Source of the DNA: Thermodesulfobacteriota bacterium
GTDB taxonomy: Bacteria > Desulfobacterota > BSN033 > UBA1163
Reading direction: 5' to 3'
Length of the DNA stretch: 64,000 nt
NCBI GenBank assembly: GCA_036769565.1
Contig: DAIPKW010000004.1
Span: 3,669 to 67,668, forward strand
Shown: positions 1 to 64,000 of the stretch, piece after piece
Layout: each line of letters starts with the position of its first letter
How positions within the stretch are numbered: position 1 is the first letter of the stretch
Translations under genes and position numbers: made by a program
Notes under the pieces: generated by a model
What the model saw: only the letters and a program-made list of their open reading frames with translations
The model's database searches: none
Told to the model about the DNA's origin: nothing

Positions 1-1
1 G

Positions 2-670
2 AATGACTGGCTTTTTGAAGCCTTTGTCAGACAGAATGGAAGCTACCTCATCAGCGCCGATGGGAAAACGGCGAATTTCGATTCCAAGGAAGCCGTTGAA
101 GCCCTCGAGTTCTGGGTTGAATTGAAACACCGCCTTAAAGTCGGTCCTCCCCACAGCACTTGGGGATCCACTCCGCCCGATTTTGTGGGAGGGCGGACCG
201 CCATGCTTTACCACTCCACAGGCATTCTGACCTTCCTGAAGCGATCCGCAAAATTTGATTTTGGCGTTGCTTTCATGCCTCAGAAAAAGACCTATGGGGC
301 TGCCGTTGGAGGAGCCAATCTCATGATTGCGAAAAAGATACCAAAAGAGCGGCAGGAAGCCGCTTGGAAATATATTGCGTGGATGTCGAACGTGAAGAAT
401 GTGGCAGAATGGAGTGTGGCATCCGGTTATGTGGCTGTACGAAACAGTGCCTACGAAGATCCGGCGATGAAGGAGCATGTGAGCAAGAACCCTGAATATC
501 TTGTTGCCAGAGACCAGTTGAAATATGCCCATGGCAAGATGATGGCGAAGAATTTCCAGAAGGTTCGGGAAATTCTAAAACGGCAACTCGATGATTCTGT
601 AGCAGGGAAAATTGCACCTGCTGAGGCATTGAAGATTGCCCACAAAGAGATTCAAGCTGTGATTCAATAA
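2..670 (+). CDS. ABC transporter substrate-binding protein (CUT1 sugar/glycerol-3-phosphate family), 5'-partial
   Basis: The frame is open from the window edge (NDWLFEAFVRQNGSY...). The C-terminal half resembles UgpB/MalE-type periplasmic binding proteins and is followed by two permeases and an ATPase. Confidence 0.75.
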   Translation, partial: NDWLFEAFVRQNGSYLISADGKTANFDSKEAVEALEFWVELKHRLKVGPPHSTWGSTPPDFVGGRTAMLYHSTGILTFLKRSAKFDFGVAFMPQKKTYGAAVGGANLMIAKKIPKERQEAAWKYIAWMSNVKNVAEWSVASGYVAVRNSAYEDPAMKEHVSKNPEYLVARDQLKYAHGKMMAKNFQKVREILKRQLDDSVAGKIAPAEALKIAHKEIQAVIQ

Positions 671-739
671 TGAGGTAAGGAACAAAAAAATAGAAAAGGG
701 GATGGGAGAAATCGGCCCATCCCCTCATGATATTCTTGT

Positions 740-1618
740 ATGAAACGGCTGGAACATTTGAAGTGCTATGGTTATATTCTTCCCGGACTTTTTTTCATGG
801 GGATCTTCACTTTCATTCCGGTCTTCATGTCCGCTTACCTCTCTTTGTTCAAATGGAACGTCAATTATCCAGAGCCTCACTTTACCTGGTTTTCAAATTA
901 TGTGGAGGTCTTCAAGGCTCCGCTCTTTTGGCTGGTTTTGAGAAATAATCTCATTTATACCTTTACCACGATCCCCATCAGTATGTCTCTCGCCCTTTTT
1001 TTAGCAATCCTGATCAATCAGAAGATGGGATGGATCAGAAGCATTTATCGGGGATGTTTGTTCTATCCGACCATGATCCCCATGGTGGCCGCAGCCATGC
1101 TATGGGTTTGGATCTTCAACCCAGGCCTTGGGATTTTCAATTATTATCTCGGTTTTCTTGGTGTTCCCAAGATTGAATGGCTCTATGATATGCGCTATGC
1201 CCTGATCGCTATCATCATTATGAGTATCTGGAAAAATTTCGGTTATTATATGCTCATCTTTCTCGCCGGCCTTCAGGGAATTCCCAATCATTACTACGAA
1301 GCCGCAGCGATTGAAGGAGCGACTGGCTGGAAACAATTCCGTTACATCACCTTTCCCATGCTTGCGCCGGCCACACTCTTCGTCTTTGTTGTCGCCATCA
1401 TCTCCTCTTTTCAGGTCTTCGACCAGGTTTTTGTGATGACTCAAGGCGGTCCAGGGGACCGGACGAATGTGCTGGTCTTTTACATCTATCAGCATGCCTT
1501 TCGTTTCTGGGACCTGGGGATGGGATCGACCTTGACCACCCTTTTTATATCTGGGCTATTGGTCGCAATCTGGCTCGTTTTCCGGGTCCTTGGGAGAAGG
1601 GTCTATTATGAAGTTTAA
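740..1618 (+). CDS. sugar ABC transporter permease (MalF/UgpA-like)
   Basis: The 292-aa product is polytopic and carries the EAA-loop-like segment 'EAAAIEGATGWKQFRYITFP'. It sits in an operon with a second permease and the ATPase. Confidence 0.85.
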   Translation: MKRLEHLKCYGYILPGLFFMGIFTFIPVFMSAYLSLFKWNVNYPEPHFTWFSNYVEVFKAPLFWLVLRNNLIYTFTTIPISMSLALFLAILINQKMGWIRSIYRGCLFYPTMIPMVAAAMLWVWIFNPGLGIFNYYLGFLGVPKIEWLYDMRYALIAIIIMSIWKNFGYYMLIFLAGLQGIPNHYYEAAAIEGATGWKQFRYITFPMLAPATLFVFVVAIISSFQVFDQVFVMTQGGPGDRTNVLVFYIYQHAFRFWDLGMGSTLTTLFISGLLVAIWLVFRVLGRRVYYEV

Positions 1619-2441
1619 TTGGAAATTGAGAAATCGTCTGGGCCTCCACCTGATCCTGATGCTGGTTTCGCTCATTACGGTAGCTCCCTATTTCTGGATT
1701 CTTTCCACATCATTGAAATTTCGTACCGATGTCTTTACCCCTACCCCAAAATGGATACCTTGGCCCATCAATTTTCAGAATTACCTCGAAGTCTTTCAGA
1801 TGGCGCCTTTTCATCTTTACCTTCTTAATACGATTATTGTGGTGACAGGAATCTTGGGTGTTCAATTGGTGACTATAACCTTGGCTGCCTATGTCTTTTC
1901 GAGAAGGAATTTTTGGGGAAGGGAATTCTTCTTTTTTCTCTTTCTCATCCAAATGATGATTCCTATCCATGCGACTTTTTTACCCAATTTTCTGACCCTG
2001 AAGAAGTTTGATCTTCTCAACACAAGAGTGGCAATGATGCTTCCTTTCTTCGCCTCTGGCTACGGAACCTTCCTTCTCCGCCAAGCCTTTCGACAGATTC
2101 CAAGATCTTTGGAGGATGCTGCTGTCATCGATGGATGTGGTGGACTCCGATTTCTTTGGCATGTGTTGATTCCACTGGCTCGGCCGACCCTTGTGGCTTT
2201 CTCGATCATCAGTATCGTGAGCCATTGGAACGATTATCTGTGGCCACTGATCGTCACTGATACCCCAGAGGTTCGGACCCTGACGATTGGGTTAGGCATG
2301 TTCGTTCAACAGGAGAGTGGAGCGGACTGGACCTTGTTAATGGCTGCTACCGCCTTTGTCACCGCTCCTATGCTCCTCTTCTTTCTTGTTTTACAGAGAA
2401 AGTTTGTGGAAAGTTTTATGCTTAGTGGGATGAAGGGCTAA
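1608..2441 (+). CDS. sugar ABC transporter permease (MalG/UgpE-like)
   Basis: Multi-TM protein with the EAA motif 'EDAAVIDGCGGLRFLWHVLIPLARP'. The ATG at 1608 overlaps the upstream stop; the ORF caller's alternative start is 1590. Confidence 0.85.
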   Translation: MKFNWKLRNRLGLHLILMLVSLITVAPYFWILSTSLKFRTDVFTPTPKWIPWPINFQNYLEVFQMAPFHLYLLNTIIVVTGILGVQLVTITLAAYVFSRRNFWGREFFFFLFLIQMMIPIHATFLPNFLTLKKFDLLNTRVAMMLPFFASGYGTFLLRQAFRQIPRSLEDAAVIDGCGGLRFLWHVLIPLARPTLVAFSIISIVSHWNDYLWPLIVTDTPEVRTLTIGLGMFVQQESGADWTLLMAATAFVTAPMLLFFLVLQRKFVESFMLSGMKG

Positions 2442-2478
2442 AGGAATTTGAAAGCTCGAACAAAAGGAGGATTCTGTC

Positions 2479-3591
2479 ATGGCGCGCGTCGTTTTGCAAA
2501 ATGTCTCAAAACATTTTGGAACGGTCCAGGCCGTGAAGGATTTTCATCTCACCGTGGAGGATAAGGAATTTGCCATTCTTGTCGGTCCTTCGGGGTGTGG
2601 GAAATCGACTGCACTGCGGATGATTGCAGGATTAGAAGAACCTACCACGGGAACGATCTCCATTGGAGATCAAGTGGTCAATGACCTTCCTCCAAAAGAT
2701 CGGGACATTGCCATGGTTTTTCAAGAGTATGCCCTTTACCCCCACATGTCGGTCTATAAGAACATGGCTTTTGGTCTCAAGTTAAGAAAATTTCCCAAAC
2801 ATGAGATTGATCAAAGGGTGAAAGAGGCGGCAGAGATACTTGGCATCCAGGAGTTATTAGATCGGAAGCCGAAACAACTTTCCGGCGGACAACGCCAGCG
2901 GGTGGCTGTAGGAAGAGCCATTGTGCGTAAGCCGGCGGTCTTTCTCTTTGACGAACCTCTTTCGAATCTCGATGCGAAATTAAGGGTTCAAATGCGGGCT
3001 GAGCTCTCCAAACTTCATGACCGGCTTCAGACGACAATGATCTATGTGACTCATGACCAGGTTGAGGCGATGACCATGGGGACAAAGATCGTGGTGATGA
3101 AGGATGGTTTGATCCAGCAGGTGGGGCCTCCCCTGGAGGTCTATAACGAACCGGTCAACCTCTTTGTGGCAGGTTTTATTGGAAGTCCAGTAATGAACTT
3201 CATCCCCTGTCGAATCCTCTCGAAGGAAGGGCGCCTTCTGATTGATGCCGGAAGTTTTCAGTTGCCCATCCCTGAGAAACGAACTTCCTATTATCACTCT
3301 TTGGTCGATTCTGAAGCCATTTTTGGCATTCGCCCCAATGACATCTATGATCGGGCATTTGCTCCTGAAACTATCAAAGGGAATGCGGTTCGCTCGGTCA
3401 TCGATGTCATTGAACCCCTTGGTTCGGAGATCCATCTCAATGTGACTACGGGGCAACACAACCTGATCGCTGTGGTGGATGTCCAAACTTCGTATCGGGT
3501 CCATCAGGAGATTGAGCTTGCCTTTGACCTGGATCGAATGCATCTGTTTAAAAAAGATCCCCCCCATCTTCGAATCAAAGCAGAGGAATGA
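2479..3591 (+). CDS. ABC transporter ATP-binding protein (MalK/UgpC-like with C-terminal TOBE-like domain)
   Basis: Walker A 'GPSGCGKST', ABC signature 'LSGGQRQRV' and Walker B 'LFDEPLSNLD' are present, plus a roughly 130-aa C-terminal extension typical of MalK/UgpC. Confidence 0.9.
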   Translation: MARVVLQNVSKHFGTVQAVKDFHLTVEDKEFAILVGPSGCGKSTALRMIAGLEEPTTGTISIGDQVVNDLPPKDRDIAMVFQEYALYPHMSVYKNMAFGLKLRKFPKHEIDQRVKEAAEILGIQELLDRKPKQLSGGQRQRVAVGRAIVRKPAVFLFDEPLSNLDAKLRVQMRAELSKLHDRLQTTMIYVTHDQVEAMTMGTKIVVMKDGLIQQVGPPLEVYNEPVNLFVAGFIGSPVMNFIPCRILSKEGRLLIDAGSFQLPIPEKRTSYYHSLVDSEAIFGIRPNDIYDRAFAPETIKGNAVRSVIDVIEPLGSEIHLNVTTGQHNLIAVVDVQTSYRVHQEIELAFDLDRMHLFKKDPPHLRIKAEE

Positions 3592-4379
3592 TGTTCAAAG
3601 GGTTCATTTTTGATCTCGATGGAACGGTTTATCTGAGCGATCGCCTGATTCCGGGCGCGGATCGGGTGATCCAGAAACTCAGGCAAAAAGGGAAAAAGGT
3701 TGTTTTCCTTTCGAACAAACCCCTCCAGACCCGTGAAGATTACGCTTCTAAATTAACTCGTCTCGGTATCCCCACTCAACCTGACGAGGTAATCAATTCC
3801 ACTTTTGTCATGATCCATTACCTAAAAAAAAATGCCCCGGGCGCAACGCTTTTTGTGGTGGGAGAACTTCCCTTTATTGAAGAATTGAAGGGAGCTGGTT
3901 TTACGATCACTGAAGAACCGGAAGAGATTGACTATGTGATCGTGGCTTTCGATCGGACTTTCGATTATAAAAAATTAAATATCGCCTTTCAGGCCATTAA
4001 AAAATATGGGGCCCATTTCATTGCCACCAACCCTGACCGAACCTGTCCGATAGAAGGTGGGGAGATTCCGGATTGTGCCGGGATGATAGCGGCTATTGAG
4101 GCAGTAACAGAGAAGAAGGTGGAAGTCATTGTCGGGAAACCATCACCCATCATGGTTCAAACGGTATTGGAGGTGCTGGGATTAAGACCCGAAGAATGTA
4201 TTCTGATTGGAGACCGCCTGGAGACGGATATTAAGATGGGAAAGGATGCCGGAATTACCACAGGGATTGTCCTGACTGGTGTGACGGATGAAAAGACCCT
4301 TGTGCAATATAAACACACACCCAACCAGCCTGACTTTATCTTCCAGAGCATCGCCGACGTCGAAGACTTACTATTATAA
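3588..4379 (+). CDS. HAD-IIA family sugar phosphatase (NagD-like)
   Basis: N-terminal 'FIFDLDGTVY' HAD motif I. Length and C-terminal 'GDRLETDI' motif fit the HAD-IIA subfamily. Confidence 0.8.
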   Translation: MMFKGFIFDLDGTVYLSDRLIPGADRVIQKLRQKGKKVVFLSNKPLQTREDYASKLTRLGIPTQPDEVINSTFVMIHYLKKNAPGATLFVVGELPFIEELKGAGFTITEEPEEIDYVIVAFDRTFDYKKLNIAFQAIKKYGAHFIATNPDRTCPIEGGEIPDCAGMIAAIEAVTEKKVEVIVGKPSPIMVQTVLEVLGLRPEECILIGDRLETDIKMGKDAGITTGIVLTGVTDEKTLVQYKHTPNQPDFIFQSIADVEDLLL

Positions 4380-4438
4380 ACAACGTTATCGTTTTGCCAT
4401 TTTACAACCCTTTTAGATTCTGTTAAATTATCTTCCTG

Positions 4439-7045
4439 ATGACTACCAGACCCATCACCCCGATGATCAAGCAGTATCTCCAGATCAAGAGTCAATATCC
4501 GGATTCAATTCTCTTTTTTAGAATGGGCGACTTCTACGAAATGTTCTTTGAGGATGCCAAAGTTGCCTCTAAAGAACTCGATATTGCATTGACTTCACGA
4601 GACAAAGGTCAGAAAGATAGTATTCCGCTGTGTGGCGTTCCCCACTTCACTGCTGAAACCTATATTTCGAAACTTCTTCAGAAAGGATATAAGGTTGCCC
4701 TCTGCGATCAGGTTGAGGATCCCAAATTGGCCAAAGGCATTGTGAAACGAGAGGTCGTCCGGGTCTTCACGCCGGGTCTGGCTATGGATTCCATCCACTT
4801 GGGTAGCGGTGAGAATAATTACCTGATGGGATTCTGTGCAGAAGGTGAGGTTTTTGGTCTTGCCTTTCTCGATATTTCAACAGGCGAATTGAAAACTTGT
4901 CAGATCTCTGGCTTTGAACCGTTCCTGAGTGAAGCGCTTCGGAATGAACCCAGAGAGATTCTCTGTTTTCAGCAATTCAAGGATCATCCCTGCTTTTTAA
5001 TATTTAAAAAGAATTTTCAAGAAGGGTTGATCCAATTCGTAGAGGATTCGAAGATTGATGTGTTCCATCCGTTTCAAGAAAGATATGGAGAATCGATTCC
5101 ACGTGAATTTCCCCTGGCTGCGGTAGCTACTGAGATGGTTCTCCATTATGCAGAGGAGAACCAGAAACGTCCGCTCTCCCATATTCGACCCATCCTTTTC
5201 TATAGGGTTCAAGACTTCATGGTCATTGATGAAGTGACGAAGCGAAATTTGGAGCTGACCCAGTCCCTCTTCGACCAGAGCAAAAAAGGTTCTCTCTTCT
5301 GGGTGCTCGATGAGACGATGACCCCGATGGGGAGCAGAAAGCTGAAACAATGGTTAAATTATCCCCTGATGGATATTGTGCAGATTGATCGCCGGCTTGA
5401 AAGTGTTTCCGAATTGAAAGAGAAGAAGATCGAAAGAAAGCGATTGAGGGAATCCTTAAGCGGGATTCAAGATATTGAAAGATATGCCTCAAGAATTTTA
5501 CTTGGACATGCAAATGCCAGAGACCTTGTGGGTTTAAAGAATTCTTTGCGACATTTGCCCGATCTGAAAATCCTACTCCAAGCCTACTCCTCTTCGCTTC
5601 TCAAAGAAGTCGTATCTGAGATAGAAGGCTTTGAAGCACTTTTTCAACTGCTCGACTCCTCCATCATAGAGACCCCCCCTATCACGGTAAAAGAGGGAGG
5701 CATCATCAAACCCCATTTCAGCAAAGAATTGGATGATTTAAGGGAGATTGGAAAAGAAGGGAAGAAGTGGATCTTTCAACTGGAAGCGGAGGAGAGGAGG
5801 AAGACAGGAATATCCTCCCTGAAGGTAAGATACAATCAGATTTTCGGATATTACATCGAAGTAACTAAAAGCAATCTCTCTCTTGTTCCTGAACATTACA
5901 TTCGAAAGCAGACGTTGGTTAATGCCGAGCGATTCATCACACCGGAATTGAAGGAGTTTGAGACCAAGGTGTTGGGTGCTGAAGAGGCGATCTGCCAGCT
6001 CGAATACCGGCTCTTTGAGGAGATACAGAGAAGAGTTTCTGAGGAGACCCCTAGGCTTCAAAAGACCGCATCTGCCGTTTCTGTCTTGGATGTCCTCTGT
6101 TCCATGGCAGAAGTGGCTGACCGATATAATTATTGCCGACCGAAGATTGACGAAGGTGAAGAGATTTTGATTGAGGAGGGCAGGCATCCGGTCCTCGAAC
6201 GGATGCCCTTTTCTGAGAGGTTTGTTCCCAATGATACCTTGCTTGATCAACACGAGCATCAGATCCTCATCATTACCGGACCCAATATGGCAGGAAAGTC
6301 AACCTATTTGAGACAGGTCGCCCTCATCATCCTGATGGCACAGATGGGAAGTTTTGTTCCAGCCGCTGAAGCCCGAATCGGGCTGGTGGATCGAATCTTC
6401 ACACGCATCGGTGCCCTCGACAATATTATGCGAGGCCAGAGCACCTTTATGGTGGAGATGATGGAAACAGCCCGTATCCTTCATCAGGCTACCTCAAGAA
6501 GTCTTGTCATTCTCGATGAGATCGGAAGGGGAACGAGCACGTTTGATGGGTTGAGCATTGCTTGGGCCGTGGTCGAGTATCTCCACGATCACCCTCTGCT
6601 CAGACCTCGGACCCTCTTTGCGACACACTACCACGAATTGACAGAGCTGGCGCTGACCAAAGAGAGGGTAAAGAATTACAATGTCGCTGTCAAGGAATGG
6701 GGAGGAGAGATCATCTTTCTGAGAAAAGTTCTGGAAGGAGGGACCAACCGCAGCTATGGGATTCAGGTGGCACGTCTGGCAGGTCTTCCTGAAAAGGTGA
6801 TTGACCGAGCCAAGGAGGTTCTCTCCAATCTCGAACGAGGCGAGTTCGATTCGATGGGCATACCCAAAATTGCCAAATCGAAAGTGGCCGCATTAAAACC
6901 CAAAATCCCAATCCAGCCATCCCTCTTCTCTCAGGCTGACCCCATCCGATTGGAATTGAGAAAGATTGACCCCGATCAGATGACACCCCTGGAGGCATTA
7001 AAGCTATTAAATGAGTTGAAGAAGAAAGCGGAGAAAGAAGAATAG
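4439..7045 (+). CDS. mutS: DNA mismatch repair protein MutS
   Basis: 868 aa with N-terminal 'TPMIKQYLQIK...FFRMGDFYEMF', Walker A 'GPNMAGKST' and the 'DEIGRGTSTFDG' motif. Confidence 0.95.
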   Translation: MTTRPITPMIKQYLQIKSQYPDSILFFRMGDFYEMFFEDAKVASKELDIALTSRDKGQKDSIPLCGVPHFTAETYISKLLQKGYKVALCDQVEDPKLAKGIVKREVVRVFTPGLAMDSIHLGSGENNYLMGFCAEGEVFGLAFLDISTGELKTCQISGFEPFLSEALRNEPREILCFQQFKDHPCFLIFKKNFQEGLIQFVEDSKIDVFHPFQERYGESIPREFPLAAVATEMVLHYAEENQKRPLSHIRPILFYRVQDFMVIDEVTKRNLELTQSLFDQSKKGSLFWVLDETMTPMGSRKLKQWLNYPLMDIVQIDRRLESVSELKEKKIERKRLRESLSGIQDIERYASRILLGHANARDLVGLKNSLRHLPDLKILLQAYSSSLLKEVVSEIEGFEALFQLLDSSIIETPPITVKEGGIIKPHFSKELDDLREIGKEGKKWIFQLEAEERRKTGISSLKVRYNQIFGYYIEVTKSNLSLVPEHYIRKQTLVNAERFITPELKEFETKVLGAEEAICQLEYRLFEEIQRRVSEETPRLQKTASAVSVLDVLCSMAEVADRYNYCRPKIDEGEEILIEEGRHPVLERMPFSERFVPNDTLLDQHEHQILIITGPNMAGKSTYLRQVALIILMAQMGSFVPAAEARIGLVDRIFTRIGALDNIMRGQSTFMVEMMETARILHQATSRSLVILDEIGRGTSTFDGLSIAWAVVEYLHDHPLLRPRTLFATHYHELTELALTKERVKNYNVAVKEWGGEIIFLRKVLEGGTNRSYGIQVARLAGLPEKVIDRAKEVLSNLERGEFDSMGIPKIAKSKVAALKPKIPIQPSLFSQADPIRLELRKIDPDQMTPLEALKLLNELKKKAEKEE

Positions 7046-7124
7046 AAGAAGTGTCTAAAATGACGACTTAAATCCTCTGTAGGTTGTCATTCCGGGCTTG
7101 ATCCGGGATCCAGAAAAAGGCTGG

Positions 7125-7153
7125 ATTTCTGCTTCCGCAGAAATGACTCCTTT
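7125..7153 (+). terminator. putative intrinsic terminator after mutS (8-bp stem atttctgc/gcagaaat, loop ttcc, short U-run)
   Basis: A perfect 8-bp hairpin 80 nt after the mutS stop is followed by 'gactcctttt'. The U-tract is short, so this is tentative. Confidence 0.35.
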
Positions 7154-7265
7154 TAGTATGATTAATGTTGTTATATATCAAGTGGCTAAAATGCTTAAAG
7201 TGCCAAGAATGGATTTTCTAAACTTGAATTTACTTTAGGGCAATTTAGGCACTTCATTTTTAAAG

Positions 7266-7913
7266 ATGCTCGATTTTCAAAAGTCAAGATGGAAGATGGT
7301 AGAGGAGCAGATCATTGGAAGGGAGATCAAAGATCCACGTGTGATTGCAGCCATGAAGAAGGTCCCCCGACATCTTTTTGTCGAGGAAGCACTCCAGAAC
7401 CAGGCCTACAATGACCGCCCTTTACCAATCGGAGAGAAGCAGACCATCTCTCAACCTTATATGGTTGCACTGATGACCGAGGCTCTGATGCTGAAAGGAA
7501 AGGAGAAGGTTCTCGAGATTGGCTCAGGTTCAGGTTATCAAACGGCCATCCTTGCGGAGCTGGCCCAAGAGGTCTTCTCCGTTGAAAGGATCCGGACACT
7601 TGCCGTCCGAGCAAGGAAAATCCTTTATGAGTTAGGCTATTTCAATGTGGAGATCAAGATCTTTGATGGCACATTTGGGTGGGTAGAGAAAAGCCCATTT
7701 GATGCCATCATGGTCACAGCCGGTTCTCCAGATATTCCCCAACCCCTCTATGAACAGTTGTCTATGGGAGGTAGGCTCGTCATCCCGATAGGAGATGAGA
7801 ACATTCAGGATCTTTTCCGTATTACCAAAACAGAAGGGGGGATGAAGAAGGAGGACTTGGGTGGTTGTCGGTTTGTCAAACTGGTAGGGAAATATGGGTG
7901 GGAAGAGGAGTGA
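7266..7913 (+). CDS. pcm: protein-L-isoaspartate O-methyltransferase
   Basis: 'VPRHLFVEE', SAM-binding '[13 protein letters not shown]' and 215 aa. It lies next to an nlpD-like gene, as in E. coli. Confidence 0.9.
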
Positions 7914-7958
7914 GTAGGAAACGAGGGATGAGGAACGATGGACGATGAATTATGAATT

Positions 7959-8720
7959 GTGATCACCCCTCGATGTATAGTACACAGCGAAGAAAGAAGT
8001 GATATTCGAAAACGGATGGTGAATCATATTTTATGGGTATTATTTGTTTCAACCGTTTTTCTAACCCAGGGGTGTGCAAAACAGAAAGTCGTTATTGACC
8101 GATCCCCTCTACCTTCCCGAAGTGGTATTTATCATATCGTCGAAAAGCATCAGACGCTTTACCGGATCTGTAAAACCTATGGAGTGGATATCAAAGAAGT
8201 GGCTTCTATCAATCGGATTGCAGATCAAAGCAGAATTAAGGTTGGACAGAGGATCTTCATCCCGGGAGTGAGAAGGGCTTTAAAAGTGGAGGTTTATATT
8301 GAAGACGTAGTTGAAACGTCTATTCCTCAAGAGAAGGTCGTCTATAAGAAGCCGATTTTTACCTGGCCTGTGGAGGGACGATTAGTTGATCTCTTTGATG
8401 AAACAGAGGGAAAGAGGCATATGGGAGTTGACATCTCCTCCCCAGCCGGTACACCCATCAAAGCCTCTGCCTCAGGAAAAGTGATCTATTCGGGAAACAC
8501 GATTCGTGGATATGGGAATATGGTCATCCTGCGCCACTCTGAGGAGTTCGTGACCATCTATGCGCATAACGAGGTTAATCTCGTTGAAGAAGGGGAGTGG
8601 GTCGAGAGAGGGCAAATTATTGGAAAAGTAGGACAGACCGGAAGGGCCTCTGGCCCTCACCTCCACTTCGAAATCAGGAAAAACGATAAAGCCGTTGATC
8701 CTTTGCTTTTTTTGAAATGA
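7959..8720 (+). CDS. nlpD: LysM domain / M23 family peptidase lipoprotein (NlpD-like)
   Basis: Lipoprotein signal with lipobox 'LTQGC', a LysM segment ('YHIVEKHQTLYRICKTYGVDIKEVASINRI') and a C-terminal M23 domain ('HMGVDISSPAGTPIKA...HLHFEIR'). The true start may be the ATG at 8016. Confidence 0.85.
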   Translation: MITPRCIVHSEERSDIRKRMVNHILWVLFVSTVFLTQGCAKQKVVIDRSPLPSRSGIYHIVEKHQTLYRICKTYGVDIKEVASINRIADQSRIKVGQRIFIPGVRRALKVEVYIEDVVETSIPQEKVVYKKPIFTWPVEGRLVDLFDETEGKRHMGVDISSPAGTPIKASASGKVIYSGNTIRGYGNMVILRHSEEFVTIYAHNEVNLVEEGEWVERGQIIGKVGQTGRASGPHLHFEIRKNDKAVDPLLFLK

Positions 8721-8745
8721 CCCGTCTTCTTTGAAAGGACTGACA

Positions 8746-9756
8746 ATGTTTGTTTTAGCGATTGAGACATCTTGCGATGACACGGGAGCAGCAGTTCTTT
8801 TGAACGGAAGAAGAATCCTTTCAAATGTGGTCTCATCACAAGTCTCAGTTCATCAAAAATATGGCGGGGTTGTTCCAGAGCTGGCATCGAGAAAACATAT
8901 CGAAATGATTGTTCCCATCGTCACTGAAGCCCTGGAGGAGGCAGGGATTAGGTTGAAAGAGATCCATGGCATAGCAGTCACTCAGGGGCCGGGGTTGGTG
9001 GGTTCATTACTGGTAGGCCTCTCTTTTGCAAAATCGCTTGCCCTTGCAGCGAGATTACCTTTCGTTGGAGTCAATCATATCGAAGCTCACCTCTCTGCCA
9101 TTTTTCTTGAAGAGGAACCTCCAAGATTCCCATTTATCGGCCTGGTGGTTTCAGGAGGCCACACATCGCTTTTCCGCATGGATGGTTTTGGAAAATTAAA
9201 GAGATTGGGACAGACAAGAGATGATGCGGCAGGTGAGGCTTTTGATAAGGTTGCAAAGCTATTAGGACTGGGTTATCCGGGTGGACCCATTATTGATCAA
9301 CTTTCCATGACAAGCAGTACAAAACCAATTCGCTTTCCAAGGGCTTGCCTTGGAAAAGGGTCGTTTGATTTTAGTTTCAGTGGAGTGAAGACCGCCGTCG
9401 TCAATTTCGTAAAGGCCCATCCCTGGTCTCCAGAAGGACTTTCCGAAGAGATGGTCCGAAACATCGTCGCCGGTTTTCAGGAGGCGGTCGTGGATGTTCT
9501 GGTGAAGAAGACTATTCAGGCCGCACAACATGAAGGTTTGAAGAGAGTGGTTGTTTCGGGTGGAGTAGCTGCCAATCGCCTCTTGCGATGGAGAATGGCG
9601 GAAGAGGCTTCCCAAAAGAAGATGCGAGTCTATATTCCTTCTCCCATCTTTTGCACGGATAATGCGGCCATGGTGGGGGTAGTGGGATATGAATATTTGA
9701 AAAGAGGCATGAGGGCTCCATTATCGCTCAATGCCTTTTCGAATCTACCGCTCTAA
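8746..9756 (+). CDS. tsaD: tRNA N6-adenosine threonylcarbamoyltransferase TsaD
   Basis: 'MFVLAIETSCDDTGAAVL' Kae1/TsaD N-terminus, with an SD 'aaagga' 7 nt upstream of the ATG at 8746. The ORF caller's TTG at 8731 is less likely. Confidence 0.9.
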   Translation: MFVLAIETSCDDTGAAVLLNGRRILSNVVSSQVSVHQKYGGVVPELASRKHIEMIVPIVTEALEEAGIRLKEIHGIAVTQGPGLVGSLLVGLSFAKSLALAARLPFVGVNHIEAHLSAIFLEEEPPRFPFIGLVVSGGHTSLFRMDGFGKLKRLGQTRDDAAGEAFDKVAKLLGLGYPGGPIIDQLSMTSSTKPIRFPRACLGKGSFDFSFSGVKTAVVNFVKAHPWSPEGLSEEMVRNIVAGFQEAVVDVLVKKTIQAAQHEGLKRVVVSGGVAANRLLRWRMAEEASQKKMRVYIPSPIFCTDNAAMVGVVGYEYLKRGMRAPLSLNAFSNLPL

Positions 9757-9791
9757 TGTAGCCTATCGAATGATAAAGAGAATTGAATTTT

Positions 9792-10655
9792 ATGGTATCC
9801 ATACGAAAAGAACTTAGGGAGTGTGGCTTAACTCCTCAAAAGAGATTGGGGCAACACTTCCTTATTGACCAGAACATTTTAGATAAAGTGATAAAGACGG
9901 CAGACCTGAGACAGGAGGATGTGGTACTCGAAGTGGGTCCGGGACTTGGAGCAATGACCCTTGCCTTGGCACAAAAGGCGAGGTATGTGTTTGCCGTTGA
10001 GGTCGATTCGAAGCTGGTTCAAATATTAAGAGAAAAGGTGACGGGCCTTCGTAATGTGAAGATCATTTGCGCCAATATATTGAGAGTAAAATTCGAATAT
10101 CTATTCTATGAGGCAGGAAGATCTCTTAAAGTGGTGGCCAATCTTCCATACAATATTTCAACACCCCTTCTCTACCGTTTTATAGAAGAGAGAAAATATT
10201 TTTCTGAGATGACTTTGATGCTACAAAGGGAGGTGGTAGAGAGGATGATTGCACCTCCTGGCAGAAAAGAGTATGGCGCTTTATCCATACTGGTCCAGAT
10301 GGTTTCCTGTCCAACCGTCCGATTTTTTATCAAACCTTCTGCTTTCTTTCCCACTCCCAAGGTTGAATCCGCAGTTGTCCAGATTGTCTGGAGAGAAGAT
10401 TTGATGATCAAAGCAGAAGATGAGGATTGGTTTATCAAGGTAGTTAAGGCGAGCTTCAGCCATCGGCGAAAGACATTGATCAATTCTCTGAAACATTCCG
10501 GTCTTCCATTGCTGAGAGGAACAGAGAAGGGGATGGAAAGGGCTGGGATCGATCCTCAAAGAAGGCCAGAGACCCTTAGTATAGAAGAGTTTGTGCGTTT
10601 GGCTGAAGTTCTGAAATCGATTGGTTCATGGCCGAAGAGCGACCTGATCTGTTAG
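9792..10655 (+). CDS. rsmA: 16S rRNA (adenine1518/1519-N6)-dimethyltransferase RsmA/KsgA
   Basis: 'RLGQHFLIDQNILDKVI' and 'VLEVGPGLGAMTL' KsgA motifs. ATG at 9792; the alternative TTG is at 9783. Confidence 0.9.
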   Translation: MVSIRKELRECGLTPQKRLGQHFLIDQNILDKVIKTADLRQEDVVLEVGPGLGAMTLALAQKARYVFAVEVDSKLVQILREKVTGLRNVKIICANILRVKFEYLFYEAGRSLKVVANLPYNISTPLLYRFIEERKYFSEMTLMLQREVVERMIAPPGRKEYGALSILVQMVSCPTVRFFIKPSAFFPTPKVESAVVQIVWREDLMIKAEDEDWFIKVVKASFSHRRKTLINSLKHSGLPLLRGTEKGMERAGIDPQRRPETLSIEEFVRLAEVLKSIGSWPKSDLIC

Positions 10656-11292
10656 GATGGCTTTTATAGGTAAGGAATGAGATAAACCCCATTAGAAGGC
10701 AATTAATTCATTCCTCCTACAATAACAGGCCCTTCTAACAGGGTAGATTGGTCGAGATTATGAAGCCAATTGAGTGAAAGGTCAAAGGATTAGGGTTAAA
10801 CACAGATAATCTAAACTGTTAAGAAAACTGGCCCTTTGCCCTTACATTCAGGCATTAGCACACATTAGCCCCAATTTCCTATCGAATTGGCAGACCAATC
10901 CTATTTGCAAATTGCAACAGCGATGATTATTTTACTGTTGAGTGTTTACAGGAGTTAGTTCTGTAAGAAATTGAAGAGGGGCCTTAAAATCATTATAAAC
11001 AATACTGAGAGATTCGCCCTATCTCCCAAGGGGTTTTGAGATGCCTCAAACCCTTTTAGAATGCGATGCATTATCGGTTTGGGCAATTTACCTTGAGCTT
11101 TCACCAAACGGGTGATCAATGAGCTGACCTCATGGTTGATTCAACCGATCAAAGGTTATCGCTCTAAAAGGCTTTTCTGCCTCCTTGCATCCCATAGGAG
11201 GTGTAAAAATTCGCCCAATTTGGCTATACATTAACCTATCGTCTAACCCCGCGACTGAAATAGCGGGTTATTGTTTCTAAAGGGGTAAGGAA

Positions 11293-13884
11293 ATGAATGT
11301 GGATAAATTTACTTTAAAGACTCAAGAAGCCTTACAAGCAGCCAAAGGCGTTGCTGAGCAGAGAAACCATCAACAGATTGATGTAGAGCATCTTCTGTTC
11401 GCTCTTCTGATGCAGAGAGAAGGGATTGTGATTCCCATCATCCAGAAACTGGGCTCCAATCCCAACCTCATCCTTTCTCAATTGGAAGCAGAGCTCAATC
11501 GAATTCCAAGAGTGACAGGACGGGGAGCAGGTCAGGTCTATCTTTCGAGTCGACTCAATGATATTTTGAATTCTGCCTGGAAAGAAGCAGAGCGATTGAC
11601 CGATGAATATCTTTCGACAGAACACCTTCTCATCGCCATTGCAGATGAGAGAGGAGGGGTTTCTTCTCAGATCTTGCAACGAAATGGGGTGACGAAGGAT
11701 GCGATCTTCAGGGTGTTGCAAGAGATCCGGGGATCGCAACGTGTAACGGATCAGAACCCGGAAGAGAAATATCAGGCCCTGAAGCGATATAGCAGGGACC
11801 TCACTGAGGAGGCGAGGAAGGGAAAACTCGATCCCGTGATTGGTAGAGATGATGAGATCCGTAGGGTGATTCAAGTACTTTCTCGAAGAACGAAGAATAA
11901 TCCTGTTCTGATCGGTGAACCAGGTGTTGGAAAGACAGCTATCGTCGAAGGATTGGCACAGAGGATCGTCAAAGGAGATGTTCCCGAAACGCTCAAGAAC
12001 AAGAAGCTGGTTGCGCTTGACCTGGGAGCCATGATTGCGGGTGCAAAATTTCGTGGAGAGTTTGAAGAGCGGTTGAAGGCCGTTTTGAAAGAGGTCACCG
12101 CAGCCGCAGGGAATATCATCCTCTTCATTGATGAACTTCATACTCTGGTAGGTGCTGGTGCTGCCGAAGGGGCGATCGATGCCTCCAACATGCTCAAGCC
12201 TGCTCTGGCGCGGGGCGAGTTGAGGTGTGTGGGCGCAACCACGCTCAATGAATACAGGAAGTATGTGGAGAAGGATGCGGCCTTAGAGAGGAGATTCCAG
12301 CCGATCTATGTGGCCCAACCAACAGTTGAAGATACGATTGCCATCTTAAGGGGCTTAAAGGAGCGATACGAAGTTCATCACGGGGTCAAGATCAAGGATT
12401 CAGCCCTCATTGCCGCTGCAATGCTCTCCCATCGATACATCTCAGACCGATTTCTTCCGGATAAGGCGGTCGATCTGATTGATGAGGCGGCTTCGCGACT
12501 TAGGATTGAAATTGATAGCGTGCCCATGGAGATTGACGAAGTTCAGCGAAGGGTGATGCAGTTGGAGATTGAGCGGCAGGCTTTGAAAAAAGAGAAGGAT
12601 AAGGCCTCCGTAGAGAGATTGAAGAAACTCGAAGAAGAACTTGCCAGTCTGAAAAACGAAGTGCAGGAGAAGAAACTGAGATGGGAGAATGAGAAGAAGG
12701 CCATTTCACGAATCCAGCAGATCAAAGAACAGATGGAAAAGACCAAGCAGATGATGAAGGAGGCAGAGCGAGAGGCTGACTATTCGAGACTGGCAGAATT
12801 GCAATATGGTGAGATGACCCACCTTGAGAAGGAGCTGAAACAAGAAGAGGAGAAACTCGCTGAGCTTCAAAAGACAGGGAAGATGCTCAAGGAGGAGGTG
12901 GATGAGGAAGATGTGGCTGAAGTCGTCTCCAAATGGACCGGAATTCCAGTCGCAAAGATGTTGGAAGGGGAGGTAGAGAAACTGGTCCACATGGAGGAGA
13001 GATTGAAGCAGAGGGTGGTAGGCCAGGAAGATGCGATCGTGGCCGTTTCAAATGCCGTAAGAAGGGCGAGGGCTGGCTTGCAGGATCCAAATCGTCCTAT
13101 TGGGTCATTTATCTTTATGGGTCCAACCGGCGTTGGAAAGACTGAGTTGGCAAGAGCCTTAGCTGAATTTCTCTTCGATGATGAACAGGCTATGGTCAGG
13201 ATCGATATGTCCGAATTTATGGAGAAACATTCAGTCGCACGGCTCATCGGAGCCCCACCTGGATACGTGGGCTACGAGGAGGGAGGGTTTCTTACCGAAG
13301 CGGTAAGGAGAAGGCCCTACTCAATCGTCCTCATGGATGAGATTGAGAAGGCCCATCCAGAGGTATTTAATGTCCTCCTCCAGATTCTCGATGATGGGCG
13401 TTTGACCGATGGCCATGGAAGAACCGTTGATTTTAAGAATACGGTAGTCATTATGACGTCGAACATCGGAAGCCAGTGGATTGTGGATCTCGGAGAGAAG
13501 GATTATGAGGAGATGCGCCGCCGGGTCATGGAGGCAGTCAAATCTCACTTCAAACCTGAATTTTTAAACCGGATCGATGAACTGGTCATCTTTCATGGCC
13601 TTGGTTTGGATGAGATAAAAGCCATTGTAGAGATTCAGACGAAAAAACTCGAAAAGAGATTGCTTGAAAAGCGGATCAACCTTAAGATGACAGAAAAGGC
13701 AAAAGAATTTTTGGCTAAGGAAGGATTCGATCCTGCTTATGGAGCACGTCCGCTTAAGCGTGTGATTCAAAAAGAGATTCAGGACAAATTGGCCCTCAGA
13801 ATGTTGGAGGGAAAATTTAAAGAAGGCGATACCGTGAATGTAGATGTAGATAGTAGAAAAGGAGAATTAGTATTCAAGACATAG
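11293..13884 (+). CDS. clpB: ATP-dependent chaperone ClpB
   Basis: 863 aa. There are two AAA+ modules ('GEPGVGKTA' and 'GPTGVGKTE') separated by a long coiled-coil M-domain. The Clp N-domain starts '[12 protein letters not shown]'. Confidence 0.95.
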
Positions 13885-13905
13885 AAGGATAAGTTAATAA
13901 TTTTC

Positions 13906-13934
13906 TTGACAATAATCAAAAAAGGGGGTATATA
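13906..13934 (+). promoter_or_regulatory. sigma-70-type promoter for tRNA-Val (TTGACA-N17-TATATA)
   Basis: Consensus -35 TTGACA (13906-13911) and -10 TATATA (13929-13934) with a 17-nt spacer, about 50 nt upstream of the tRNA. Confidence 0.5.
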
Positions 13935-13985
13935 TACAGCGAAATTTGAGTTGATCACAGCGTCCAGGGAGGAGGGTTGGGTTGT

Positions 13986-14060
13986 AGGCACGTAGCTCAG
14001 GGGGAGAGCGCTACCTTGACGCGGTAGAAGTCTGGGGTTCAAATCCCCACGTGCCTACCA
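13986..14060 (+). tRNA. tRNA-Val (anticodon GAC)
   Basis: A manual cloverleaf fits: acceptor AGGCACG/CGTGCCT, D-arm GCTC..GAGC, anticodon stem CTACC/GGTAG with loop TTGACGC, T-arm TGGGG-TTCAAAT-CCCCA and an encoded CCA. Confidence 0.85.
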
Positions 14061-14128
14061 TTTAAACCTTTTTAATAAGAAGTGGAAGATAAGTTATTGG
14101 AAAAAAAGACATTTTAACAATAAAAAGG

Positions 14129-14179
14129 GAGGCATCATTCATTTTTTTATTATGAGTGATGCCTCTTCTATTTGATTTC
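14129..14179 (+). terminator. strong hairpin (13-bp stem) plus U-rich tail between tRNA-Val and thrS
   Basis: gaggcatcattca-(11-nt loop)-tgagtgatgcctc followed by ttctatttgatttc. It ends 9 nt before the thrS SD. Confidence 0.45.
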
Positions 14180-14187
14180 AGGGGAAG

Positions 14188-16074
14188 ATGAAAGAAGAGA
14201 TAACGATTACTTTGTCCGATGGTTCGAAGAGATTGATTCCGAAGGGAACAAAACTAATCGAATTTGCCGATGAAGAGGCAGTGGCTGCCCAAATTGATGG
14301 CACTTTAGTTGACCTTTCGAAATCTTTGATGGAAGATGCAACCGTCACTTTCATCTCTGTCCATTCAAGAAAGGGACTCGATATCTTACGCCATTCGACT
14401 GCCCATGTGATGGCTCAGGCAGTGAAAGAACTCTTTCCCTCCGTGAAACTCACTTTTGGTCCATCAACAGAAGGAGGTTTCTATTACGATTTCGATTACG
14501 AGAAGACTTTTACACCGGAAGATCTCGAATCGATCGAAGAGAGAATGAGGGAGATCATCAAAAAGGATGAACCATTTATACGAAGTGAAGTATCCAAAGA
14601 AGAGGCGACCACTTTGTTCAAAGAGATGAGGGAGAGTTATAAAGTCGAACATCTGGAGGATCTTCCTGACCATGTCTCTCTCTATCGGCAGGGTTCTTTT
14701 GTCGATCTGTGTGAAGGCCCCCATCTTCCTACCACTGGGAAGATTAAGGCCTTCAAGCTTTTGAGCGTCTCTGGAACCTATTGGAGGGGAGATGCCAGAA
14801 ATCAGGTGCTCCAGCGAATTTATGGAACAGCCTTTCCAAATTTAGAGGGGTTAAAAGATTATCTCCATATGCTTGAGGAGGCGAGGAAACGGGATCACCG
14901 GAGGCTCGGGAGGGAACTCGATCTCTTTGGCCTCAGTGACGAGGCTGGACCAGGACTGGTGATCTATCATCCCAAAGGCGCTTTGCTCAGGACCATTCTC
15001 GAAGATTTTGAAAGGAAAGAACATCTGAAGAGGGGCTATCAGATCGTCATCGGTCCTCAGCTCCTGAAGCTGGACATGTGGAAGCGATCCGGTCATTTTG
15101 AAAATTACCGGGACAAGATGTACTTCACCAAGGTTGAGGATGCTGAATACGGCATCAAGCCCATGAATTGCCTGGCTCACATGTTGATCTACAAATCGCA
15201 GATCCGAAGTTATCGGGACCTTCCCCTACGCTATTTTGAATTGGGCACAGTCCATCGCCATGAAAAATCTGGAGAGCTCCACGGACTTCTACGAGTCAGA
15301 GGTTTTACTCAGGACGATGCCCACATCCTCTGTCGACCCGATCAGCTCCATGACGAAATCGGGGCAATCATCCAATTCGTGGATGATGTGATGAAGATTT
15401 TTGGTTTCGAATATGAGATGGAGCTATCCACCCGGCCGGAGAAGTCGATTGGGACCGACGAAGACTGGGAGAAGGCAACGGATGCCTTGTTTAACACCCT
15501 TAAGACAAGGGAACTTCCTTTTGACATCAATGAAGGGGATGGAGCTTTTTATGGTCCCAAAATCGATGTCAAGCTCAAAGATGCTCTGAAAAGGAGATGG
15601 CAATGCGCTACCATTCAGGTTGACTTCGCCATGCCTGAGCGGTTCGATCTTACCTATATTGGACCTGATGGAGAGAAGCACCGACCGGTCATGCTGCATC
15701 GGGTCATTCTCGGAGCCATGGAAAGGTTTATCGGAGTGCTCATCGAGCATTATGGAGGAGCATTTCCAGTCTGGCTTGCGCCTGTCCAGGCCATCCTTTT
15801 GACCGTGACCGAACGGCACATCCCCTATGCGGAGAAGGTCTATTTTCAGTTGATACAGAAAGGGATCCGTGTCGAAAGAGATTTTAGAAATGAAAAGCTT
15901 GGATTTAAGGTACGCGAAGCACAGATTCAGAAAATCCCTTATATGCTGGTGATTGGAGATAAGGAAGAGAAGGAAGAGACTGTCTCCCCGCGTAAGCGGA
16001 GCGGAGAGAAGATGAGTTCAATGAGCGCGACGGATTTTATCCGTCTGGTCGAATCGGAATACCCAAATTTATAG
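14188..16074 (+). CDS. thrS: threonine--tRNA ligase
   Basis: 628 aa with an N-terminal TGS domain and a class II aaRS core ('FTQDDAHI', '[16 protein letters not shown]'). It is followed by infC, as in E. coli. Confidence 0.95.
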
Positions 16075-16186
16075 GCAGAGGGTAGAGAAAGAAAAATAGA
16101 GAGGAGAGAGTGGAATATGGAAAGCGGTCATAGGTGACCACTTTACACCTTCCACTCTCCACGATCCAAAGAAGGAGGTGGAATCC

Positions 16187-16711
16187 ATCAGCAAGGATGT
16201 GCGCGTCAATCGCGAGATTCGGGCTAAGGAAGTCAGGGTCATCGATCCTGAAGGAAAACAGATAGGAATATTACCATTGGTAGAGGCATTACGGGCCGCG
16301 GCTAATGCCGATTTAGACTTGGTCGAGGTTTCTCCCAAATCGGAACCGCCCGTCTGTCGAATTATGGACTTCGGCAAATTCAAATACCAACAGAGTAAAA
16401 AGGCCCATGATGCGAAGAAGAAACAGGCAGTTATTCATCTCAAGGAAGTGAAGCTGAGGCCCAAGACAGAGGAACACGATTTAGGGTTTAAACTCCGACA
16501 TATTGAGCGCTTTTTGAAGGAAGGAGACAAGACCAAAGTGACCATCGTCTTCAGGGGGAGAGAGATTGCCCATCCCGACTTGGGAAGGCAGATGATGGAA
16601 CGAATTGCCGAGCAGGCTAAAGAATGGGGAAGAATTGAGCAACCCCCTAAATTCGAGGGCCGAAATTATGTGATGATTCTGGCTCCTCTGACAGGGCAGA
16701 AGACGACATAA
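16187..16711 (+). CDS. infC: translation initiation factor IF-3 (probable AUC start; ORF caller's GTG at 16178 overlaps the SD)
   Basis: 'ISKDVRVNREIRAKEVRVIDPEGKQIG' matches the IF-3 N-terminus. SD AAGGAGG (16172-16178) leaves zero spacing to the GTG at 16178 but 8 nt to the ATC at 16187. Confidence 0.85.
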   Translation: MSKDVRVNREIRAKEVRVIDPEGKQIGILPLVEALRAAANADLDLVEVSPKSEPPVCRIMDFGKFKYQQSKKAHDAKKKQAVIHLKEVKLRPKTEEHDLGFKLRHIERFLKEGDKTKVTIVFRGREIAHPDLGRQMMERIAEQAKEWGRIEQPPKFEGRNYVMILAPLTGQKTT

Positions 16712-16804
16712 AGCATAGAAGGTGGAAGGTAGAGAGAGGAAGAAGATAGAAGAGGACACCACCGGCCACATTCTACAATCAACTATCAAAACGAGGAGGT
16801 TATT

Positions 16805-17002
16805 GTGCCAAAGCTAAAGACGAATCGAGGAGCGGCAAAACGATTTAAGAAGACCGGGACTGGAAAGATGAAGGCAAAGAGTGCCTTTGCCCGGCACATC
16901 TTGACGAAGAAATCGGCCAATCGGAAGAGAGTCCTTAGAAGACCAAAGATGCTGAGCAAGACGAGTGCAAAGAGTGTTGAGAGATTGCTTCCCTATGCTT
17001 AA
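16805..17002 (+). CDS. rpmI: 50S ribosomal protein L35
   Basis: 65-aa basic protein '[21 protein letters not shown]...'. GTG start with SD AGGAGG. Confidence 0.9.
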
Positions 17003-17022
17003 AAACCGAAGAGCTACATCTC

Positions 17023-17073
17023 GAAACTCGTTTATTACTGAAGAAACTCGTTTAGAAACCCGTTGCTCGAAAC
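17023..17073 (+). repeat. tandem direct repeats (GAAACTCGTTTA x2, GAAACCCGTT, CGAAACA) in rpmI-rplT spacer
   Basis: Read directly from the sequence. The position is consistent with an L20 autoregulatory mRNA site. Confidence 0.4.
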
Positions 17074-17158
17074 AAGAAGCCTGAATATGAAGAATCGTTA
17101 GATGAGCTTCGACAACGACGACCTTAACCTTTAAGCCAACAAGGAAGGAGTATTTAAG

Positions 17159-17533
17159 ATGCCAAGAGCAAAAAGTGGACCGAAGACCCGGGCGAGGCGG
17201 AAGAAAGTTTTGAAGATGGCCAAAGGGTATGTAGGGGGACGAAGCAAACTATATCGAAGCGCTGTGGATGCTGTCCACCGCGCCTTAGCCTATGCCTATC
17301 GAGACCGGAGGGCGAGGAAGAGGGATTTTCGAAGGCTATGGATCACACGGATCAATGCGGCGGCGAGAATGCATGGACTTTCGTATAGCCGACTCATGGA
17401 TGCACTTAAGAAAGCCCATGTTGAGTTGGATCGTAAGATTTTAGCTGATTTGGCAGTTAGCGACCCCGGTGCATTTTTAAAAATTGTTGAACTTGTTAAG
17501 CCTCATGCTGGGACAATGAATCTTAAACCATGA
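17159..17533 (+). CDS. rplT: 50S ribosomal protein L20
   Basis: 124 aa, '[24 protein letters not shown]...' L20 signature. Confidence 0.9.
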
Positions 17534-17613
17534 ACCATCGTTTGGCGACCATCTGGTTCATCGTCCATCGTTTTCGGTACAGCCCATATTAGGATCTTCA
17601 AAGGAAGAAAGCA

Positions 17614-18630
17614 TTGAAAGAGGAGTTAGAAAAGATCCATCAAGACTGCCAAGTTGCTCTTGCCCTGGCAAAGAAGGAGTCGGAGATCTCCGATATACGG
17701 ATCCAGGTTTTGGGAAGGAAAGGATCTCTGACGCAACTTCTAAAACGGCTGGCAACACTGCCCGAGGGTGAGCGGAAGGAGATTGGCAGAAGGGCCAATG
17801 AGATCAAGCAAGCTCTCGAGACAAAGGTTGAAGAAGCCCTTCGCCAAATTCAGGAGCGGGAGAGAAAGGAGGCCCTGGAAAGAGAGAAGATCGATGTGAC
17901 CCTTCCGGGTCGAAGAATGGCTATTGGAACAAGACATCCACTGACTCAAATCTTAGACGAGATCATCCACATCTTCTCTCGGCTGGGTTTTGAGGTGGTT
18001 GAAGGTCCAGAAGTTGAATTGGACTACTACAATTTTGAAGCTCTCAACATTCCAAAGGGGCATCCTGCCAGAGAGATGCAGGCCACCTTCTTCATTTCGG
18101 AAGATGTCGTTCTGAGAACCCATACCTCTCCTGTTCAGGTGAGGACCATGGAGAGAAAAAGACCTCCTGTCCGAGTGATCTGCCCCGGTGCGGTCTACCG
18201 GTGCGATTCGGATCCGACCCACTCTCCCATGTTTCACCAGGTCGAAGGGCTACTAGTGGATCGGGGAATTACATTTTCAGATCTAAAGGGAGTGCTGACC
18301 GTCTTTGTCCATCAGATGTTTGGGAAAGAGACCAAACTGAGGTTCCGTCCAAGCTTTTTCCCCTTTACAGAACCGAGTGCGGAGATCGATATCGAATGTT
18401 TTATCTGTGGAGGAACCGGATGTAGCGTTTGCTCAGGAACGGGATGGCTTGAGATTTTAGGTTCGGGTATGGTTGATCCTGCGGTTTATCGATTCGTGGA
18501 CTATGATCCAGAAGAGGTTACTGGCTTCGCCTTTGGTATGGGAATTGAGCGAATTGCCATGCTCAAATACGGGATCAACGACATTCGGCTTTTCTTTACG
18601 AATGATTTGAGATTTCTAAAACAGTTCTGA
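17614..18630 (+). CDS. pheS: phenylalanine--tRNA ligase alpha subunit
   Basis: 338 aa with class II aaRS motifs ('FRPSFFPFTEPSAE', 'GSGMVDP'). TTG start with SD aaggaag. Confidence 0.9.
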   Translation: MKEELEKIHQDCQVALALAKKESEISDIRIQVLGRKGSLTQLLKRLATLPEGERKEIGRRANEIKQALETKVEEALRQIQERERKEALEREKIDVTLPGRRMAIGTRHPLTQILDEIIHIFSRLGFEVVEGPEVELDYYNFEALNIPKGHPAREMQATFFISEDVVLRTHTSPVQVRTMERKRPPVRVICPGAVYRCDSDPTHSPMFHQVEGLLVDRGITFSDLKGVLTVFVHQMFGKETKLRFRPSFFPFTEPSAEIDIECFICGGTGCSVCSGTGWLEILGSGMVDPAVYRFVDYDPEEVTGFAFGMGIERIAMLKYGINDIRLFFTNDLRFLKQF

Positions 18631-18696
18631 GTTCGGAGATCGGAGTTCGGGGTTATCCAAAAGTACTCCGAACTGCGAACTCATTACTCCGAACTT
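18631..18696 (+). repeat. paired inverted repeats (AGTTCGGAG x2 / CTCCGAACT x2) in pheS-pheT spacer
   Basis: Two direct copies of each arm allow alternative hairpins. The block fills the pheS-pheT spacer between the pheS stop and the pheT SD (18702-18708). Confidence 0.4.
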
Positions 18697-18709
18697 TTCC
18701 AAAGGAAGT

Positions 18710-21118
18710 ATGAAGGTCTCTCTTAACTGGCTTAGGGATTATGTGGAGATCCGAATGGGGTTGAAGGATCTGGTCAACCTTCTGACCATGGGAGGTTTGG
18801 AGGTAGAGGCCGTCACCTCTACAGGCCAGGGATTTGAGAAGATCGTTGTGGCAGAGATTCAGTCCATCCGGAGACACCCCAATGCAGATCGTCTCTCTTT
18901 AGTTGAAGCGAGAACAGACCAAGAACAGTTCTCGATTGTCTGTGGTGCCACCAATATCCGAGAAGGCCAAAGGGTACCCTTAGCCCTGGTTGGCGCAAAA
19001 CTTCCTAATGGAGTTGAGATCAAGCGATCCAAGATAAGAGGACAGGTTTCTGAAGGAATGCTCTGTTCAGAGATCGAATTAGGTTTGGGGCCAGATGCTT
19101 CTGGAATTATGATCCTTAACGGCAATCCTCCTTTGGGAAAGAATCTGGGCGAAGCCCTCGGATTGGCGGATACCATTCTCGATATCACCATAACGCCCAA
19201 TCGACCAGATTGCCTCTGTGTTATTGGAGTGGCCAGAGAGATTGCGGCCCTCACGGATCAACGAATCAGATACCCGAGCCTCCTGTTTTCCGATACCGGG
19301 AGCGAGATCCATCAGAGAACCTCGGTGACCCTATTGGATCCAGATCTCTGCCCCCGATATGTGGCAAGGATGATTGAAGGAGTAAAGATCGGTCCTTCTC
19401 CCAATTGGATGAGAGACCGACTGGAAAAGGTGGGAATCCGCTCCATCAACAATGTCGTTGATGTGACTAACTATGTGATGATGGAGTACGGACAACCCCT
19501 TCATGCCTTCGATTTTGACTTATTGGAAGAGGGAAGAATCGTGGTTCGGAGGGCCCAAAAGGGAGAGACCTTTATTACTCTGGATGGCGTCAAAAGAGGT
19601 CTTGACGAAGAGATGCTCATGATCTGCGATGGCGTCAAACCGGTCGCAATTGCTGGGGTGATGGGAGGGCTCAATTCGGAAATCCGGAGTGAAACGCAAA
19701 CCGTCCTTCTGGAGAGTGCCTACTTCCAACCGATGAATAATCGAAGGACCTCCAAAAAACTTGGATTTGAAACAGAGGCCTCCTATCGGTTTGGAAGAGG
19801 AATCGATTACGGTGGGTGCTTGAATGCAGCCAACCGTGCTGCTGCATTGATTCAGGAATTAGCCGGTGGAAGAGTGGTTGATGGAACGGTGGATGCCTAT
19901 CCCAAACCGATCCAACCTAAACCGATTCATTTCAGTGTTCCCAAGGCAAATCGAATTCTTGGAACGGAGATCGAAGCTCAACAGATGAAGCGATACATGG
20001 AGAACCTGGAATTAGCGGTTCGCCAAGAAGACGATACCACATTCATCGTCACTCCTCCATCCTTTCGGGGTGATCTCGAAAGGGAGATCGATCTGATTGA
20101 GGAAATTGCGCGGCTGAATGGATATGAGAATATTCCGCTCTCTCTTCCGACAGGGCCCCCTTCATCAGAGGAAAGCAACAGGGAATGGATCGTTGAACAG
20201 AAGGTTAAAAATCTTCTCATACAGCACGGTTACCATGAGGTGATCACGTATAGCTTTACAGCTCCCCATTCCTTAGATCGGCTGGGTCTTCCTCAGGGCG
20301 ATCCGAGGAGAAGATGCCTCTCCATTCTGAATCCACTTACCGAGGATACCTCCGTGATGAGGACTTCCCTCATCCCTGGCTTAATGGAAACGGCTTCTTA
20401 CAACCTCTCCTATAAGAATACCGACCTTAAGATCTTTGAACTGAAGAAGGTCTATCTGGCGGCAGAACAAGAGCGGCTTCCCAAAGAGGTGAAATGCTTA
20501 GCAGGGTTGGCCATGGGAATGAAAGGAGAACTGCACTGGGCTGACTCCATGAGGCCCGTTGATTTTTATGATGTCAAGGGCTGCCTCGAAGATCTCTTCG
20601 ATCTCTTACAGATCAAAGGGATCAAATTTATCAAGGCAGAGGATATTCCCTATCTTCACCCTGGAAAGTCATCAAGGCTTACTTACAGAGAAGAGGCCCT
20701 GGGGGTTGTGGGTGAAGTCCATCCTCAAATATTGAGCGAATACAAAATTCCAGCGAAGGTTTATCTCTACGAGATCGATTTTAATCGGGTGGTTCAGTAT
20801 GCACAGGAATTAAGGAAATTTCGACCCCTTCCGAAATTTCCTGCGGTCAACCGGGACCTCTCGATTGTGGTTGAGGATCATCTCGAAGCAGAAAAGGTAG
20901 AAGAAGCCATCCGCCAACTTCAGCCACCTTTTCTCGATGAAGTTTTCCTCTTCGATGTCTACAAAGGCTCTCCTGTTCCTACGGGGAAGAAGAGCCTCTC
21001 ATACCGGATCCGATATCGAGCCAACGACCGTACACTGACGGACAGCGAAGTGAACCAATATCATGAAAAGGTCATCCATACATTAAGGGAAATCTTTGGG
21101 GCGGAACTGAGGGGGTAA
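18710..21118 (+). CDS. pheT: phenylalanine--tRNA ligase beta subunit
   Basis: 802 aa with an N-terminal tRNA-binding domain, B3/B4 and B5 domains and a C-terminal FDX-ACB domain. Confidence 0.95.
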   Translation: MKVSLNWLRDYVEIRMGLKDLVNLLTMGGLEVEAVTSTGQGFEKIVVAEIQSIRRHPNADRLSLVEARTDQEQFSIVCGATNIREGQRVPLALVGAKLPNGVEIKRSKIRGQVSEGMLCSEIELGLGPDASGIMILNGNPPLGKNLGEALGLADTILDITITPNRPDCLCVIGVAREIAALTDQRIRYPSLLFSDTGSEIHQRTSVTLLDPDLCPRYVARMIEGVKIGPSPNWMRDRLEKVGIRSINNVVDVTNYVMMEYGQPLHAFDFDLLEEGRIVVRRAQKGETFITLDGVKRGLDEEMLMICDGVKPVAIAGVMGGLNSEIRSETQTVLLESAYFQPMNNRRTSKKLGFETEASYRFGRGIDYGGCLNAANRAAALIQELAGGRVVDGTVDAYPKPIQPKPIHFSVPKANRILGTEIEAQQMKRYMENLELAVRQEDDTTFIVTPPSFRGDLEREIDLIEEIARLNGYENIPLSLPTGPPSSEESNREWIVEQKVKNLLIQHGYHEVITYSFTAPHSLDRLGLPQGDPRRRCLSILNPLTEDTSVMRTSLIPGLMETASYNLSYKNTDLKIFELKKVYLAAEQERLPKEVKCLAGLAMGMKGELHWADSMRPVDFYDVKGCLEDLFDLLQIKGIKFIKAEDIPYLHPGKSSRLTYREEALGVVGEVHPQILSEYKIPAKVYLYEIDFNRVVQYAQELRKFRPLPKFPAVNRDLSIVVEDHLEAEKVEEAIRQLQPPFLDEVFLFDVYKGSPVPTGKKSLSYRIRYRANDRTLTDSEVNQYHEKVIHTLREIFGAELRG

Positions 21119-21447
21119 ATCTATCCCGAACCAAGAGAACCACGGGTCCTTTACGTGGGTGAATTCCGTTAGAAAATATTCAGCTTTCAAATGGGAAGGC
21201 TTATATTCCGATCGAAGCTAAGCTTCGTACTGGAGATGTAGAGGGACTTTCTAACGGGGTGAATGGGTCCTCTGGTACGGGATTTCTTGGGAACCACAGG
21301 GCTTGCCCGTGTGGCTCCATAAGAGGTTCCAGCGGATTAAAGAATGGAAGAATGATTACCCCCAAGGGATCCTTTAACCAGAAAGGGAGATATCTAACAA
21401 GGTTTTCCCTCAGAAGCAAAGATTTCAGGGAAAGGAGGATAAAGGCG

Positions 21448-21762
21448 ATGACAAAGGTCGATATTGTAGAGGCCATTTACGAGAAGGTCGGGTTTTCGAA
21501 GAAGGAGGTGGCTAAAATTGTGGAGTCCATCTTCGACATCATGAAGAATCATCTCCAGCACGAAAACAAGATCAAAATCTCGGGATTTGGAAATTTCGTC
21601 GTCCGGAATAAGAGGTCAAGGCGGGGGCGCAACCCACAGACAGGGGACGATATTGAGATCACACCGAGGAGGATTTTGACTTTCAAGCCGAGCCAGGTGT
21701 TAAAAGCAAGCCTCAATCGGAAAGAGACCCAGGAGACAGAGGCAGCCCCGCGGAGTGAGTGA
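21448..21762 (+). CDS. ihfA: integration host factor subunit alpha (HU/IHF family)
   Basis: 'MTKVDIVEAIYEKVGFSKKEVAKIVESIFDIM...ISGFGNF...RNPQTGDDIEI'. ATG at 21448 with SD aaaggagg. It follows pheT as in E. coli. Confidence 0.85.
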   Translation: MTKVDIVEAIYEKVGFSKKEVAKIVESIFDIMKNHLQHENKIKISGFGNFVVRNKRSRRGRNPQTGDDIEITPRRILTFKPSQVLKASLNRKETQETEAAPRSE

Positions 21763-21881
21763 GTTCCGATCCGATGAAGCAGGGAATCCGGAAAGGGATG
21801 AGCGCAAACGGAGGTTCAAATCTCTTTGGCCCTGTTTCTATCCCTAAAAGAATAATCCGGATCAGCGAATGAGGTGGTCAA

Positions 21882-22280
21882 ATGGTAACCCGATTAATGA
21901 GTAAACAAGAAGTGGAATATCCGATTTCCCAAGATCGACTCTATTACCGGATTGGGGAGGTAAGTCGAATTACAGGGATCAAGCCGCATGTCCTTCGTTA
22001 CTGGGAGTCGGAGTTCAAAGTCATCAAGCCTCATAAAGGAGGATCGCTTCAGCGTCTCTACCGCAGAAAGGATCTCGACCTTATCCTGAAGATCAAAAAG
22101 CTTCTCTACGAGGAAGGGTTCACCATCTCAGGAGCAAAGAAGAAGATCAAAGAGCTTGAGCGCACAGAGCACAACAGGGTGAAACTGAGGTTGGTTGAAA
22201 AGAGACCCAATGGAAAGGATCGAGAGCTCCTGTTGGCAATCCGAGAAGAGCTCAAAGGGATTCGACGATTGTTGGAATAG
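21882..22280 (+). CDS. MerR family transcriptional regulator
   Basis: N-terminal HTH 'YYRIGEVSRITGIKPHVLRYWESEF', 132 aa, and a coiled-coil C-terminus. Confidence 0.75.
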   Translation: MVTRLMSKQEVEYPISQDRLYYRIGEVSRITGIKPHVLRYWESEFKVIKPHKGGSLQRLYRRKDLDLILKIKKLLYEEGFTISGAKKKIKELERTEHNRVKLRLVEKRPNGKDRELLLAIREELKGIRRLLE

Positions 22281-22494
22281 GTGTTCGATAAGGGGAGGTA
22301 TGCATCCCATCCCATTCTTATTGCACACTGGACTTTTGGGGAGGAATTGAATATATATTGAAATATATGATTCAGGAATAATGGATTATTGGAATAAGGG
22401 AGAGAGGAGTATTAAGGGCACCTAAAAATAAATATCCATTCTTTTTCACCCGATCTTCCAGTTTTTCATTATTTCATCATTCCATTGTTTTTAT

Positions 22495-22573
<79 letters not shown>

Positions 22574-22590
22574 TTCCCTCTCGATGATGT

Positions 22591-23346
22591 ATGACCAAGC
22601 CGTTCCGCATTTTAGTGACCAATGACGATGGCATTCATTCGAAAGGCATTCACGTATTAGCAAGGGCTCTCGAAGAAATTGGGGAAGTTTTCATCGTTGC
22701 TCCAGATCGGGAGAGGAGCGCCATTGCTCATTCTCTGACCTTGCATCGTCCTCTTCGAGCGGAAAGAATCAGGAAAAATGTCTATGCGGTCGATGGGACT
22801 CCAGCCGATTGCGTCTATCTTGGGGTCAATGCCATTCTGCCCGGTCAGCCACAACTTGTCGTTTCAGGGATCAACCAGGGAGGAAATTTGGGAGACGACG
22901 TGACCTATTCCGGAACGGTTTCGGCTGCCTTTGAAGGGACCCTCTTAGGGATTCCATCTTTTGCTATCTCTCTGGTTGCAAGGAGCCATTTCAAATTCAA
23001 AACGGCTGCTCGTTTTGCCCAGAGGGTAGCGCGCCATATCCTCGAGAAAGGACTTCCCAAAGATACCTTGCTCAATATCAACGTTCCCAATCTCGATGAA
23101 AGCGAGATCAAATCCTATAAAATCACTCAACAGGGGAGATGGACCCATAATGGAAGTGCAGTCGTGGAGAAGATGGACCCCCGCGGTAAAAAGTACTACT
23201 GGATCGGCGAAGGGCCGCTCATCTTCGATCAGAGGGGAGAGACGGATTACGAGGCAATATCCCATTCCTATATTTCCATCACTCCGCTCCACCTCGATAT
23301 GACAAACTACTCATCCATCCATACGCTGAAGAAGTGGAGATTGTAA
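22591..23346 (+). CDS. surE: 5'/3'-nucleotidase SurE
   Basis: '[16 protein letters not shown]' and '[19 protein letters not shown]' SurE motifs, 251 aa. Confidence 0.9.
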
Positions 23347-23379
23347 AAAGAGAAGAATCAATGATGAAGGAGGGAAGGA

Positions 23380-24480
23380 ATGATGACGACACTTAGCATC
23401 ATTAAAGCGGATATCGGAAGCATTGGAGGACATATCCAGCCAAGCGAGAAGCTGATGGCAGAGGTGCGAAATTTTGTGGCAGAAAAGGGAAAGGGGTTCG
23501 TCTCCGATTTCTTTGTGAGCCACACTGGGGATGATGTGGCCATCCTTTTCTCCCATGGATTGGGCAAAGGCAGTGAGAAGATTCATCAGTTGGCATGGGA
23601 TGCCTTTGTGGCAGGAACCAGAGTGGCAAAGGAGCAGGGGCTTTATGGAGCGGGCCAGGATCTGCTCAAAGACTCCTTCTCAGGCAATGTGAAAGGGATG
23701 GGCCCCGCTGTTGCAGAGATGGAATTTGAGGAGAGACCGAATGAGCCATTTCTCTTTTTCGCTGCAGACAAGACGGATCCTGGAGCCTATAATTTACCCC
23801 TCTATTTGGCTTTTGCGGATCCCATGTACAATGCCGGTTTGATCCTCAGCCCTTCGATGAACAAGGGGTTTAAGTTTGTCATTATGGATGTCAGCTATAC
23901 GGAAGGAGATCGAGTCATTGAATTGAATGCTCCTGAGGAGATCTACGATATCGCGGCTCTTCTAAGGGACAACCAACGGTTTGTGGTAGAAGCCATCTAT
24001 TCACGAAACAACGGAGAGATCGCTGTGGCCGTAAGCACTACCCGACTTCATAATATCGCTGGGAAATATACAGGGAAGGACGATCCGGTGATGCTGGTGA
24101 GAGTTCAAGGGGCCTTTCCAGCCACTGGCGAAGTGCTTGCTCCATTTAATATTGGCCATTACGTGGCTGGGTTTATGAGGGGCAGTCATACAGGCCCACT
24201 CATGCCTGTAAAGATGAACTCATCCATCTCGTATTTCGATGGACCACCTGTGGTCTGTTGTCTTGCCTTCTGCGTCCATAAAGGGAAACTGACCGAACCG
24301 GCCGATGCCTTTGATCATCCCTACTGGGATTGGGTGAGGAATAAGGTTTCTCAAAAAGCGACCGACATGCGACAGCAGGGTTTTTCAGGAGCCGCCATGC
24401 TCCCTTATAATGAACTCGAATATGGCGGCATTGTTGAAAAGATGGGAATACTTGATAGAAAGTTCAAAGTACGGGTGTAA
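23380..24480 (+). CDS. fbp: bifunctional fructose-1,6-bisphosphate aldolase/phosphatase (class V, archaeal type)
   Basis: 'LSIIKADIGSIGGH', 'GQDLLKDSFSGNVKGMGP', 'GKYTGKDDPVMLVRVQ', 'MRGSHTGPLMPV' and 'FDGPP' are all conserved blocks of FBP aldolase/phosphatase. Length is about 366 aa. Confidence 0.85.
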   Translation: MMTTLSIIKADIGSIGGHIQPSEKLMAEVRNFVAEKGKGFVSDFFVSHTGDDVAILFSHGLGKGSEKIHQLAWDAFVAGTRVAKEQGLYGAGQDLLKDSFSGNVKGMGPAVAEMEFEERPNEPFLFFAADKTDPGAYNLPLYLAFADPMYNAGLILSPSMNKGFKFVIMDVSYTEGDRVIELNAPEEIYDIAALLRDNQRFVVEAIYSRNNGEIAVAVSTTRLHNIAGKYTGKDDPVMLVRVQGAFPATGEVLAPFNIGHYVAGFMRGSHTGPLMPVKMNSSISYFDGPPVVCCLAFCVHKGKLTEPADAFDHPYWDWVRNKVSQKATDMRQQGFSGAAMLPYNELEYGGIVEKMGILDRKFKVRV

Positions 24481-24653
24481 GAAATTCCAAGGACCTAATC
24501 CCAAATTCCAAATAAGCACCAAGATACCAATTTTCAAGAAAGCATTTGAAGTATTGGAATTTGTGATTTGTTTGGGATTTGGATCATCGGATTTAGAATT
24601 TCATTTTTATGTAATTTTTTGCAACGGTGAGGGTTACTTAGAGGAAACGTCAG

Positions 24654-25987
24654 TGGAGAAGAGAGTCTACATCGAAACCTATGGTTGTCAGATGAATGAG
24701 CATGACTCCGAGCGAATGCTTCGGCTCTTGGAAGGATCGTCCTATCAGGAGACCAATGACCCTCAGAAGGCAGACCTCATCATCATCAATACCTGTAGTG
24801 TCCGAGAGAAACCGGAGCAGAAGCTCTATAGCGCCCTTGGAAGATTTAAAAGGTTAAAGCAGGCGAAGGGAACGATCATCGGAGTGACAGGTTGTGTTGC
24901 CCAACAGGAAGGAGAAAAATTATTCAACCGGATTCCTTACCTGGACATGGTTATTGGAACTCAAGCCATTCCAATGATACCGAAGATTCTGCAACGGGTG
25001 GAGGTAGAAGGTGAGAAAGTATGTGAAACGAAGTTCGATGAAGAAGGGACCTATTTAAAAAAGGTTTTACCCTCAGGCCTCCCTGTTAAAGTTAAATCCT
25101 TTGTGACGATCATGCAGGGATGCGATCATTTCTGTTCATACTGCATTGTTCCCTATGTAAGAGGAAGGGAGAGAAGTCGGCCAAGCGCAGAGATTCTTGA
25201 AGAGATAAGCCATCTGGCAGCAAAGGGAGTGAAGGAGGTTTTTCTGCTTGGACAGAATGTGAACGGATATGGGAAAGGCTTAAAGGGAGAGATAGGCTTT
25301 CCAGAACTTCTTCGTCGTATTAATGAAATTGAAGGAATCGAACGAATCCGATTTACCACTTCGCATCCCAAGGATCTATCAGAAGACCTCATCTGCGCCT
25401 TTTCAAGTCTCTCAAAACTCTGTGAACATATCCATCTTCCCTTTCAATCGGGATCCGATCGAATTTTGGAGAGGATGCACCGAGATTACTCAAGGGCTCA
25501 ATATCTTGAGAGAATTGAACGTTTGCGCGAGAAATGCTCTGGGATTGCCATCTCCGCTGATGTGATCGTCGGATTTCCTGGAGAGGGAGAGGAGGATTTC
25601 CATCAGACCTTGGACCTGATCGAGAGGGTTCGATTCGACGACCTCTTCTCTTTTAAATATTCACCCCGAAAGGGTACACAAGCGGCCCAGTTCGAGGGAT
25701 CGGTTAAAGAGGAGATTAAACAGGGGCGATTGACCCTTCTTCAGACGATTCAGCGGGAGATCACCCTGCAGAAGAATCAAGCCTATGAAGGCCGAACAGA
25801 GGAGGTTCTGGTAGAAGGCCGAAGCAAACAGAGCGAACAGGACCTAACTGGGAGAACCCGCACTAACAAAATTGTCAATTTTAAAGGTGATTCGAACCTC
25901 ATTGGTCAACTGATTTCGGTTAAGATCACAAAGGGTTACGCTCATTCCCTCAGGGGCGAGATCTTGGCTCCTGAGGCGGTTCATTAA
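24654..25987 (+). CDS. miaB: tRNA-2-methylthio-N6-dimethylallyladenosine synthase MiaB
   Basis: 'VYIETYGCQMNEHDSE' MTTase N-domain, radical-SAM 'CDHFCSYCIVP' and a TRAM C-terminus. The likely start is GTG 24654; the ORF caller's upstream extension to 24410 overlaps fbp. Confidence 0.85.
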
Positions 25988-26011
25988 GATTCAAAAACAG
26001 AGGGAAATGAC

Positions 26012-27001
26012 ATGTATCGATTTGAGCAGACTTTTATGAATTTTCTCCTTCAACACCAGGAGAGACATAAACGGACCTACCATTTTCTTATCCTGATGGA
26101 CGCCTTGATCAGTTCGGCCAAGCATATCCAACATTATTATCTCACGGGGGCCTTGAAGGGAAATCTCGACTCAGCGGAAGATGTCAATGTCCAGGGTGAG
26201 GATGTCATGCGAATGGATCGAATAGCCCAAGAGGTGACGCTCTACTATCTAAAATCCTCAGGTCGGGTCATTCATGCGATCAGTGAAGAGTCCGATGAAA
26301 TCATCCCCATCCATCCTGAGGGTGGACGTTATTTCGTCTATTTTGACCCCCTGGATGGCTCTTCCAACATTCCCCATGGTCTACCAGTGGGTTTTTTATT
26401 CGGTATTGCCAAACGAAATCTCGATGGGCCTGAGGACGGTCATCTAAGAGCAGGAAAGGATTATATTGCAGCGGGGATGTTTGTGATCCCAACCGGCACA
26501 TTCACCCTTGGGCTCAAAGAGGCAGGAGCATGGAGGTTTCATATTGACGAGACCATGACATTTGTCCGACCGACACGGATCTGGTTACCTGAAGATATGA
26601 AGAACTGGGAATTGTCATTTAACGCTTCCAATCGGCATACATATGCGGAGCGGGTTCAGAAATGGATTCTGGAAAATGAGAGCCGATATGCCTTTCGATA
26701 CCTGGGTGCGTTGGCCGGAGATTTTCACAGAGTCCTGTCCAACGGTGGCATGTTTATGTATCCTGCCATTGTCAATCATCCTAATCCGAAAAAGAATCGT
26801 CCCGAAGGTAAATTGCGCCTGATGTATGAGGCGGCGGTTGTTGCCTTCATCTGCCGTGAAGCAGGAGGGGCGGCAGTCAATGAAGAAGGAATCCCTATTC
26901 TCGATATCCAACCAACCAAACACCACCAGCGGACAGCCCTCTATGTCGGATCAAAAAGATTGGTCGATGATATTACAAAAGTCTTAAAGGAGAAAGGGTA
27001 A
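26012..27001 (+). CDS. fbp: fructose-1,6-bisphosphatase class 1
   Basis: 'NVQGEDVMRMDRIAQEV' and the 'FDPLDGSSNI' metal-binding motif, 329 aa. Confidence 0.85.
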   Translation: MYRFEQTFMNFLLQHQERHKRTYHFLILMDALISSAKHIQHYYLTGALKGNLDSAEDVNVQGEDVMRMDRIAQEVTLYYLKSSGRVIHAISEESDEIIPIHPEGGRYFVYFDPLDGSSNIPHGLPVGFLFGIAKRNLDGPEDGHLRAGKDYIAAGMFVIPTGTFTLGLKEAGAWRFHIDETMTFVRPTRIWLPEDMKNWELSFNASNRHTYAERVQKWILENESRYAFRYLGALAGDFHRVLSNGGMFMYPAIVNHPNPKKNRPEGKLRLMYEAAVVAFICREAGGAAVNEEGIPILDIQPTKHHQRTALYVGSKRLVDDITKVLKEKG

Positions 27002-27047
27002 GAGATATTGATTGACTTACTTCCTTCCGTCACAAAAAGGAGAGACC

Positions 27048-28340
27048 ATGGCAAAAACAGAGATATCTAAAAAGGATTTTGAAAAAGCGCTCCAGGTTGG
27101 ACGTCCCCCTAACATCCAGAGACTTTTTCCCAATTCAAGGGCATTGATCGTGAGCGGAAAGGTGATTGACCGTGCCATGAGGGCCAAAGGCAAGGCCATG
27201 GCCATGGCCGCAAATGCGAGAAACCAACTGATCATTCGGGGAGTGCTCCAGGCTGCGCAGAAGGCCAATGCCGCTGTCATCATTGAGATCGCTAAATCTG
27301 AAGGAGGCACAAAGGCCTATTGTGCGGTGAACTACTGGAATATGGCTACGTTCGTCGATGCGATCTGTAACGAGTTAGGGATTACCATTCCCGTTGCCAT
27401 CCATGCAGACCATTATGGAATCCGGAGCGAAAAGGATCTCTCCGCAGCCAAAGTGGAGATCCCCAGTTTCTTCGAGGCCGGCATGACCTCGATCGCGATT
27501 GACGCCTCCCATCTCCCAGATGACCAGAATTTATTGGCCAATATCGCCATTCATCCCTACATCCCCCCATGGGCAGGCCTTGAAACGGAGGTGGGAGAGA
27601 TCAAGGGCGAGCAGGGACTTTCCACGGTAGAAGAGGCGCTCTTTCTCATCCAGGGCTTGAATGCACATGATATCTTCCCTGACTGGATTGCCTTAAATAA
27701 TGGGACGACCCATGGCATTGAGGAGAAGGATTCTGGAATCCAGGTTCAATTGACCGCAGACATCCACAGGGCCTTGGAGAAGTACCAGATTTCAGGTGCC
27801 CAGCATGGAACCTCGGGCAACAGTTCTGAGAGGCTTCGTCAGATCGTTCAAAAAACCCAAACGACTAAAGCCAATGTGGCCACAGCCCTTCAGATGATCT
27901 CTTGGGGCGTCCAGGTGAATGATTACGGAAATGCGATCCTTGATGCAAATGGGAACTTTAGCAAAGTGGAAGGGGAAGGGATGACCGAAGAGTTATGGGC
28001 AGAGATGGTGTCGTATGCTCAAACGAAAAACTGGAAGAAAGGGGATTATAAGAATCTGAATCTTCCATTTGAAAATAAACTTTTCGCCCAGCCCAAAGAG
28101 ATCAGAGATCGGATGGCTAAAGGTGTTGAAGAATTCGCTTATAGAATGATGACCGAAGTCTTTAACTGTCAGGATACTGCCCCTTATGCCATTGAGGCCA
28201 TTTTGCAGAGAGGCTCCTATGATCTCGGTCCTAAAGCGACGCGCATCGAAGATCCTTCCGATTGGACCGAAGGCAAGATCGTCGAACGGGCCTCTGGCCT
28301 GGTAAGCGATAAAGGACCTGCTGGCAAATTTGATGATTAA
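27048..28340 (+). CDS. class II (metal-dependent) fructose/ketose-bisphosphate aldolase family protein, long form
   Basis: 'IPVAIHADHYGI', 'MTSIAIDASHL' and 'NNGTTHGIEE' align with E. coli FbaA blocks 'HTDH', 'MIDLSEE' and 'GNVHGVY'. ATG at 27048 with SD aaaggagag. Confidence 0.7.
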   Translation: MAKTEISKKDFEKALQVGRPPNIQRLFPNSRALIVSGKVIDRAMRAKGKAMAMAANARNQLIIRGVLQAAQKANAAVIIEIAKSEGGTKAYCAVNYWNMATFVDAICNELGITIPVAIHADHYGIRSEKDLSAAKVEIPSFFEAGMTSIAIDASHLPDDQNLLANIAIHPYIPPWAGLETEVGEIKGEQGLSTVEEALFLIQGLNAHDIFPDWIALNNGTTHGIEEKDSGIQVQLTADIHRALEKYQISGAQHGTSGNSSERLRQIVQKTQTTKANVATALQMISWGVQVNDYGNAILDANGNFSKVEGEGMTEELWAEMVSYAQTKNWKKGDYKNLNLPFENKLFAQPKEIRDRMAKGVEEFAYRMMTEVFNCQDTAPYAIEAILQRGSYDLGPKATRIEDPSDWTEGKIVERASGLVSDKGPAGKFDD

Positions 28341-28352
28341 GAAATAGGAAGA

Positions 28353-29681
28353 TCAGGCCTTTACGATCTTATTCTTCCACTGCTTCATCCCTTTTGTCAC
28401 ATTCCGAGTGTCGATGATCAGTGGTGCGTGCTTTACCACCCATTTATAATCCACCGAGCTATGGTCTGTTACGATGACAGCGGCATCGATTCGGCGAAGC
28501 AAAGAGCTGGTTAAGGAGACAGATTTAAGTTTGAAGGTGTATTTCCGGAAAGATGGCAGAACCGGAATAAAGGGGTCGTGATAGAGAAGGGTAGCCCCTT
28601 TATTTTGAAGCAGATCCATGATGGCCAGTGCAGGGGATTCACGCGCATCATCCACGTCCTTCTTATAGGCAATCCCAAGGATCAGTATTTTAGATCCCTT
28701 TAAGCTCTTCCCATGTCTGTTGAGCCCGTCTTGAATCTTGGAAACCACATAGTAAGGGACATGGACATTGATCTCTCCAGCAAGCAGGATGAATTTTGTC
28801 GAAAAATCATATTCCTGTGCCTTCCAGGAGAGGTAGTAGGGGTCAATGGGGATGCAATGGCCTCCCATTCCAGGACCTGGATAGAAGGGGGTAAATCCAA
28901 ATGGCTTTGTGCTGGCGGCCTCAATCACCTCCCAGATATCGATTCCCATTCGATCCGAAAGAATCTTCAACTCATTGACCAGTGCAATATTGACGCTTCG
29001 ATAGATATTTTCGAGCAGTTTGGTCAGTTCGGCAACACGGGGCGATGAGACCGGAACGATCTTTTGGATGGCCTGGCCATAGAGCGCGGTAGCCGTTTTT
29101 TTACAGGACGGAGTGACTCCGGAGACCACCTTTGGGATCTGGGAGGTTGTAAAGCTTTTATTACCAGGGTCTTCTCTTTCTGGAGAATAGCCAAGAAAGA
29201 AGTCTCTTCCCACTTTCAAGCCTGTTGATTTCAGTTTGGGCAAAACCAACTCTTCTGTTGTGCCGGGATAGGTGGTGCTTTCCAGAACAATCAATTGTCC
29301 TCTTCTCAGAGAGGACCGAATCGTATCGGTGGTCTTTTCAATATATTGGAGGTCGGGTTCTTTCTTCTCCGTTAATGGTGTTGGGACACAGATAAGTATG
29401 CAATCCGGTTCTTGGAGACGCGAGAAATCATCTGTCGCATCGAATTGACCTTTTTTGACGAAAGATGCAAGCTGAGAAGAAGGGATGGTTTTGATATAAC
29501 TGCGGCCCCTCTTCAAGGTAGAGACCTTTTTTGAATCGACATCGAATCCCAAAACCTGATAGCCAACTTCGCAAAACCGCAAGACCAGAGGAAGGCCCAC
29601 ATAGCCAAGTCCAATGACGCCAATCAAGGCTCTTTTTTGAATTATCTTCTCAATAAGTTGGTCCGCCTTTTTCATCTCCAC
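28353..29681 (-). CDS. nucleotide-sugar dehydrogenase (UDP-GlcNAc/ManNAc 6-dehydrogenase, WbpA/WecC-like)
   Basis: N-terminal Rossmann 'IGVIGLGYVGLPL', the catalytic-Cys region 'GPGMGGHCIPIDPYYL' and 442 aa. Confidence 0.85.
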   Translation of the reverse strand: MEMKKADQLIEKIIQKRALIGVIGLGYVGLPLVLRFCEVGYQVLGFDVDSKKVSTLKRGRSYIKTIPSSQLASFVKKGQFDATDDFSRLQEPDCILICVPTPLTEKKEPDLQYIEKTTDTIRSSLRRGQLIVLESTTYPGTTEELVLPKLKSTGLKVGRDFFLGYSPEREDPGNKSFTTSQIPKVVSGVTPSCKKTATALYGQAIQKIVPVSSPRVAELTKLLENIYRSVNIALVNELKILSDRMGIDIWEVIEAASTKPFGFTPFYPGPGMGGHCIPIDPYYLSWKAQEYDFSTKFILLAGEINVHVPYYVVSKIQDGLNRHGKSLKGSKILILGIAYKKDVDDARESPALAIMDLLQNKGATLLYHDPFIPVLPSFRKYTFKLKSVSLTSSLLRRIDAAVIVTDHSSVDYKWVVKHAPLIIDTRNVTKGMKQWKNKIVKA

Positions 29682-30826
29682 AACATTCCATGATTTCGAT
29701 AGAAGGTTTTAATCCGGTCTACGACCCTCTCCTGTTGTGCTTCGGTCAATTCAGGATAGATCGGTAAGGCCAATGTTTCTCCTGATGCCTTTTCAGCAAC
29801 AGGGAAATCTCCTTGACGATAGTTTAAAAAAGAGAAACATTCCTGCAGATGGAGAGGGAGAGGATAATAGATATCTGTTCCGATTCCTTCTTCTGAAAGG
29901 AATTTTTGAAGCGGATCTCTCTTCGGGACACGGATGACATATTGATTGAAGATATGGCGATTTTGATACTGGATGGCTGGAAGTTTCAACGCCTCCATGT
30001 TCGAACAAATATCCTGAAAGAGCTCTCCATATTTTTGAGCATGCCTCTGTCTTGCCTCTGTCCATTTTTCAAGGTATCTGAATTTCACAAGAAGAATGGC
30101 AGCTTGAATCGTATCGAGACGGCTATTGATCCCAATCCATTTATGATAGTATTTTGGCTGACTTCCATGGACCCTCAGAAGCCGAACCTTTTCTGCCAAA
30201 GTGGGATCATTGGTCACAACCATTCCCGCATCGCCAAAAGCTCCTAAATTCTTTGTGGGATAGAAGGAGAAACATCCCAGATTCCCCATCTGACCGGCTC
30301 TTCGGCCTGTTGAACTGGAATTGGGATGATATTCTGAGCCCAAGGCCTGAGCGGCATCTTCGATCACAGGGATCTGTTTCGCATTCGAAATCTGCAAGAT
30401 CGGATCCATATCTGCACACTGCCCAAAGAGATGGACAGGTATGATCGCTTTTGTTTTTGGGGTGATCTTTTCTTCAATTTTCGTAGGATCAATATTGTAA
30501 GTGTCGGAATCGATATCGACAAAGACCGGGATTGCTCCAATACGCGAGACGGAACCGGCCGTTGCGAAGAAAGTGAAGGGGGGCATGATCACTTCATCTC
30601 CGGGTCCGATCCCTAATGCCATGAGAGCGAGCAAAAGAGCATCCGATCCTGAGGCGACTCCAATCGCATATTGGGTCTGACAGTATTGAGCGATTGTCTT
30701 TTCCAGAGTTTGTACCTGGGGTCCCATGATGAACTGCTGGGTTTCAAAGACTTCATCAATGGCCGATTGGATATCATTTTTCAGAGAGAGGGATTGAGAT
30801 TTGAGATCAAAAAAGGGAACTTTCAT
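29672..30826 (-). CDS. DegT/DnrJ/EryC1/StrS family PLP-dependent sugar aminotransferase
   Basis: 'FFDLK...MGPQVQTLE', the 'YPTKNLGAFGDAGMV' PLP-lysine region and 384 aa. It overlaps the downstream dehydrogenase by 10 nt. Confidence 0.85.
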   Translation of the reverse strand: MKVPFFDLKSQSLSLKNDIQSAIDEVFETQQFIMGPQVQTLEKTIAQYCQTQYAIGVASGSDALLLALMALGIGPGDEVIMPPFTFFATAGSVSRIGAIPVFVDIDSDTYNIDPTKIEEKITPKTKAIIPVHLFGQCADMDPILQISNAKQIPVIEDAAQALGSEYHPNSSSTGRRAGQMGNLGCFSFYPTKNLGAFGDAGMVVTNDPTLAEKVRLLRVHGSQPKYYHKWIGINSRLDTIQAAILLVKFRYLEKWTEARQRHAQKYGELFQDICSNMEALKLPAIQYQNRHIFNQYVIRVPKRDPLQKFLSEEGIGTDIYYPLPLHLQECFSFLNYRQGDFPVAEKASGETLALPIYPELTEAQQERVVDRIKTFYRNHGMLWR

Positions 30827-31075
30827 TTATAGGATTCTCCAATTTTTAGGCAAAGATACGGACTTGAAAATAAGATAAAAAAATTGGATAGTCAAGGCAA
30901 TATCTTTTTGAAAAAAGTTAAAGGTTTCAAGGTTAAGGCAAGGAGGCCAGTTTTGATAATGCCTGCTTGGGGTAGGCAAGGGTTAGCTCATCCTAACCCT
31001 CACCTTAGCCTTTGCCAAAGACCTATTTTCAACTTTAACAATTGATGCTTCTGTACGAAAAATTCCAAGAGAATT

Positions 31076-31819
31076 ATGAGAAATATGGAAGCCAAAGTTG
31101 TTCTTGATTCCATCTCGGTTATTCTGGTGAGGCCGAGATTCCCTGAAAATATCGGAGCAGTGGCCAGAGCGATGAAGAATATGGGCATCCCTCGTTTGGC
31201 CATTGTCAATGGATGTTCTCCCCTACATAGGGACGCCTATAAATTGGCCTCAGGGGCAGAAGATATCTTAGAAAGGGCAGAGGAATATGCGACACTTTAC
31301 GAAGCCATTTTGGATTTGGGATATGTCGTGGGAACAACCTCCAGGCCTGGAAAAGAGAGAAGACCGCTTCTCACCCCTAAAGAGATGGTTCAAAAACTGA
31401 TTCCCATTTCGAAAGGGAATCTCATCGGTCTGGTTTTTGGTTCCGAAAAAGAGGGTTTAACCAATGAAGAACTCTCGCTTTGCCATCTCTATGTGAGAAT
31501 CCCTTCCGTGGAAACATTTCCTTCCCTCAACCTCGCTCAGGCTGTGATGGTTCTCTGCTACGAACTCTTTCAATCCACAAGTCTCGTTTCGAAGAGTTCG
31601 GCCCTATTAGCTCCGACAGAACAGATGGAGAAAATGTTTCAACATATGGAGAAGACCCTACTCAATATCGGATTTCTGGAGGCCAAAAACCCGAAAAGAA
31701 TCATGAGGACGCTGAGACGGCTTTTTGGAAGAAGCCAGATGGAACTGAGAGATGTTCAGATTCTTCAAGGGATATGGAGTAGGGTTGATTGGATATTGAG
31801 AAGGAAGAAAGCCTCTTAA
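31076..31819 (+). CDS. SpoU/TrmH-family RNA 2'-O-methyltransferase (TrmJ-like)
   Basis: 'VILVRPRFPENIGAVARAMKNMGI' and 'GLVFGSEKEGLTNEE' SPOUT motifs. ATG at 31085 is an alternative start. Confidence 0.75.
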   Translation: MRNMEAKVVLDSISVILVRPRFPENIGAVARAMKNMGIPRLAIVNGCSPLHRDAYKLASGAEDILERAEEYATLYEAILDLGYVVGTTSRPGKERRPLLTPKEMVQKLIPISKGNLIGLVFGSEKEGLTNEELSLCHLYVRIPSVETFPSLNLAQAVMVLCYELFQSTSLVSKSSALLAPTEQMEKMFQHMEKTLLNIGFLEAKNPKRIMRTLRRLFGRSQMELRDVQILQGIWSRVDWILRRKKAS

Positions 31820-31823
31820 TCTG

Positions 31824-31877
31824 CCTATAGTCTTGTAATCATCTGGCTTGGGGGCCATTCGACTACAAGACTATAGG
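31824..31877. terminator. 14-bp perfect inverted repeat (cctatagtcttgta / tacaagactatagg) between convergent genes
   Basis: Seen directly in the sequence. The loop is 26 nt and contains a small inner stem; the position is that of a candidate bidirectional terminator. Confidence 0.45.
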
Positions 31878-31890
31878 ACTATGCGCTCAC

Positions 31891-32649
31891 TCATTTCTTC
31901 TCCATAAAAGGTTTGAGCAGGTCAATGGGAACAGGAAAGATCGTCGTTGAGTTTTTCTCGGTGGCTACTTCGGTTAAGGTCTGAAGGAACCTTAGCTGAA
32001 GCGCTGCAGGATTTGCTCCAATCACACTTGCGGCTTGAGCCAATTTTTCTGCCGCCTGGTATTCTCCATCCGCATGGATCACTTTCGCCCTTCTTTCTCT
32101 CTCTGCCTCGGCTTGGCGAGCAATGGCTCTTCGCATCTCTTCAGGAAGATCGACCTGTTTCGTTTCGACCTTAGAGACCTTGATCCCCCAAGGCTCGGTA
32201 TCCTTATCCAGAATGTCCTGAATATGCATATTGATCTTTTCTCGCTGGGAGAGCAGTTCGTCCAGTTCAGCCTGGCCCACGACACTTCGTAGAGTGGTTT
32301 GGGCTAACTGGGAGGTGGCATAGAGATAGTTTTCCACTTCCACCACTGCCTTATTGGGATCCATTACCCGAAAATAGACAACGGCATTCACTTTGATGGA
32401 AACATTATCTCGGGTGATCACATCTTGGGGGGGAATGTCGAGGGTCACTGTCCGAAGACTGATCTTAATCAACTTATCAATCCCTGGAATGATCAAGATC
32501 AGCCCTGGCCCTTTGGCTCCGATGAGCCTTCCAAGACGGAAGACAACACCCCTCTCGTACTCCCTCAGAATCTTGATGGCGGAAGCAGCCAAGATAAATA
32601 AAAAGACGATCAAGAAAAATAAACCGGATGGAAGTCCTACTGGGCTCAT
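31891..32649 (-). CDS. SPFH/band-7 (stomatin-like) protein
   Basis: N-terminal TM helix, then the band-7 core ('[11 protein letters not shown]...[15 protein letters not shown]') and coiled-coil '[11 protein letters not shown]'. Confidence 0.85.
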
Positions 32650-32664
32650 TTGATTTCCTCCTCT

Positions 32665-33987
32665 TCAGATTTTTTTGACCTTTAAGATTAAATTGGTGAC
32701 TTCAACGACCTGGACTTTTTCTCCCTTTTCAATGGGTTGATCAGCAATAGCATTCCAGAATTCTCCATGAATCGCAACTTTTCCTTCTGGGGTGAGGGGA
32801 ATGGTGACCACTCCTACCTCTCCGATCAATCCTTCCATTCCTGTGGTCGGTTTTGAAAGACGTGCTCGGATGGCCATGGTTACGGCAAAGATGAAGAAAC
32901 CTGCACTGACCAAGACCGCCGGAATGATGACACTTAAGGAGATTCTCATATATTCGGTTGGATTTTCGATCAACATGAGAGATCCCAAAAAGAGTGAAAT
33001 AACACCTCCGACCGATAATAGGCCATGGCTGACCACCTTAATCTCAGCAATGAAGAGGATGATCGCAAAGAGAATGAGGGCCAACCCTGCAAAGTTGATG
33101 GGAAGCATCTGGAGTGCATAGAAGGCAAGGATGAGGAATATCCCGCCAACCACGCCGGGAAGGATAGAACCGGGATTCGAAAGCTCGAAGAAGATACCAT
33201 AGATACCGAGCATCAGTAAGATGTAAGCAATGCTTGGATTGGAGATGATATCGAGAAAACGATAACGCCAACTCATCTCCAGAGGCCGAGGTTGGACCCC
33301 TTTGGTCAGAAGGGTTCGGGTCATACCATCAAACTTGATCACTTTCCCGTCAATCTTACTGAGAAGGTCTTGGATATCTGGGCTGACGAAATCGACCACA
33401 TTCGATTTGACGGCCTCTTCTTCTGTGATGGAAACGCTTTTTCTGACCGCCTTTTCACCCCATTCCATATTTCTTCCTCTGGTTTTGGCGATCGTCTTAA
33501 TATAGGAGACGGTATCATTGACGATCTTTTCTGACATCGTCTTACTCTCCTTTCCTTCGCCAAGCGAGACTGGATGGGCGGCTCCGATATGGGTGCCAGG
33601 CGCCATCGCTGCAATATGGGCAGCCATTGTTATAAAGACCCCTGCTGAGGCGGCCCTCCCTCCACTCGGCGAGACATAGACAATAATTGGAAGGTTGGAG
33701 GTGAGTATCTTTTTAACGATGATCCTCATGGACTCCATCAGGCCTCCAGGGGTATCAAGCTGGATGATGAGGCATTGGGCTCCTTTCTCTGCGGCTTTAT
33801 CAATCGATTCGATAATAAACTTAGAGGTGGCCGGGTTGATGATACCGTCCACTTCAATGACATAGATAGGAGCCTTTTCCTGCGAATGGGAAGGGGTTCC
33901 CAAAGAGAGTGAAAGCCCGATCATGACCAAAACAATGTATATCGTGGAAGAGTATCGTTTCAAATCATTCTCCTTTATTAGAATCAA
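32665..33987 (-). CDS. NfeD-family membrane-bound ClpP-class serine protease
   Basis: Signal peptide, ClpP-like domain ('QLDTPGGLMESMRIIVKKI...SPSGGRAASAGVFI'), multi-TM middle and a C-terminal OB-fold. It is immediately upstream of the SPFH gene. Confidence 0.85.
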   Translation of the reverse strand: MILIKENDLKRYSSTIYIVLVMIGLSLSLGTPSHSQEKAPIYVIEVDGIINPATSKFIIESIDKAAEKGAQCLIIQLDTPGGLMESMRIIVKKILTSNLPIIVYVSPSGGRAASAGVFITMAAHIAAMAPGTHIGAAHPVSLGEGKESKTMSEKIVNDTVSYIKTIAKTRGRNMEWGEKAVRKSVSITEEEAVKSNVVDFVSPDIQDLLSKIDGKVIKFDGMTRTLLTKGVQPRPLEMSWRYRFLDIISNPSIAYILLMLGIYGIFFELSNPGSILPGVVGGIFLILAFYALQMLPINFAGLALILFAIILFIAEIKVVSHGLLSVGGVISLFLGSLMLIENPTEYMRISLSVIIPAVLVSAGFFIFAVTMAIRARLSKPTTGMEGLIGEVGVVTIPLTPEGKVAIHGEFWNAIADQPIEKGEKVQVVEVTNLILKVKKI

Positions 33988-34021
33988 ATTACCTTAAAAA
34001 GCAGGGATTGTCAAATCCAAC

Positions 34022-34777
34022 CTATATTGCTATCTTCATGAGGTCTTCTGCGAGAAGAATTTCGCCCTGGAAGACCTTTTTACATTGATCTAAGATGTCA
34101 TATTGGTCACAGAGGGGATAGAGGTGGGTGAGGAGGAGTTTTTTGCAGTGGGATTCTTTAGCAACCCTTCCTGCCAGAGAGGGTGTAAGATGGCCCTCCA
34201 CCTTTTTTTGATCTGGAAAGGAGCATTCCAGAACGAGGAGGTCTGCCTTCCAGGCAAGACTCACAAGATTTTCACAGTAGTCTGTATCTCCAGAGATGAC
34301 GATTGACTTCCCCTCTCCCCATTCAACTCGATAGCCAATACTCTCAGGAAGATGAGCCATGGATTTTGAGAGAATTTTTATCCCATCCAGAAGAAGAGGG
34401 GAGGAGACGACTTCCTTCACTGTCAATTGGTAAGGCTGGGGTTCTATCCAGGCAGCATAGAGGTTTTTTAACATCTGGAAATGCTGTTTGAATCCGCAGC
34501 CTCCGACCAGAGTCAATTCCTTTTGGCGCGGGAGCTCTCCATACTTACATGCAAACAGGATTGGGACCAGATCTGCTATATGGTCGGGGTGGATATGAGT
34601 ATAGAGAAGGAGATCAATATCTCGATAGGTTATCCCCACTTCGAGCATCCTCCTTAATATTCCTGGACCGCTGTCAATCACAATATGACGACTCTTCAAA
34701 GAGAGAAGTAAGCCAGGAGAAGCTCTTCTTAAAGAGGGAATGCCTGTTCCAGAGCCCAGTATGATCAATTCTGGCAT
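34022..34777 (-). CDS. MBL-fold metallo-hydrolase (RNase Z/ElaC-like short form)
   Basis: 'ILGSGTGIP' and the 'HIHPDHIADL' metal-binding HxHxDH motif, 251 aa. Confidence 0.75.
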   Translation of the reverse strand: MPELIILGSGTGIPSLRRASPGLLLSLKSRHIVIDSGPGILRRMLEVGITYRDIDLLLYTHIHPDHIADLVPILFACKYGELPRQKELTLVGGCGFKQHFQMLKNLYAAWIEPQPYQLTVKEVVSSPLLLDGIKILSKSMAHLPESIGYRVEWGEGKSIVISGDTDYCENLVSLAWKADLLVLECSFPDQKKVEGHLTPSLAGRVAKESHCKKLLLTHLYPLCDQYDILDQCKKVFQGEILLAEDLMKIAI

Positions 34778-35128
34778 GATGATCTCAACCTCAAGCTTTT
34801 ATAAGTTAACATAAAACGATGAAATTGCAACCCCGATGGCTCGACTTCCCGTATATTCGGATTTACCCATACTTTTTGGTCATTAAAAAGGTTGACTTGA
34901 TTTTTAGGCCGTATTAAAATTTTTGAAAAGGAGACGTCAATTAGCAAAGTCTTTGGAAACATCATTGGTCTGAAACCCAATCAGATCAGGCGGATTGAGT
35001 ATATCTATCGGAGGAAGATCCCACCCGAGAAGATCGTCACTCCTGAAGTTGCCCACCTTTTATTCGACCTCTCCAGAGAAATTCATCGGCAAATCGGAAT
35101 CCTTATCGGAAGGAGAGGAGCTATCGAA

Positions 35129-36694
35129 ATGGTCATCGTTGGAGATCAACGTGGGATTACGATCCCTGACCTTTCGCGCGATCGAATCGGCATCCCCCGA
35201 TTAAGGGGGGTGCGATTGGTTCATACACACCTAAGAGGGGAGCCTTTGAACGAAGAAGACTTAACGGATCTTGCCCTATTAAGGCTGGACATGATCGTTG
35301 CCCTGACAAGCGATGGCAAGAAGGGGCAAGAAACGATCCACTACGCCCATCTTCTCCCTGACAATCCAGCGAAGAGAGTGTGGGAGGTCGAATCCTCTTG
35401 TTCATGGAATGACTTAGAGATTAATTTTCTGAAATGGGTCCAGTCATTGGAAGATCAGTTTCAGCGAGGCCAGAGGGCAATCTCTACGAAAAGTCGCAAG
35501 GAGAAGGCTATCCTCATCTCGGTCAGTCGAGAGAACCGAGACGTTTTGGAAAACTCCATGGAAGAGTTAAGGGAGTTGGCAGAATCGAGTGGTGTGTTGG
35601 TGGCAGAGACGATCATCCAGAGGCCACAAACGATTTCGCATTCCACGCTGATCGGAGAGGGAAAATTAAGAGAGCTACTTGTGAAGTGTATGCAATTGGG
35701 TGTGGATCTGATCATCTTCGATCAGAATTTAACACCTGGGCAGATGGCTTCGATCTCTGACCTGACCGAATTGAGAGTGATTGATCGAACCCAGCTTATT
35801 CTGGACATCTTTGCCCAGAGGGCCCATACTCGGGATGGGAAGAATCAGGTGGAGCTGGCACAGCTGAAATACTTGCTTCCGCGCCTTGCCAGAAAGACTT
35901 TGGCGCTTTCAAGGCTGACCGGAGGAATTGGAGGAAGAGGGCCAGGAGAAACAAAGCTTGAGATTGATCGGCGAAGGGTGAGGGAGAGGATCCATCTTCT
36001 GGAAAAGGAGCTGGAGCGCTTGAGCCTGCGCAGGGAACAGAGAAGAGCCCTTCGTAAAAAAGCGGGGATTCCCATTCTTTCCATCATCGGATATACGAAT
36101 GCAGGGAAATCAACCCTTTTTAATCTTCTCACGAAGAGCCGCTTTAGCGTGGAGGATAAACTCTTTGCCACATTAGATACAGCCACCCGTAAGTTGAGAT
36201 TGACCAAAGATCTCTGGGTGAAGAGAGAACCCATGGATGTGGTGATTACGGATACGGTCGGTTTTATTAAGGATCTGCCTAAGGATCTATTAGGAGCCTT
36301 TCGACCCACCTTCGACGAGCTCAGGGAATCTGATCTTTTGATTCATCTGGTCGATATCAGCAGTCCGAGACGACAGGAACATATGGAGGCTGTCCAAAAG
36401 ATCCTGATGGAACTTGGATTGGAAGAGATCCCACTCTTTTTAGTTTTCAACAAAGAGGACAGAATGGACCAAGAGGAGGTAAGGGCGCTCTGCAAAAGAT
36501 ACGGTGCTGTATCGATCTCAGCCCTTCGACCAAAAAGCCTCAGCGATTTTTTCATGGAGCTTGAGAGGAAGCTCGAAGAGATTTATTCCTCAAAAATGGA
36601 AGATAGCAAAGTCCTTGACGATTTTTGCAAGATACCCAACGAAGACATCTCCACCGAATTATTGCAACAGGTTGACAAACGGGATTGGGTCTGA
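35129..36694 (+). CDS. hflX: GTPase HflX (with long N-terminal region)
   Basis: 'VIDRTQLILDIFAQRAHTRDGKNQVELAQLKYLLPRL', G1 'GYTNAGKSTLFN' and G3 'DTVGF'. ATG 35129 has SD ggaaggagaggag, but the reading frame stays open upstream to 34919. Confidence 0.85.
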   Translation: MVIVGDQRGITIPDLSRDRIGIPRLRGVRLVHTHLRGEPLNEEDLTDLALLRLDMIVALTSDGKKGQETIHYAHLLPDNPAKRVWEVESSCSWNDLEINFLKWVQSLEDQFQRGQRAISTKSRKEKAILISVSRENRDVLENSMEELRELAESSGVLVAETIIQRPQTISHSTLIGEGKLRELLVKCMQLGVDLIIFDQNLTPGQMASISDLTELRVIDRTQLILDIFAQRAHTRDGKNQVELAQLKYLLPRLARKTLALSRLTGGIGGRGPGETKLEIDRRRVRERIHLLEKELERLSLRREQRRALRKKAGIPILSIIGYTNAGKSTLFNLLTKSRFSVEDKLFATLDTATRKLRLTKDLWVKREPMDVVITDTVGFIKDLPKDLLGAFRPTFDELRESDLLIHLVDISSPRRQEHMEAVQKILMELGLEEIPLFLVFNKEDRMDQEEVRALCKRYGAVSISALRPKSLSDFFMELERKLEEIYSSKMEDSKVLDDFCKIPNEDISTELLQQVDKRDWV

Positions 36695-36803
36695 TATATG
36701 AAATTAAAATTTTTCGATCTCTGATTAGGCGAAGACCCTTTTGAAATCCAGTCTGGGTCATAGTTTGACTAATTCACTTTAGATCGTTGGCAAAAGAGGA
36801 TCG

Positions 36804-38276
36804 ATGATGGAAAACCATCTGCATACCTTTGAGGAATATCTTACCTTCGATGACGTCTTATTGGTCCCTTCTTATTCCGAGGTCTTACCAAAAGAGGTGG
36901 ATATCTCCACCTTACTGACTCGGGAGATCCGGTTGAATATCCCTCTGGTCAGCGCAGCCATGGACACCGTGACTGAGTCAAGGACAGCTATAGCCATGGC
37001 TCAAGAAGGAGGAATAGGAATCATCCACCGCAATCTTTCTATCACGGATCAGGCATTGGAGGTGGATAAGGTGAAGAAGTCGGAGAGTGGAATGATTCTT
37101 AACCCCATCACCATGGATCCTGACCAGAAGATCCACGAAGCCCTGGAGGTGATGAGGAGATACCGGATATCAGGAGTTCCCATCACCCGAGAGGGCAAGC
37201 TCGTTGGAATTCTCACCAACCGAGACCTCCGATTTGAGAAGAGGCTGGACGAGAAGATCTCAACGGTCATGACCAAGGACCGGCTCATCACGGTCCCTGT
37301 GGGAACAACGCTTGAGCAGGCCAAAGAGATCCTTCACCAGAACCGGATCGAGAAATTACTGGTTGTCGATGCTCATAACAATTTGAAAGGTTTGATCACC
37401 ATCAAAGATATCGAGAAGATGAGGAAGTACCCCAACTCTTGTAAGGATGCCCATGGACGGCTTCGAGTGGGAGCGGCGATTGGAACGGGAAAGGATCGGG
37501 AACCGAGAACGGAAGCGCTCATTCGAGCAGGACTCGACGTTCTGGTTATCGATACGGCCCACGGCCATACCAAGGATGTCCTGGAAGCCATCCGTGATAC
37601 AAAAAAGAACTTTCCGGGCTGTCAGTTGATCGCTGGAAACATCGCTACCAGAGAGGGGATGCTCGATCTCATCAAGGCAGGGGTGGATGGGGTTAAGGTT
37701 GGCGTTGGGCCAGGCTCAATCTGTACTACGCGGATTATTGCAGGTGTGGGCGTCCCCCAGCTTTCTGCAATCCGTGAGGTCGCTGAGGTCTCAGAGCAGT
37801 ATGAGATGCCCATCATTGCCGATGGAGGGATTAAATTTTCAGGGGATATCACTAAGGCCCTTGCCGCCGGAGCCCATTCAGTAATGATCGGGAATCTATT
37901 TGCTGGCACCGACGAAAGCCCTGGTGAGATCGTTCTCTACCAGGGGAGAAGCTATAAAGTATATCGGGGTATGGGCTCTTTGGAAGCGATGAGGGAGGGG
38001 AGTAAGGATCGCTACATGCAGGCAGAGGTTGAGAGTGAAACGAAACTGGTTCCCGAGGGAATTGAGGGAAGGGTTCCTTATCGAGGTGCCCTCTCTTTCT
38101 GTATCCATCAGCTCGTTGGTGGACTCAAGGCAGGCATGGGATATATGGGCGCAAAGAATATTCCAGAGATGCGGCAGAAGGCTCGATTCATCCGGATCAC
38201 TTCCTCTGGTTTAAAAGAGAGCCATGTCCATGATGTCATCATTACCAAGGAGGCTCCCAATTATAGATTGGAATAG
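36804..38276 (+). CDS. guaB: IMP dehydrogenase
   Basis: '[10 protein letters not shown]', a CBS pair and the catalytic '[11 protein letters not shown]' loop, 490 aa. Confidence 0.95.
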
Positions 38277-38404
38277 GCTTCTCAAGAGAGAAGAAGATCA
38301 TGAGAACATCCCTCTGGGAGAGATTGAGAGATCTGGACGCCACTCACACCGACCTGTAGAGATAGGGATTTCGGGCAAAGCGAGAAGGGAAAAAGGGGGT
38401 TACC

Positions 38405-40348
38405 TTGAAGAAAAAAACTATTTTGCTCTTGCTTATCATCGTCCTCTCTCTGCTTTACTACCTTGGTTTTCTAACCCGAAAAGAGATGCTTCCCCTATCG
38501 AAGGAATTCCTCTCCGCAGAGAGTTCTTCCACGATCGAACCGGTGCTTGATCTTAAAGGGGTAGGGGTTATCAAATCGAAGATAGCGGAAAGGAAACCCC
38601 CTTCGTTTGATCAGAAGGAGCTGGATCAACTATACCAGATTCAATTAGATAAGGGGGTTCGTAATCTTTCTACGCTCTCTTTATTCCTGGTTAGGGAGGC
38701 CCGAAAAGCGAGGGAATCTGGTCAACTGGATCGCGCCATCGATCTGGCAACCTATGCCCACCGATTTTCACCAAAACTCCCACAGCCCTACTTTGAACTG
38801 GCGAAGGTCCGATGGAAGCAGAAGCCGTTTCAACTCGACGAAATCTTTCCAGAGATCCTAAAGGGATATAGAGCCAAATTCAGCTACTTTCCCTCCTCGC
38901 TTTTCGTCTTTTATAATGGGGTTTACATTCTCTCCAATGCGATCCTAATGGCTTTCATCATTTTTGGGATCATCCTCCTCTGGAAATACTTTCCAATCTA
39001 TCTCTATGATATCCGTAGAAATTTGACGCTTGTGGTTCCCAATCTATTTATCAACGGGTTGAAGATCTTCATTCTTTTTATTCCCTTTTTTCTTCGGTTC
39101 GATATCTTGTGGGCGATTCTCTACTGGAATATTCTTTTATGGGGTTTTGTACCGTCCAGGGAGAGACAGATCGTTTTGGTCTTTTTAATCGTTTTGGTCT
39201 ATTTACCTTTCGTTCTTCGTACCTCCTCCGCATCTTTAAACAGTCCTGCCTCCGAGATTGTCTTGGAGTTACATGAATCGAACTATGAAAACTGGGACAA
39301 GATGACAGAAGAGAAATTGAAATCATGGTTGTTAAACCATCCCGATGACGTTCAGGTTCTTTTCACCCTGGGACTGATCGAAAAGAGGCAGGGACGCTAC
39401 ACGCAAGCCGAAGACTTTTATCGGAGAGTGATCGACTATTCCCCTGAGTTAAGCGAGGCCTATTCCAATCTGGGGAATGTTTATTTAGCACAGAAACAGA
39501 TCCGGATGGCCGTTGAATCCTATCAGCGCGCGGTCGAACTCAATCCAAATAAGGGCGGCTATCACTTCAATCTCTATCGTGCCTATTCTCAAGAAACCTT
39601 TTTCTCAAGTAAATCTGAGGAAGCCTTCCAAATGGCCAGATCCATCGATCCTAAATTGGTTCGGTACTATTCTTCAATCGATTCTCCCAACATGAACCGA
39701 TTGGTCATTGATGAAATTCTGACCCACCAGCAGCTCTGGAATCGATTATTGGATGTTTATACTGGAGGAAAAGGGTTACTGTTTCAATTCTTCAGGGTTT
39801 GGTTTGAAAGGATCCCCTCGGCCATTCCATTTCTATCTCCCATCTTCTTTATAGCCTTCCTGGTCGGGATGTCGAGGTATACACGAGCCAAACGTTTCCT
39901 GACCCGATGTCCAATATGCGGGAATGCGACTCATCGGCTCTATTTAGGCCCATCCACAACCTCAGGAAAGGAATTCATCTGTTTTAACTGCTACCGCCTA
40001 TATGCCCAGAAGGAGAAGGTCCATCCCAAGCTCAAAGAAAAAAAGTCCCTCCAGGTCCATGCCTTTCAGAAACAGGACCATTTTATGGGGACATTTCCTT
40101 CCTACTTCTTTATCGGGTTCAGCCAACTCTGGAGGGGCCATGCGTTCAAGGGATTATTGCTCCTTTCCATCTTTTTCATTATCGTTTTGAGATTTCTCTT
40201 CTGGCATGGAGTCCTTCCTGGGTTGGACCTGGGAGTACTCTTTTCATGGTGGAGCTTCTTTTTTTGGGGAGGCCTTTTCGTTCTCTTCTGGTTTCTCAAC
40301 TTTCGATGGGTTCGTCGCTTAAAGCCAGAGTTCAAGGTTCCCAGATAA
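38405..40348 (+). CDS. polytopic membrane protein with TPR repeats and a C4 zinc-ribbon (function unknown)
   Basis: 647 aa, TTG start with SD aaaaggggg. Signal/anchor, about 4 TM helices, a TPR block ('AEDFYRRVIDYSPELSEAYSNLGNVYLAQKQIRMAVESYQRAVELNP'), one TM helix, 'CPICGN...CFNC', then 2-3 C-terminal TM helices. Confidence 0.55.
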   Translation: MKKKTILLLLIIVLSLLYYLGFLTRKEMLPLSKEFLSAESSSTIEPVLDLKGVGVIKSKIAERKPPSFDQKELDQLYQIQLDKGVRNLSTLSLFLVREARKARESGQLDRAIDLATYAHRFSPKLPQPYFELAKVRWKQKPFQLDEIFPEILKGYRAKFSYFPSSLFVFYNGVYILSNAILMAFIIFGIILLWKYFPIYLYDIRRNLTLVVPNLFINGLKIFILFIPFFLRFDILWAILYWNILLWGFVPSRERQIVLVFLIVLVYLPFVLRTSSASLNSPASEIVLELHESNYENWDKMTEEKLKSWLLNHPDDVQVLFTLGLIEKRQGRYTQAEDFYRRVIDYSPELSEAYSNLGNVYLAQKQIRMAVESYQRAVELNPNKGGYHFNLYRAYSQETFFSSKSEEAFQMARSIDPKLVRYYSSIDSPNMNRLVIDEILTHQQLWNRLLDVYTGGKGLLFQFFRVWFERIPSAIPFLSPIFFIAFLVGMSRYTRAKRFLTRCPICGNATHRLYLGPSTTSGKEFICFNCYRLYAQKEKVHPKLKEKKSLQVHAFQKQDHFMGTFPSYFFIGFSQLWRGHAFKGLLLLSIFFIIVLRFLFWHGVLPGLDLGVLFSWWSFFFWGGLFVLFWFLNFRWVRRLKPEFKVPR

Positions 40349-40360
40349 GGAGAGAGGGAT

Positions 40361-41473
40361 ATGGCTCTACAAGGAACATTAAAGGACTTTAGCATCACAG
40401 AGATTATACAACTGGTTGGCCAACAGCTCAAAACAGGGGTCCTTTGGATACGCCACAGAAAAAAATTGGTCGAAATCTCTTTTGTGGATGGGATGATCGT
40501 CCATGTTCACTCCAATTTCCGGGGGAAGAGAGATCTGATCGGTGAGATTCTCGTCAAGGCCAAATTGATCACCGAAGAACAATTAGAGAGTGTTCTTAAA
40601 ATTCAGAAGGAGACATTGAAGTATACCGGAGAGATTCTGGTGGATCTAGGGCTCTTGACGAAAGAGGAAGTCTTAAGGGTGATTGCAACCCAGGTCTACG
40701 AAACGATCTACGATCTTTTCTGGTGGGAGGATGGGATATTTAGTTTCGATCTCAAAATGGTGGAGAGTTATAAGAAGATTCCATTTGCCCTGAGCACTGA
40801 GCAGGTCCTATTGAACATCCTCCGGATGGTGGATGAGTGGTCAGAGATTGAGAAGAAGATCGTCTCCCTGAACCTCGTCTTGCGAAAATCCTTAAGGAAA
40901 GAAGAACAATCGGACGATATCCTCGCTTCCCAAAACATGTTGCGGGAGAAGTTGTCTTCGGAGCAGGAGTTGCTCTACAACCTTGTCGACGGAACTCGGA
41001 CCGTCCAAGAGATTATTGATCGGAGCCTTTTCGGAAGGTTTAATGCCTGCGAGACCTTGGTCAGTCTTATGGAGATGGGATTGATTGAGGCGGTGGGCAT
41101 AAAGACCCCGACCTTGCTCAAAAAGGTGAGCACGATCAATTTCAAAGAGGCGCTGGCCTTTGCCTATTACGGAGCCTTCTTGATCTTTATCTTTCTCCTC
41201 CTCATCTACTTTAAACCCAATTTTTTACGTCACTTTTGGGACTCGAAGATCGAACGGGTTGATATGGAGACGCCTGCCCTTTTTGTCCACCGAGCTCAAC
41301 TCGACCGGATACGGAACGCACTGGAGATATTCTATTTGGAAAGAGGGGTTTACCCCCAACGGCTTGAGGAGTTGGTGACCGCCCAGCTCCTCCGGAAAAG
41401 CGACCTCTTCTATCACAAAGGGATGTCCTATCAGTATGAGCTGAAAGACGGTAAATATATTTTGAAACATTGA
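40361..41473 (+). CDS. DUF4388-like domain / single TM / GspG-pseudopilin-like C-terminal domain fusion protein
   Basis: N-terminal 'GTLKDFSITEIIQLVGQQLKTGVLWI' is a DUF4388-type motif. TM helix 'ALAFAYYGAFLIFIFLLLIYF'. C-terminal 'RNALEIFYLERGVYPQRLEELV...SYQYELKDGKY' resembles the GspG pseudopilin fold ('YRLDNGRYPTTEQGLQALV...YQY'). Confidence 0.5.
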   Translation: MALQGTLKDFSITEIIQLVGQQLKTGVLWIRHRKKLVEISFVDGMIVHVHSNFRGKRDLIGEILVKAKLITEEQLESVLKIQKETLKYTGEILVDLGLLTKEEVLRVIATQVYETIYDLFWWEDGIFSFDLKMVESYKKIPFALSTEQVLLNILRMVDEWSEIEKKIVSLNLVLRKSLRKEEQSDDILASQNMLREKLSSEQELLYNLVDGTRTVQEIIDRSLFGRFNACETLVSLMEMGLIEAVGIKTPTLLKKVSTINFKEALAFAYYGAFLIFIFLLLIYFKPNFLRHFWDSKIERVDMETPALFVHRAQLDRIRNALEIFYLERGVYPQRLEELVTAQLLRKSDLFYHKGMSYQYELKDGKYILKH

Positions 41474-41532
41474 AGCCCAGTCATTCCCGTTGATCTCATT
41501 CCTCTCTCATCCCATGATACCGAAGGAAAAGA

Positions 41533-43092
41533 ATGAGCCCTTCTTCCAATTTCGATAAAATTCTTATCCTCGATTTTGGTTCCCAGTATACCCAATTGAT
41601 CGCCCGTCGCGTGAGAGAATGTCGGATCTATAGCGAGATTCAACCTTACGATTTTCCACTGGAGAGAATCAAAACCCTCTCTCCCCAAGGGATCATTCTC
41701 TCAGGAGGGCCTTCGAGTGTTTATGAGCTGGGAGCCCCTTCCTGCGATCAAAGGCTTTTCGACATGGGGATTCCCATTTTAGGAATCTGTTATGGGATGC
41801 AGTTAATCGGCGAACTCTTAGGGGGAGAGGTCGCCCATTCTGAGAAAAGGGAGTATGGAAAAATTCGTTTGACGATCGATCGTGGGGGAAGCCTGTTTAA
41901 AGGGGTTGGAAGAAAAGGAGATTCGTTCCAAGTCTGGATGAGCCACGGCGATCAGATCCGGCGTTTGCCCCGTGGATTTCATGCTTTGGCCCATTCGAGC
42001 CATACACCTTTTGCTGCCATCGGAGATTCGAAAAGAAAGATTTACGGACTTCAATTTCATCCCGAGGTGGTCCACACGCTTCACGGGATTGACATTCTCC
42101 GAAATTTTCTATTCCATGTTTGTGGCTGCCAACGTCTTTGGGACATGCGTTCGTTCTTAGAGGAGGCGACGCTTCAACTGAAGAAGCGGATCGGTTCGGG
42201 AAGGGTGATCTGCGGTTTGAGCGGAGGCGTCGATTCTACAGTGGTTGCTCTTCTTCTGCATCGAGTGATCGGAGATCATTTAAAATGTATCTTTGTCAAT
42301 AATGGACTTTTGAGGCGGAATGAAGCCTCGCAGGTCGTAGAACTCTTCACGCAACATTTCCATATTCCACTCATCTATGTGGATGCTGAGAAGCGGTTTT
42401 TAAAACGGCTCAAGGGGGTAACAGATCCGGAGGAGAAGCGGAAGCGGATCGGTAGAGAGTTTATTGCCGTTTTTGAAAAGGAGGCAAGAAAGATTGGAGG
42501 CGTAAAGTTTCTTGCACAGGGGACCCTCTATCCCGATGTGATTGAAAGCACCTCTTGGAAGGGACCCTCCGCAATGATCAAAAGCCACCATAATGTAGGT
42601 GGATTGCCGGAGAAGATGCGGTTAAAGCTGGTGGAACCCTTACGAGAATTGTTTAAGGACGAAGTGAGAGCTTTGGGCAGAGAGCTGGGTCTTCCTCGGG
42701 AGGTGATCCAGAGGCAACCTTTTCCCGGGCCAGGGCTGGCTGTCCGAATCATCGGCGAGGTCGATCAAGAGAGGCTTGAAATTTTAAGGGATGCCGATGC
42801 GATCGTCATGGAAGAGATGAAGAAGAACGATTTGTTAGACCGGGTCTGGCAATGCTTTGCGGTCCTTCTGCCGATTAAGACCGTTGGTGTCATGGGCGAT
42901 TTCCGAACTTATGAGCATGTGGTTGCCTTGAGGATTGTGGAGAGCCAAGACGGCATGACCGCCGATTGGGTCAAGCTGGACCATCGAATCTTAGAACAGA
43001 TGGCAAACCGAATCATCAATGAAGTCAGAAAAGTGAATCGAGTCGTGTATGACATCAGTTCGAAACCACCCAGCACGATAGAATGGGAGTAA
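41533..43092 (+). CDS. guaA: GMP synthase (glutamine-hydrolysing)
   Basis: GATase domain ('GICYGMQL'), PP-loop 'SGGVDSTV' and a 'KPPSTIEWE' C-terminus, 519 aa. Confidence 0.95.
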
Positions 43093-43125
43093 GTCGAAGA
43101 GATATCGAAGTCCGAATATCGTCAT

Positions 43126-43149
43126 GCCAGAGGCAGATCCGCCTCTGGC
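43126..43149 (+). other. perfect 9-bp hairpin (gccagaggc-agatcc-gcctctggc) after guaA; no U-tract
   Basis: Seen in the sequence. Confidence 0.3.
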
Positions 43150-43315
43150 AGAAAATACGAATCAAATCCAAATTTTCAAAATTCAAATGGTTTGAGCTTT
43201 TTTGTTTCGAACATTTTTAAAATGGTCATTTGAGATGGTTTCGAATTTCAAATTTGTGTTTCGGAGTTCAATCCAACCTTGACATTTCTCTTTTAGCATT
43301 TGAAAGTTAAGTGAT

Positions 43316-46300
43316 ATGTCACATAACGAATTTATCCACCTCCATCTTCATAGCCAATATAGCCTTCTGGACGGTGCCATCCGATTCGAGGAGCTCTTCG
43401 ATCTGGCGAGAAAATACCGGATGGATACTGTAGCGCTGACCGATCATGGAAATATGTTTGGGGCGGTTGAATTTTATCAGACGGCGATCAAGTACGGAAT
43501 TAAACCCATCTTGGGATGCGAAATCTATGTGGCTCCAGGAAGTCGATTCGAGAAGAAGACCGTTGCAGAGGGAGGGGAAGGGGCTTACCATCTCACCCTT
43601 CTGGTGAAAAATAGGACCGGTTATTTTAACCTCATCAAACTGATCAGTCTTGCCCATCTTGAGGGGTTTTATTATAAGCCGAGAGTGGATAAAGAGCTTT
43701 TAAGTCAATATCATGAAGGGCTGATCTGTCTCAGCGGATGCCTGAAAGGGGAGATTGCTATTTTGGCCGCCCGGGGTGAGATGAAGAAGGCTTTCCAGGT
43801 TGCTGAAGAATATCGGCGCATCTTTGATGATCGACGATTTTTTATCGAACTTCAGAAGAATGGGGCTGAAAACCAGACCCTTATCAATGAACGCCTCCTT
43901 GAGATCAGCCGAGAATCTTTTTTGCCAATCGTGGCGACTAATGATTGTCATTACCTCCATCGGGAGGATGCTCCAGCCCACGAAGTCTTACTCTGCCTCC
44001 AGACGGGCAAGACCCTCAACGATAAAGACCGGATGAGGTTTTCTTCCGACGAATTTTACTTCAGGTCGCCCCAGGAGATGATGAATCTGTTCAGAGAGAC
44101 CCCAGAGGCCATAGCCCACACCTTGGAGATTGCAGAGGGTTGTAATCTGGAGTTGAAGTTCGAAGAGAAACATATTCCTCGAATTACCGTCCCTACTGGA
44201 GAGTCACCAGAGAGCCATCTCGAAAGGCTTGCTCGGGAAGGATTGGAAAGAAGGCTTCAAGCTTACCGGGATACGAAAGATTTTGACGAGCGGGTTCTCC
44301 GATATCGGCATCGTCTGGAAGAGGAGCTGAAGATCATCAAGTCTATGGGGTATCCAGGCTATTTTTTGATCGTGGCTGATTTTATCCATTACGCCAAAAA
44401 GAAAGGGATTCCCGTCGGACCTGGAAGAGGGTCTGTGGCCGGAAGCTTGGTTGCCTATGCACTTGAGATTACCGATTTGGACCCCATTGAGTACGACCTC
44501 ATCTTTGAGAGGTTTTTAAATCCAGGTCGAAAGAGCAGCATGCCAGATGTGGATGTCGATTTCTGTATGGTGGGAAGGGATGAGGTGATCCAGTATGTGA
44601 TGGCGAAGTATGGGAAGGAGAATGTTGCCCAGATCATCACCTTCGGTAAGATGCAGGCAAGGGCTGTGATTCGAGATGTGGGTAGAGTCATGGGTATTCC
44701 CTATGCAGAAGTGGACCGGATCGCCAAACTCATTCCAGGTGGTCCCAATATTACCCTGACCGAAGCCCTCGAAAGGGAACCTCAACTGAAGGAGATGATT
44801 CAGGTTGATCCAAGGATCGCCTCTCTCTTTAAGATTGCTCGATCTTTGGAGGGGCTGGTCCGGCATGCCTCCACCCATGCGGCCGGCATTGTCATTTCGA
44901 ATCGACCTTTGGTCGATTACCTTCCCCTTTATCGCGGGCAGGACGGTGAGGTGGTTACCCAGTATGCGATGAAAGAGGTGGAGGCCATCGGACTGGTCAA
45001 ATTCGATTTTTTAGGGCTAAAAACGCTCACGATGATGAATCATGCCATTCAACTCATCGAGAAGAATCAGGGGATCCAGATTGAACTCTCGAAGATTCCC
45101 CTCAATGACCCACAGGTGTTTGCCTCCCTTGGATCCGGATCCAATCTCGGTCTCTTCCAGTTAGAAAGTTCTGGAATGAGAGACTTGTTGATTAAACTCA
45201 AACCCGAGAGCTTTAAAGATATCGTCGCTCTGGTTGCGCTTTACCGACCAGGTCCCATTGATAGTGGGATGGTGGAGGAGTTTGTCAAACGAAAACATGG
45301 GAAAGTCTCCATCTCTTATGAAATCCCTGCGCTTGAAGAAATTCTGAAGGATACCTATGGGGTCATTGTCTATCAGGAGCAGGTGATGCGGATTGCGAGT
45401 AGCCTGGCGAACTTTACACTTGAAGATGCCGATAATCTGCGAAGGGCCATGGCCAAGAAGGACCCTGCGGAGATGGAGAAACAGAAGGAAAAATTTTTGG
45501 AGGGGTCGAAAAAGAATCGGATCCCAACCAAGAAAGCCGAAAAAATTTTTGACCAGATGGAGACCTTTGGCCGTTATGGCTTCAATAAATCTCATAGTGC
45601 GGCCTATGCGCTCATCGCCTATCAAACCGCCTATCTGAAGACACATTACCCTATTGAATTTATGGCAGCCCTGTTGACAAGCGAGGTTCAGAGTGCCGAT
45701 AAGATGGTAAGGTATCTTGCCGAATGTCGGGAGATGGCCATTCCCATTCTGCCTCCGGATATCAATGAAAGCCAGCGAGACTTTGCGGTGGTGGGAAATC
45801 AGATTCGGTTTGGCCTGGCAGCTGTCAAGAATGTGGGAGAAGCAGCTATTGAGGCCATCCTCAAAGAGAGGGAGGAGAAAGGGAAATTTGGTTCCCTGTT
45901 CGATTTCTGTCGCCGGGTTGATTTGAGAAAAGTGAACCGTCGGGTGATCGAAAGTCTGATCAAATGTGGCGCCTTCGATTTTTCTAAAGCCCATCGCTCC
46001 CAGATGTTAGCGGTGTTGGAGGAGATCGTGGAGCGATCCCAAACCGCGCAACGCAAGAGAGATGCAAATCAGTTGAGCATGTGGGAGTCCCCTCATGATC
46101 AGAGCGAAGAGACCTATCCTGAAATGGAGGAGTTTTCCGAAAACCAGTTGATCCTTTTTGAAAAAGAGATAATCGGGTTTTATATTTCCCGTCATCCCCT
46201 ATCTGCCTATCAGGAGGCGATCAAGCGATGGTCGACTGAAGACACTTCCACCCTTCTCCAACGACAGAACGGTCAGGAGGTGAAGCTCTGTGGTCTGGTC

Positions 46301-46777
46301 AGTAGCCTGAAGGAGATTGTTACCAAAAAGGGGGACCGGATGGCCTTTTTAAACCTTGAGGATATGAAGGGGTTTGTCGAAGTAATCCTCTTTCCAGAGG
46401 TCTTTAAGAGCGCTTCCCAATATCTCCGGAGCGGCGATCCACTCTTGGTGAGAGGGAATCTCGATCTTTCTGAGGATCGTGTCAAGATCAAAGCGATCGA
46501 GGTCCGGTCTATTTCCGGATTGACTTCTTCGAAATTCCAGACCTTTCATTTAAAGATCCCTCAATCCTCTTTAACCCAAACGGGTTTATACGAATTGAAG
46601 GAAGCGATCCTTGCTCATCAGGGGGCCTGCCCGATATTCCTCCATATCACCAATGGTGAAAAACAGGAAACGGTGATCGCCTTCTCCGATGCCTATCGCG
46701 TGGATCCCTCGCCGGTCTTTCAGTCCCGGATTAAGACGTTGTTCTCCACTTCTCATCTCTCCTTAGAATGGAGTTAG
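43316..46777 (+). CDS. dnaE: DNA polymerase III subunit alpha
   Basis: 1153 aa with a PHP domain ('FIHLHLHSQYSLLDG'), polymerase core and OB-fold. Confidence 0.95.
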   Translation: MSHNEFIHLHLHSQYSLLDGAIRFEELFDLARKYRMDTVALTDHGNMFGAVEFYQTAIKYGIKPILGCEIYVAPGSRFEKKTVAEGGEGAYHLTLLVKNRTGYFNLIKLISLAHLEGFYYKPRVDKELLSQYHEGLICLSGCLKGEIAILAARGEMKKAFQVAEEYRRIFDDRRFFIELQKNGAENQTLINERLLEISRESFLPIVATNDCHYLHREDAPAHEVLLCLQTGKTLNDKDRMRFSSDEFYFRSPQEMMNLFRETPEAIAHTLEIAEGCNLELKFEEKHIPRITVPTGESPESHLERLAREGLERRLQAYRDTKDFDERVLRYRHRLEEELKIIKSMGYPGYFLIVADFIHYAKKKGIPVGPGRGSVAGSLVAYALEITDLDPIEYDLIFERFLNPGRKSSMPDVDVDFCMVGRDEVIQYVMAKYGKENVAQIITFGKMQARAVIRDVGRVMGIPYAEVDRIAKLIPGGPNITLTEALEREPQLKEMIQVDPRIASLFKIARSLEGLVRHASTHAAGIVISNRPLVDYLPLYRGQDGEVVTQYAMKEVEAIGLVKFDFLGLKTLTMMNHAIQLIEKNQGIQIELSKIPLNDPQVFASLGSGSNLGLFQLESSGMRDLLIKLKPESFKDIVALVALYRPGPIDSGMVEEFVKRKHGKVSISYEIPALEEILKDTYGVIVYQEQVMRIASSLANFTLEDADNLRRAMAKKDPAEMEKQKEKFLEGSKKNRIPTKKAEKIFDQMETFGRYGFNKSHSAAYALIAYQTAYLKTHYPIEFMAALLTSEVQSADKMVRYLAECREMAIPILPPDINESQRDFAVVGNQIRFGLAAVKNVGEAAIEAILKEREEKGKFGSLFDFCRRVDLRKVNRRVIESLIKCGAFDFSKAHRSQMLAVLEEIVERSQTAQRKRDANQLSMWESPHDQSEETYPEMEEFSENQLILFEKEIIGFYISRHPLSAYQEAIKRWSTEDTSTLLQRQNGQEVKLCGLVSSLKEIVTKKGDRMAFLNLEDMKGFVEVILFPEVFKSASQYLRSGDPLLVRGNLDLSEDRVKIKAIEVRSISGLTSSKFQTFHLKIPQSSLTQTGLYELKEAILAHQGACPIFLHITNGEKQETVIAFSDAYRVDPSPVFQSRIKTLFSTSHLSLEWS

Positions 46778-46780
46778 AAG

Positions 46781-47752
46781 ATGGTCAGACATTATCTGGA
46801 TTTTGAAAAACCGCTCGTTGAGCTGGAAAATGAGATTGAACATCTCAAACGGTTTTCAAAAGGTAAGCAGCTCCATTTCGATGAACAGATCAAGAACCTG
46901 GAAGAGAAGCTCCTTCGACTCCGGAAGGAGATTTTCTCGAACCTGACCGGATGGCAGATCACCCAGTTAGCCCGGCATATCGACCGCCCCAAAGCCTCTT
47001 ATTATATCCAGACCATTTTCAACAATTTTATCGAGCTCCATGGCGATCGGCTTTACGGAGATGATCCAGCCATCATCGGCGGAATCGCCAGTCTGAATCA
47101 GAGAACGGTGATCGTGGTTGCCCACCAGAAGGGAACCGACGTAAAGGAGATGGCCCAGCGAAACTTTGGCATGCCCCATCCAGAGGGGTATCGGAAGGCC
47201 TTGAGGTTGATGCGAATGGCAGAAATTTTTCAAAAGCCTGTCATCACCATGATCGATACACCCGGAGCATTCCCAGGAGTGGGCGCTGAGGAGAGGGGGC
47301 AGGCAGAAGCCATTGCCCGAAATCTGAAGATGATGGCGATGCTCCGTACGCCTATTGTTACGGTTGTCATCGGAGAAGGGGGAAGTGGGGGTGCCTTGGC
47401 CATTGGAGTGGGTGACCGAGTATTGATGCTGGAGTATGCCATCTACTCCGTCATCTCACCGGAGGGGTGCGCAGCCATCCTTTGGAAAGACGGTGAGAAG
47501 GGCAAGGCGATGGCAGCCGATTCTCTTAAATTGACCGCTCGTGATCTGTACCGATTGGGGGTCATTGACGAAATGATTGAGGAGCCTTTAGGTGGTTCGC
47601 ATCGGGACCCCAAAGAGACGGCAGATCGCTTAAAGAGGGCATTGGAAATCCACCTGGATGAATTAGAGAAGGTTGCGATCGACTCTCTCGTTCAGCATCG
47701 ATATGAGAAGTTTCGACAGATAGGCGCCTTTCTGGAAGGAAATGGACAGTAG
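46781..47752 (+). CDS. accA: acetyl-CoA carboxylase carboxyltransferase subunit alpha
   Basis: 'VVAHQKGTD', 'IDTPGAFPG' and 'GEGGSGGALA' AccA motifs, 323 aa. Confidence 0.9.
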   Translation: MVRHYLDFEKPLVELENEIEHLKRFSKGKQLHFDEQIKNLEEKLLRLRKEIFSNLTGWQITQLARHIDRPKASYYIQTIFNNFIELHGDRLYGDDPAIIGGIASLNQRTVIVVAHQKGTDVKEMAQRNFGMPHPEGYRKALRLMRMAEIFQKPVITMIDTPGAFPGVGAEERGQAEAIARNLKMMAMLRTPIVTVVIGEGGSGGALAIGVGDRVLMLEYAIYSVISPEGCAAILWKDGEKGKAMAADSLKLTARDLYRLGVIDEMIEEPLGGSHRDPKETADRLKRALEIHLDELEKVAIDSLVQHRYEKFRQIGAFLEGNGQ

Positions 47753-47828
47753 GACTTCCCTATGAATGGATATGGGGAATGCCCAAGATGAATCGGAAAG
47801 CAGAGGCTAAGGCGTGGAAGTTGAGAAG

Positions 47829-49577
47829 ATGAAGAGAGGTAAGATTCAGGTTTTGCCAGAAACCGTTTCTCAGAAGATTGCTGCTGGAGAAGTGGTTGAA
47901 AGACCTGCCTCTGTGGTTAAAGAACTGATGGAGAATGCAATCGACGCAGGGGCTACTGAGATTGTCGTGGAGCTTCAGTCAGGAGGGCTCCAGTCGATTC
48001 GTGTGGCAGATAATGGAGAGGGGATGGTTTCCGAAGATGTCCCTCTCAGCCTCCAGCGATTTGCCACCAGTAAGATTCGTGAAGCCGAAGACCTCTATGC
48101 GATCGAGACATTAGGGTTTAGAGGCGAAGCTTTACCCAGCATTGCAGCTGTTTCGAAATTGGTTCTCACCACCCGACACTCGAATTCGATCAGCGGAACG
48201 AAAGTGGTTTCAGAGGGAGGCGAGATCAAATATCTTTCAGAGACCGGAAGCCCTGTTGGGACAGAGGTGGAAGTGCGGGACCTGTTCTACAATCTACCGG
48301 TACGGAGAAGGTTTTTACGATCCATTCGCACAGAGCTGCGATATGCACTTCAACAATTTCTCAGAGTGGGACTGGCCTATCCTTCTATCACCTTCAAATT
48401 GATCCATGACGGTCGAACCCTGGAGGAGCTATGGAGGACCGATTCACCTCTGGTTCGTATCGAAGCCGTCCTTGGAAAAGGGGTTTCACACCATCTTGAA
48501 TCGATCCAACAAGAGGAGAACGGAATTCGGGTAGAAGGTTTTGTGAGCCTTCCTTCCTTATCGAAGGGAAACGGAGAAGGAATCTCTCTCTATGTTAACC
48601 GCAGGTACGTGAAGGATCGGGTTATTTATAAGGCCCTTTTGGATGCCTACCAACATATCCTTCCAGCTCATCGATATCCCATTGCAGTTCTCTATCTCTT
48701 CCTTTTGCCATCCTCTGTGGATGTCAATGTCCATCCGACCAAAGCCGAAGTGAAATTTAAGGAGCCGGAAAGGGTCTATCAGACCGTCTGGTCCTGCGTT
48801 CGGAGGGTGCTGGAAGAGGTGCGGCCGGAAGAGAAAGATGGTTCAACGCATGTCGGAAGCCCTCCTCTTTCAAAAGAGGAGCTTCAACCCCAACTTCTGT
48901 TTCAAAAATCCCCAAAACCGACCTTCAACAGATGGAAGGTAGAGGATGTCGCCTTGAAAGTGGAAGAAGGGGAAAAGGTGTCATGGGAAGCAGAAAAGCA
49001 GAGACCCTATCGCATCCTTGGTCAGATCTGGGGAACCTATATCCTCTGCGAAGCCGAGGAGAAGCTCATTTTTGTCGACCAACATGCAGCCCACGAAAGG
49101 GTTCTGTATGAAAGGCTGAAAAAGAGGTTGGATGAGAAGGCTCTGGTTTCGGAGAAGTTACTTCTTCCCCTTTTGATCGAATTATCACCTGAGGAATCTT
49201 TGATTCTCGATTCGACGAAAGATGCCTTTGAGGCAGTGGGATTTGAAATAGAGCCTATGGGCAAAAAACTTTATGCCATACGCTCCCTTCCTCCCTTTGT
49301 CGAACCCAAGGAGGCCGATCAAACTGTGAGGGAGATGCTGGAAGAGCTCTCTTCTTTCCGAAAGGAAGGGCAGGAGCCAGAAGTGCTCCATGCCCTTCTC
49401 ATCTCTTTGGCCTGTCATTCAGCAGTCCGGGCGAATTTTCCATTAAGGCGGGAAGAGATGGAGGTATTAATCGGAGATCTCTATCCTTTCAATCCTTCGA
49501 CCACCTGTCCACATGGCCGTCCCATCTACTTTTTTCAATCACTCGATGAGATGAATCGGCGATTTAAGAGAGATTGA
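47829..49577 (+). CDS. mutL: DNA mismatch repair protein MutL
   Basis: 'IQVLPETVSQKIAAGEVVERPASVVKELMENAIDAGA' GHKL ATPase N-terminus and a C-terminal dimerisation domain. The GTG at 47814 is an alternative start. Confidence 0.9.
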   Translation: MKRGKIQVLPETVSQKIAAGEVVERPASVVKELMENAIDAGATEIVVELQSGGLQSIRVADNGEGMVSEDVPLSLQRFATSKIREAEDLYAIETLGFRGEALPSIAAVSKLVLTTRHSNSISGTKVVSEGGEIKYLSETGSPVGTEVEVRDLFYNLPVRRRFLRSIRTELRYALQQFLRVGLAYPSITFKLIHDGRTLEELWRTDSPLVRIEAVLGKGVSHHLESIQQEENGIRVEGFVSLPSLSKGNGEGISLYVNRRYVKDRVIYKALLDAYQHILPAHRYPIAVLYLFLLPSSVDVNVHPTKAEVKFKEPERVYQTVWSCVRRVLEEVRPEEKDGSTHVGSPPLSKEELQPQLLFQKSPKPTFNRWKVEDVALKVEEGEKVSWEAEKQRPYRILGQIWGTYILCEAEEKLIFVDQHAAHERVLYERLKKRLDEKALVSEKLLLPLLIELSPEESLILDSTKDAFEAVGFEIEPMGKKLYAIRSLPPFVEPKEADQTVREMLEELSSFRKEGQEPEVLHALLISLACHSAVRANFPLRREEMEVLIGDLYPFNPSTTCPHGRPIYFFQSLDEMNRRFKRD

Positions 49578-49582
49578 TCCGG

Positions 49583-50986
49583 TTAGGACTCGTCCATTGG
49601 GTCCGGTCCCTGATTCAAACCATATTTTTCCAGTCGGTAGCGCATCGATCGAAAATTAATATGGAGTAATTCAGCGGCCTTCTTTTTAATCCCCTTTGTC
49701 CTTTCGAGGGCTTTCAGGAGAAGGGTCTTCTCGATCTCCTCCACCATCTTTTCGAGATCGATCCCTTCATTCGGAATCTCAAGATCCAGAGGGCTTTTGG
49801 GAACCTGAAGTTGTTCTTCAAGGTAGGAATGGATATTCTGGGCGGTCAACTCCTGAGAGGTCTCAAGGGCAACAGCCCTCTCAACGATATTCTGGAGCTC
49901 TCTCACATTTCCAGGATAGTCATATTGGATCAGCATCCGGAGCGCTTCAGGAGTGATATGGGAGATGGGCTTTCCAAGCTCTCCGGAGTATCGCTTTAAA
50001 AAATGGTTGGCCAGGGCCGGAATATCTTCCTTTCGCTCCCGGAGTGGGGGGAGCTTGATCTGAATGACATTGAGTCGGTAGAAGAGGTCTTCTCGAAACA
50101 GTTTCTTTTGAACGGCTTCTTCCAGGTCTTTATTGGTTGCAGAGATGATCCGAACATCGACTCGAATATCTTCCGTTCCTCCCACGCGCTTAAATTCTCG
50201 ATCCTGTAAGACGCGAAGCAATTTGACCTGCATCATTAAGGGAAGCTCACTGATTTCATCCAAAAAGAGCGTTCCCTCATCCGCTAACTCAAACAGCCCC
50301 TTTTTCGTGGTAATGGCATCGGTAAAGGCTCCCTTCATATGGCCAAAGAGTTCGCTCTCGATCAGGGCTTCAGGAATGGCGCCACAGTTTAAGTTAACGA
50401 AGGGTTTCTCCTTACGCGGGCTATTATAGTGAATGGCTTTGGCCACCAGCTCCTTTCCTGTTCCACTCTCACCCGTGATCAAAATGTTGGTTTTGGTAGG
50501 AGCCACCCTCTCCAGAAGGTCATAGAGCTCAAGCATTCTAGGACTCTGGCCAATGATATTTCCATAATGGTATCGATCCCGGACCACCTGTTTGAGCAGG
50601 AGGTTTTCCCTCTGAAGATGCCTCTTCTCCAGAGCATTCTGAATGATCATCTTGATCTCATCGATCTTAAACGGTTTGGTGATATAGTCATAAGCCCCCT
50701 CCTTCATCGCCTTAATGGCCGTATCGGCTGAGGCATACGCAGTAATCATGATCACAATGGTCTCTGGAGAGACCGATTTAATCTTCTTGAGAGCAGAGAG
50801 GCCATCCTGCCTGGGCATTCGGATATCCACGAGGGCCAGATCGAAGATCTCCTTTTCAATCAACTTGATCACCTCTTCACCATTCGAGGCGAGTGTGACC
50901 TTATAGCCCTCCTTTTTGAGCATGATCTCAAGAAATTCCCTCATGCTCTTTTCATCATCCGCGACCAGAATCTTATCTTGAACCAT
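49583..50986 (-). CDS. pilR: sigma-54-dependent response regulator (NtrC family; PilR-like by context)
   Basis: REC domain ('ILVADDE...DLALVDIRMP'), sigma-54 AAA+ core ('GESGTGKE', 'GAFTDA', 'ESELFGH') and a C-terminal Fis-type HTH. It is directly downstream of a PilS-like kinase and the pilBTC genes. Confidence 0.8.
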   Translation of the reverse strand: MVQDKILVADDEKSMREFLEIMLKKEGYKVTLASNGEEVIKLIEKEIFDLALVDIRMPRQDGLSALKKIKSVSPETIVIMITAYASADTAIKAMKEGAYDYITKPFKIDEIKMIIQNALEKRHLQRENLLLKQVVRDRYHYGNIIGQSPRMLELYDLLERVAPTKTNILITGESGTGKELVAKAIHYNSPRKEKPFVNLNCGAIPEALIESELFGHMKGAFTDAITTKKGLFELADEGTLFLDEISELPLMMQVKLLRVLQDREFKRVGGTEDIRVDVRIISATNKDLEEAVQKKLFREDLFYRLNVIQIKLPPLRERKEDIPALANHFLKRYSGELGKPISHITPEALRMLIQYDYPGNVRELQNIVERAVALETSQELTAQNIHSYLEEQLQVPKSPLDLEIPNEGIDLEKMVEEIEKTLLLKALERTKGIKKKAAELLHINFRSMRYRLEKYGLNQGPDPMDES

Positions 50987-51001
50987 TCTCGTCTTCAGTC
51001 C

Positions 51002-52729
51002 TCATTGGGCTTGATGAATATCGGGTTCAGCAGGCAGGAAGATCGTAAAGGTGGACCCTCTGCCCATTTCACTCTCCACCTTGATCCCTCCATTATGGTT
51101 TTCAATAATTTTATGGACGATCGAGAGTCCCAACCCCGTTCCTCCTTCTTTGGTGGAATAGAAAGGCTCAAAGATTTTCTCCTTTTCTTGGGGCGGGATA
51201 CCGTTCCCAGAATCGGCAATGACAATCTTCACCCAAGCCTCTCCAACCCCTGACGAACCTGAAGGAAGGTTTCCTCCCCAAGCCTCCTCGGTCTTCTCAA
51301 CGGAGATCCGAATCTCACCCCTTTCCGGGATGGCCTGAGCGGCATTGATCAGCAGATTCCAAAAGACCTGCCTCATCTGATCCGCATCGATCAAGGCCAA
51401 CATTTCACCGTTGGGTTGGCTTCGGGTAATCTGGAGCCCCTCATGAAAGGCCTGAGAGTGGATGAAGAGCTCAACGGTCTCGTCGAGGATCTTTCCAACC
51501 TCCCAAAGCGATCGTCTCATTTGAGGAGGATGAGCGAAGTAGAGGAAGTCAGTGATCAATGAATTGAGTCGTTCCGACTCTCTGAGCGTGATCTCCATCA
51601 AATGGTTCTGTTGTGGGTCGAGGTGAAGCTCCGACTTTAACATCTGGATGGCACCGCTCAGCGATGCAAGAGGGTTTCGAATCTCATGGGCCATCCCCGC
51701 TGCCAAGGAACCAATGGCAGCCATTCGGTCATGTCGCTTCATCTGTTCTTCCATCTCTTTAACCCGGGTGATGTCCTGAAAGATGAGGGTATGTCCGATC
51801 AAATCCCCTTTGGGATCGGTCAGAGGAGAGATGGAAAACCCTAAGTAGAAAGACCCATCGTGAGGGGTGGGAAGACGGGCCTCGTAACGCTGGTAATCGG
51901 TTGGAAGACTCGGTTTTCGTTTCATTTCCTCGATAACCCTGCTGATCTCGGGGAAAAGACCGTCTATAGAAAGACCTCTCAATTCAATTCCCTTCCGGTT
52001 TAGGATCTTTTCTGCGGTACGGTTGAGGAAATTGATCCGTCCATCCAGATCAATAGTGAGCAGACCACTGTCGAGGCTATTCACGATATTCCGGTTGAAG
52101 ATCTCAAGTTGATCATAATCTGCCTGTTTCTGAATCAGTTCGCCCTTTTTCTTCTTTAATTCCTCAGAGATCATACTGCTCAGAAAGGCGACGATATAAT
52201 AGGCGGCTAAATAGATGACCAGGGAGTAAAAGATCTGACTGGCCTCAGGCGGATCGAGCTGACCTGGGAGACGGACCCACTCATAGAGTTGAAACAGAAG
52301 GATCAGACCATAAAGAAAGGTGGAGAGGGATGCTGAATAGAAAGCTCCCCGCTTGTAGAAGAGGATACTGCAGCCGATGATCGAGAAGATGTAAACGATC
52401 GGGAAGAAGCTCTCCTTTCCGCCCGTATAGTAGATGAGACCTGCAATGAAAAGATGGTCAATGGCGATCTGAACAATCATGAAACGACGAAGATCATTGA
52501 CCCGTTTCAGGAGAAGAACATAGGCGATTGTGAGCAGATAGAAGAGCATGATGAAATAGTAGAATTGGTTGGTGGTCGGAATGAAGAAGTACTTCTTCTC
52601 GTAGATTTGGAAAAGATAGGTAATGGTCAGTAAGAGGGTAAGAATGATTACCCGGCCGAGCATCAATCCCAATACATTTTTATACATTCGTTGTTGGGTG
52701 CTGGCGAGAACGTTAAGATTTGGCCCCAT
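51002..52729 (-). CDS. pilS: sensor histidine kinase with N-terminal multi-TM domain, PAS, HisKA, HATPase (PilS-like)
   Basis: About 6 N-terminal TM helices, a PAS segment and an H-box 'MAHEIRNPLASLSGAIQML'. The ATP-binding N and G boxes are 'NLLINA' and 'GTGLGLSI'. It is paired with the sigma-54 regulator. Confidence 0.75.
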   Translation of the reverse strand: MGPNLNVLASTQQRMYKNVLGLMLGRVIILTLLLTITYLFQIYEKKYFFIPTTNQFYYFIMLFYLLTIAYVLLLKRVNDLRRFMIVQIAIDHLFIAGLIYYTGGKESFFPIVYIFSIIGCSILFYKRGAFYSASLSTFLYGLILLFQLYEWVRLPGQLDPPEASQIFYSLVIYLAAYYIVAFLSSMISEELKKKKGELIQKQADYDQLEIFNRNIVNSLDSGLLTIDLDGRINFLNRTAEKILNRKGIELRGLSIDGLFPEISRVIEEMKRKPSLPTDYQRYEARLPTPHDGSFYLGFSISPLTDPKGDLIGHTLIFQDITRVKEMEEQMKRHDRMAAIGSLAAGMAHEIRNPLASLSGAIQMLKSELHLDPQQNHLMEITLRESERLNSLITDFLYFAHPPQMRRSLWEVGKILDETVELFIHSQAFHEGLQITRSQPNGEMLALIDADQMRQVFWNLLINAAQAIPERGEIRISVEKTEEAWGGNLPSGSSGVGEAWVKIVIADSGNGIPPQEKEKIFEPFYSTKEGGTGLGLSIVHKIIENHNGGIKVESEMGRGSTFTIFLPAEPDIHQAQ

Positions 52730-52841
52730 AGAACTCGATCATTGGTCTTCATTGAGGCTGGCTAATTTCAGTAAGCCCTGTTTGAAAGTTTTTAACTTTC
52801 TAACGGGAAGTTTCACAGCCCAATAGAAGCTCAGCAAGCAA

Positions 52842-54047
52842 TTACCCAACGGCCGATGCCATCTGAAAGATCGGTAGATACATGGCAATGACAACTCCTC
52901 CGATCACGACTCCCAGAAAGATCATCAGAAAAGGTTCGAGAAGGGAGGTCATATTGCCTACAGCCACGTCAACCTCTTCTTCGTAGAAATCGGCGATCTT
53001 TGCCAACATGGAGTCCAAGGCGCCTGTCGATTCTCCTACGGAGATCATCTGGATGACCATGGGTGGAAAGATCCCACTGCGGCCCAAAGGCTCAGAAATG
53101 GTTTCGCCCTCTCGGATGCTTGCCCTTGCTTCGAGTATGGCTGTCTCAATTGTCCGATTTCCGGCTGTCTTCGAAACGATCATGAGCCCGTCAAGGATGG
53201 GAACGCCACTGCTGACGAGTGTCCCAAGGGTCCTTGAAAATCGGGCTACGGCAACTTTTTTAAGAAGCATTCCGAAGACAGGCAGCTTCAGAAGAAGGGG
53301 ATCGACGATCGTCTTTCCTGCCTCGGTCTTATAAAACTTCCGGAAAAGATAGACCAAGAGAATCGCCAAAGGAATAAGGACGATGATATATTTTTTGATA
53401 AATTTGCTTAGGGTGAGAACGATAAGGGTCGGTAGTGGAAGCGACTGACCAGCGGATTTGAACATCGTCTCAAAGACAGGGATGACGAAGATCATCAAGA
53501 TCATCACCACCATCACCGCAACCGTCACGATGATGCCAGGATAGATCAGGGCGCCCTTAACTTTCTTTTTTAAGGCTTCTGCCTTTTCAATGTAGTTGGC
53601 CAATCGGAGCAGAATATTGTCGAGGATTCCACCTTCCTCACCGGCCACCACCAAGTTCGTGTAGAGATCATCGAAAGTGCCGGGATGTTTTTTGAGAGAT
53701 CCGGCAAAGGTGGAACCTCCTTCGACATCCTCTCGTAAATCACGAATGATATTTTTAAAAATCTTGTTCTCCTGTTGGGAGGCGAGGATATCGAGCGATT
53801 GGACCAGAGGTAATCCGGCATCAATCATCGTTGCCAATTGACGGGTGAAGATGGCGACGAGTCGCTGCTTCACCTTCTTACCAAATGGCAGGGAAATCTT
53901 AACCGCTCTTCCTTTGGCCGTGATTTTGGTGGGAATAATGTTCTGTTGGTGAAGTTGGATGCGGATGGCAGCCTCGCTCGGAGCTTCCATCTCTCCCTTT
54001 TTGATCAATCCCTTGCCTGTTTTCCCTTCCCATTGGTAGATTGGCAT
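52842..54047 (-). CDS. pilC: type IV pilus assembly platform protein PilC (GspF family)
   Basis: 401 aa with two T2SSF repeats and 3 TM helices. It sits in a pilB-pilT-pilC operon. Confidence 0.9.
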   Translation of the reverse strand: MPIYQWEGKTGKGLIKKGEMEAPSEAAIRIQLHQQNIIPTKITAKGRAVKISLPFGKKVKQRLVAIFTRQLATMIDAGLPLVQSLDILASQQENKIFKNIIRDLREDVEGGSTFAGSLKKHPGTFDDLYTNLVVAGEEGGILDNILLRLANYIEKAEALKKKVKGALIYPGIIVTVAVMVVMILMIFVIPVFETMFKSAGQSLPLPTLIVLTLSKFIKKYIIVLIPLAILLVYLFRKFYKTEAGKTIVDPLLLKLPVFGMLLKKVAVARFSRTLGTLVSSGVPILDGLMIVSKTAGNRTIETAILEARASIREGETISEPLGRSGIFPPMVIQMISVGESTGALDSMLAKIADFYEEEVDVAVGNMTSLLEPFLMIFLGVVIGGVVIAMYLPIFQMASAVG

Positions 54048-54073
54048 AATCCCTCCCCTTCCCCTATCTCCGT

Positions 54074-55174
54074 TTAAATGACCTGTTTCCCAATCTTTCT
54101 ATAGGGGATATTCGCATTGGTTAGCATCTGATAGAACTCTTCCAAGTTATGGCTTCGGTCGATGGCGTCTTCCACAGAGATGAGATGGCGTTCGACAAGG
54201 GCGAGGAGTGCCTGGTTCATGGTCTGCATACCGAATTTTGACTGACCGACCTGCATCTGGGAGTAGATCTGTTGAACTTTGTCCTCACGGATCAGGTTTC
54301 GAATGGCAGCGGTTGGGATCATCAACTCCATGGCCATGACACGACCTTTCCCACGCATTCTTGGAATGAGCTGTTGGGACATAACTCCCTCAAGGACGAA
54401 GGAGAGCTGTGTCCGCACCTGTTGTTGTTGATGAGGAGGAAAGACGTCAATGATCCGGTTGATCGTCTCGACGCAGGAATTCGTATGGAGCGTTGCAAAG
54501 GTGAGATGGCCTGTCTCTGCGGTGAGGAGGGCGGCCTGAATCGTCTCAAGATCCCTCATTTCGCCGATGAGGATAATATCGGGATCCTGACGCAGAATAT
54601 GCTTAAGGGCATAGCCAAAACCTTTTGTATCGGAGTAAATCTCCCTCTGATTGACGATGGAATTTTTATGGCGATGGATATATTCAATCGGATCTTCGAT
54701 CGTCACAATATGGGCGTTCCGATCATTATTGATCTTGTCGATCATGGCTGCAAGGGTGGTCGATTTTCCCGAACCCGTAGGGCCTGTTACGAGAACGAGG
54801 CCCTTGGGTCTCTTAATCAACTCATTCACAGCAGGTGGAATTCCAAGTTCATGGAAGTTGAGGATATTGAATGGGATGGCACGGAAGACGCCCGCCACAG
54901 CTCCCCTCTGCATAAAGATATTTCCACGGAAACGGCTTAACCCTTTTATGCCAAAAGAGAAATCTAACTCTATCTCTTCCTCGAACGTGTGGCGCTGGGC
55001 ATCGGTCAGAACGCTGTAGCAGAGCCTTTTCGTATCGGTAGGGGTAAGGATAGTATTATCGAAGCTCACCAGCTTTCCGTCAATCCTGAACTTTGGTGGG
55101 ACGCCTGTTGTAATGTGCAAATCAGAGGCCTTCTTTTCGATCATCGTTTCAAGCAGTTTCTCTAACTCGATCAT
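54074..55174 (-). CDS. pilT: type IV pilus retraction ATPase PilT
   Basis: Walker A 'GPTGSGKST', the 'AIRNLIREDKVQQIYS' PilT signature and 366 aa. Confidence 0.9.
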   Translation of the reverse strand: MIELEKLLETMIEKKASDLHITTGVPPKFRIDGKLVSFDNTILTPTDTKRLCYSVLTDAQRHTFEEEIELDFSFGIKGLSRFRGNIFMQRGAVAGVFRAIPFNILNFHELGIPPAVNELIKRPKGLVLVTGPTGSGKSTTLAAMIDKINNDRNAHIVTIEDPIEYIHRHKNSIVNQREIYSDTKGFGYALKHILRQDPDIILIGEMRDLETIQAALLTAETGHLTFATLHTNSCVETINRIIDVFPPHQQQQVRTQLSFVLEGVMSQQLIPRMRGKGRVMAMELMIPTAAIRNLIREDKVQQIYSQMQVGQSKFGMQTMNQALLALVERHLISVEDAIDRSHNLEEFYQMLTNANIPYRKIGKQVI

Positions 55175-55205
55175 AGTGGTCCTCTACTTCCTTTCCTTGT
55201 TGAAA

Positions 55206-56999
55206 TTATCGATCGTCCACGGTTGATCTGAAGACTTCTTCAATGGAAGTCAGCCCATCTCGGATCTTGATGATTCCGCTCTGCCTCAAGGTCTTCATGC
55301 CCAAACGGATGGCCTCTTTCTTTATTTCCGAAGTGGATGCTCGGGCCAAGATCAGTTCTTTGATCTCATCCTTAATGGCCATGACCTCATAGAGCCCGAC
55401 CCGACCTTTATAGCCTGTATTGTTGCAAATGGGACATCCTTTTCCTTTGTAAACTTGAAAGGTTTTTACCTCGTCTGGCGCAACCCCAAGATCGATCAGT
55501 AGCTGGGGGTGAACCTTGATCGGTTCCCGACACTCTGTGCAGATTTTACGGACCAATCTCTGAGCCAGGATGAGGATGACAGCAGATGAGATCAAAAAGG
55601 GTTCAATACCCATATCAATCAATCGGGTTATGGTGCCCGGTGCATCATTGGTGTGAACGGTGCTAAGAACGAGGTGGCCAGTCAGGGCTGCTTGGACAGC
55701 AATCTGGGCGGTCTCAAAATCTCGGATCTCGCCTACCATGATGATATCCGGGTCCTGTCGGAGAAAGGACCTCAGGGCTGATGCGAAGGTGAGTCCGATC
55801 TCCTCATGCATCTGAACCTGATTGATTCCCATAAAATTATACTCAACAGGATCTTCAGCAGTGGTGATATTCTCCGTCTCTTTATTCAATTCAGATAGCG
55901 CTGAATAGAGGGTGGTCGTCTTTCCACTTCCTGTAGGTCCTGTGACGAGAATCATCCCCACGGGTTTTCGAAGGGCATTTTTAAAATCTTCAAGAGACGA
56001 TTCTTCGAATCCCAGTTTGGTCATGTCCAATTGCAAGGCCGATTTGTCCAGAAGACGGAGCACGACCTTTTCTCCAAAAAGGACAGGGACCGTAGAGACC
56101 CGGAAGTCCATCTCCCGGCCTTTGCCGAGGCGCATTTTGATCCGGCCGTCCTGTGGAAGACGCCTTTCTGCAATATCGAGCTTGGCCATGATTTTTAGAC
56201 GGGAGACGAGGGCATTTTTAATCTGTATTGGAAGGGTCATCTCTCGCCTCAGAACACCATCAACACGATAACGGACCCGGAAAGTCCTCTCATAAGGTTC
56301 GAAGTGGATGTCGCTTGCACCCAATTTGATCGCCTTGATCAGTATTCCGTTGACGATCTTGATGATCGGCCCTCCGATCTCATCCGTTGCATCTTCCGCT
56401 TGAGTTTCGACAACCTCAACATTATCAATCGCTCCTTGGACCAACTTGTCAAATTCATCGACATCGACCAGAGTGCTGTCCATGAGATCAAAATCAGCAT
56501 CCGTAGATTTATCATCATCCAAAGTATAATCTTTGGCATTGATGGTTGCGGTGCCCATTGAGGCTGTAGCCCCTCCACCGCTGTAATATTTTTTAATGGC
56601 ATCAACGATTTCTGTTTCCGAGGCAACTACCGGCTCGACATTGAACCCGGTCATAAACTTGATCTCATCGATGACGAAGATATTGCTTGGATCCGCCATG
56701 GCCAAGGTCAGTTTGGGGCCTACTCGGTTGATTGGGAAGATATAATATTTTTTGGCCATGCTTGACGGGATCAACTTAATGACATTGGGGTTGATTTCGA
56801 GTTTGGAGATTTTTACAGATGGGACTCGGTACTGAGCGCTCAGGAAGGCGAGGAGTTCATCCTCCTTAATAAAGCCCAACTTGATCAGGTTAGATTCTAA
56901 GCGGCCTCCTTTCAATTTCTGTTCATCCTGTACCTTTTTTAGCTGATCAGGAGTAATAATGTTTCGCTTAATGAGGAGGTCGGCTAATCGTTCTGACAT
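55206..56999 (-). CDS. pilB: type IV pilus assembly ATPase PilB (GspE family)
   Basis: N-terminal T2SSE_N domain, Walker A 'GPTGSGKTT', the tetracysteine 'CTEC...CPIC' motif and 597 aa. Confidence 0.9.
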   Translation of the reverse strand: MSERLADLLIKRNIITPDQLKKVQDEQKLKGGRLESNLIKLGFIKEDELLAFLSAQYRVPSVKISKLEINPNVIKLIPSSMAKKYYIFPINRVGPKLTLAMADPSNIFVIDEIKFMTGFNVEPVVASETEIVDAIKKYYSGGGATASMGTATINAKDYTLDDDKSTDADFDLMDSTLVDVDEFDKLVQGAIDNVEVVETQAEDATDEIGGPIIKIVNGILIKAIKLGASDIHFEPYERTFRVRYRVDGVLRREMTLPIQIKNALVSRLKIMAKLDIAERRLPQDGRIKMRLGKGREMDFRVSTVPVLFGEKVVLRLLDKSALQLDMTKLGFEESSLEDFKNALRKPVGMILVTGPTGSGKTTTLYSALSELNKETENITTAEDPVEYNFMGINQVQMHEEIGLTFASALRSFLRQDPDIIMVGEIRDFETAQIAVQAALTGHLVLSTVHTNDAPGTITRLIDMGIEPFLISSAVILILAQRLVRKICTECREPIKVHPQLLIDLGVAPDEVKTFQVYKGKGCPICNNTGYKGRVGLYEVMAIKDEIKELILARASTSEIKKEAIRLGMKTLRQSGIIKIRDGLTSIEEVFRSTVDDR

Positions 57000-57178
57000 G
57001 GTTAACTACCTCGTAATAGAACTCCAATCATCTCATTTGTTCAACACAGATCGCCCTATTACCTTCATCTACTAAGACAAGCCATTTAAAATAAGGGGGA
57101 TCTCCTTTCTATCAATTAAATCTTACTGTTTGATCAGGTCCTTCATTCTTTAAAGGATGCCCAGATTCTACCCCTGTG

Positions 57179-58642
57179 TCAAATTGAGGGTAATCGCACG
57201 ATAAAAGAACTTCCCTTTCCAGGTTCGCTTTGGACAGTAATCTCACCTTGATGGGCCTCGACAATCCACTTGCAGATGCTGAGCCCGAGACCACTTCCTC
57301 CTTGTTCCCTTGAACGAGCCTTATCCACCCTGAAAAACCGATTAAAGATCTTTTCCTGATCCTCTTTGGCTATACCAATTCCCGTATCTGCGACTATTAT
57401 CTTAGCAAAATGATTAGCTCTTTTTCCATTAGAAGTCAAGGGGGTATGAGATTCACCTATCTCTTTTGTCAGAGTGATGAGCACACTTCCCCCTTCTTCG
57501 GTGTATTTAATTCCATTTTCGATCAAATTAATAAAGAGCTCTCGCATCCTGAGGGCGTCACCAAGGATATGAATCTCTTCCATGTCTTCTGCTTGGTGAT
57601 TGTTCATTTCGATTCGAATATTCTTAGGCTGGGCCAGTATCTTCATCTGTTCCACCAGTCCTGCCATGAACCGTGTCAAATTGATATCTTCTCTGTTCAA
57701 TTGGATTTCACCGATATCTGCCTTGGAAAGCAAGAGAAGGTCTTCTACGATTTTTGACATTCGATTGATCTCTTCCAGATTGCTCTCCAGAATCTGTTCG
57801 TATTCGTGGGGTAACCGCTTTTTTCGGAGGGCAACCTCCACCTCTCCCTTCAGGATGGTTAGAGGCGTCTTTAATTCATGGGATGCATCGGTGGTGAATT
57901 GTTTAATCTGACGGAAAGACTGATCTAAACGTGAGATCATCTCATTGAACGTGTCAATCAACCTGGATATCTCGTCCTTGACCTTAAGGGTCTGTATCCT
58001 CTGGTTCAGATTCTGCGAGGTGATCATGCGGGCTGTCTGGGTAATCCGATCGACCGGTTTCAAGGCCTTGTTGGCCAAAAAGAGCCCTCCCAAACTGGCG
58101 ATCATGAGGATCGACGGCACGGTAATGGCCAGAATGGTCAGAAGTTTTGCGAGCGCATCCTCAACGTCTTCGAGAGAGGAGGCCACCTGAATGATCTTCG
58201 TCACCTGGGAATTCTCTTTGACCGGATAGGTGATGATGCGCAGGGGAGTGTTTCCAACGGAGTGGTTGGTCTCGTAAGTGATGAAACCTTTTGAGGCGTT
58301 TCGGAGAGCGTTGAGGCTGATCGGAAGTTGAATGCCCTTCAAGTTTTCTGATTTTCGACCAATTCTTCCCGATTCGTCCAGAACCTGGATGAATTTTCCA
58401 ATCGGTTTCAAATTCATAGAAGCTTCAAGGGCTTGATCGATGCTTCCTAACCCGAATTTGAAAAATGGGGAGGACGACTCTGAAGCGATCAGCTCGGCAA
58501 GAGATCTCAATTTTTGATCCACATCACGATAGAGGCTCCTCGAAAGGGTGATGTATAATAGTGCGCTGAAAGAGATCAATAAAACGCCCAAGATGAGGAC
58601 ATACCATAGAGTGAGTTTAAAACGGAGGCTTTTAAAATCCAT
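57179..58642 (-). CDS. two-component sensor histidine kinase (periplasmic sensor, HAMP, HisKA, HATPase_c)
   Basis: Two TM helices flank a periplasmic sensor domain of about 140 aa. HAMP, H-box 'DASHELKTPLT' and G-box 'GGSGLGLSI' follow. Confidence 0.85.
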   Translation of the reverse strand: MDFKSLRFKLTLWYVLILGVLLISFSALLYITLSRSLYRDVDQKLRSLAELIASESSSPFFKFGLGSIDQALEASMNLKPIGKFIQVLDESGRIGRKSENLKGIQLPISLNALRNASKGFITYETNHSVGNTPLRIITYPVKENSQVTKIIQVASSLEDVEDALAKLLTILAITVPSILMIASLGGLFLANKALKPVDRITQTARMITSQNLNQRIQTLKVKDEISRLIDTFNEMISRLDQSFRQIKQFTTDASHELKTPLTILKGEVEVALRKKRLPHEYEQILESNLEEINRMSKIVEDLLLLSKADIGEIQLNREDINLTRFMAGLVEQMKILAQPKNIRIEMNNHQAEDMEEIHILGDALRMRELFINLIENGIKYTEEGGSVLITLTKEIGESHTPLTSNGKRANHFAKIIVADTGIGIAKEDQEKIFNRFFRVDKARSREQGGSGLGLSICKWIVEAHQGEITVQSEPGKGSSFIVRLPSI

Positions 58643-58717
58643 CTCTTTCCTTTAAGCGGGTCTGGAATTGCCCCTTTTTATGCAACGTTCGTTCTGCTCC
58701 ATTGTCTTATTATTGGT

Positions 58718-59395
58718 TTATGGTCTATTCGCAGTGAGAATATATCCAACCCCCCGAATCGTGTGGATCAGTTTTGTTTCAAATCCTTTATCGATCTTTT
58801 TTCTGAGATAGTTGACATAAACGTCTACGACGTTTGTCATAGAGTCAAATCGATAGTCCCAGACATGTTCAGAAATCATGGTCCGCGTTAACACCTTGTT
58901 CGGATTTCTCATGAAGTACTCTAATAATGCATACTCTTTGCTGGTAAGTTCAATCTCTTTTCCTCCTCTGGTCACCTTATGAGTTACTGGAGATAAGGTG
59001 AGATCTGCTAAATTTAGTTGGGGCTCGGCATCGGCTCTCTCCCGGCGTAATAGGGCACGCACACGAGCCAAAAATACTTTAAATTCAAAGGGTTTGGTTA
59101 GGTAGTCGTCGCATCCCGAATCAAGCCCTTTTACAATATCTTCAGCGGTGTCCTTGGCGGTAACGACCAATATGGGAACGTTGTTTTTATTGCTCCGTAT
59201 TCTCTTTAAGACCTCCAGACCTTCAATCTTGGGAATCATCAGGTCGAGTACAATGAGATCGTACTCATTCACTTCGGCCATAAAGAGTCCCGACTCCCCA
59301 TCGAAAGCTGTATCCACGGCATAGTGCTCCTCCTCTAAGCCTTTCTTAATAAAATTGGCAACTTTTATCTCGTCCTCAATGACCAAGATCCTCAT
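58718..59395 (-). CDS. OmpR/PhoB-family response regulator
   Basis: REC domain 'RILVIEDE...DLIVLDLMIP' plus a winged-helix C-terminus, 225 aa, immediately upstream of the kinase. Confidence 0.9.
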   Translation of the reverse strand: MRILVIEDEIKVANFIKKGLEEEHYAVDTAFDGESGLFMAEVNEYDLIVLDLMIPKIEGLEVLKRIRSNKNNVPILVVTAKDTAEDIVKGLDSGCDDYLTKPFEFKVFLARVRALLRRERADAEPQLNLADLTLSPVTHKVTRGGKEIELTSKEYALLEYFMRNPNKVLTRTMISEHVWDYRFDSMTNVVDVYVNYLRKKIDKGFETKLIHTIRGVGYILTANRP

Positions 59396-59548
59396 TCTTA
59401 AACCCCTGCCTTTTGACCCCCCTTTTATATAGCATTATAAATTTAACAGAAAAAAATGCAATATTTAATTGATGACGAGAGATTTCAGAAAAATTCAAGA
59501 AATCATCAAGGGCAAAGGTCATTTTTTTCGGAGATCTCACGGAGAAAG

Positions 59549-59579
59549 GTTGACACCTTGCCATTAACTTTGTTAGCAT
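59549..59579 (+). promoter_or_regulatory. putative sigma-70 promoter (TTGACA ... TTAGCAT) upstream of C-N hydrolase gene
   Basis: TTGACA at 59549-59554 and tagcat at 59574-59579, about 30 nt upstream of the TTG start. Confidence 0.35.
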
Positions 59580-59610
59580 TTCAGAAATTTTTAAACCGGA
59601 GAGATGACCA

Positions 59611-60426
59611 TTGATCAAACTGGCTGGAATTCAGATTTCTTGTTCTGAAGAAAAAGGGAAGAATGTCGAAAAAGCGATCAAGTTTTTACAGATCGCTGTC
59701 GAACGAGGAGCCAATATAATCTGTTTCCCGGAACTCTTCACAACCCACTGGTTTCCCAAGGAGATGAACCCCGGCCATTTTTTTCTTGCTGAGAATGCAA
59801 ACGGCCCAACTATGCAGAGGATGCAACAATTTGCCAAAGGGTATGAGGTGGTTTTGGTTTGCCCAATTTTTGAAACAGATGGGGAAGCCTTTTATAATTC
59901 TGCCGTGGTCGTTGATGCAGATGGTGAAATTTTAGGATGCTATCGAAAAGTCCATATCCCACAGATTCCTCTCTGGGAGGAGAAGTTCTATTTCTCTTCG
60001 GGAAATCTGGGTTTTCCGGTGTTTCAGACGAAATTTGGTATGATCGGTGTTCAAATCTGCTGGGACAATTTTTTTCCGGAAGGATCTCGAATCTTAGCCC
60101 TGAAGGGGGCTCAAATCATCTGTGCTCCAACTGCCGCCGCTTTTGCCTCACAAGAAAAATGGAGGACGGTTATTTCCAGCAACGCCACGACCAATGGCGT
60201 CTTCATCCTCCGAGTGAATCGGGTGGGAAGCGAAGAGAAGCAGGATTTTTATGGGAAATCGTTCTGCGTTTCACCAGAGGGTGAATTGATGGATAAGCCC
60301 AGTGGCATGAAGGAGGGTATTGTTTTTTTTAATATCGATCTGAAGGAGATTGAGCGGGTCAGGAAGGAGTGGCCTTTTTTAAAGGACAGAAAACCAGAAA
60401 ATTACCAGGAGATTACAGAGCGCTAA
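59611..60426 (+). CDS. carbon-nitrogen hydrolase family protein (nitrilase/omega-amidase-like)
   Basis: Catalytic triad context 'ICFPE', 'YRKVH' and 'GVQICWD'. 271 aa, TTG start. Confidence 0.8.
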   Translation: MIKLAGIQISCSEEKGKNVEKAIKFLQIAVERGANIICFPELFTTHWFPKEMNPGHFFLAENANGPTMQRMQQFAKGYEVVLVCPIFETDGEAFYNSAVVVDADGEILGCYRKVHIPQIPLWEEKFYFSSGNLGFPVFQTKFGMIGVQICWDNFFPEGSRILALKGAQIICAPTAAAFASQEKWRTVISSNATTNGVFILRVNRVGSEEKQDFYGKSFCVSPEGELMDKPSGMKEGIVFFNIDLKEIERVRKEWPFLKDRKPENYQEITER

Positions 60427-60511
60427 GTGCATAGCGCATTGAGCGGAACCGATAGAGAATTGAACCCCTTGCCCTATGCTCTATGCTTTTAGCCCCGCTG
60501 AAAGGGAGAGA

Positions 60512-61132
60512 ATGAATAAGCGAAAAATCTTTAAAGAGTATATTGAGCCCATTCTTATTGCCATCCTGATCGCACTTTTTATTCGGACCTTTATCGTTCA
60601 GGCTTTTAAGATCCCCTCCAGTTCGATGGAGCCTACCCTTCAAGTGGGGGATCATATTCTTGTGAGTAAATTTATTTATGGGATCAAAATCCCTTTTACT
60701 AAGGTGAAGCTGCTCGATTTTAAAACGCCCCAAAGAGGGGACACCATCGTTTTTGTCTTTCCCAAAGACCCTTCAAAAGATTTCATCAAAAGGGTGATCG
60801 CTGTAGCAGGAGAGAAAGTGGATCTCGATGGAAACAAGATCTATATCGATGGCAAACAGATTGAAGATCCCTGGGGCCATTATGACACGAAGAATGATTG
60901 GAGGAGGAGCCTTGGTCCGGCTGGTCCCTATGAACATGTGGTGGTTCCCAAAGATCACCTCTTTGTTTTGGGAGATAACCGAGACAACAGTCAGGATAGC
61001 CGCTTTTGGGGGTTTGTCCATGTTAATGAAGTGAAAGGGAAAGCGTTTATCATCTATTTTTCATGGAACCAATATGCGCCGAATATATTTGACAAAATCA
61101 GGTGGGGAAGGTTTGGAAAGTTGATTTATTAA
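60512..61132 (+). CDS. lepB: signal peptidase I
   Basis: 'IPSSSMEPTL' (Ser box), 'KRVIAVAGE' (Lys box) and 'VLGDNRDNSQDSRFWG'. ATG 60512 has SD gaaagggagag; ATG 60476 is the alternative. Confidence 0.9.
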   Translation: MNKRKIFKEYIEPILIAILIALFIRTFIVQAFKIPSSSMEPTLQVGDHILVSKFIYGIKIPFTKVKLLDFKTPQRGDTIVFVFPKDPSKDFIKRVIAVAGEKVDLDGNKIYIDGKQIEDPWGHYDTKNDWRRSLGPAGPYEHVVVPKDHLFVLGDNRDNSQDSRFWGFVHVNEVKGKAFIIYFSWNQYAPNIFDKIRWGRFGKLIY

Positions 61133-61187
61133 TCACAGAAGAGAAAGGCTCAGGGGTAATGTTTTCCTTAACCCATAGACCATTTCG

Positions 61188-62120
61188 TCATTCGTGCTTG
61201 ATAAAGACATTTTCCTTGGCCCACTCGATATCTTTTCGAATCTGGGCAATCAGGTCTGTCAGTGAAGAAAACCGGATCTCATCGCGAATCCTTCTAATAA
61301 AGTCAACTTGAATTTCTTCGCCATAGATCTCGTGATCAAAATTTAGAATGTGGACTTCCAGGGAGAGTTCCTTGCCGTCGAAGGTGGGGTTCAATCCGAT
61401 ATTGGCTAAACCATTCCAGCGCTGGTGAAGCCACTCCACATTTACCGCATAGACCCCTGTTTTGGGATAGAGTTCCTCAGTCATCTCGAGATTGGCTGTT
61501 GGAAAACCGAGATCGCGTCCTCTAAATGTTCCTTCCTTCACCCGTCCCATTACCGGATAATTCCTTCCCAATAGTTTTGAAGCCTGCTCCACCTCTCCAT
61601 CTCGGATCAGTTCTCTGATTCTGGAACTACTGACAACGGTGCCATTCACGATGAGCGGTTCCACGACCTCTACTTCGATTTCAAGAAGTCCACAGTTTTC
61701 TTTCAAAGATTCCACATCTCCGCTCTTGTCTCTGCCGAAACGGTAATTGTATCCAACAATAATCTTTTTTGTTCCCACTGTTTCCAATAAAATGCGTTTT
61801 ATAAAATCGGGCGGTGCGATCTCTGAAAAGGTTTTTGTAAATTGAATACAGAGGACTTTCTCGATCCCCGTCTTTTCCATCAACATCATCTTCTTTCGAA
61901 AAGGTGTGAGAAGGGGAGGGCACTGATCAGGGTTGAGAATTTTAAGGGGATGGGGCTCAAAGGTGATGACGACTGCCTCACCTCCAATTTTTTGGGCAGT
62001 ATCAGCAACCTTTTTGAATATCCTCTGATGCCCTAAATGAATACCATCGAAGTTTCCCAGCGTCACCACCGGGTTCCTAAAAGGCCTCTTTAAATTTTCA
62101 ATCCCTTGAATGATTTCCAT
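61188..62120 (-). CDS. ribF: bifunctional riboflavin kinase / FMN adenylyltransferase
   Basis: 'VVTLGNFDGIHLGHQ' FAD-synthetase N-terminus and a C-terminal flavokinase domain, 310 aa. Confidence 0.9.
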   Translation of the reverse strand: MEIIQGIENLKRPFRNPVVTLGNFDGIHLGHQRIFKKVADTAQKIGGEAVVITFEPHPLKILNPDQCPPLLTPFRKKMMLMEKTGIEKVLCIQFTKTFSEIAPPDFIKRILLETVGTKKIIVGYNYRFGRDKSGDVESLKENCGLLEIEVEVVEPLIVNGTVVSSSRIRELIRDGEVEQASKLLGRNYPVMGRVKEGTFRGRDLGFPTANLEMTEELYPKTGVYAVNVEWLHQRWNGLANIGLNPTFDGKELSLEVHILNFDHEIYGEEIQVDFIRRIRDEIRFSSLTDLIAQIRKDIEWAKENVFIKHE

Positions 62121-62374
62121 TAGTTAAAGAATAGGTTTCGTCTAACGGTAATGATGCCCATATCGTCATTAGAAGGTTACGTTTGCCGTCTCTCAATTCT
62201 TTAACGTTACCTAACCCTTAACCGAAACAGGCTTCCTAACCGTAGCCGTCACACCTGTTATCTCCATCGCTTGACTTTAATCTAAAAAAATATAAAATAG
62301 TATCTGGTTATTTTCAATCGAATTGACCATGTTTAAGGGTTCCATTTTGCCTTAACCTTTATCCCGTTTCAAAA

Positions 62375-62463
62375 GCCGAAGTGGCGGAATTGGTAGACGC
62401 GCTAGATTCAGGGTCTAGTGAGCAATTGGGCTCGTGGGGGTTCAAATCCCCCCTTCGGCACCA
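62375..62463 (+). tRNA. tRNA-Leu (anticodon CAG)
   Basis: Manual fold: acceptor GCCGAAG/CTTCGGC, anticodon stem CTAGA/TCTAG with loop TTCAGGG, a long class II variable arm, T-arm GGGGG-TTCAAAT-CCCCC and an encoded CCA. Confidence 0.8.
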
Positions 62464-62525
62464 TAAAAAATTGGAATTTTGGAATACTGGAACGTCGGGA
62501 AATTTTTCCGGCTTTGACTTTCTCA

Positions 62526-62557
62526 TTATTCCACTATTCCATTATTCCATCGTTCCA
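62526..62557. repeat. (TATTCCAY)n microsatellite-like tandem repeat, with GGAAT/GGAAC repeats in inverted orientation at 62469-62494
   Basis: tattccac-tattccat-tattccat-cgttccaa is read directly. The upstream ttggaattttggaatactggaacg has the same motif in the opposite orientation. Confidence 0.45.
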
Positions 62558-62561
62558 ATTA

Positions 62562-64000
62562 CTATTGGCTTTCCCTGAAAGAATGGTTCAAATCGAATTT
62601 GAAGAAATCGGTGGTGGGTTTCGTTCTTAAAGAAGCCTTTCTGGCTGGCACTGTTCCTTCTTTAAAGCATTCTAAGATGGCTCCTTTGGGACCTGTCTTC
62701 AGATCGACCTTCATCAACTCAATTCCATCAGGGACGGGAAATTGCTTCACTTCCTTATCCTTTAAAACCTTTGACATAAAAGCGACCCAGATCGGAGAAG
62801 CCGCACGGGCACCGGTTTCATTTTCACCAAGGGACCTATCTTCGTCAAAACCAACCCACACGCCAGTGATGAGTTCCGGAGTATAACCAATGAACCAGGC
62901 ATCGAAAAACTGATCTGTGGTTCCTGTCTTTGCCGCTACAGGTCTTCCGAGGGTTTTGGCTCTCCATCCTGTTCCATTCTGGACCACACTCTCCAGAAGA
63001 TTCGTCATGAGATAGGCTGTTTGTGGGCTGATGACCTGTTCTTCCTCCACCGATTCTTTGACCAAACGAGGGAGATGTTCTTCGAGTAGATTGCCGTTTC
63101 TGTCCAGAATTTTTTTAACGAAGATTGGATTAAATCTTTTCCCCTGGTTGGCAAATATGGTGTAAGCGTTTGTCAATTCATAAAGAGAGAGACTCGAAGA
63201 GCCTAAAGCCATGGCAAGATTGTTATGAAGGGATGCGGAGATTCCGAGCTTGCGCGCATAATCTTTAATATAATCGATGCCGACATCCCGTGCAATCTTA
63301 ACTGTGACCACATTGACCGATCGGGCAAGCGCATCTCTCAGCGTCGTCGGCCCATTAAATTTCTCATCGAAATTTTTAGGTCTCCATCTCTTATTTCCGA
63401 AATGAAAGACGATTGGAGAGTCATTAATGATGGAGACAGGCGTATACCCCTTATCCAAGGCAGAGGCAAAGACGATGGGTTTAAAGGCCGATCCGGTCTG
63501 TCTAAGCGCCTGGGTGGTGCGGTTGAACTGACTCTTTTTGAAGTCTCTTCCTCCGACCATGGCCTTGATATAACCGGTTTCCAAGTCAAAGCAGATCAAT
63601 GCCCCTTCGACCGATGGGAAAGAAGAATATTTCTGTCTTTTCTCAATCTCTCTTAAGCCAGCTTCTATTGACTCTTGGGCAATGGTTTGGTAGTGAAGAT
63701 CGATCGTGGTATATACCTGCAACCCATCTCTATAGAGAGCTTCTTTACCATATTTCTCCTCGACATATCTCCTGACGTGCTCAACAAAATGGGGTGCTTT
63801 TTCGAATGGCGTCAGTTGTCTTCCAATGATTTTTATCGGAGTCTGAAGTACTTTTTGAGATTCACTGGAAGAGATGAGCCCTTCTTCAACCATCCGATTT
63901 AAAACATAGGCTTGTCTCTTTTTAGCTTGTTCGAAATGGATATGAGGAGAATATTTACTTGGCGCCTGGGGAAGTCCTGCCAACAAGGAAGATTCTGCAA
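62562..64000 (-). CDS. mrcA: class A penicillin-binding protein (PBP1A-type transglycosylase/transpeptidase), 3'-portion; N-terminus lies beyond the window
   Basis: The ORF is open to the window edge. 'LAGLPQAPSKYSP' marks the end of the glycosyltransferase domain, 'SAFKP' is the transpeptidase SxxK motif and 'KTGTT' the KTG box. Confidence 0.85.
   Translation of the reverse strand, partial: AESSLLAGLPQAPSKYSPHIHFEQAKKRQAYVLNRMVEEGLISSSESQKVLQTPIKIIGRQLTPFEKAPHFVEHVRRYVEEKYGKEALYRDGLQVYTTIDLHYQTIAQESIEAGLREIEKRQKYSSFPSVEGALICFDLETGYIKAMVGGRDFKKSQFNRTTQALRQTGSAFKPIVFASALDKGYTPVSIINDSPIVFHFGNKRWRPKNFDEKFNGPTTLRDALARSVNVVTVKIARDVGIDYIKDYARKLGISASLHNNLAMALGSSSLSLYELTNAYTIFANQGKRFNPIFVKKILDRNGNLLEEHLPRLVKESVEEEQVISPQTAYLMTNLLESVVQNGTGWRAKTLGRPVAAKTGTTDQFFDAWFIGYTPELITGVWVGFDEDRSLGENETGARAASPIWVAFMSKVLKDKEVKQFPVPDGIELMKVDLKTGPKGAILECFKEGTVPARKASLRTKPTTDFFKFDLNHSFRESQ

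Follow-up and report, generated by a model that had tools for sequence, protein, structure and literature searches.

A conserved gene pair between guaB and guaA encoding a predicted MshEN–PATAN membrane protein and its polytopic partner

The c-di-GMP-binding MshEN domains of MshE (5HTL), PilF (8PFA, 6F8L), and PilB lie at the N-terminus of secretion ATPases and contain two 24-residue motifs, separated by a spacer of exactly five residues, with a glycine at position 3, hydrophobic contact residues, and a terminal glutamine. Gly3 and Gln24 make backbone and polar contacts to c-di-GMP (PMC5013675). In the extended consensus the motif opens with (R/K/L)LG, and leucine at position 1 is associated with nanomolar affinity in PilF GSPII-B (PMC11731258). 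From sequence, only a few kinds of c-di-GMP receptor are predictable, and cyclases far outnumber the known receptors in many organisms (PMC12448109). M. xanthus has 17–22 predicted MshEN-domain proteins, some of them with untested c-di-GMP binding or function (PMC8844925, PMC5013675).

A second group of described relatives comprises the cyanobacterial PatA-type response regulators PixE, PixG, LsiR, and PatA together with the M. xanthus PATAN protein SgnC, which have an N-terminal PATAN domain of ~250 residues with a two-repeat helical insertion, the "alpha-clip". The Synechocystis PATAN domain alone goes to the inner membrane, where it binds the N-terminal region of PilB1 as well as PilC's N-terminal domain, and social motility of M. 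xanthus requires a PATAN protein (bioRxiv 10.1101/2021.06.11.447907). Here we describe a locus in which both kinds of domain occur in one membrane protein. It lies in a 64,000-nucleotide stretch of DNA from a Thermodesulfobacteriota bacterium, referred to as the window (Table 1).

Table 1. Positions of genes and domains in the window
Feature	Position	Strand	Remarks
guaB	36804..38276	+	upstream flank; IMP dehydrogenase carrying a CBS pair; Pfam matches to IMPDH (E=1e-165) and CBS
guaB–geneA spacer, 128 nt	38277..38404	+	nothing recognisable as promoter, terminator, or RNA family
geneA	38405..40348	+	647 aa, TTG start; polytopic inner-membrane protein (predicted), TPR and Zn ribbon; conserved partner of geneB
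geneA aa 23–164, first periplasmic domain	38471..38896	+	linker and helical repeats; behind N-in signal-anchor TM
geneA aa 165–274, four-helix TM bundle	38897..39226	+	hydropathy; AF2 helices 162–207, 212–229, 234–244, 251–278
geneA aa 275–473, periplasmic TPR domain	39227..39823	+	
geneA aa 502–529, predicted Cys4 zinc ribbon (CPICG...CFNC)	39908..39991	+	inside strongly basic cytoplasmic loop, aa 493–559
geneA aa 580–637, C-terminal TM hairpin	40142..40315	+	AF2 helices 580–598, 615–637; hydropathy
geneB	40361..41473	+	370 aa, ATG start; bitopic protein
geneB aa 1–57, PATAN N-terminal beta-strand part	40361..40531	+	Pfam PF14332, aa 4–84; 82% identity in close clade
geneB aa 59–111, MshEN-type unit	40535..40693	+	LIGEILVKAKLITEEQLESVLKIQ - KETLK - YTGEILVDLGLLTKEEVLRVIATQ; predicted c-di-GMP-binding
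geneB aa 112–170, PATAN C-terminal part	40694..40870	+	W..G.F...RM.DEWP block; most conserved segment
geneB aa 196–250, winged-helix-like subdomain	40946..41110	+	
geneB aa 262–286, single TM helix	41144..41218	+	hydropathy
geneB aa 305–370, GspG-type pseudopilin head	41273..41470	+	periplasmic; without prepilin leader
guaA	41533..43092	+	GMP synthase; downstream flank; Pfam GATase and GMP_synt_C
pilR-pilS-pilC-pilT-pilB cluster	49583..56999	-	type IV pilus; 8 kb downstream; context only

Gene order and conservation of the pair

A preliminary description of this DNA held that guaB and guaA were parted by two co-directional genes, and the coordinates and Pfam matches both agreed with it; the spacing given there as "13 nt apart" corresponds to 12 bases between the end of geneA and the start of geneB. 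Both geneA and geneB are real genes, with homologs numbering in the hundreds. Shine-Dalgarno-like purine runs were found upstream of each, that of geneA being a GGGGG run ahead of the TTG start, and this start agreed with the N-termini of the homologs (MKK...). There was no consensus promoter or terminator site in the guaB–geneA spacer or at the other junctions of the pair with the gua genes, the overall counts of the scans being at chance level, and an Rfam search of the spacer returned nothing at E<=1.

The order hflX-guaB-A-B-guaA-dnaE-accA-mutL, followed by pilR and pilS on the opposite strand, was found in 42 species-level Thermodesulfobacteriota genomes. Among 80 species-level genomes, guaB-A-B-guaA was kept in 42, down to 37% geneB identity, and guaB stood upstream of the pair in 42 or more related loci. 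Identity in the closest clade was 56–70% for geneA and 74–81% for geneB; counted over the loci of the close clade, geneB identity was 73–81% in most and 66–71% in a few, similar to the values for guaA, dnaE, and accA. The geneB family comprised 274 clusters at 50% identity (E<1e-30). A geneA partner lay directly upstream of geneB in 77 of 83 loci, usually with a gap of about -1 to 30 nt, the two being strongly conserved together. The adjacency of the two genes and the zinc ribbon of geneA were also kept in Myxococcota, where leuS-lptE is upstream of the pair and phoH-ybeY at its other side, and in Nitrospiria, where the corresponding neighbours are lpxL-pgsA-plsY and mqn. These comparisons indicated that the conserved unit is the A-B pair itself, and that the pair is ancient, vertically inherited, and kept in three bacterial lineages or more.

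Adjacent guaB and guaA genes are found in many bacteria, for example E. coli, and the preliminary description had named an insertion as one of two possibilities. A recently acquired or mobile cassette splitting a guaBA operon would fit the tight packing of geneA and geneB. However, the GC content and skew of the pair were normal and matched those of the flanks, the borders contained neither mobile-element genes nor repeats nor a tRNA, a defence-system search gave no match, and species-level genomes with this arrangement ran to dozens, pair and flanks diverging in parallel. Composition, borders, and wide synteny refute a recent mobile insertion for practical purposes, and we give it almost no credence.

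The position of the pair might instead be functional, with geneA and geneB co-expressed with guaB and guaA so that the supply of guanine nucleotides, GTP being the precursor of c-di-GMP, is coupled to c-di-GMP signalling at the membrane. The persistence of the four-gene order in the 42 genomes, the predicted c-di-GMP-binding motif of geneB, and the junctions free of terminator- or promoter-like sites would fit such coupling, the last proving nothing with scans at chance level. Against it, the pair was equally conserved away from any gua gene, in 23 clear and 7 partial loci of Myxococcota, Nitrospiria, and other lineages, and it was intact in four loci where guaA was missing from the site (L006, L007, L044) or degraded (L045). 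The adjacency is explained by inheritance, since the whole 20-kb region is syntenic. A functional link to purine biosynthesis, as proposed earlier, is therefore very improbable, and a metabolic operon can carry a conserved "interruption" without this implying functional coupling. The place of the pair between guaB and guaA appears to be a frozen accident of gene order rather than a metabolic link, possibly one that provides constitutive co-expression.

Domain architecture of geneB

The order of domains in geneB was a cytoplasmic PATAN domain with an embedded MshEN-type unit, a winged-helix-like subdomain, a TM helix, and a periplasmic GspG-like head, so that about 255 residues are predicted to be cytoplasmic. 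On the PATAN/DUF4388 model (PF14332, PatA_N; cutoff 25 bits), geneB scored 105.7 bits (E=2e-30) in two stretches; PF14332 was also matched by each of 45 diverse family members. The C-terminal PATAN segment showed 89% identity in the close clade, and W122, G125, F129, D158, and E159 were invariant. The AF2 model of the cytoplasmic region was of low confidence for aa 31–155 (pLDDT <50). The N-terminal PATAN domain of ~250 residues with its two-repeat insertion is shared with PixE, PixG, LsiR, PatA, and SgnC. In contrast to the PatA-type response regulators, in which a C-terminal CheY-like receiver (REC) domain follows the PATAN domain, geneB has no REC domain, there being no Pfam Response_reg match in the protein, and the TM helix and GspG-like domain stand in its place; the protein is itself membrane-anchored, runs on into a periplasmic pseudopilin-like domain, and is always accompanied by a dedicated polytopic TPR/Zn-ribbon partner.

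The helical insertion of the PATAN domain corresponded to the MshEN-type unit, which the preliminary description had missed. Using the motif definitions of PMC5013675 and PMC11731258, we located two motifs of 24 residues each, aa 59–82 and aa 88–111, on either side of a KETLK spacer. geneB scored 52.2 bits against NCBIfam NF053729, a c-di-GMP motif model with a cutoff of 38, and the profile of the geneB family matched solved c-di-GMP-binding MshEN domains with E-values from 2e-24 to 5e-6, including PilF (6f8l, 2e-24), MshE (5htl, 2.4e-11), and PilB (5tsg, 2e-10). The spacer had five residues in 133 of the 134 family sequences. Among these, Gly3 was kept in 132 (motif 1) and 127 (motif 2), Gln24 in 125 and 126, Leu17 in 122 and 95, and Leu21 in 125 and 76, respectively; the window protein has G61, Q82, G90, and Q111 at positions 3 and 24. 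The contact positions 2, 17, and 21 are hydrophobic in motif 1 (I60, L75, L79), and in motif 2 (Thr89, V104, I108) only Thr89 is off the pattern, a residue unique to the window protein at a position where 131 of 134 sequences have Leu, Ile, Met, or Val. Position 1 is Arg or Lys in 58 of 134 sequences in motif 1 and 101 of 134 in motif 2. In the window protein, L59 fits the extended R/K/L consensus, leucine replacing the first arginine as in the high-affinity PilF GSPII-B, whereas Y88 falls outside it.

The two motifs, exact spacer, Gly3, and terminal Gln are those of MshE, PilF, and PilB, as are the hydrophobic contacts except at Thr89, and the predicted unit is near-canonical and well preserved. 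In contrast to those proteins, the unit is embedded in a PATAN domain instead of heading a secretion ATPase, and geneB has neither an ATPase nor the C-terminal MshEN subdomain. With respect to the MshEN consensus, the window protein opens motif 2 with Tyr-Thr-Gly and places Lys where motif 1 has its turn Gly. Because four positions deviate in all (Leu59 and Tyr88 each replace Arg, Lys68 replaces Gly in motif 1, and Thr89 replaces Leu in motif 2), c-di-GMP binding by the window protein is not assured.

Proteins such as ToxR and CadC have a TM helix between a cytoplasmic and a periplasmic domain, a layout resembling that of bitopic geneB. geneB could be a membrane-anchored, ToxR-like one-component transcription regulator whose winged helix, next to the membrane, binds DNA and is set by c-di-GMP and by a periplasmic signal received through the head and geneA. 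MarR, TrmB, or HTH models of Pfam matched about 7 of the 45 family members (best 2e-6), in keeping with such a regulator. However, the MarR-type match in the sequence-profile comparison was not significant (E>=0.19), the AF2 confidence of the winged-helix region was moderate only (pLDDT 63–81), and winged helices often serve protein contacts. The winged helix also lies inside the ~250-residue region that is the PilB/PilC-binding domain in PixE, whose authors argue against DNA binding (bioRxiv 10.1101/2021.06.11.447907). We consider a DNA-binding role improbable.

Of 133 family representatives, 129 had a hydrophobic segment beyond aa 200. For the domain behind it, the window protein scored 13 bits against T2SSG (PF08334), below the cutoff of 21; 17 of 45 family members matched this model, with a best value of 1.3e-8, and a sub-profile of the head matched GspG/EpsG with E-values of 2.9e-5 to 1.9e-3. 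These matches indicated that the head is homologous to GspG. Shared with GspG, EpsG, and PulG, the major pseudopilins of type II secretion, were an alpha1C helix block, "AL..Y.L.N..YP...L..LV", a "DPWG.pY.Y" block, and the pilin fold. In contrast to these pseudopilins, geneB has a short head of about 65 residues, and its hydrophobic helix is internal, behind a cytoplasmic domain of 260 residues. There was neither an N-terminal class III (prepilin) signal peptide, with its peptidase site and Glu5, nor a conserved G-F-x-x-x-E before or in the helix of geneB, and no prepilin motif occurred anywhere within the window. Because it lacks a cleavable prepilin leader, the head is unable to be processed or polymerised like a pilin.

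The polytopic partner geneA

Hydrophobic segments and AF2 helices predicted that geneA is polytopic, with about eight TM helices. In the first periplasmic domain, aa 70–160 formed AF2 helices with pLDDT of about 80–88, and the homologue alignment showed conserved "LDxGIxNL" and "LAPDLP" blocks. P227 and E253 were invariant in the TM bundle. Pfam TPR matches lay at aa ~316–390, with E-values down to 1e-17 and scores above the family thresholds (TPR_1, 63.6 bits; TPR_2, 61 bits; TPR_11, 54.5 bits; all aa 316–390); TPR_11 and TPR_2 were matched by 22 of 22 diverse geneA members. The cytoplasmic loop of aa 493–559 had a net charge of +8 to +9.5. Within it C502, C505, C526, and C529, together with G506, were invariant across phyla in 22 diverse sequences, and in 75 of 77 partner ORFs the spacing between the CxxC pairs and the C-terminus was constant; these pairs, about 20 residues apart, constitute a predicted Cys4 zinc ribbon. 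A conserved interfacial segment, "G.GH.W.G...RG", precedes the C-terminal TM hairpin, and G571 and G583 were conserved. The product is given as 639 aa in one database entry (P0121).

Profile searches gave TPR for geneA and DUF4388 for geneB, so both architectures were as the preliminary description had claimed; its statement that neither corresponds to a characterised family was also supported, as these were the only models matching and we found no curated family and no paper covering either full-length protein. Database names were "tetratricopeptide repeat/hypothetical" for geneA and "DUF4388 domain-containing" for geneB, and we found neither a solved structure nor a curated family comparable to geneA. 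As candidates among TPR factors of type IV pili, the models of PilW (TIGR02521, 28.4 bits against a cutoff of 154), Tgl (NF033762, 25 against 225), and GltE (NF033758, 23.6 against 225) were rejected, the scores indicating generic TPR similarity only. PilW/PilF pilotins, Tgl, TadD, and FimV are lipoproteins or single-pass proteins, whereas geneA is predicted to be polytopic with a cytoplasmic Zn ribbon.

A possible role in type IV filament assembly

The two proteins make up a predicted two-protein inner-membrane module and are probably co-translated. We estimate at roughly 0.4 the probability that the pair is a transmembrane, c-di-GMP-responsive adaptor of the type IV filament machinery, a reading drawn from domain content only. 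A link to type IV pili is plausible because the PATAN, MshEN, and GspG-like domains all belong to the world of type IV pili and type II secretion. As we envisage it, geneA and geneB would form a complex, geneB would bind c-di-GMP in the cytoplasm, and its PATAN surface would engage the motor or platform of a type IV filament. The tethered pseudopilin head, with the TPR domains of geneA, may contact either pilins or the alignment complex in the periplasm, and the two proteins together could act as a c-di-GMP-responsive adaptor or brake on assembly of a type IV pilus or of a system like type II secretion.

GspL and PilM-PilN are bitopic connectors between a secretion or pilus ATPase and a periplasmic assembly complex: the cytoplasmic part can engage the N-terminus of the ATPase, there is one TM helix, and the periplasmic part contacts pseudopilins or the alignment complex. 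In GspL and PilM the cytoplasmic domains are actin-like and the periplasmic ones ferredoxin-like. geneB showed no detectable relationship to these proteins in sequence or fold, and the likeness is by analogy only.

The geneB family is large and strongly constrained, and its layout would allow a nucleotide signal from the cytoplasm to reach a periplasmic pilin-like domain directly. If correct, the adaptor reading would add a membrane-spanning route for c-di-GMP and PATAN control of type IV filaments, and it might help to explain the unidentified membrane anchors of the cyanobacterial PATAN regulators. In a bolder form, which we regard as distinctly doubtful, geneB would define a new class among the transmembrane effectors of c-di-GMP, a non-cleavable, membrane-tethered pseudopilin whose "leader" is replaced by a PATAN–MshEN sensor; with geneA it would be seated in the assembly platform of type IV filaments and gate pilin entry or motor engagement by cytoplasmic c-di-GMP, as a core, near-essential regulator common to Thermodesulfobacteriota, Myxococcota, and Nitrospirota.

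The pair could also have no connection with pili and belong to the envelope or cell surface, as a c-di-GMP-controlled factor for the biogenesis of the outer membrane, lipids, or polysaccharides or for homeostasis of the cell envelope, in which the head and the TPR domains are mere periplasmic protein-binding modules. The genes upstream of the pair in Myxococcota and Nitrospiria are envelope or housekeeping genes, the pair is conserved at the level of core genes, and the two large domains of geneA, both periplasmic, consist of TPR or helical repeats like those of many envelope-assembly factors. Glycosyltransferases such as NfrB, for which geneB gave a weak NCBIfam match, are also under the control of MshEN units (PMC5013675). 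However, the neighbourhoods vary between phyla and offer no consistent functional partner, neither protein has an enzyme domain, and the PATAN, MshEN, and GspG-like domains are each tied most often to type IV filament systems. We judge an envelope function unlikely.

For the adaptor reading, the neighbourhood offered mixed indications. The pil cluster of the window matched Sigma54_activat and REC, 6TM_PilS and HK, T2SSF, T2SSE, and T2SSE with MshEN in Pfam, and pilR and pilS hold the same downstream position in related loci of the clade; this proximity carries little weight because the whole 20-kb block is syntenic. Against a pilus role, the neighbours of the pair in Myxococcota and Nitrospiria were housekeeping or envelope-lipid genes, and none was a pilus gene. 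On the side of a pilus link, an MglA-like GTPase adjoined the pair in one locus (L054).

The geneA-geneB pair and its gene neighborhood

Two genes lie between guaB and guaA: geneA, which encodes a polytopic membrane protein, and geneB, which encodes a protein with a PATAN region, a c-di-GMP-type MshEN unit, one transmembrane (TM) helix and a pseudopilin-like head. Twelve bases lie between the two genes, each of which is preceded by a Shine-Dalgarno-like run. The ORF map, the Pfam matches of the flanking enzymes and the domain analysis bore out the positions and architectures that the preliminary description had assigned to both genes. The N-termini of homologs (MKK...) favored the TTG at 38405 as the putative start of geneA. 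A database entry (P0121) 99% identical to the partner of geneB has 639 aa, eight residues fewer than the TTG-initiated ORF (38405-38428). No Rfam family was found in 34500-44000 at E<=1. Neither promoter-like nor terminator-like sites were found in the gene junctions; these scans performed at chance level and did not establish an operon.

Genes and ORFs in the window
Feature	Position	Strand	Basis
Archaeal-type bifunctional FBP aldolase/phosphatase	23380-24480		PF01950, E=1.5e-161
MiaB-like radical-SAM gene	24410-25987		Longest ORF
Class I FBPase	26012-27001		
Class II aldolase-like gene	27012-28340		
SPFH/Band-7 protein and NfeD partner	31891-33987	-	
hflX	35129-36694	+	ORF map
guaB	36804-38276	+	ORF map; enzyme confirmed by Pfam
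geneA (647 aa, TTG start)	38405-40348	+	ORF map
geneB (370 aa)	40361-41473	+	ORF map
guaA	41533-43092	+	ORF map; enzyme confirmed by Pfam
dnaE	43316-46777	+	ORF map
pilB-pilT-pilC-pilS-pilR	49583-56999	-	Geobacter-like cluster

At E<1e-30, geneB homologs fell into 274 representative clusters, and at E<1e-10 into 2763; most of the matches listed were full length with 30-46% identity. A species-level scan of one genome per species, with a 10-sequence geneB alignment as the query, gave 80 loci; partner genes were counted in these and in three contigs fetched earlier. A large ORF ended just upstream of the geneB homolog in 77 of the 83 loci, usually -1 to 30 nt away, and the exceptions looked as if the contig had ended or the ORF was broken. 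The partner ORFs carried CxxC pairs whose distance from the C-terminus was constant. Alignment of geneA proteins from Thermodesulfobacteriota, Myxococcota (Archangium and Anaeromyxobacter) and Nitrospiria was collinear end to end, even where BLAST similarity was barely detectable (17-25% identity), and contained 15 invariant columns, including all four ribbon cysteines.

The order guaB-geneA-geneB-guaA was found in 42 of the 80 species loci, with geneB identity ranging from 81% down to 37%, and four more loci were truncated but compatible. The wider order hflX-guaB-geneA-geneB-guaA-dnaE-accA-mutL was also kept, with pilR/pilS next on the opposite strand. The gua position of the pair is ancient within one large clade, and GC content and skew over the pair were like those of the flanks. 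A recent insertion was therefore rejected, the insertion reading of the preliminary description was not supported, and arrival of the pair as a mobile element is barely credible. A defense system was also rejected, with no PADLOC match.

Twenty-three clear loci and 7 partial ones had no gua gene near the pair. In three loci (L006, L007, and L044), geneB was followed by dnaE with no guaA between them, and in a fourth (L045) all that remained of guaA were short fragments, which matched residues 8-32 and 469-518; the four organisms presumably encode guaA elsewhere. Retention of the pair does not depend on the gua position, which spoke against the purine-coupled reading of the preliminary description and makes a real coupling to guanine-nucleotide metabolism very unlikely. 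The order was leuS-lptE-...-geneA-geneB-phoH-7TM-HD-ybeY in Myxococcota and locus L041. In the Nitrospiria locus L064 it was lpxL-pgsA-plsY-geneA-geneB, with genes of the menaquinone (futalosine) pathway next. Since the pair also occurs without gua genes and among differing neighbors, it is an autonomous core-genome module, whose neighbors are lineage-specific housekeeping genes.

In locus L074 (12473-14968) and the Myxococcota loci, the pair was followed by phoH, a 7TM-receptor HD hydrolase and ybeY. This hydrolase belongs to the same family as PgpH, a c-di-AMP phosphodiesterase of Listeria. Myxococcota thus have a second cyclic-dinucleotide-related membrane protein two genes from the pair, but phoH-7TM-HD-ybeY is a common housekeeping arrangement.

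Domain architecture of the two proteins

GeneB matched DUF4388 in Pfam (current name PatA_N, the PATAN domain; E=2e-30), and the NCBIfam domain "c-di-GMP motif, MshE-related" was detected at aa 60-111 with 52 bits against a cutoff of 38. Direct reading of the sequence showed that the 24-residue MshEN motif occurs twice, at aa 59-82 (LIGEILVKAKLITEEQLESVLKIQ) and at aa 88-111 (YTGEILVDLGLLTKEEVLRVIATQ), with the five-residue spacer KETLK in between; the 53-residue c-di-GMP site solved in Vibrio cholerae MshE has the same layout (PMC5013675). A profile of 45 diverse geneB-family members matched the solved MshEN/GSPII domains of PilF (2e-24), MshE (2.4e-11), and PilB (2e-10). Motif conservation was analyzed in 134 sequences, consisting of the window protein and 133 cluster representatives (clustering at 50% identity). 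In motifs 1 and 2, respectively, Gly3 was present in 132 and 127, Gln24 in 125 and 126, Leu17 in 122 and 95, and Leu21 in 125 and 76 sequences, and the spacer had five residues in 133/134. Arg or Lys at position 1, the place of the stacking Arg, was found in 58/134 (motif 1) and 101/134 (motif 2), and the clade of the window protein has Leu59 and Tyr88 there. Mutants of this Arg in MshE lost affinity at most about fivefold (PMC5013675). PilF GSPII-B, with Lys and Leu at position 1, has a KD of 6 nM, and the consensus was widened to (R/K/L)LG, with hydrophobic replacement taken to predict very high affinity (PMC11731258). The window protein deviates at two further places: Lys68 replaces the turn Gly in motif 1, and Thr89 (40625-40627) stands at position 2 of motif 2, where Thr is unique among the 134 sequences and Leu, Ile, Met, or Val occurs in 131. 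The exact Thr89 sequence recurred in several metagenome records, indicating that it is not a read error. Binding of c-di-GMP by geneB is therefore likely but not assured.

The second half of the PATAN region (aa 112-170) was the most conserved segment of geneB, with 89% identity in the close clade. It is followed by a variable linker, a single TM helix at aa ~262-286 (a hydrophobic segment was present in 129 of the 133 representatives) and a C-terminal periplasmic domain of about 65 residues. Seventeen of the 45 geneB-family members individually matched Pfam T2SSG (best 1.3e-8), and a sub-profile from the TM helix to the C-terminus matched GspG/EpsG with E-values of 2.9e-5 to 1.9e-3, with both signature blocks aligned. 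On this profile evidence, the periplasmic domain is a GspG-type pseudopilin head. No prepilin leader was present in geneB; the hydrophobic helix is internal, with approximately 260 cytoplasmic residues before it, so that pilin-like processing and polymerization are not possible. GeneB was thus rejected as a true pseudopilin: it lacks the defining prepilin leader, despite the homology of its head to GspG.

An AF2 model of geneB built on 28 close homologs had a pLDDT of 54, with the PATAN/MshEN part below 50, and only its C-terminal and middle domains were used. Foldseek with the PATAN/MshEN part gave noise because of this low confidence, except for one winged-helix match; a winged-helix sub-profile had no significant match in the PDB. 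That geneB is a ToxR-like membrane-bound transcription factor acting via a winged helix is unlikely. Three proteins of 1455-1492 aa (P0248, P0249, and P0257) matched geneB residues 3-243 in five to six separate stretches and appear to be built as arrays of a repeated PATAN-MshEN-winged-helix module within one polypeptide.

GeneA and all 22 diverse relatives matched only TPR families. The AF2 model of geneA, built on homologs at 49-69% identity, was usable (pLDDT 75, pTM 0.73) and was combined with hydropathy and family-averaged charge to predict the topology. The predicted topology starts with a cytoplasmic N-terminus and TM1. Residues 23-164 would then form a periplasmic domain of linker and helical repeats, residues 165-274 a bundle of four TM helices in which P227 and E253 are invariant, and residues 275-473 a periplasmic TPR domain, with TM6 after it. 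The Cys4 ribbon (C502, C505, C526, and C529) would lie in a strongly basic cytoplasmic loop with a net charge of +8 to +9.5, before a conserved "G.GH.W.G...RG" segment and a last TM hairpin that would leave the C-terminus in the cytoplasm. Myxococcota homologs (L074, 7745-9988, and others) carry not two but three CxxC pairs (CxxC-x4-CxxC ... CxxC). Behind their N-terminal TM helix lies a long low-complexity insertion rich in Pro, Ala, and Glu, which brings them to lengths of 700-1180 aa; some of the longest may be over-extended ORF starts.

Possible function of the pair

The pair is a conserved two-gene membrane module made from known domains and carrying a likely c-di-GMP receptor. GeneB is a PATAN family member without the REC domain of PatA-type response regulators, and shares the MshEN-type unit with secretion ATPases, yet is not one of them. 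GeneA, a TPR protein like PilW, Tgl, and GltE, scored far below the cutoffs of these families. Database names went no further than "DUF4388 domain-containing" for geneB and "tetratricopeptide repeat/hypothetical" for geneA. In the openly accessible literature on DUF4388, PATAN, MshEN, pseudopilin, and SgnC (a PATAN protein of Myxococcus xanthus), neither a membrane-anchored PATAN-pseudopilin fusion nor a partner was described. Large and under strong constraint, the geneB family is unstudied; its architecture points to a way in which a c-di-GMP signal could cross the inner membrane.

The domain composition and topology of both proteins, the conservation of MshEN contact residues and the tight gene linkage were demonstrated here. 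As a mechanism, we propose that the two proteins would form an inner-membrane complex in which geneB binds c-di-GMP and its PATAN region engages the motor or platform of a type IV filament. The tethered, non-polymerizable pseudopilin head, possibly with the TPR domains of geneA, would contact pilins or the periplasmic alignment complex, and the module would serve as a transmembrane adaptor or brake that responds to c-di-GMP. In Synechocystis PixE, the PATAN region (residues 1-258), which is about as long as the cytoplasmic part of geneB, suffices to bind the N-terminal region of PilB1 and PilC's N-terminal domain, and also suffices for membrane localization and motility switching; social motility of M. 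xanthus requires a PATAN protein (bioRxiv 10.1101/2021.06.11.447907). In an uncultured delta proteobacterium (MFD03899.bin.1.233, L054, 5478-7996), the pair comes directly after a TPR protein and a small GTPase of 441 aa that is Ras/Arf-like (MglA-type), and a dGTPase-like HD protein follows it; this arrangement fits the reported link between PATAN proteins and the polarity GTPases MglA/MglB (bioRxiv 10.1101/2021.06.11.447907). The pil cluster lies 8 kb downstream of the pair, and its pilB carries an MshEN domain of its own (E=1.2e-21); this proximity counts for little, because the whole block is syntenic. No pilin gene followed pilR, on which mutL converges, and no prepilin-type G-F-T-L-I-E motif was found in any frame of the window. 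The main rival, an envelope function unrelated to pili, is possible but doubtful. The pilus-adaptor reading is the best available hypothesis, and we tentatively assign it a probability of about 0.4.

Other features of the window

Three fructose-1,6-bisphosphate enzymes are encoded within 5 kb (23380-28340), with the MiaB-like radical-SAM gene between them. The true start of this gene is probably further downstream, because its longest ORF overlaps the preceding FBP aldolase/phosphatase gene by 71 nt. The SPFH/Band-7 protein and its NfeD partner represent a second conserved two-gene membrane pair in the window.

Follow-up and report, generated by a model that had tools for sequence, protein, structure and literature searches.

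Within the window analysed here, a 64,000-nucleotide stretch of DNA from a Thermodesulfobacteriota bacterium, an open reading frame starting with ATG encodes a protein of 370 residues (Table 1). The same product has been called independently on public contigs, where the precomputed annotation is also PF14332. The reading frame begins 12 nt after the stop codon of the upstream gene and is preceded by AAGGAG, whose placement 8 nt 5' of the ATG is consistent with co-translation of the gene pair. No terminator-like site above chance was detected between the two genes, and a promoter and terminator scan of positions 36500-43400 stayed at chance level. The product is very probably a bitopic inner-membrane protein, in which a PATAN/alpha-clip module is joined by a single transmembrane (TM) helix to a periplasmic, truncated head of the GspG type. 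This PATAN-TM-pilin-head architecture is real and apparently undescribed, and the role of the protein is what we infer from it; the architecture was not found in the literature on DUF4388/PATAN, on PATAN together with pseudopilin, pilin-like or GspG-like domains, or on M. xanthus MXAN_3211 and MXAN_4965.

Table 1. Features of the gene pair, with positions in the window and residues of the encoded proteins
Feature	Position	Strand	Basis or remark
Partner gene: 647-residue polytopic membrane protein with TPR (residues ~310-395) and conserved CxxC...CxxC zinc-ribbon-like loop (C502, C505, C526, C529)	38405..40348	+	
Shine-Dalgarno-like AAGGAG overlapping the partner's stop codon	40347..40352	+	8 nt before ATG
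Whole gene: PATAN with alpha-clip, wHTH-like region, TM helix, GspG-like head	40361..41473	+	370-residue protein, very probably bitopic
PATAN (PF14332, DUF4388/PatA_N) N-terminal half, residues 4-56, beta-strand rich	40370..40528	+	Match to profile positions 1-76, beginning at residue 4
Alpha-clip / MshEN-like insertion, residues 57-113	40529..40699	+	NF053729 match; MshE/PilF alignment
PATAN C-terminal half, residues 114-161	40700..40843	+	DUF4388 profile positions 77-122, E = 8.8e-8
Linker and helical winged-helix-like region, residues 162-255, cytoplasmic	40844..41125	+	Weak TrmB match; tentative
Single transmembrane helix, residues 264-285	41150..41215	+	Hydropathy; no prepilin-peptidase motif
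Periplasmic linker, residues 286-302	41216..41266	+	Alignments; low pLDDT
GspG-family (PF08334) pseudopilin head, residues 303-370	41267..41470	+	Profile, family, AF2 and Foldseek comparisons

A preliminary description of the gene had proposed searching for homologues with the same fusion and asking whether they neighbour pil or gsp genes. Such homologues are abundant and are encoded by no fewer than 574 species genomes, drawn from the Thermodesulfobacteriota, Myxococcota and Acidobacteriota; among the 80 best loci, which were found with a 9-sequence alignment, 76 match over essentially their full length and 4 do not. Two further word-indexed searches, with profiles A2 and A4, brought little that was new: one recovered mainly members of the same close clade and the other nothing but fragments. 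The proposed neighbourhood was not seen: across the 80 related loci there is no consistently linked pil or gsp gene, and the contexts are instead those of housekeeping genes (guaB/guaA/dnaE in Thermodesulfobacteriota, phoH/7TM-HD/ybeY/lnt in Myxococcota). The sole invariant neighbour is the TPR, multi-TM, zinc-ribbon protein, whose gene immediately precedes that of the fusion protein, in the same orientation, in 81 of 81 loci from the three phyla. The PATAN-TM-head protein is very probably made together with this partner, and the two probably act jointly. In the window the gene is flanked by the partner, guaB and guaA and does not lie in a gsp or pil operon; pilB, pilT and pilC are found at 52842-56999, 8-15 kb away and beyond four housekeeping genes, and a pilT paralogue is nearby in just 7 other loci.

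The cytoplasmic PATAN module and its alpha-clip

The N-terminal part of about 260 residues is the most conserved region of the protein. It matches PF14332 (DUF4388/PatA_N) at 105.7 bits (E = 2e-30, cut-off 25), and the DUF4388-type motif noticed in the preliminary description falls inside this match. The PATAN domain is split by an alpha-helical insertion, the alpha-clip, with the two parts of the profile aligning on either side of it. A full-length AF2 model, built from 35 close homologues and usable in its C-terminal part only (pLDDT 54.7, pTM 0.29), places strands at residues 26-51 of the N-terminal half. Residues 162-255 match TrmB weakly (E = 0.05-0.09) and are modelled, with low to moderate pLDDT, as helices at 185-238 and a strand at 242-247.

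A PF14332 domain split by an alpha-clip, together with about 100 more residues, is shared with the PatA-type PATAN-REC regulators of cyanobacteria (PatA, PixG, PixE and LsiR). In PixE, residues 1-258 form the output part, a module that is membrane-localised (bioRxiv 10.1101/2021.06.11.447907). Unlike these regulators, the present family is carried by Thermodesulfobacteriota, Myxococcota and Acidobacteriota, and the protein possesses a TM helix and a periplasmic pseudopilin head in place of a receiver domain, the 370 residues giving no Pfam match to Response_reg at E<=1. It is for this reason an integral membrane protein, and phosphorylation cannot control it.

The alpha-clip matches the NCBIfam model NF053729 ('cyclic di-GMP-binding domain, MshE-related') at 52.2 bits (cut-off 38) and aligns with MshE (5htl, residues 57-119, E = 2e-5) and PilF (6f8l, E = 6e-9). 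In common with the MshEN/GSPII domains of MshE, PilF and PilB, it consists of two tandem 24-residue helical-hairpin repeats, LIGEILVKAKLITEEQLESVLKIQ and YTGEILVDLGLLTKEEVLRVIATQ, lying 29 residues apart with a 5-residue spacer, and the Gly, the hydrophobic residues and the terminal Gln at the conserved positions are all retained. It likewise resembles the GSPII/MshEN repeats at the N-termini of PilB/GspE ATPases. These likenesses would suit a membrane-anchored c-di-GMP receptor, whose alpha-clip binds the nucleotide and signals across the membrane to the head and the partner. Nevertheless, this reading is improbable. The position-1 arginines of both repeats, Arg9 and Arg38 of MshE, are replaced by Leu59 and Tyr88. 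The relaxed MshEN motif is composed of two 24-residue copies of [RKPN]hGxxhhxx[GAS]hhxxxxhxxxhxx[QNKRYWST] with 5 residues between them (Wang et al. 2016, PMC5013675). Despite the correct spacing, neither repeat fits it, as repeat 1 opens with L and carries K in place of the small residue at position 10, and repeat 2 opens with Y-T; both repeats fit in 0 of 81 family members and one repeat in 15. Alpha-clips are, moreover, a general feature of PATAN domains (bioRxiv 10.1101/2021.06.11.447907), and the repeats sit inside PATAN here, whereas in MshE, PilF and PilB they lie at the N-terminus of the ATPase. A canonical MshEN c-di-GMP site was rejected on the grounds of the replaced arginines and the poor fit to the relaxed motif.

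Membrane topology and the GspG-like head

The preliminary description had placed an internal TM helix near residue 270 and the C-terminus in the periplasm, and both placements are supported by the sequence. The 370-residue protein has a single hydrophobic stretch (residues 264-285, Kyte-Doolittle 2.5) and lacks an N-terminal signal peptide; a single TM segment without a signal peptide is likewise found in 80 of 80 homologues. Lys and Arg are more numerous on the N-terminal than on the C-terminal flank of the helix in 59 homologues, with the reverse in 5. The lack of a signal peptide, the single TM segment and this positive-inside bias support a C-terminus outside the cytoplasm.

The likeness of the C-terminal domain to GspG, also claimed previously, stands as homology at the level of the family, whilst the score of the window protein itself against T2SSG (PF08334) is under the 21-bit cut-off, at 13.0 bits (E = 0.11) for the whole protein and 16.6 bits (E = 0.0085) for the isolated domain of about 68 residues. 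The pilin-like segment picked out in the preliminary description falls inside this weak match. Among divergent C-termini of the family, 24 of 29 match T2SSG at E<=0.01 (best E = 2.9e-10), with no rival family. The cut-off is exceeded by divergent homologues of the same architecture: P0162 (35.3 bits, E = 1.3e-8, a near full-length match to profile positions 13-100 of 108), P0148 (27.7), P0143 (27.6), P0135 (21.2) and P0134 (21.1). One distant homologue of this architecture keeps 'DPWGKEY...SSGLDGKKGTPDDIE'. When the family profile was compared with the PDB, the top 8 matches were all GspG, EpsG or XcpT (E = 1.1e-4 to 0.08), aligned in two collinear blocks. A family profile is needed for this comparison, since a phmmer search of the single C-terminal domain against PDB sequences returned no pseudopilin and chance matches only (Cas13a, E = 3.2). 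Homology of the head to GspG at family level is well supported by these sequence comparisons.

An AF2 model of the domain (pLDDT 84.5, pTM 0.69) predicts for residues 303-370 a long helix (alpha1C-like, residues 303-328), a GxYP loop and an antiparallel sheet, ending in 'SYQYELKDGKYILKH'; the head residues have pLDDT 88-98 in this model and 81-87 in the full-length one. The fold is thereby predicted to be pilin-like, as the preliminary description had anticipated, although the Foldseek matches of the head model, in which pilins and pseudopilins make up 10 of the top 13, are non-significant (every E-value >1). Two findings had been named beforehand as refuting that description, a predicted fold that is not pilin-like and a cytoplasmic C-terminus; neither occurred.

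The head shares with GspG, PulG, EpsG and XcpT (PF08334) the alpha1C pattern 'AL-x-x-Y-x-L-x-x-G-x-YP...L-x-x-LV', and the 'DPWG-x-x-Y-x-Y' strand region of GspG reads 'HKGMSYQYE' here; the helix plus antiparallel sheet predicted for the head would agree with the fold of these proteins. In contrast to GspG, the protein ends with '...YELKDGKYILKH' right after the last strand, and the Ca-binding C-terminal loop (S-x-G-x-DG...D-x-DI) is missing from its clade, being kept only in some distant homologues, e.g. P0162. It further differs in its hydrophobic helix, which is internal and detached from alpha1C by a linker, in the cytoplasmic domain of about 260 residues before the head, in the lack of a class III signal peptide, N-methylation site and Glu5, and in the position of its gene outside a gsp operon.

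An alternative scenario would make the protein a true precursor of a (pseudo)pilin, equipped with an exceptionally long cytoplasmic leader; prepilin peptidase would cut it inside or ahead of the TM helix, and the product would go into a filament. The homology of the head to GspG would agree with this, as would a conserved glycine in the TM helix (Gly271) with hydrophobic residues after it. However, the scenario is highly improbable. The N-terminus reads MALQGTLKDF, and neither a G|F(T/S)L(I/L)E motif nor Glu5 occurs anywhere in the protein; at Gly271 (YYG-AFLIF) there is no Glu at +5, and this glycine is absent from distant homologues. Nor is there a continuous N-terminal alpha1, as the TM helix follows 263 cytoplasmic residues and is parted from the 303-328 helix by a linker of 17 residues (286-302), which has low pLDDT, is predicted to be non-helical and differs between distant homologues in both length and sequence. 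The conservation of the N-terminal part fits a discarded leader poorly. A processed precursor was rejected for want of a cleavage motif and in view of the variable linker and the conserved N-terminal part. The lack of a prepilin leader, of Glu5 and of a continuous hydrophobic alpha1N rules out the head as a subunit of a filament. A regular-expression scan for the prepilin motif over the window and the 80 related loci revealed no convincing pilin gene.

That the GspG resemblance is a chance similarity of a short helix-plus-hairpin segment would accord with the sub-threshold scores of the window protein, the single-sequence search and the Foldseek E-values, but it is equally hard to credit and was rejected given the transitive homology through members above the cut-off, the 24 of 29 T2SSG matches and the GspG-type structures heading the PDB profile search.

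Candidate roles across the inner membrane

The preliminary description's proposal of a pilus or secretion accessory component draws on domain content. From the same source we infer, tentatively, that the protein and its partner may serve the type IVa pilus machine as a trans-membrane coupler or regulator. This is the most likely role, a pilus-independent role in the envelope being nearly as likely, and its combination with the bitopic architecture offers the best explanation as a whole, to which we attach slightly less than even confidence. On the cytoplasmic side, PATAN would bind the PilB N-terminal region, the cytoplasmic domain of PilC or both, as a Synechocystis PATAN domain does. On the periplasmic side, the pilin-like head on its tether would fill or probe a recognition site for pilin heads, for example one in the alignment complex, the priming complex or the pilin pool, perhaps with the participation of the partner's TPR domain, and the periplasmic state would then tune pilus extension.

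In support of this model, the PATAN module with its MshE- and PilF/PilB-like alpha-clip is combined with a pseudopilin head, and pilB, pilT and pilC are present in the window. The PATAN domain of Synechocystis PixE binds the N-terminal domains of PilB1 and PilC and suffices for output (bioRxiv 10.1101/2021.06.11.447907). Against the model stand the lack of consistent pil or gsp linkage and the distance of the type IVa pilus genes in the window, the non-significant Foldseek matches and low T2SSG score of the window protein, and the fact that the interaction of PATAN with PilB/PilC is known for cyanobacterial PatA-type proteins only.

GspL of the type II secretion system and PilM-PilN of type IVa pili link the assembly ATPase to (pseudo)pilins across the membrane. 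The proposed coupler would follow a like logic, with a cytoplasmic domain that engages the ATPase, a TM segment and a periplasmic domain that touches (pseudo)pilins or the alignment complex. The comparison is by analogy, and the likeness to GspL/PilN is architectural only, as the protein has no Pfam or NCBIfam match to T2SSL, PilM, PilN or PilO at E<=1 and its periplasmic domain is pilin-like where that of GspL/PilN is ferredoxin-like.

A bolder and rather unlikely version of the coupler is that protein and partner give type IVa pili a trans-envelope feedback device that is widely conserved and has so far gone unrecognised. In this device the head, by mimicking a pilin head, would report on the state of the machine on its periplasmic side or on the pool of pilins in the membrane, and PATAN would pass the readout directly to PilB/PilC, making the protein a phosphorylation-independent, membrane-integral counterpart of the PatA-type regulators.

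A second model proposes a pilus-independent envelope or polarity module. The head would here be a small periplasmic protein-binding domain, e.g. a ligand of the partner's TPR, and PATAN would link it to another cytoplasmic system, such as MglA-type polarity, gliding, cell division or envelope biogenesis. This model is possible, if again short of even confidence. The TPR membrane protein is the only invariant neighbour, the remaining neighbours being housekeeping genes that differ between phyla. GspG-like heads also occur in secreted tandem repeats and lipoproteins without pilin features (P0133, P0158 and P0160), so the module has been reused outside filaments. In M. xanthus, more than a dozen PATAN proteins have no assigned role. 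Against this model, all PATAN domains studied by experiment act on PilB/PilC (bioRxiv 10.1101/2021.06.11.447907). Also against this model, a PATAN domain with a PilB-like alpha-clip and a pseudopilin head both come from the world of type IV filaments. Type IVa pili are, furthermore, common in Thermodesulfobacteriota, Myxococcota and Acidobacteriota, the three carrier phyla. Were the envelope module nonetheless correct, pilin heads would have been recruited as general periplasmic interaction modules.

PATAN is, to our knowledge, the only domain shown to signal directly to the PilB/PilC motor in cyanobacteria. Since the present family is conserved in three phyla, invariably has one TPR membrane protein as its partner and has members in relatives of the tractable myxobacteria, it provides a concrete, testable candidate for the cross-membrane control of pilus assembly proposed in the coupler model. 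Domains with a pilin fold are, as far as we know, almost exclusively N-terminally anchored, processed and polymerised subunits, and a GspG-type head tethered permanently behind a large cytoplasmic domain represents an inverted use of this fold. Modular (minor) pilins, e.g. Caulobacter CpaL, likewise fuse a pilin-fold module to an unrelated domain. In these proteins, however, an N-terminal pilin module with a normal leader and alpha1N enters the filament tip and the extra domain is C-terminal and extracellular, so that, by comparison, the present protein has its domains in the opposite order and its extra domain in the opposite compartment.

Architecture and topology of the fusion protein

The gene was recovered on the forward strand at exactly the coordinates of the preliminary description, and its 370-aa product contains both sequence motifs cited there. 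An AAGGAG lies 8 nt 5' of the ATG and shares bases with the stop codon that ends the preceding gene; 12 nt separate the two genes, and a gene call identical to that in the window is present in public assemblies.

The N-terminal module matches PF14332 (DUF4388, currently named PatA_N, the PATAN domain) with E=2.1e-30 and 105.7 bits, against a Pfam cut-off of 25. The match falls into two pieces, profile positions 1-76 from residue 4 and positions 77-122 at residues 114-161 (E=8.8e-8). Residues 57-113 score 52.2 bits, above the cut-off of 38, on the NCBIfam model NF053729 ('cyclic di-GMP-binding domain, MshE-related') and align with V. cholerae MshE (5htl, E=2e-5) and with three GSPII repeats of Thermus PilF (6f8l, E=6e-9). 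This segment is the insertion termed 'alpha-clip' in PATAN domains, and the same repeat occurs N-terminally in T2SS/T4P ATPases (bioRxiv 10.1101/2021.06.11.447907). It contains two 24-residue repeats spaced 29 residues apart, as in MshE. MshE Arg9 and Arg38 correspond to Leu59 and Tyr88, repeat 1 has Lys at its position 10, and neither repeat fits the relaxed c-di-GMP motif (Wang et al. 2016, PMC5013675); both repeats fit in none of 81 family members and one repeat in 15. Because the arginines are replaced and the relaxed motif does not fit, canonical c-di-GMP binding appears unlikely and the alpha-clip is treated, on its sequence, as an element that serves structure or protein binding. The helical stretch 162-255 gives a weak winged-helix signal, and its assignment is tentative.

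The sole hydrophobic segment comprises residues 264-285; a signal peptide at the N-terminus was not found. In each of 80 homologues, too, a single such segment occurs, located 82-133 residues before the C-terminus. Lys plus Arg are more numerous in the 15 residues before it than in the 15 after it in 59 of the 80 and fewer in five, a trend rather than an independent test, the sequences being mutually related. Together with the cytoplasmic type of the N-terminal module, this bias points to a periplasmic C-terminal domain. Neither a prepilin-peptidase motif nor Glu5 was found in the TM helix, whose single conserved Gly is missing from distant homologues.

The GspG-like head

On the GspG-type pseudopilin head family T2SSG (PF08334), the window protein scores below the 21-bit cut-off, both whole (E=0.11) and as the isolated C-terminal domain (E=0.0085, 16.6 bits). 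Homology to the GspG head is well supported by sequence comparison of its relatives, namely homologues that pass this cut-off, the matches of aligned segments and a profile-based ranking of PDB structures. With residues 287-370 as query, HMMER searched 1.84 billion cluster representatives exhaustively and returned only 49 proteins (E<=1e-3). Many are 360-420 aa long and carry the head at the extreme C-terminus, the same architecture at 31-48% identity. Homologues above the T2SSG cut-off are P0162 (35.3 bits, E=1.3e-8, profile positions 13-100 of 108), P0148 (27.7 bits), P0143 (27.6), P0135 (21.2) and P0134 (21.1), and some homologues keep the complete GspG signature 'DPWGKEYLYE...SSGLDGKKGTPDDIE'. 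When 29 C-terminal segments were aligned, 24 of them matched T2SSG at E<=0.01 (best 2.9e-10), with no competing family. A profile built from these segments places eight GspG/EpsG/XcpT structures at the top of the PDB (2kep, E=1.1e-4; 3gn9, 3fu1, 4lw9, 1t92, 5wda, 3g20 and 29jd), the match falling into two collinear blocks, one with the alpha1C helix and GxYP, the other with the 'DPWGxxYxY' strand.

The predicted fold agrees with this homology yet is not decisive. The AlphaFold2 model from the C-terminal alignment (pLDDT 84.5, pTM 0.69) contains a helix of 26 residues (303-328), two short helices within a loop, and a pair of strands with a bridge; a three-stranded sheet is resolved in the full-length model. 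Foldseek found no significant match for the head model in the PDB (best E=1.5), type IV pilins and pseudopilins making up ten of the 13 top matches, none significant (PilA1, TMq 0.58-0.59; EpsG, CofA, PilJ, PilA4). In the clade of the window protein the head is minimal, stopping directly past the last strand without a Ca-binding loop.

Three further search matches, P0133, P0158 and P0160, are secreted or lipoprotein-like proteins with 2-4 tandem GspG-like heads (four copies of a Cys-rich variant in P0133) and neither PATAN nor prepilin leader, which suggests that the head is mobile as a module, whether periplasmic or extracellular. Five proteins of 99-148 aa (P0132, P0138, P0141, P0150, P0154) consist of TM helix and head only, and may be stand-alone versions or gene calls truncated at contig ends. 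P0131 (316 aa, four near-identical repeats of ~77 residues) matched only the helix portion of the query and looks like a translated DNA repeat, not a relative.

An invariant gene pair and its neighbourhood

When one genome was scanned for each GTDB species, a relative turned up in at least 574 of them. The best 80 loci comprise Thermodesulfobacteriota MAGs at 69-79% identity, some labelled Syntrophaceae or Syntrophorhabdus; remoter Thermodesulfobacteriota at 41-52%; and Myxococcota (Archangium minus Cbm 6, Anaeromyxobacter, Hyalangium and others) and Acidobacteriota at 31-37%, with matches spanning practically the entire length. At each of these 80 loci, as in the window, a homologue of the TPR/zinc-ribbon partner gene lies directly upstream on the same strand. 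The four invariant cysteines of the partner (C502, C505, C526, C529) sit in a strongly basic loop, and an eight-helix topology satisfying the positive-inside rule would make its TPR region periplasmic and its zinc-ribbon loop cytoplasmic.

Coordinates of the gene pair and of the type IVa pilus (T4aP) genes in the window
Feature	Position	Strand	Description
Partner	38405-40348	+	647 aa, polytopic, TPR repeats, four invariant Cys
PATAN-TM-head gene	40361-41473	+	ORF, 370 aa, ATG start
T4aP gene block	49583-56999	-	pilB, pilT, pilC, kinase, sigma-54 regulator
pilB	55206-56999	-	TIGR02538, 771 bits
pilT	54074-55174	-	T4aP block
pilC	52842-54047	-	T4aP block
PAS-type histidine kinase	51002-52729	-	T4aP block
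Sigma-54 response regulator	49583-50986	-	T4aP block

Apart from the partner, all neighbours are housekeeping genes, not the pil or gsp genes hoped for, and they vary by phylum (guaB, guaA, dnaE, accA and mutL in the window; phoH, a 7TM-HD protein gene, ybeY, lnt and prfB in Myxococcota). The pilus genes of the window are 8-15 kb from the PATAN-TM-head gene with four housekeeping genes between, and within 10 kb in other loci only a pilT paralogue was found, in seven. These Anaeromyxobacteraceae-type loci (L055, L057, L058, L069, L072, L073, L080) carry it on the strand opposite to the pair, 8-9 kb downstream, its product 37-39% identical to the PilT of the window.

In the window the pair lies between guaB and guaA (36804-43092, +), and the order guaB-pair-guaA-dnaE persists in Thermodesulfobacteriota homologues of only 41-52% identity (L028-L030, L038-L042); in Myxococcota the pair instead precedes phoH, the 7TM-HD gene and ybeY. 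The kinase and regulator of the T4aP block may be PilS/PilR-like, and in about 20 related Thermodesulfobacteriota loci such a kinase/regulator pair likewise follows mutL in conserved synteny. On the MshE-related c-di-GMP motif model, residues 3-55 of the window PilB reach 52.6 bits; both Arg are kept, but RLA and RLE replace RLG, so that the published relaxed motif does not fit. Elsewhere in the window, a typical stomatin-NfeD pair is made up of an SPFH/Band 7 protein and an NfeD membrane protease-like protein (31891-33987, -), and two distinct fructose-1,6-bisphosphatase genes, of FBPase_3 and classical FBPase type, fall within 4 kb (23380-24480 and 26012-27001, +), adjoining a class II aldolase-like gene.

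In databases the family goes by the name 'DUF4388 domain-containing protein', and one Myxococcaceae cluster bearing PF14332 and PF08334 is named 'ComGC'. A literature search found no paper on the PATAN-pseudopilin-head fusion or its gene pair; both domains are of known kinds, but the way they are combined and oriented, and their fixed partner, are undescribed.

Possible roles of the pair

The architecture, the homology of both protein ends and the invariant gene pair are established, and on these a tentative role can be built. In Synechocystis, the PATAN module of PixE alone binds the N-terminal domains of PilB1 and PilC and is sufficient for output (bioRxiv 10.1101/2021.06.11.447907). With this as a model, the cytoplasmic PATAN module might engage the pilus motor while the tethered head contacts a pilin-recognising periplasmic site, perhaps together with the TPR domain of the partner, and in this way the pair would act across the membrane to couple or control extension. 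This is the likeliest reading, though its odds are somewhat below even; GspL and PilM-PilN achieve comparable trans-membrane coupling with folds unrelated to those of the window protein. Nearly as likely is an envelope or polarity role independent of pili, with the head merely an interaction module, a reuse for which the stand-alone secreted repeats of P0133, P0158 and P0160 provide precedent. A genuine pilin or pseudopilin precursor is rejected, as class III leader, Glu5, N-terminal continuous alpha1 helix and pilin operon context are all lacking, and those ~260 N-terminal residues, as the most conserved portion of the protein, fit poorly with a discarded leader.
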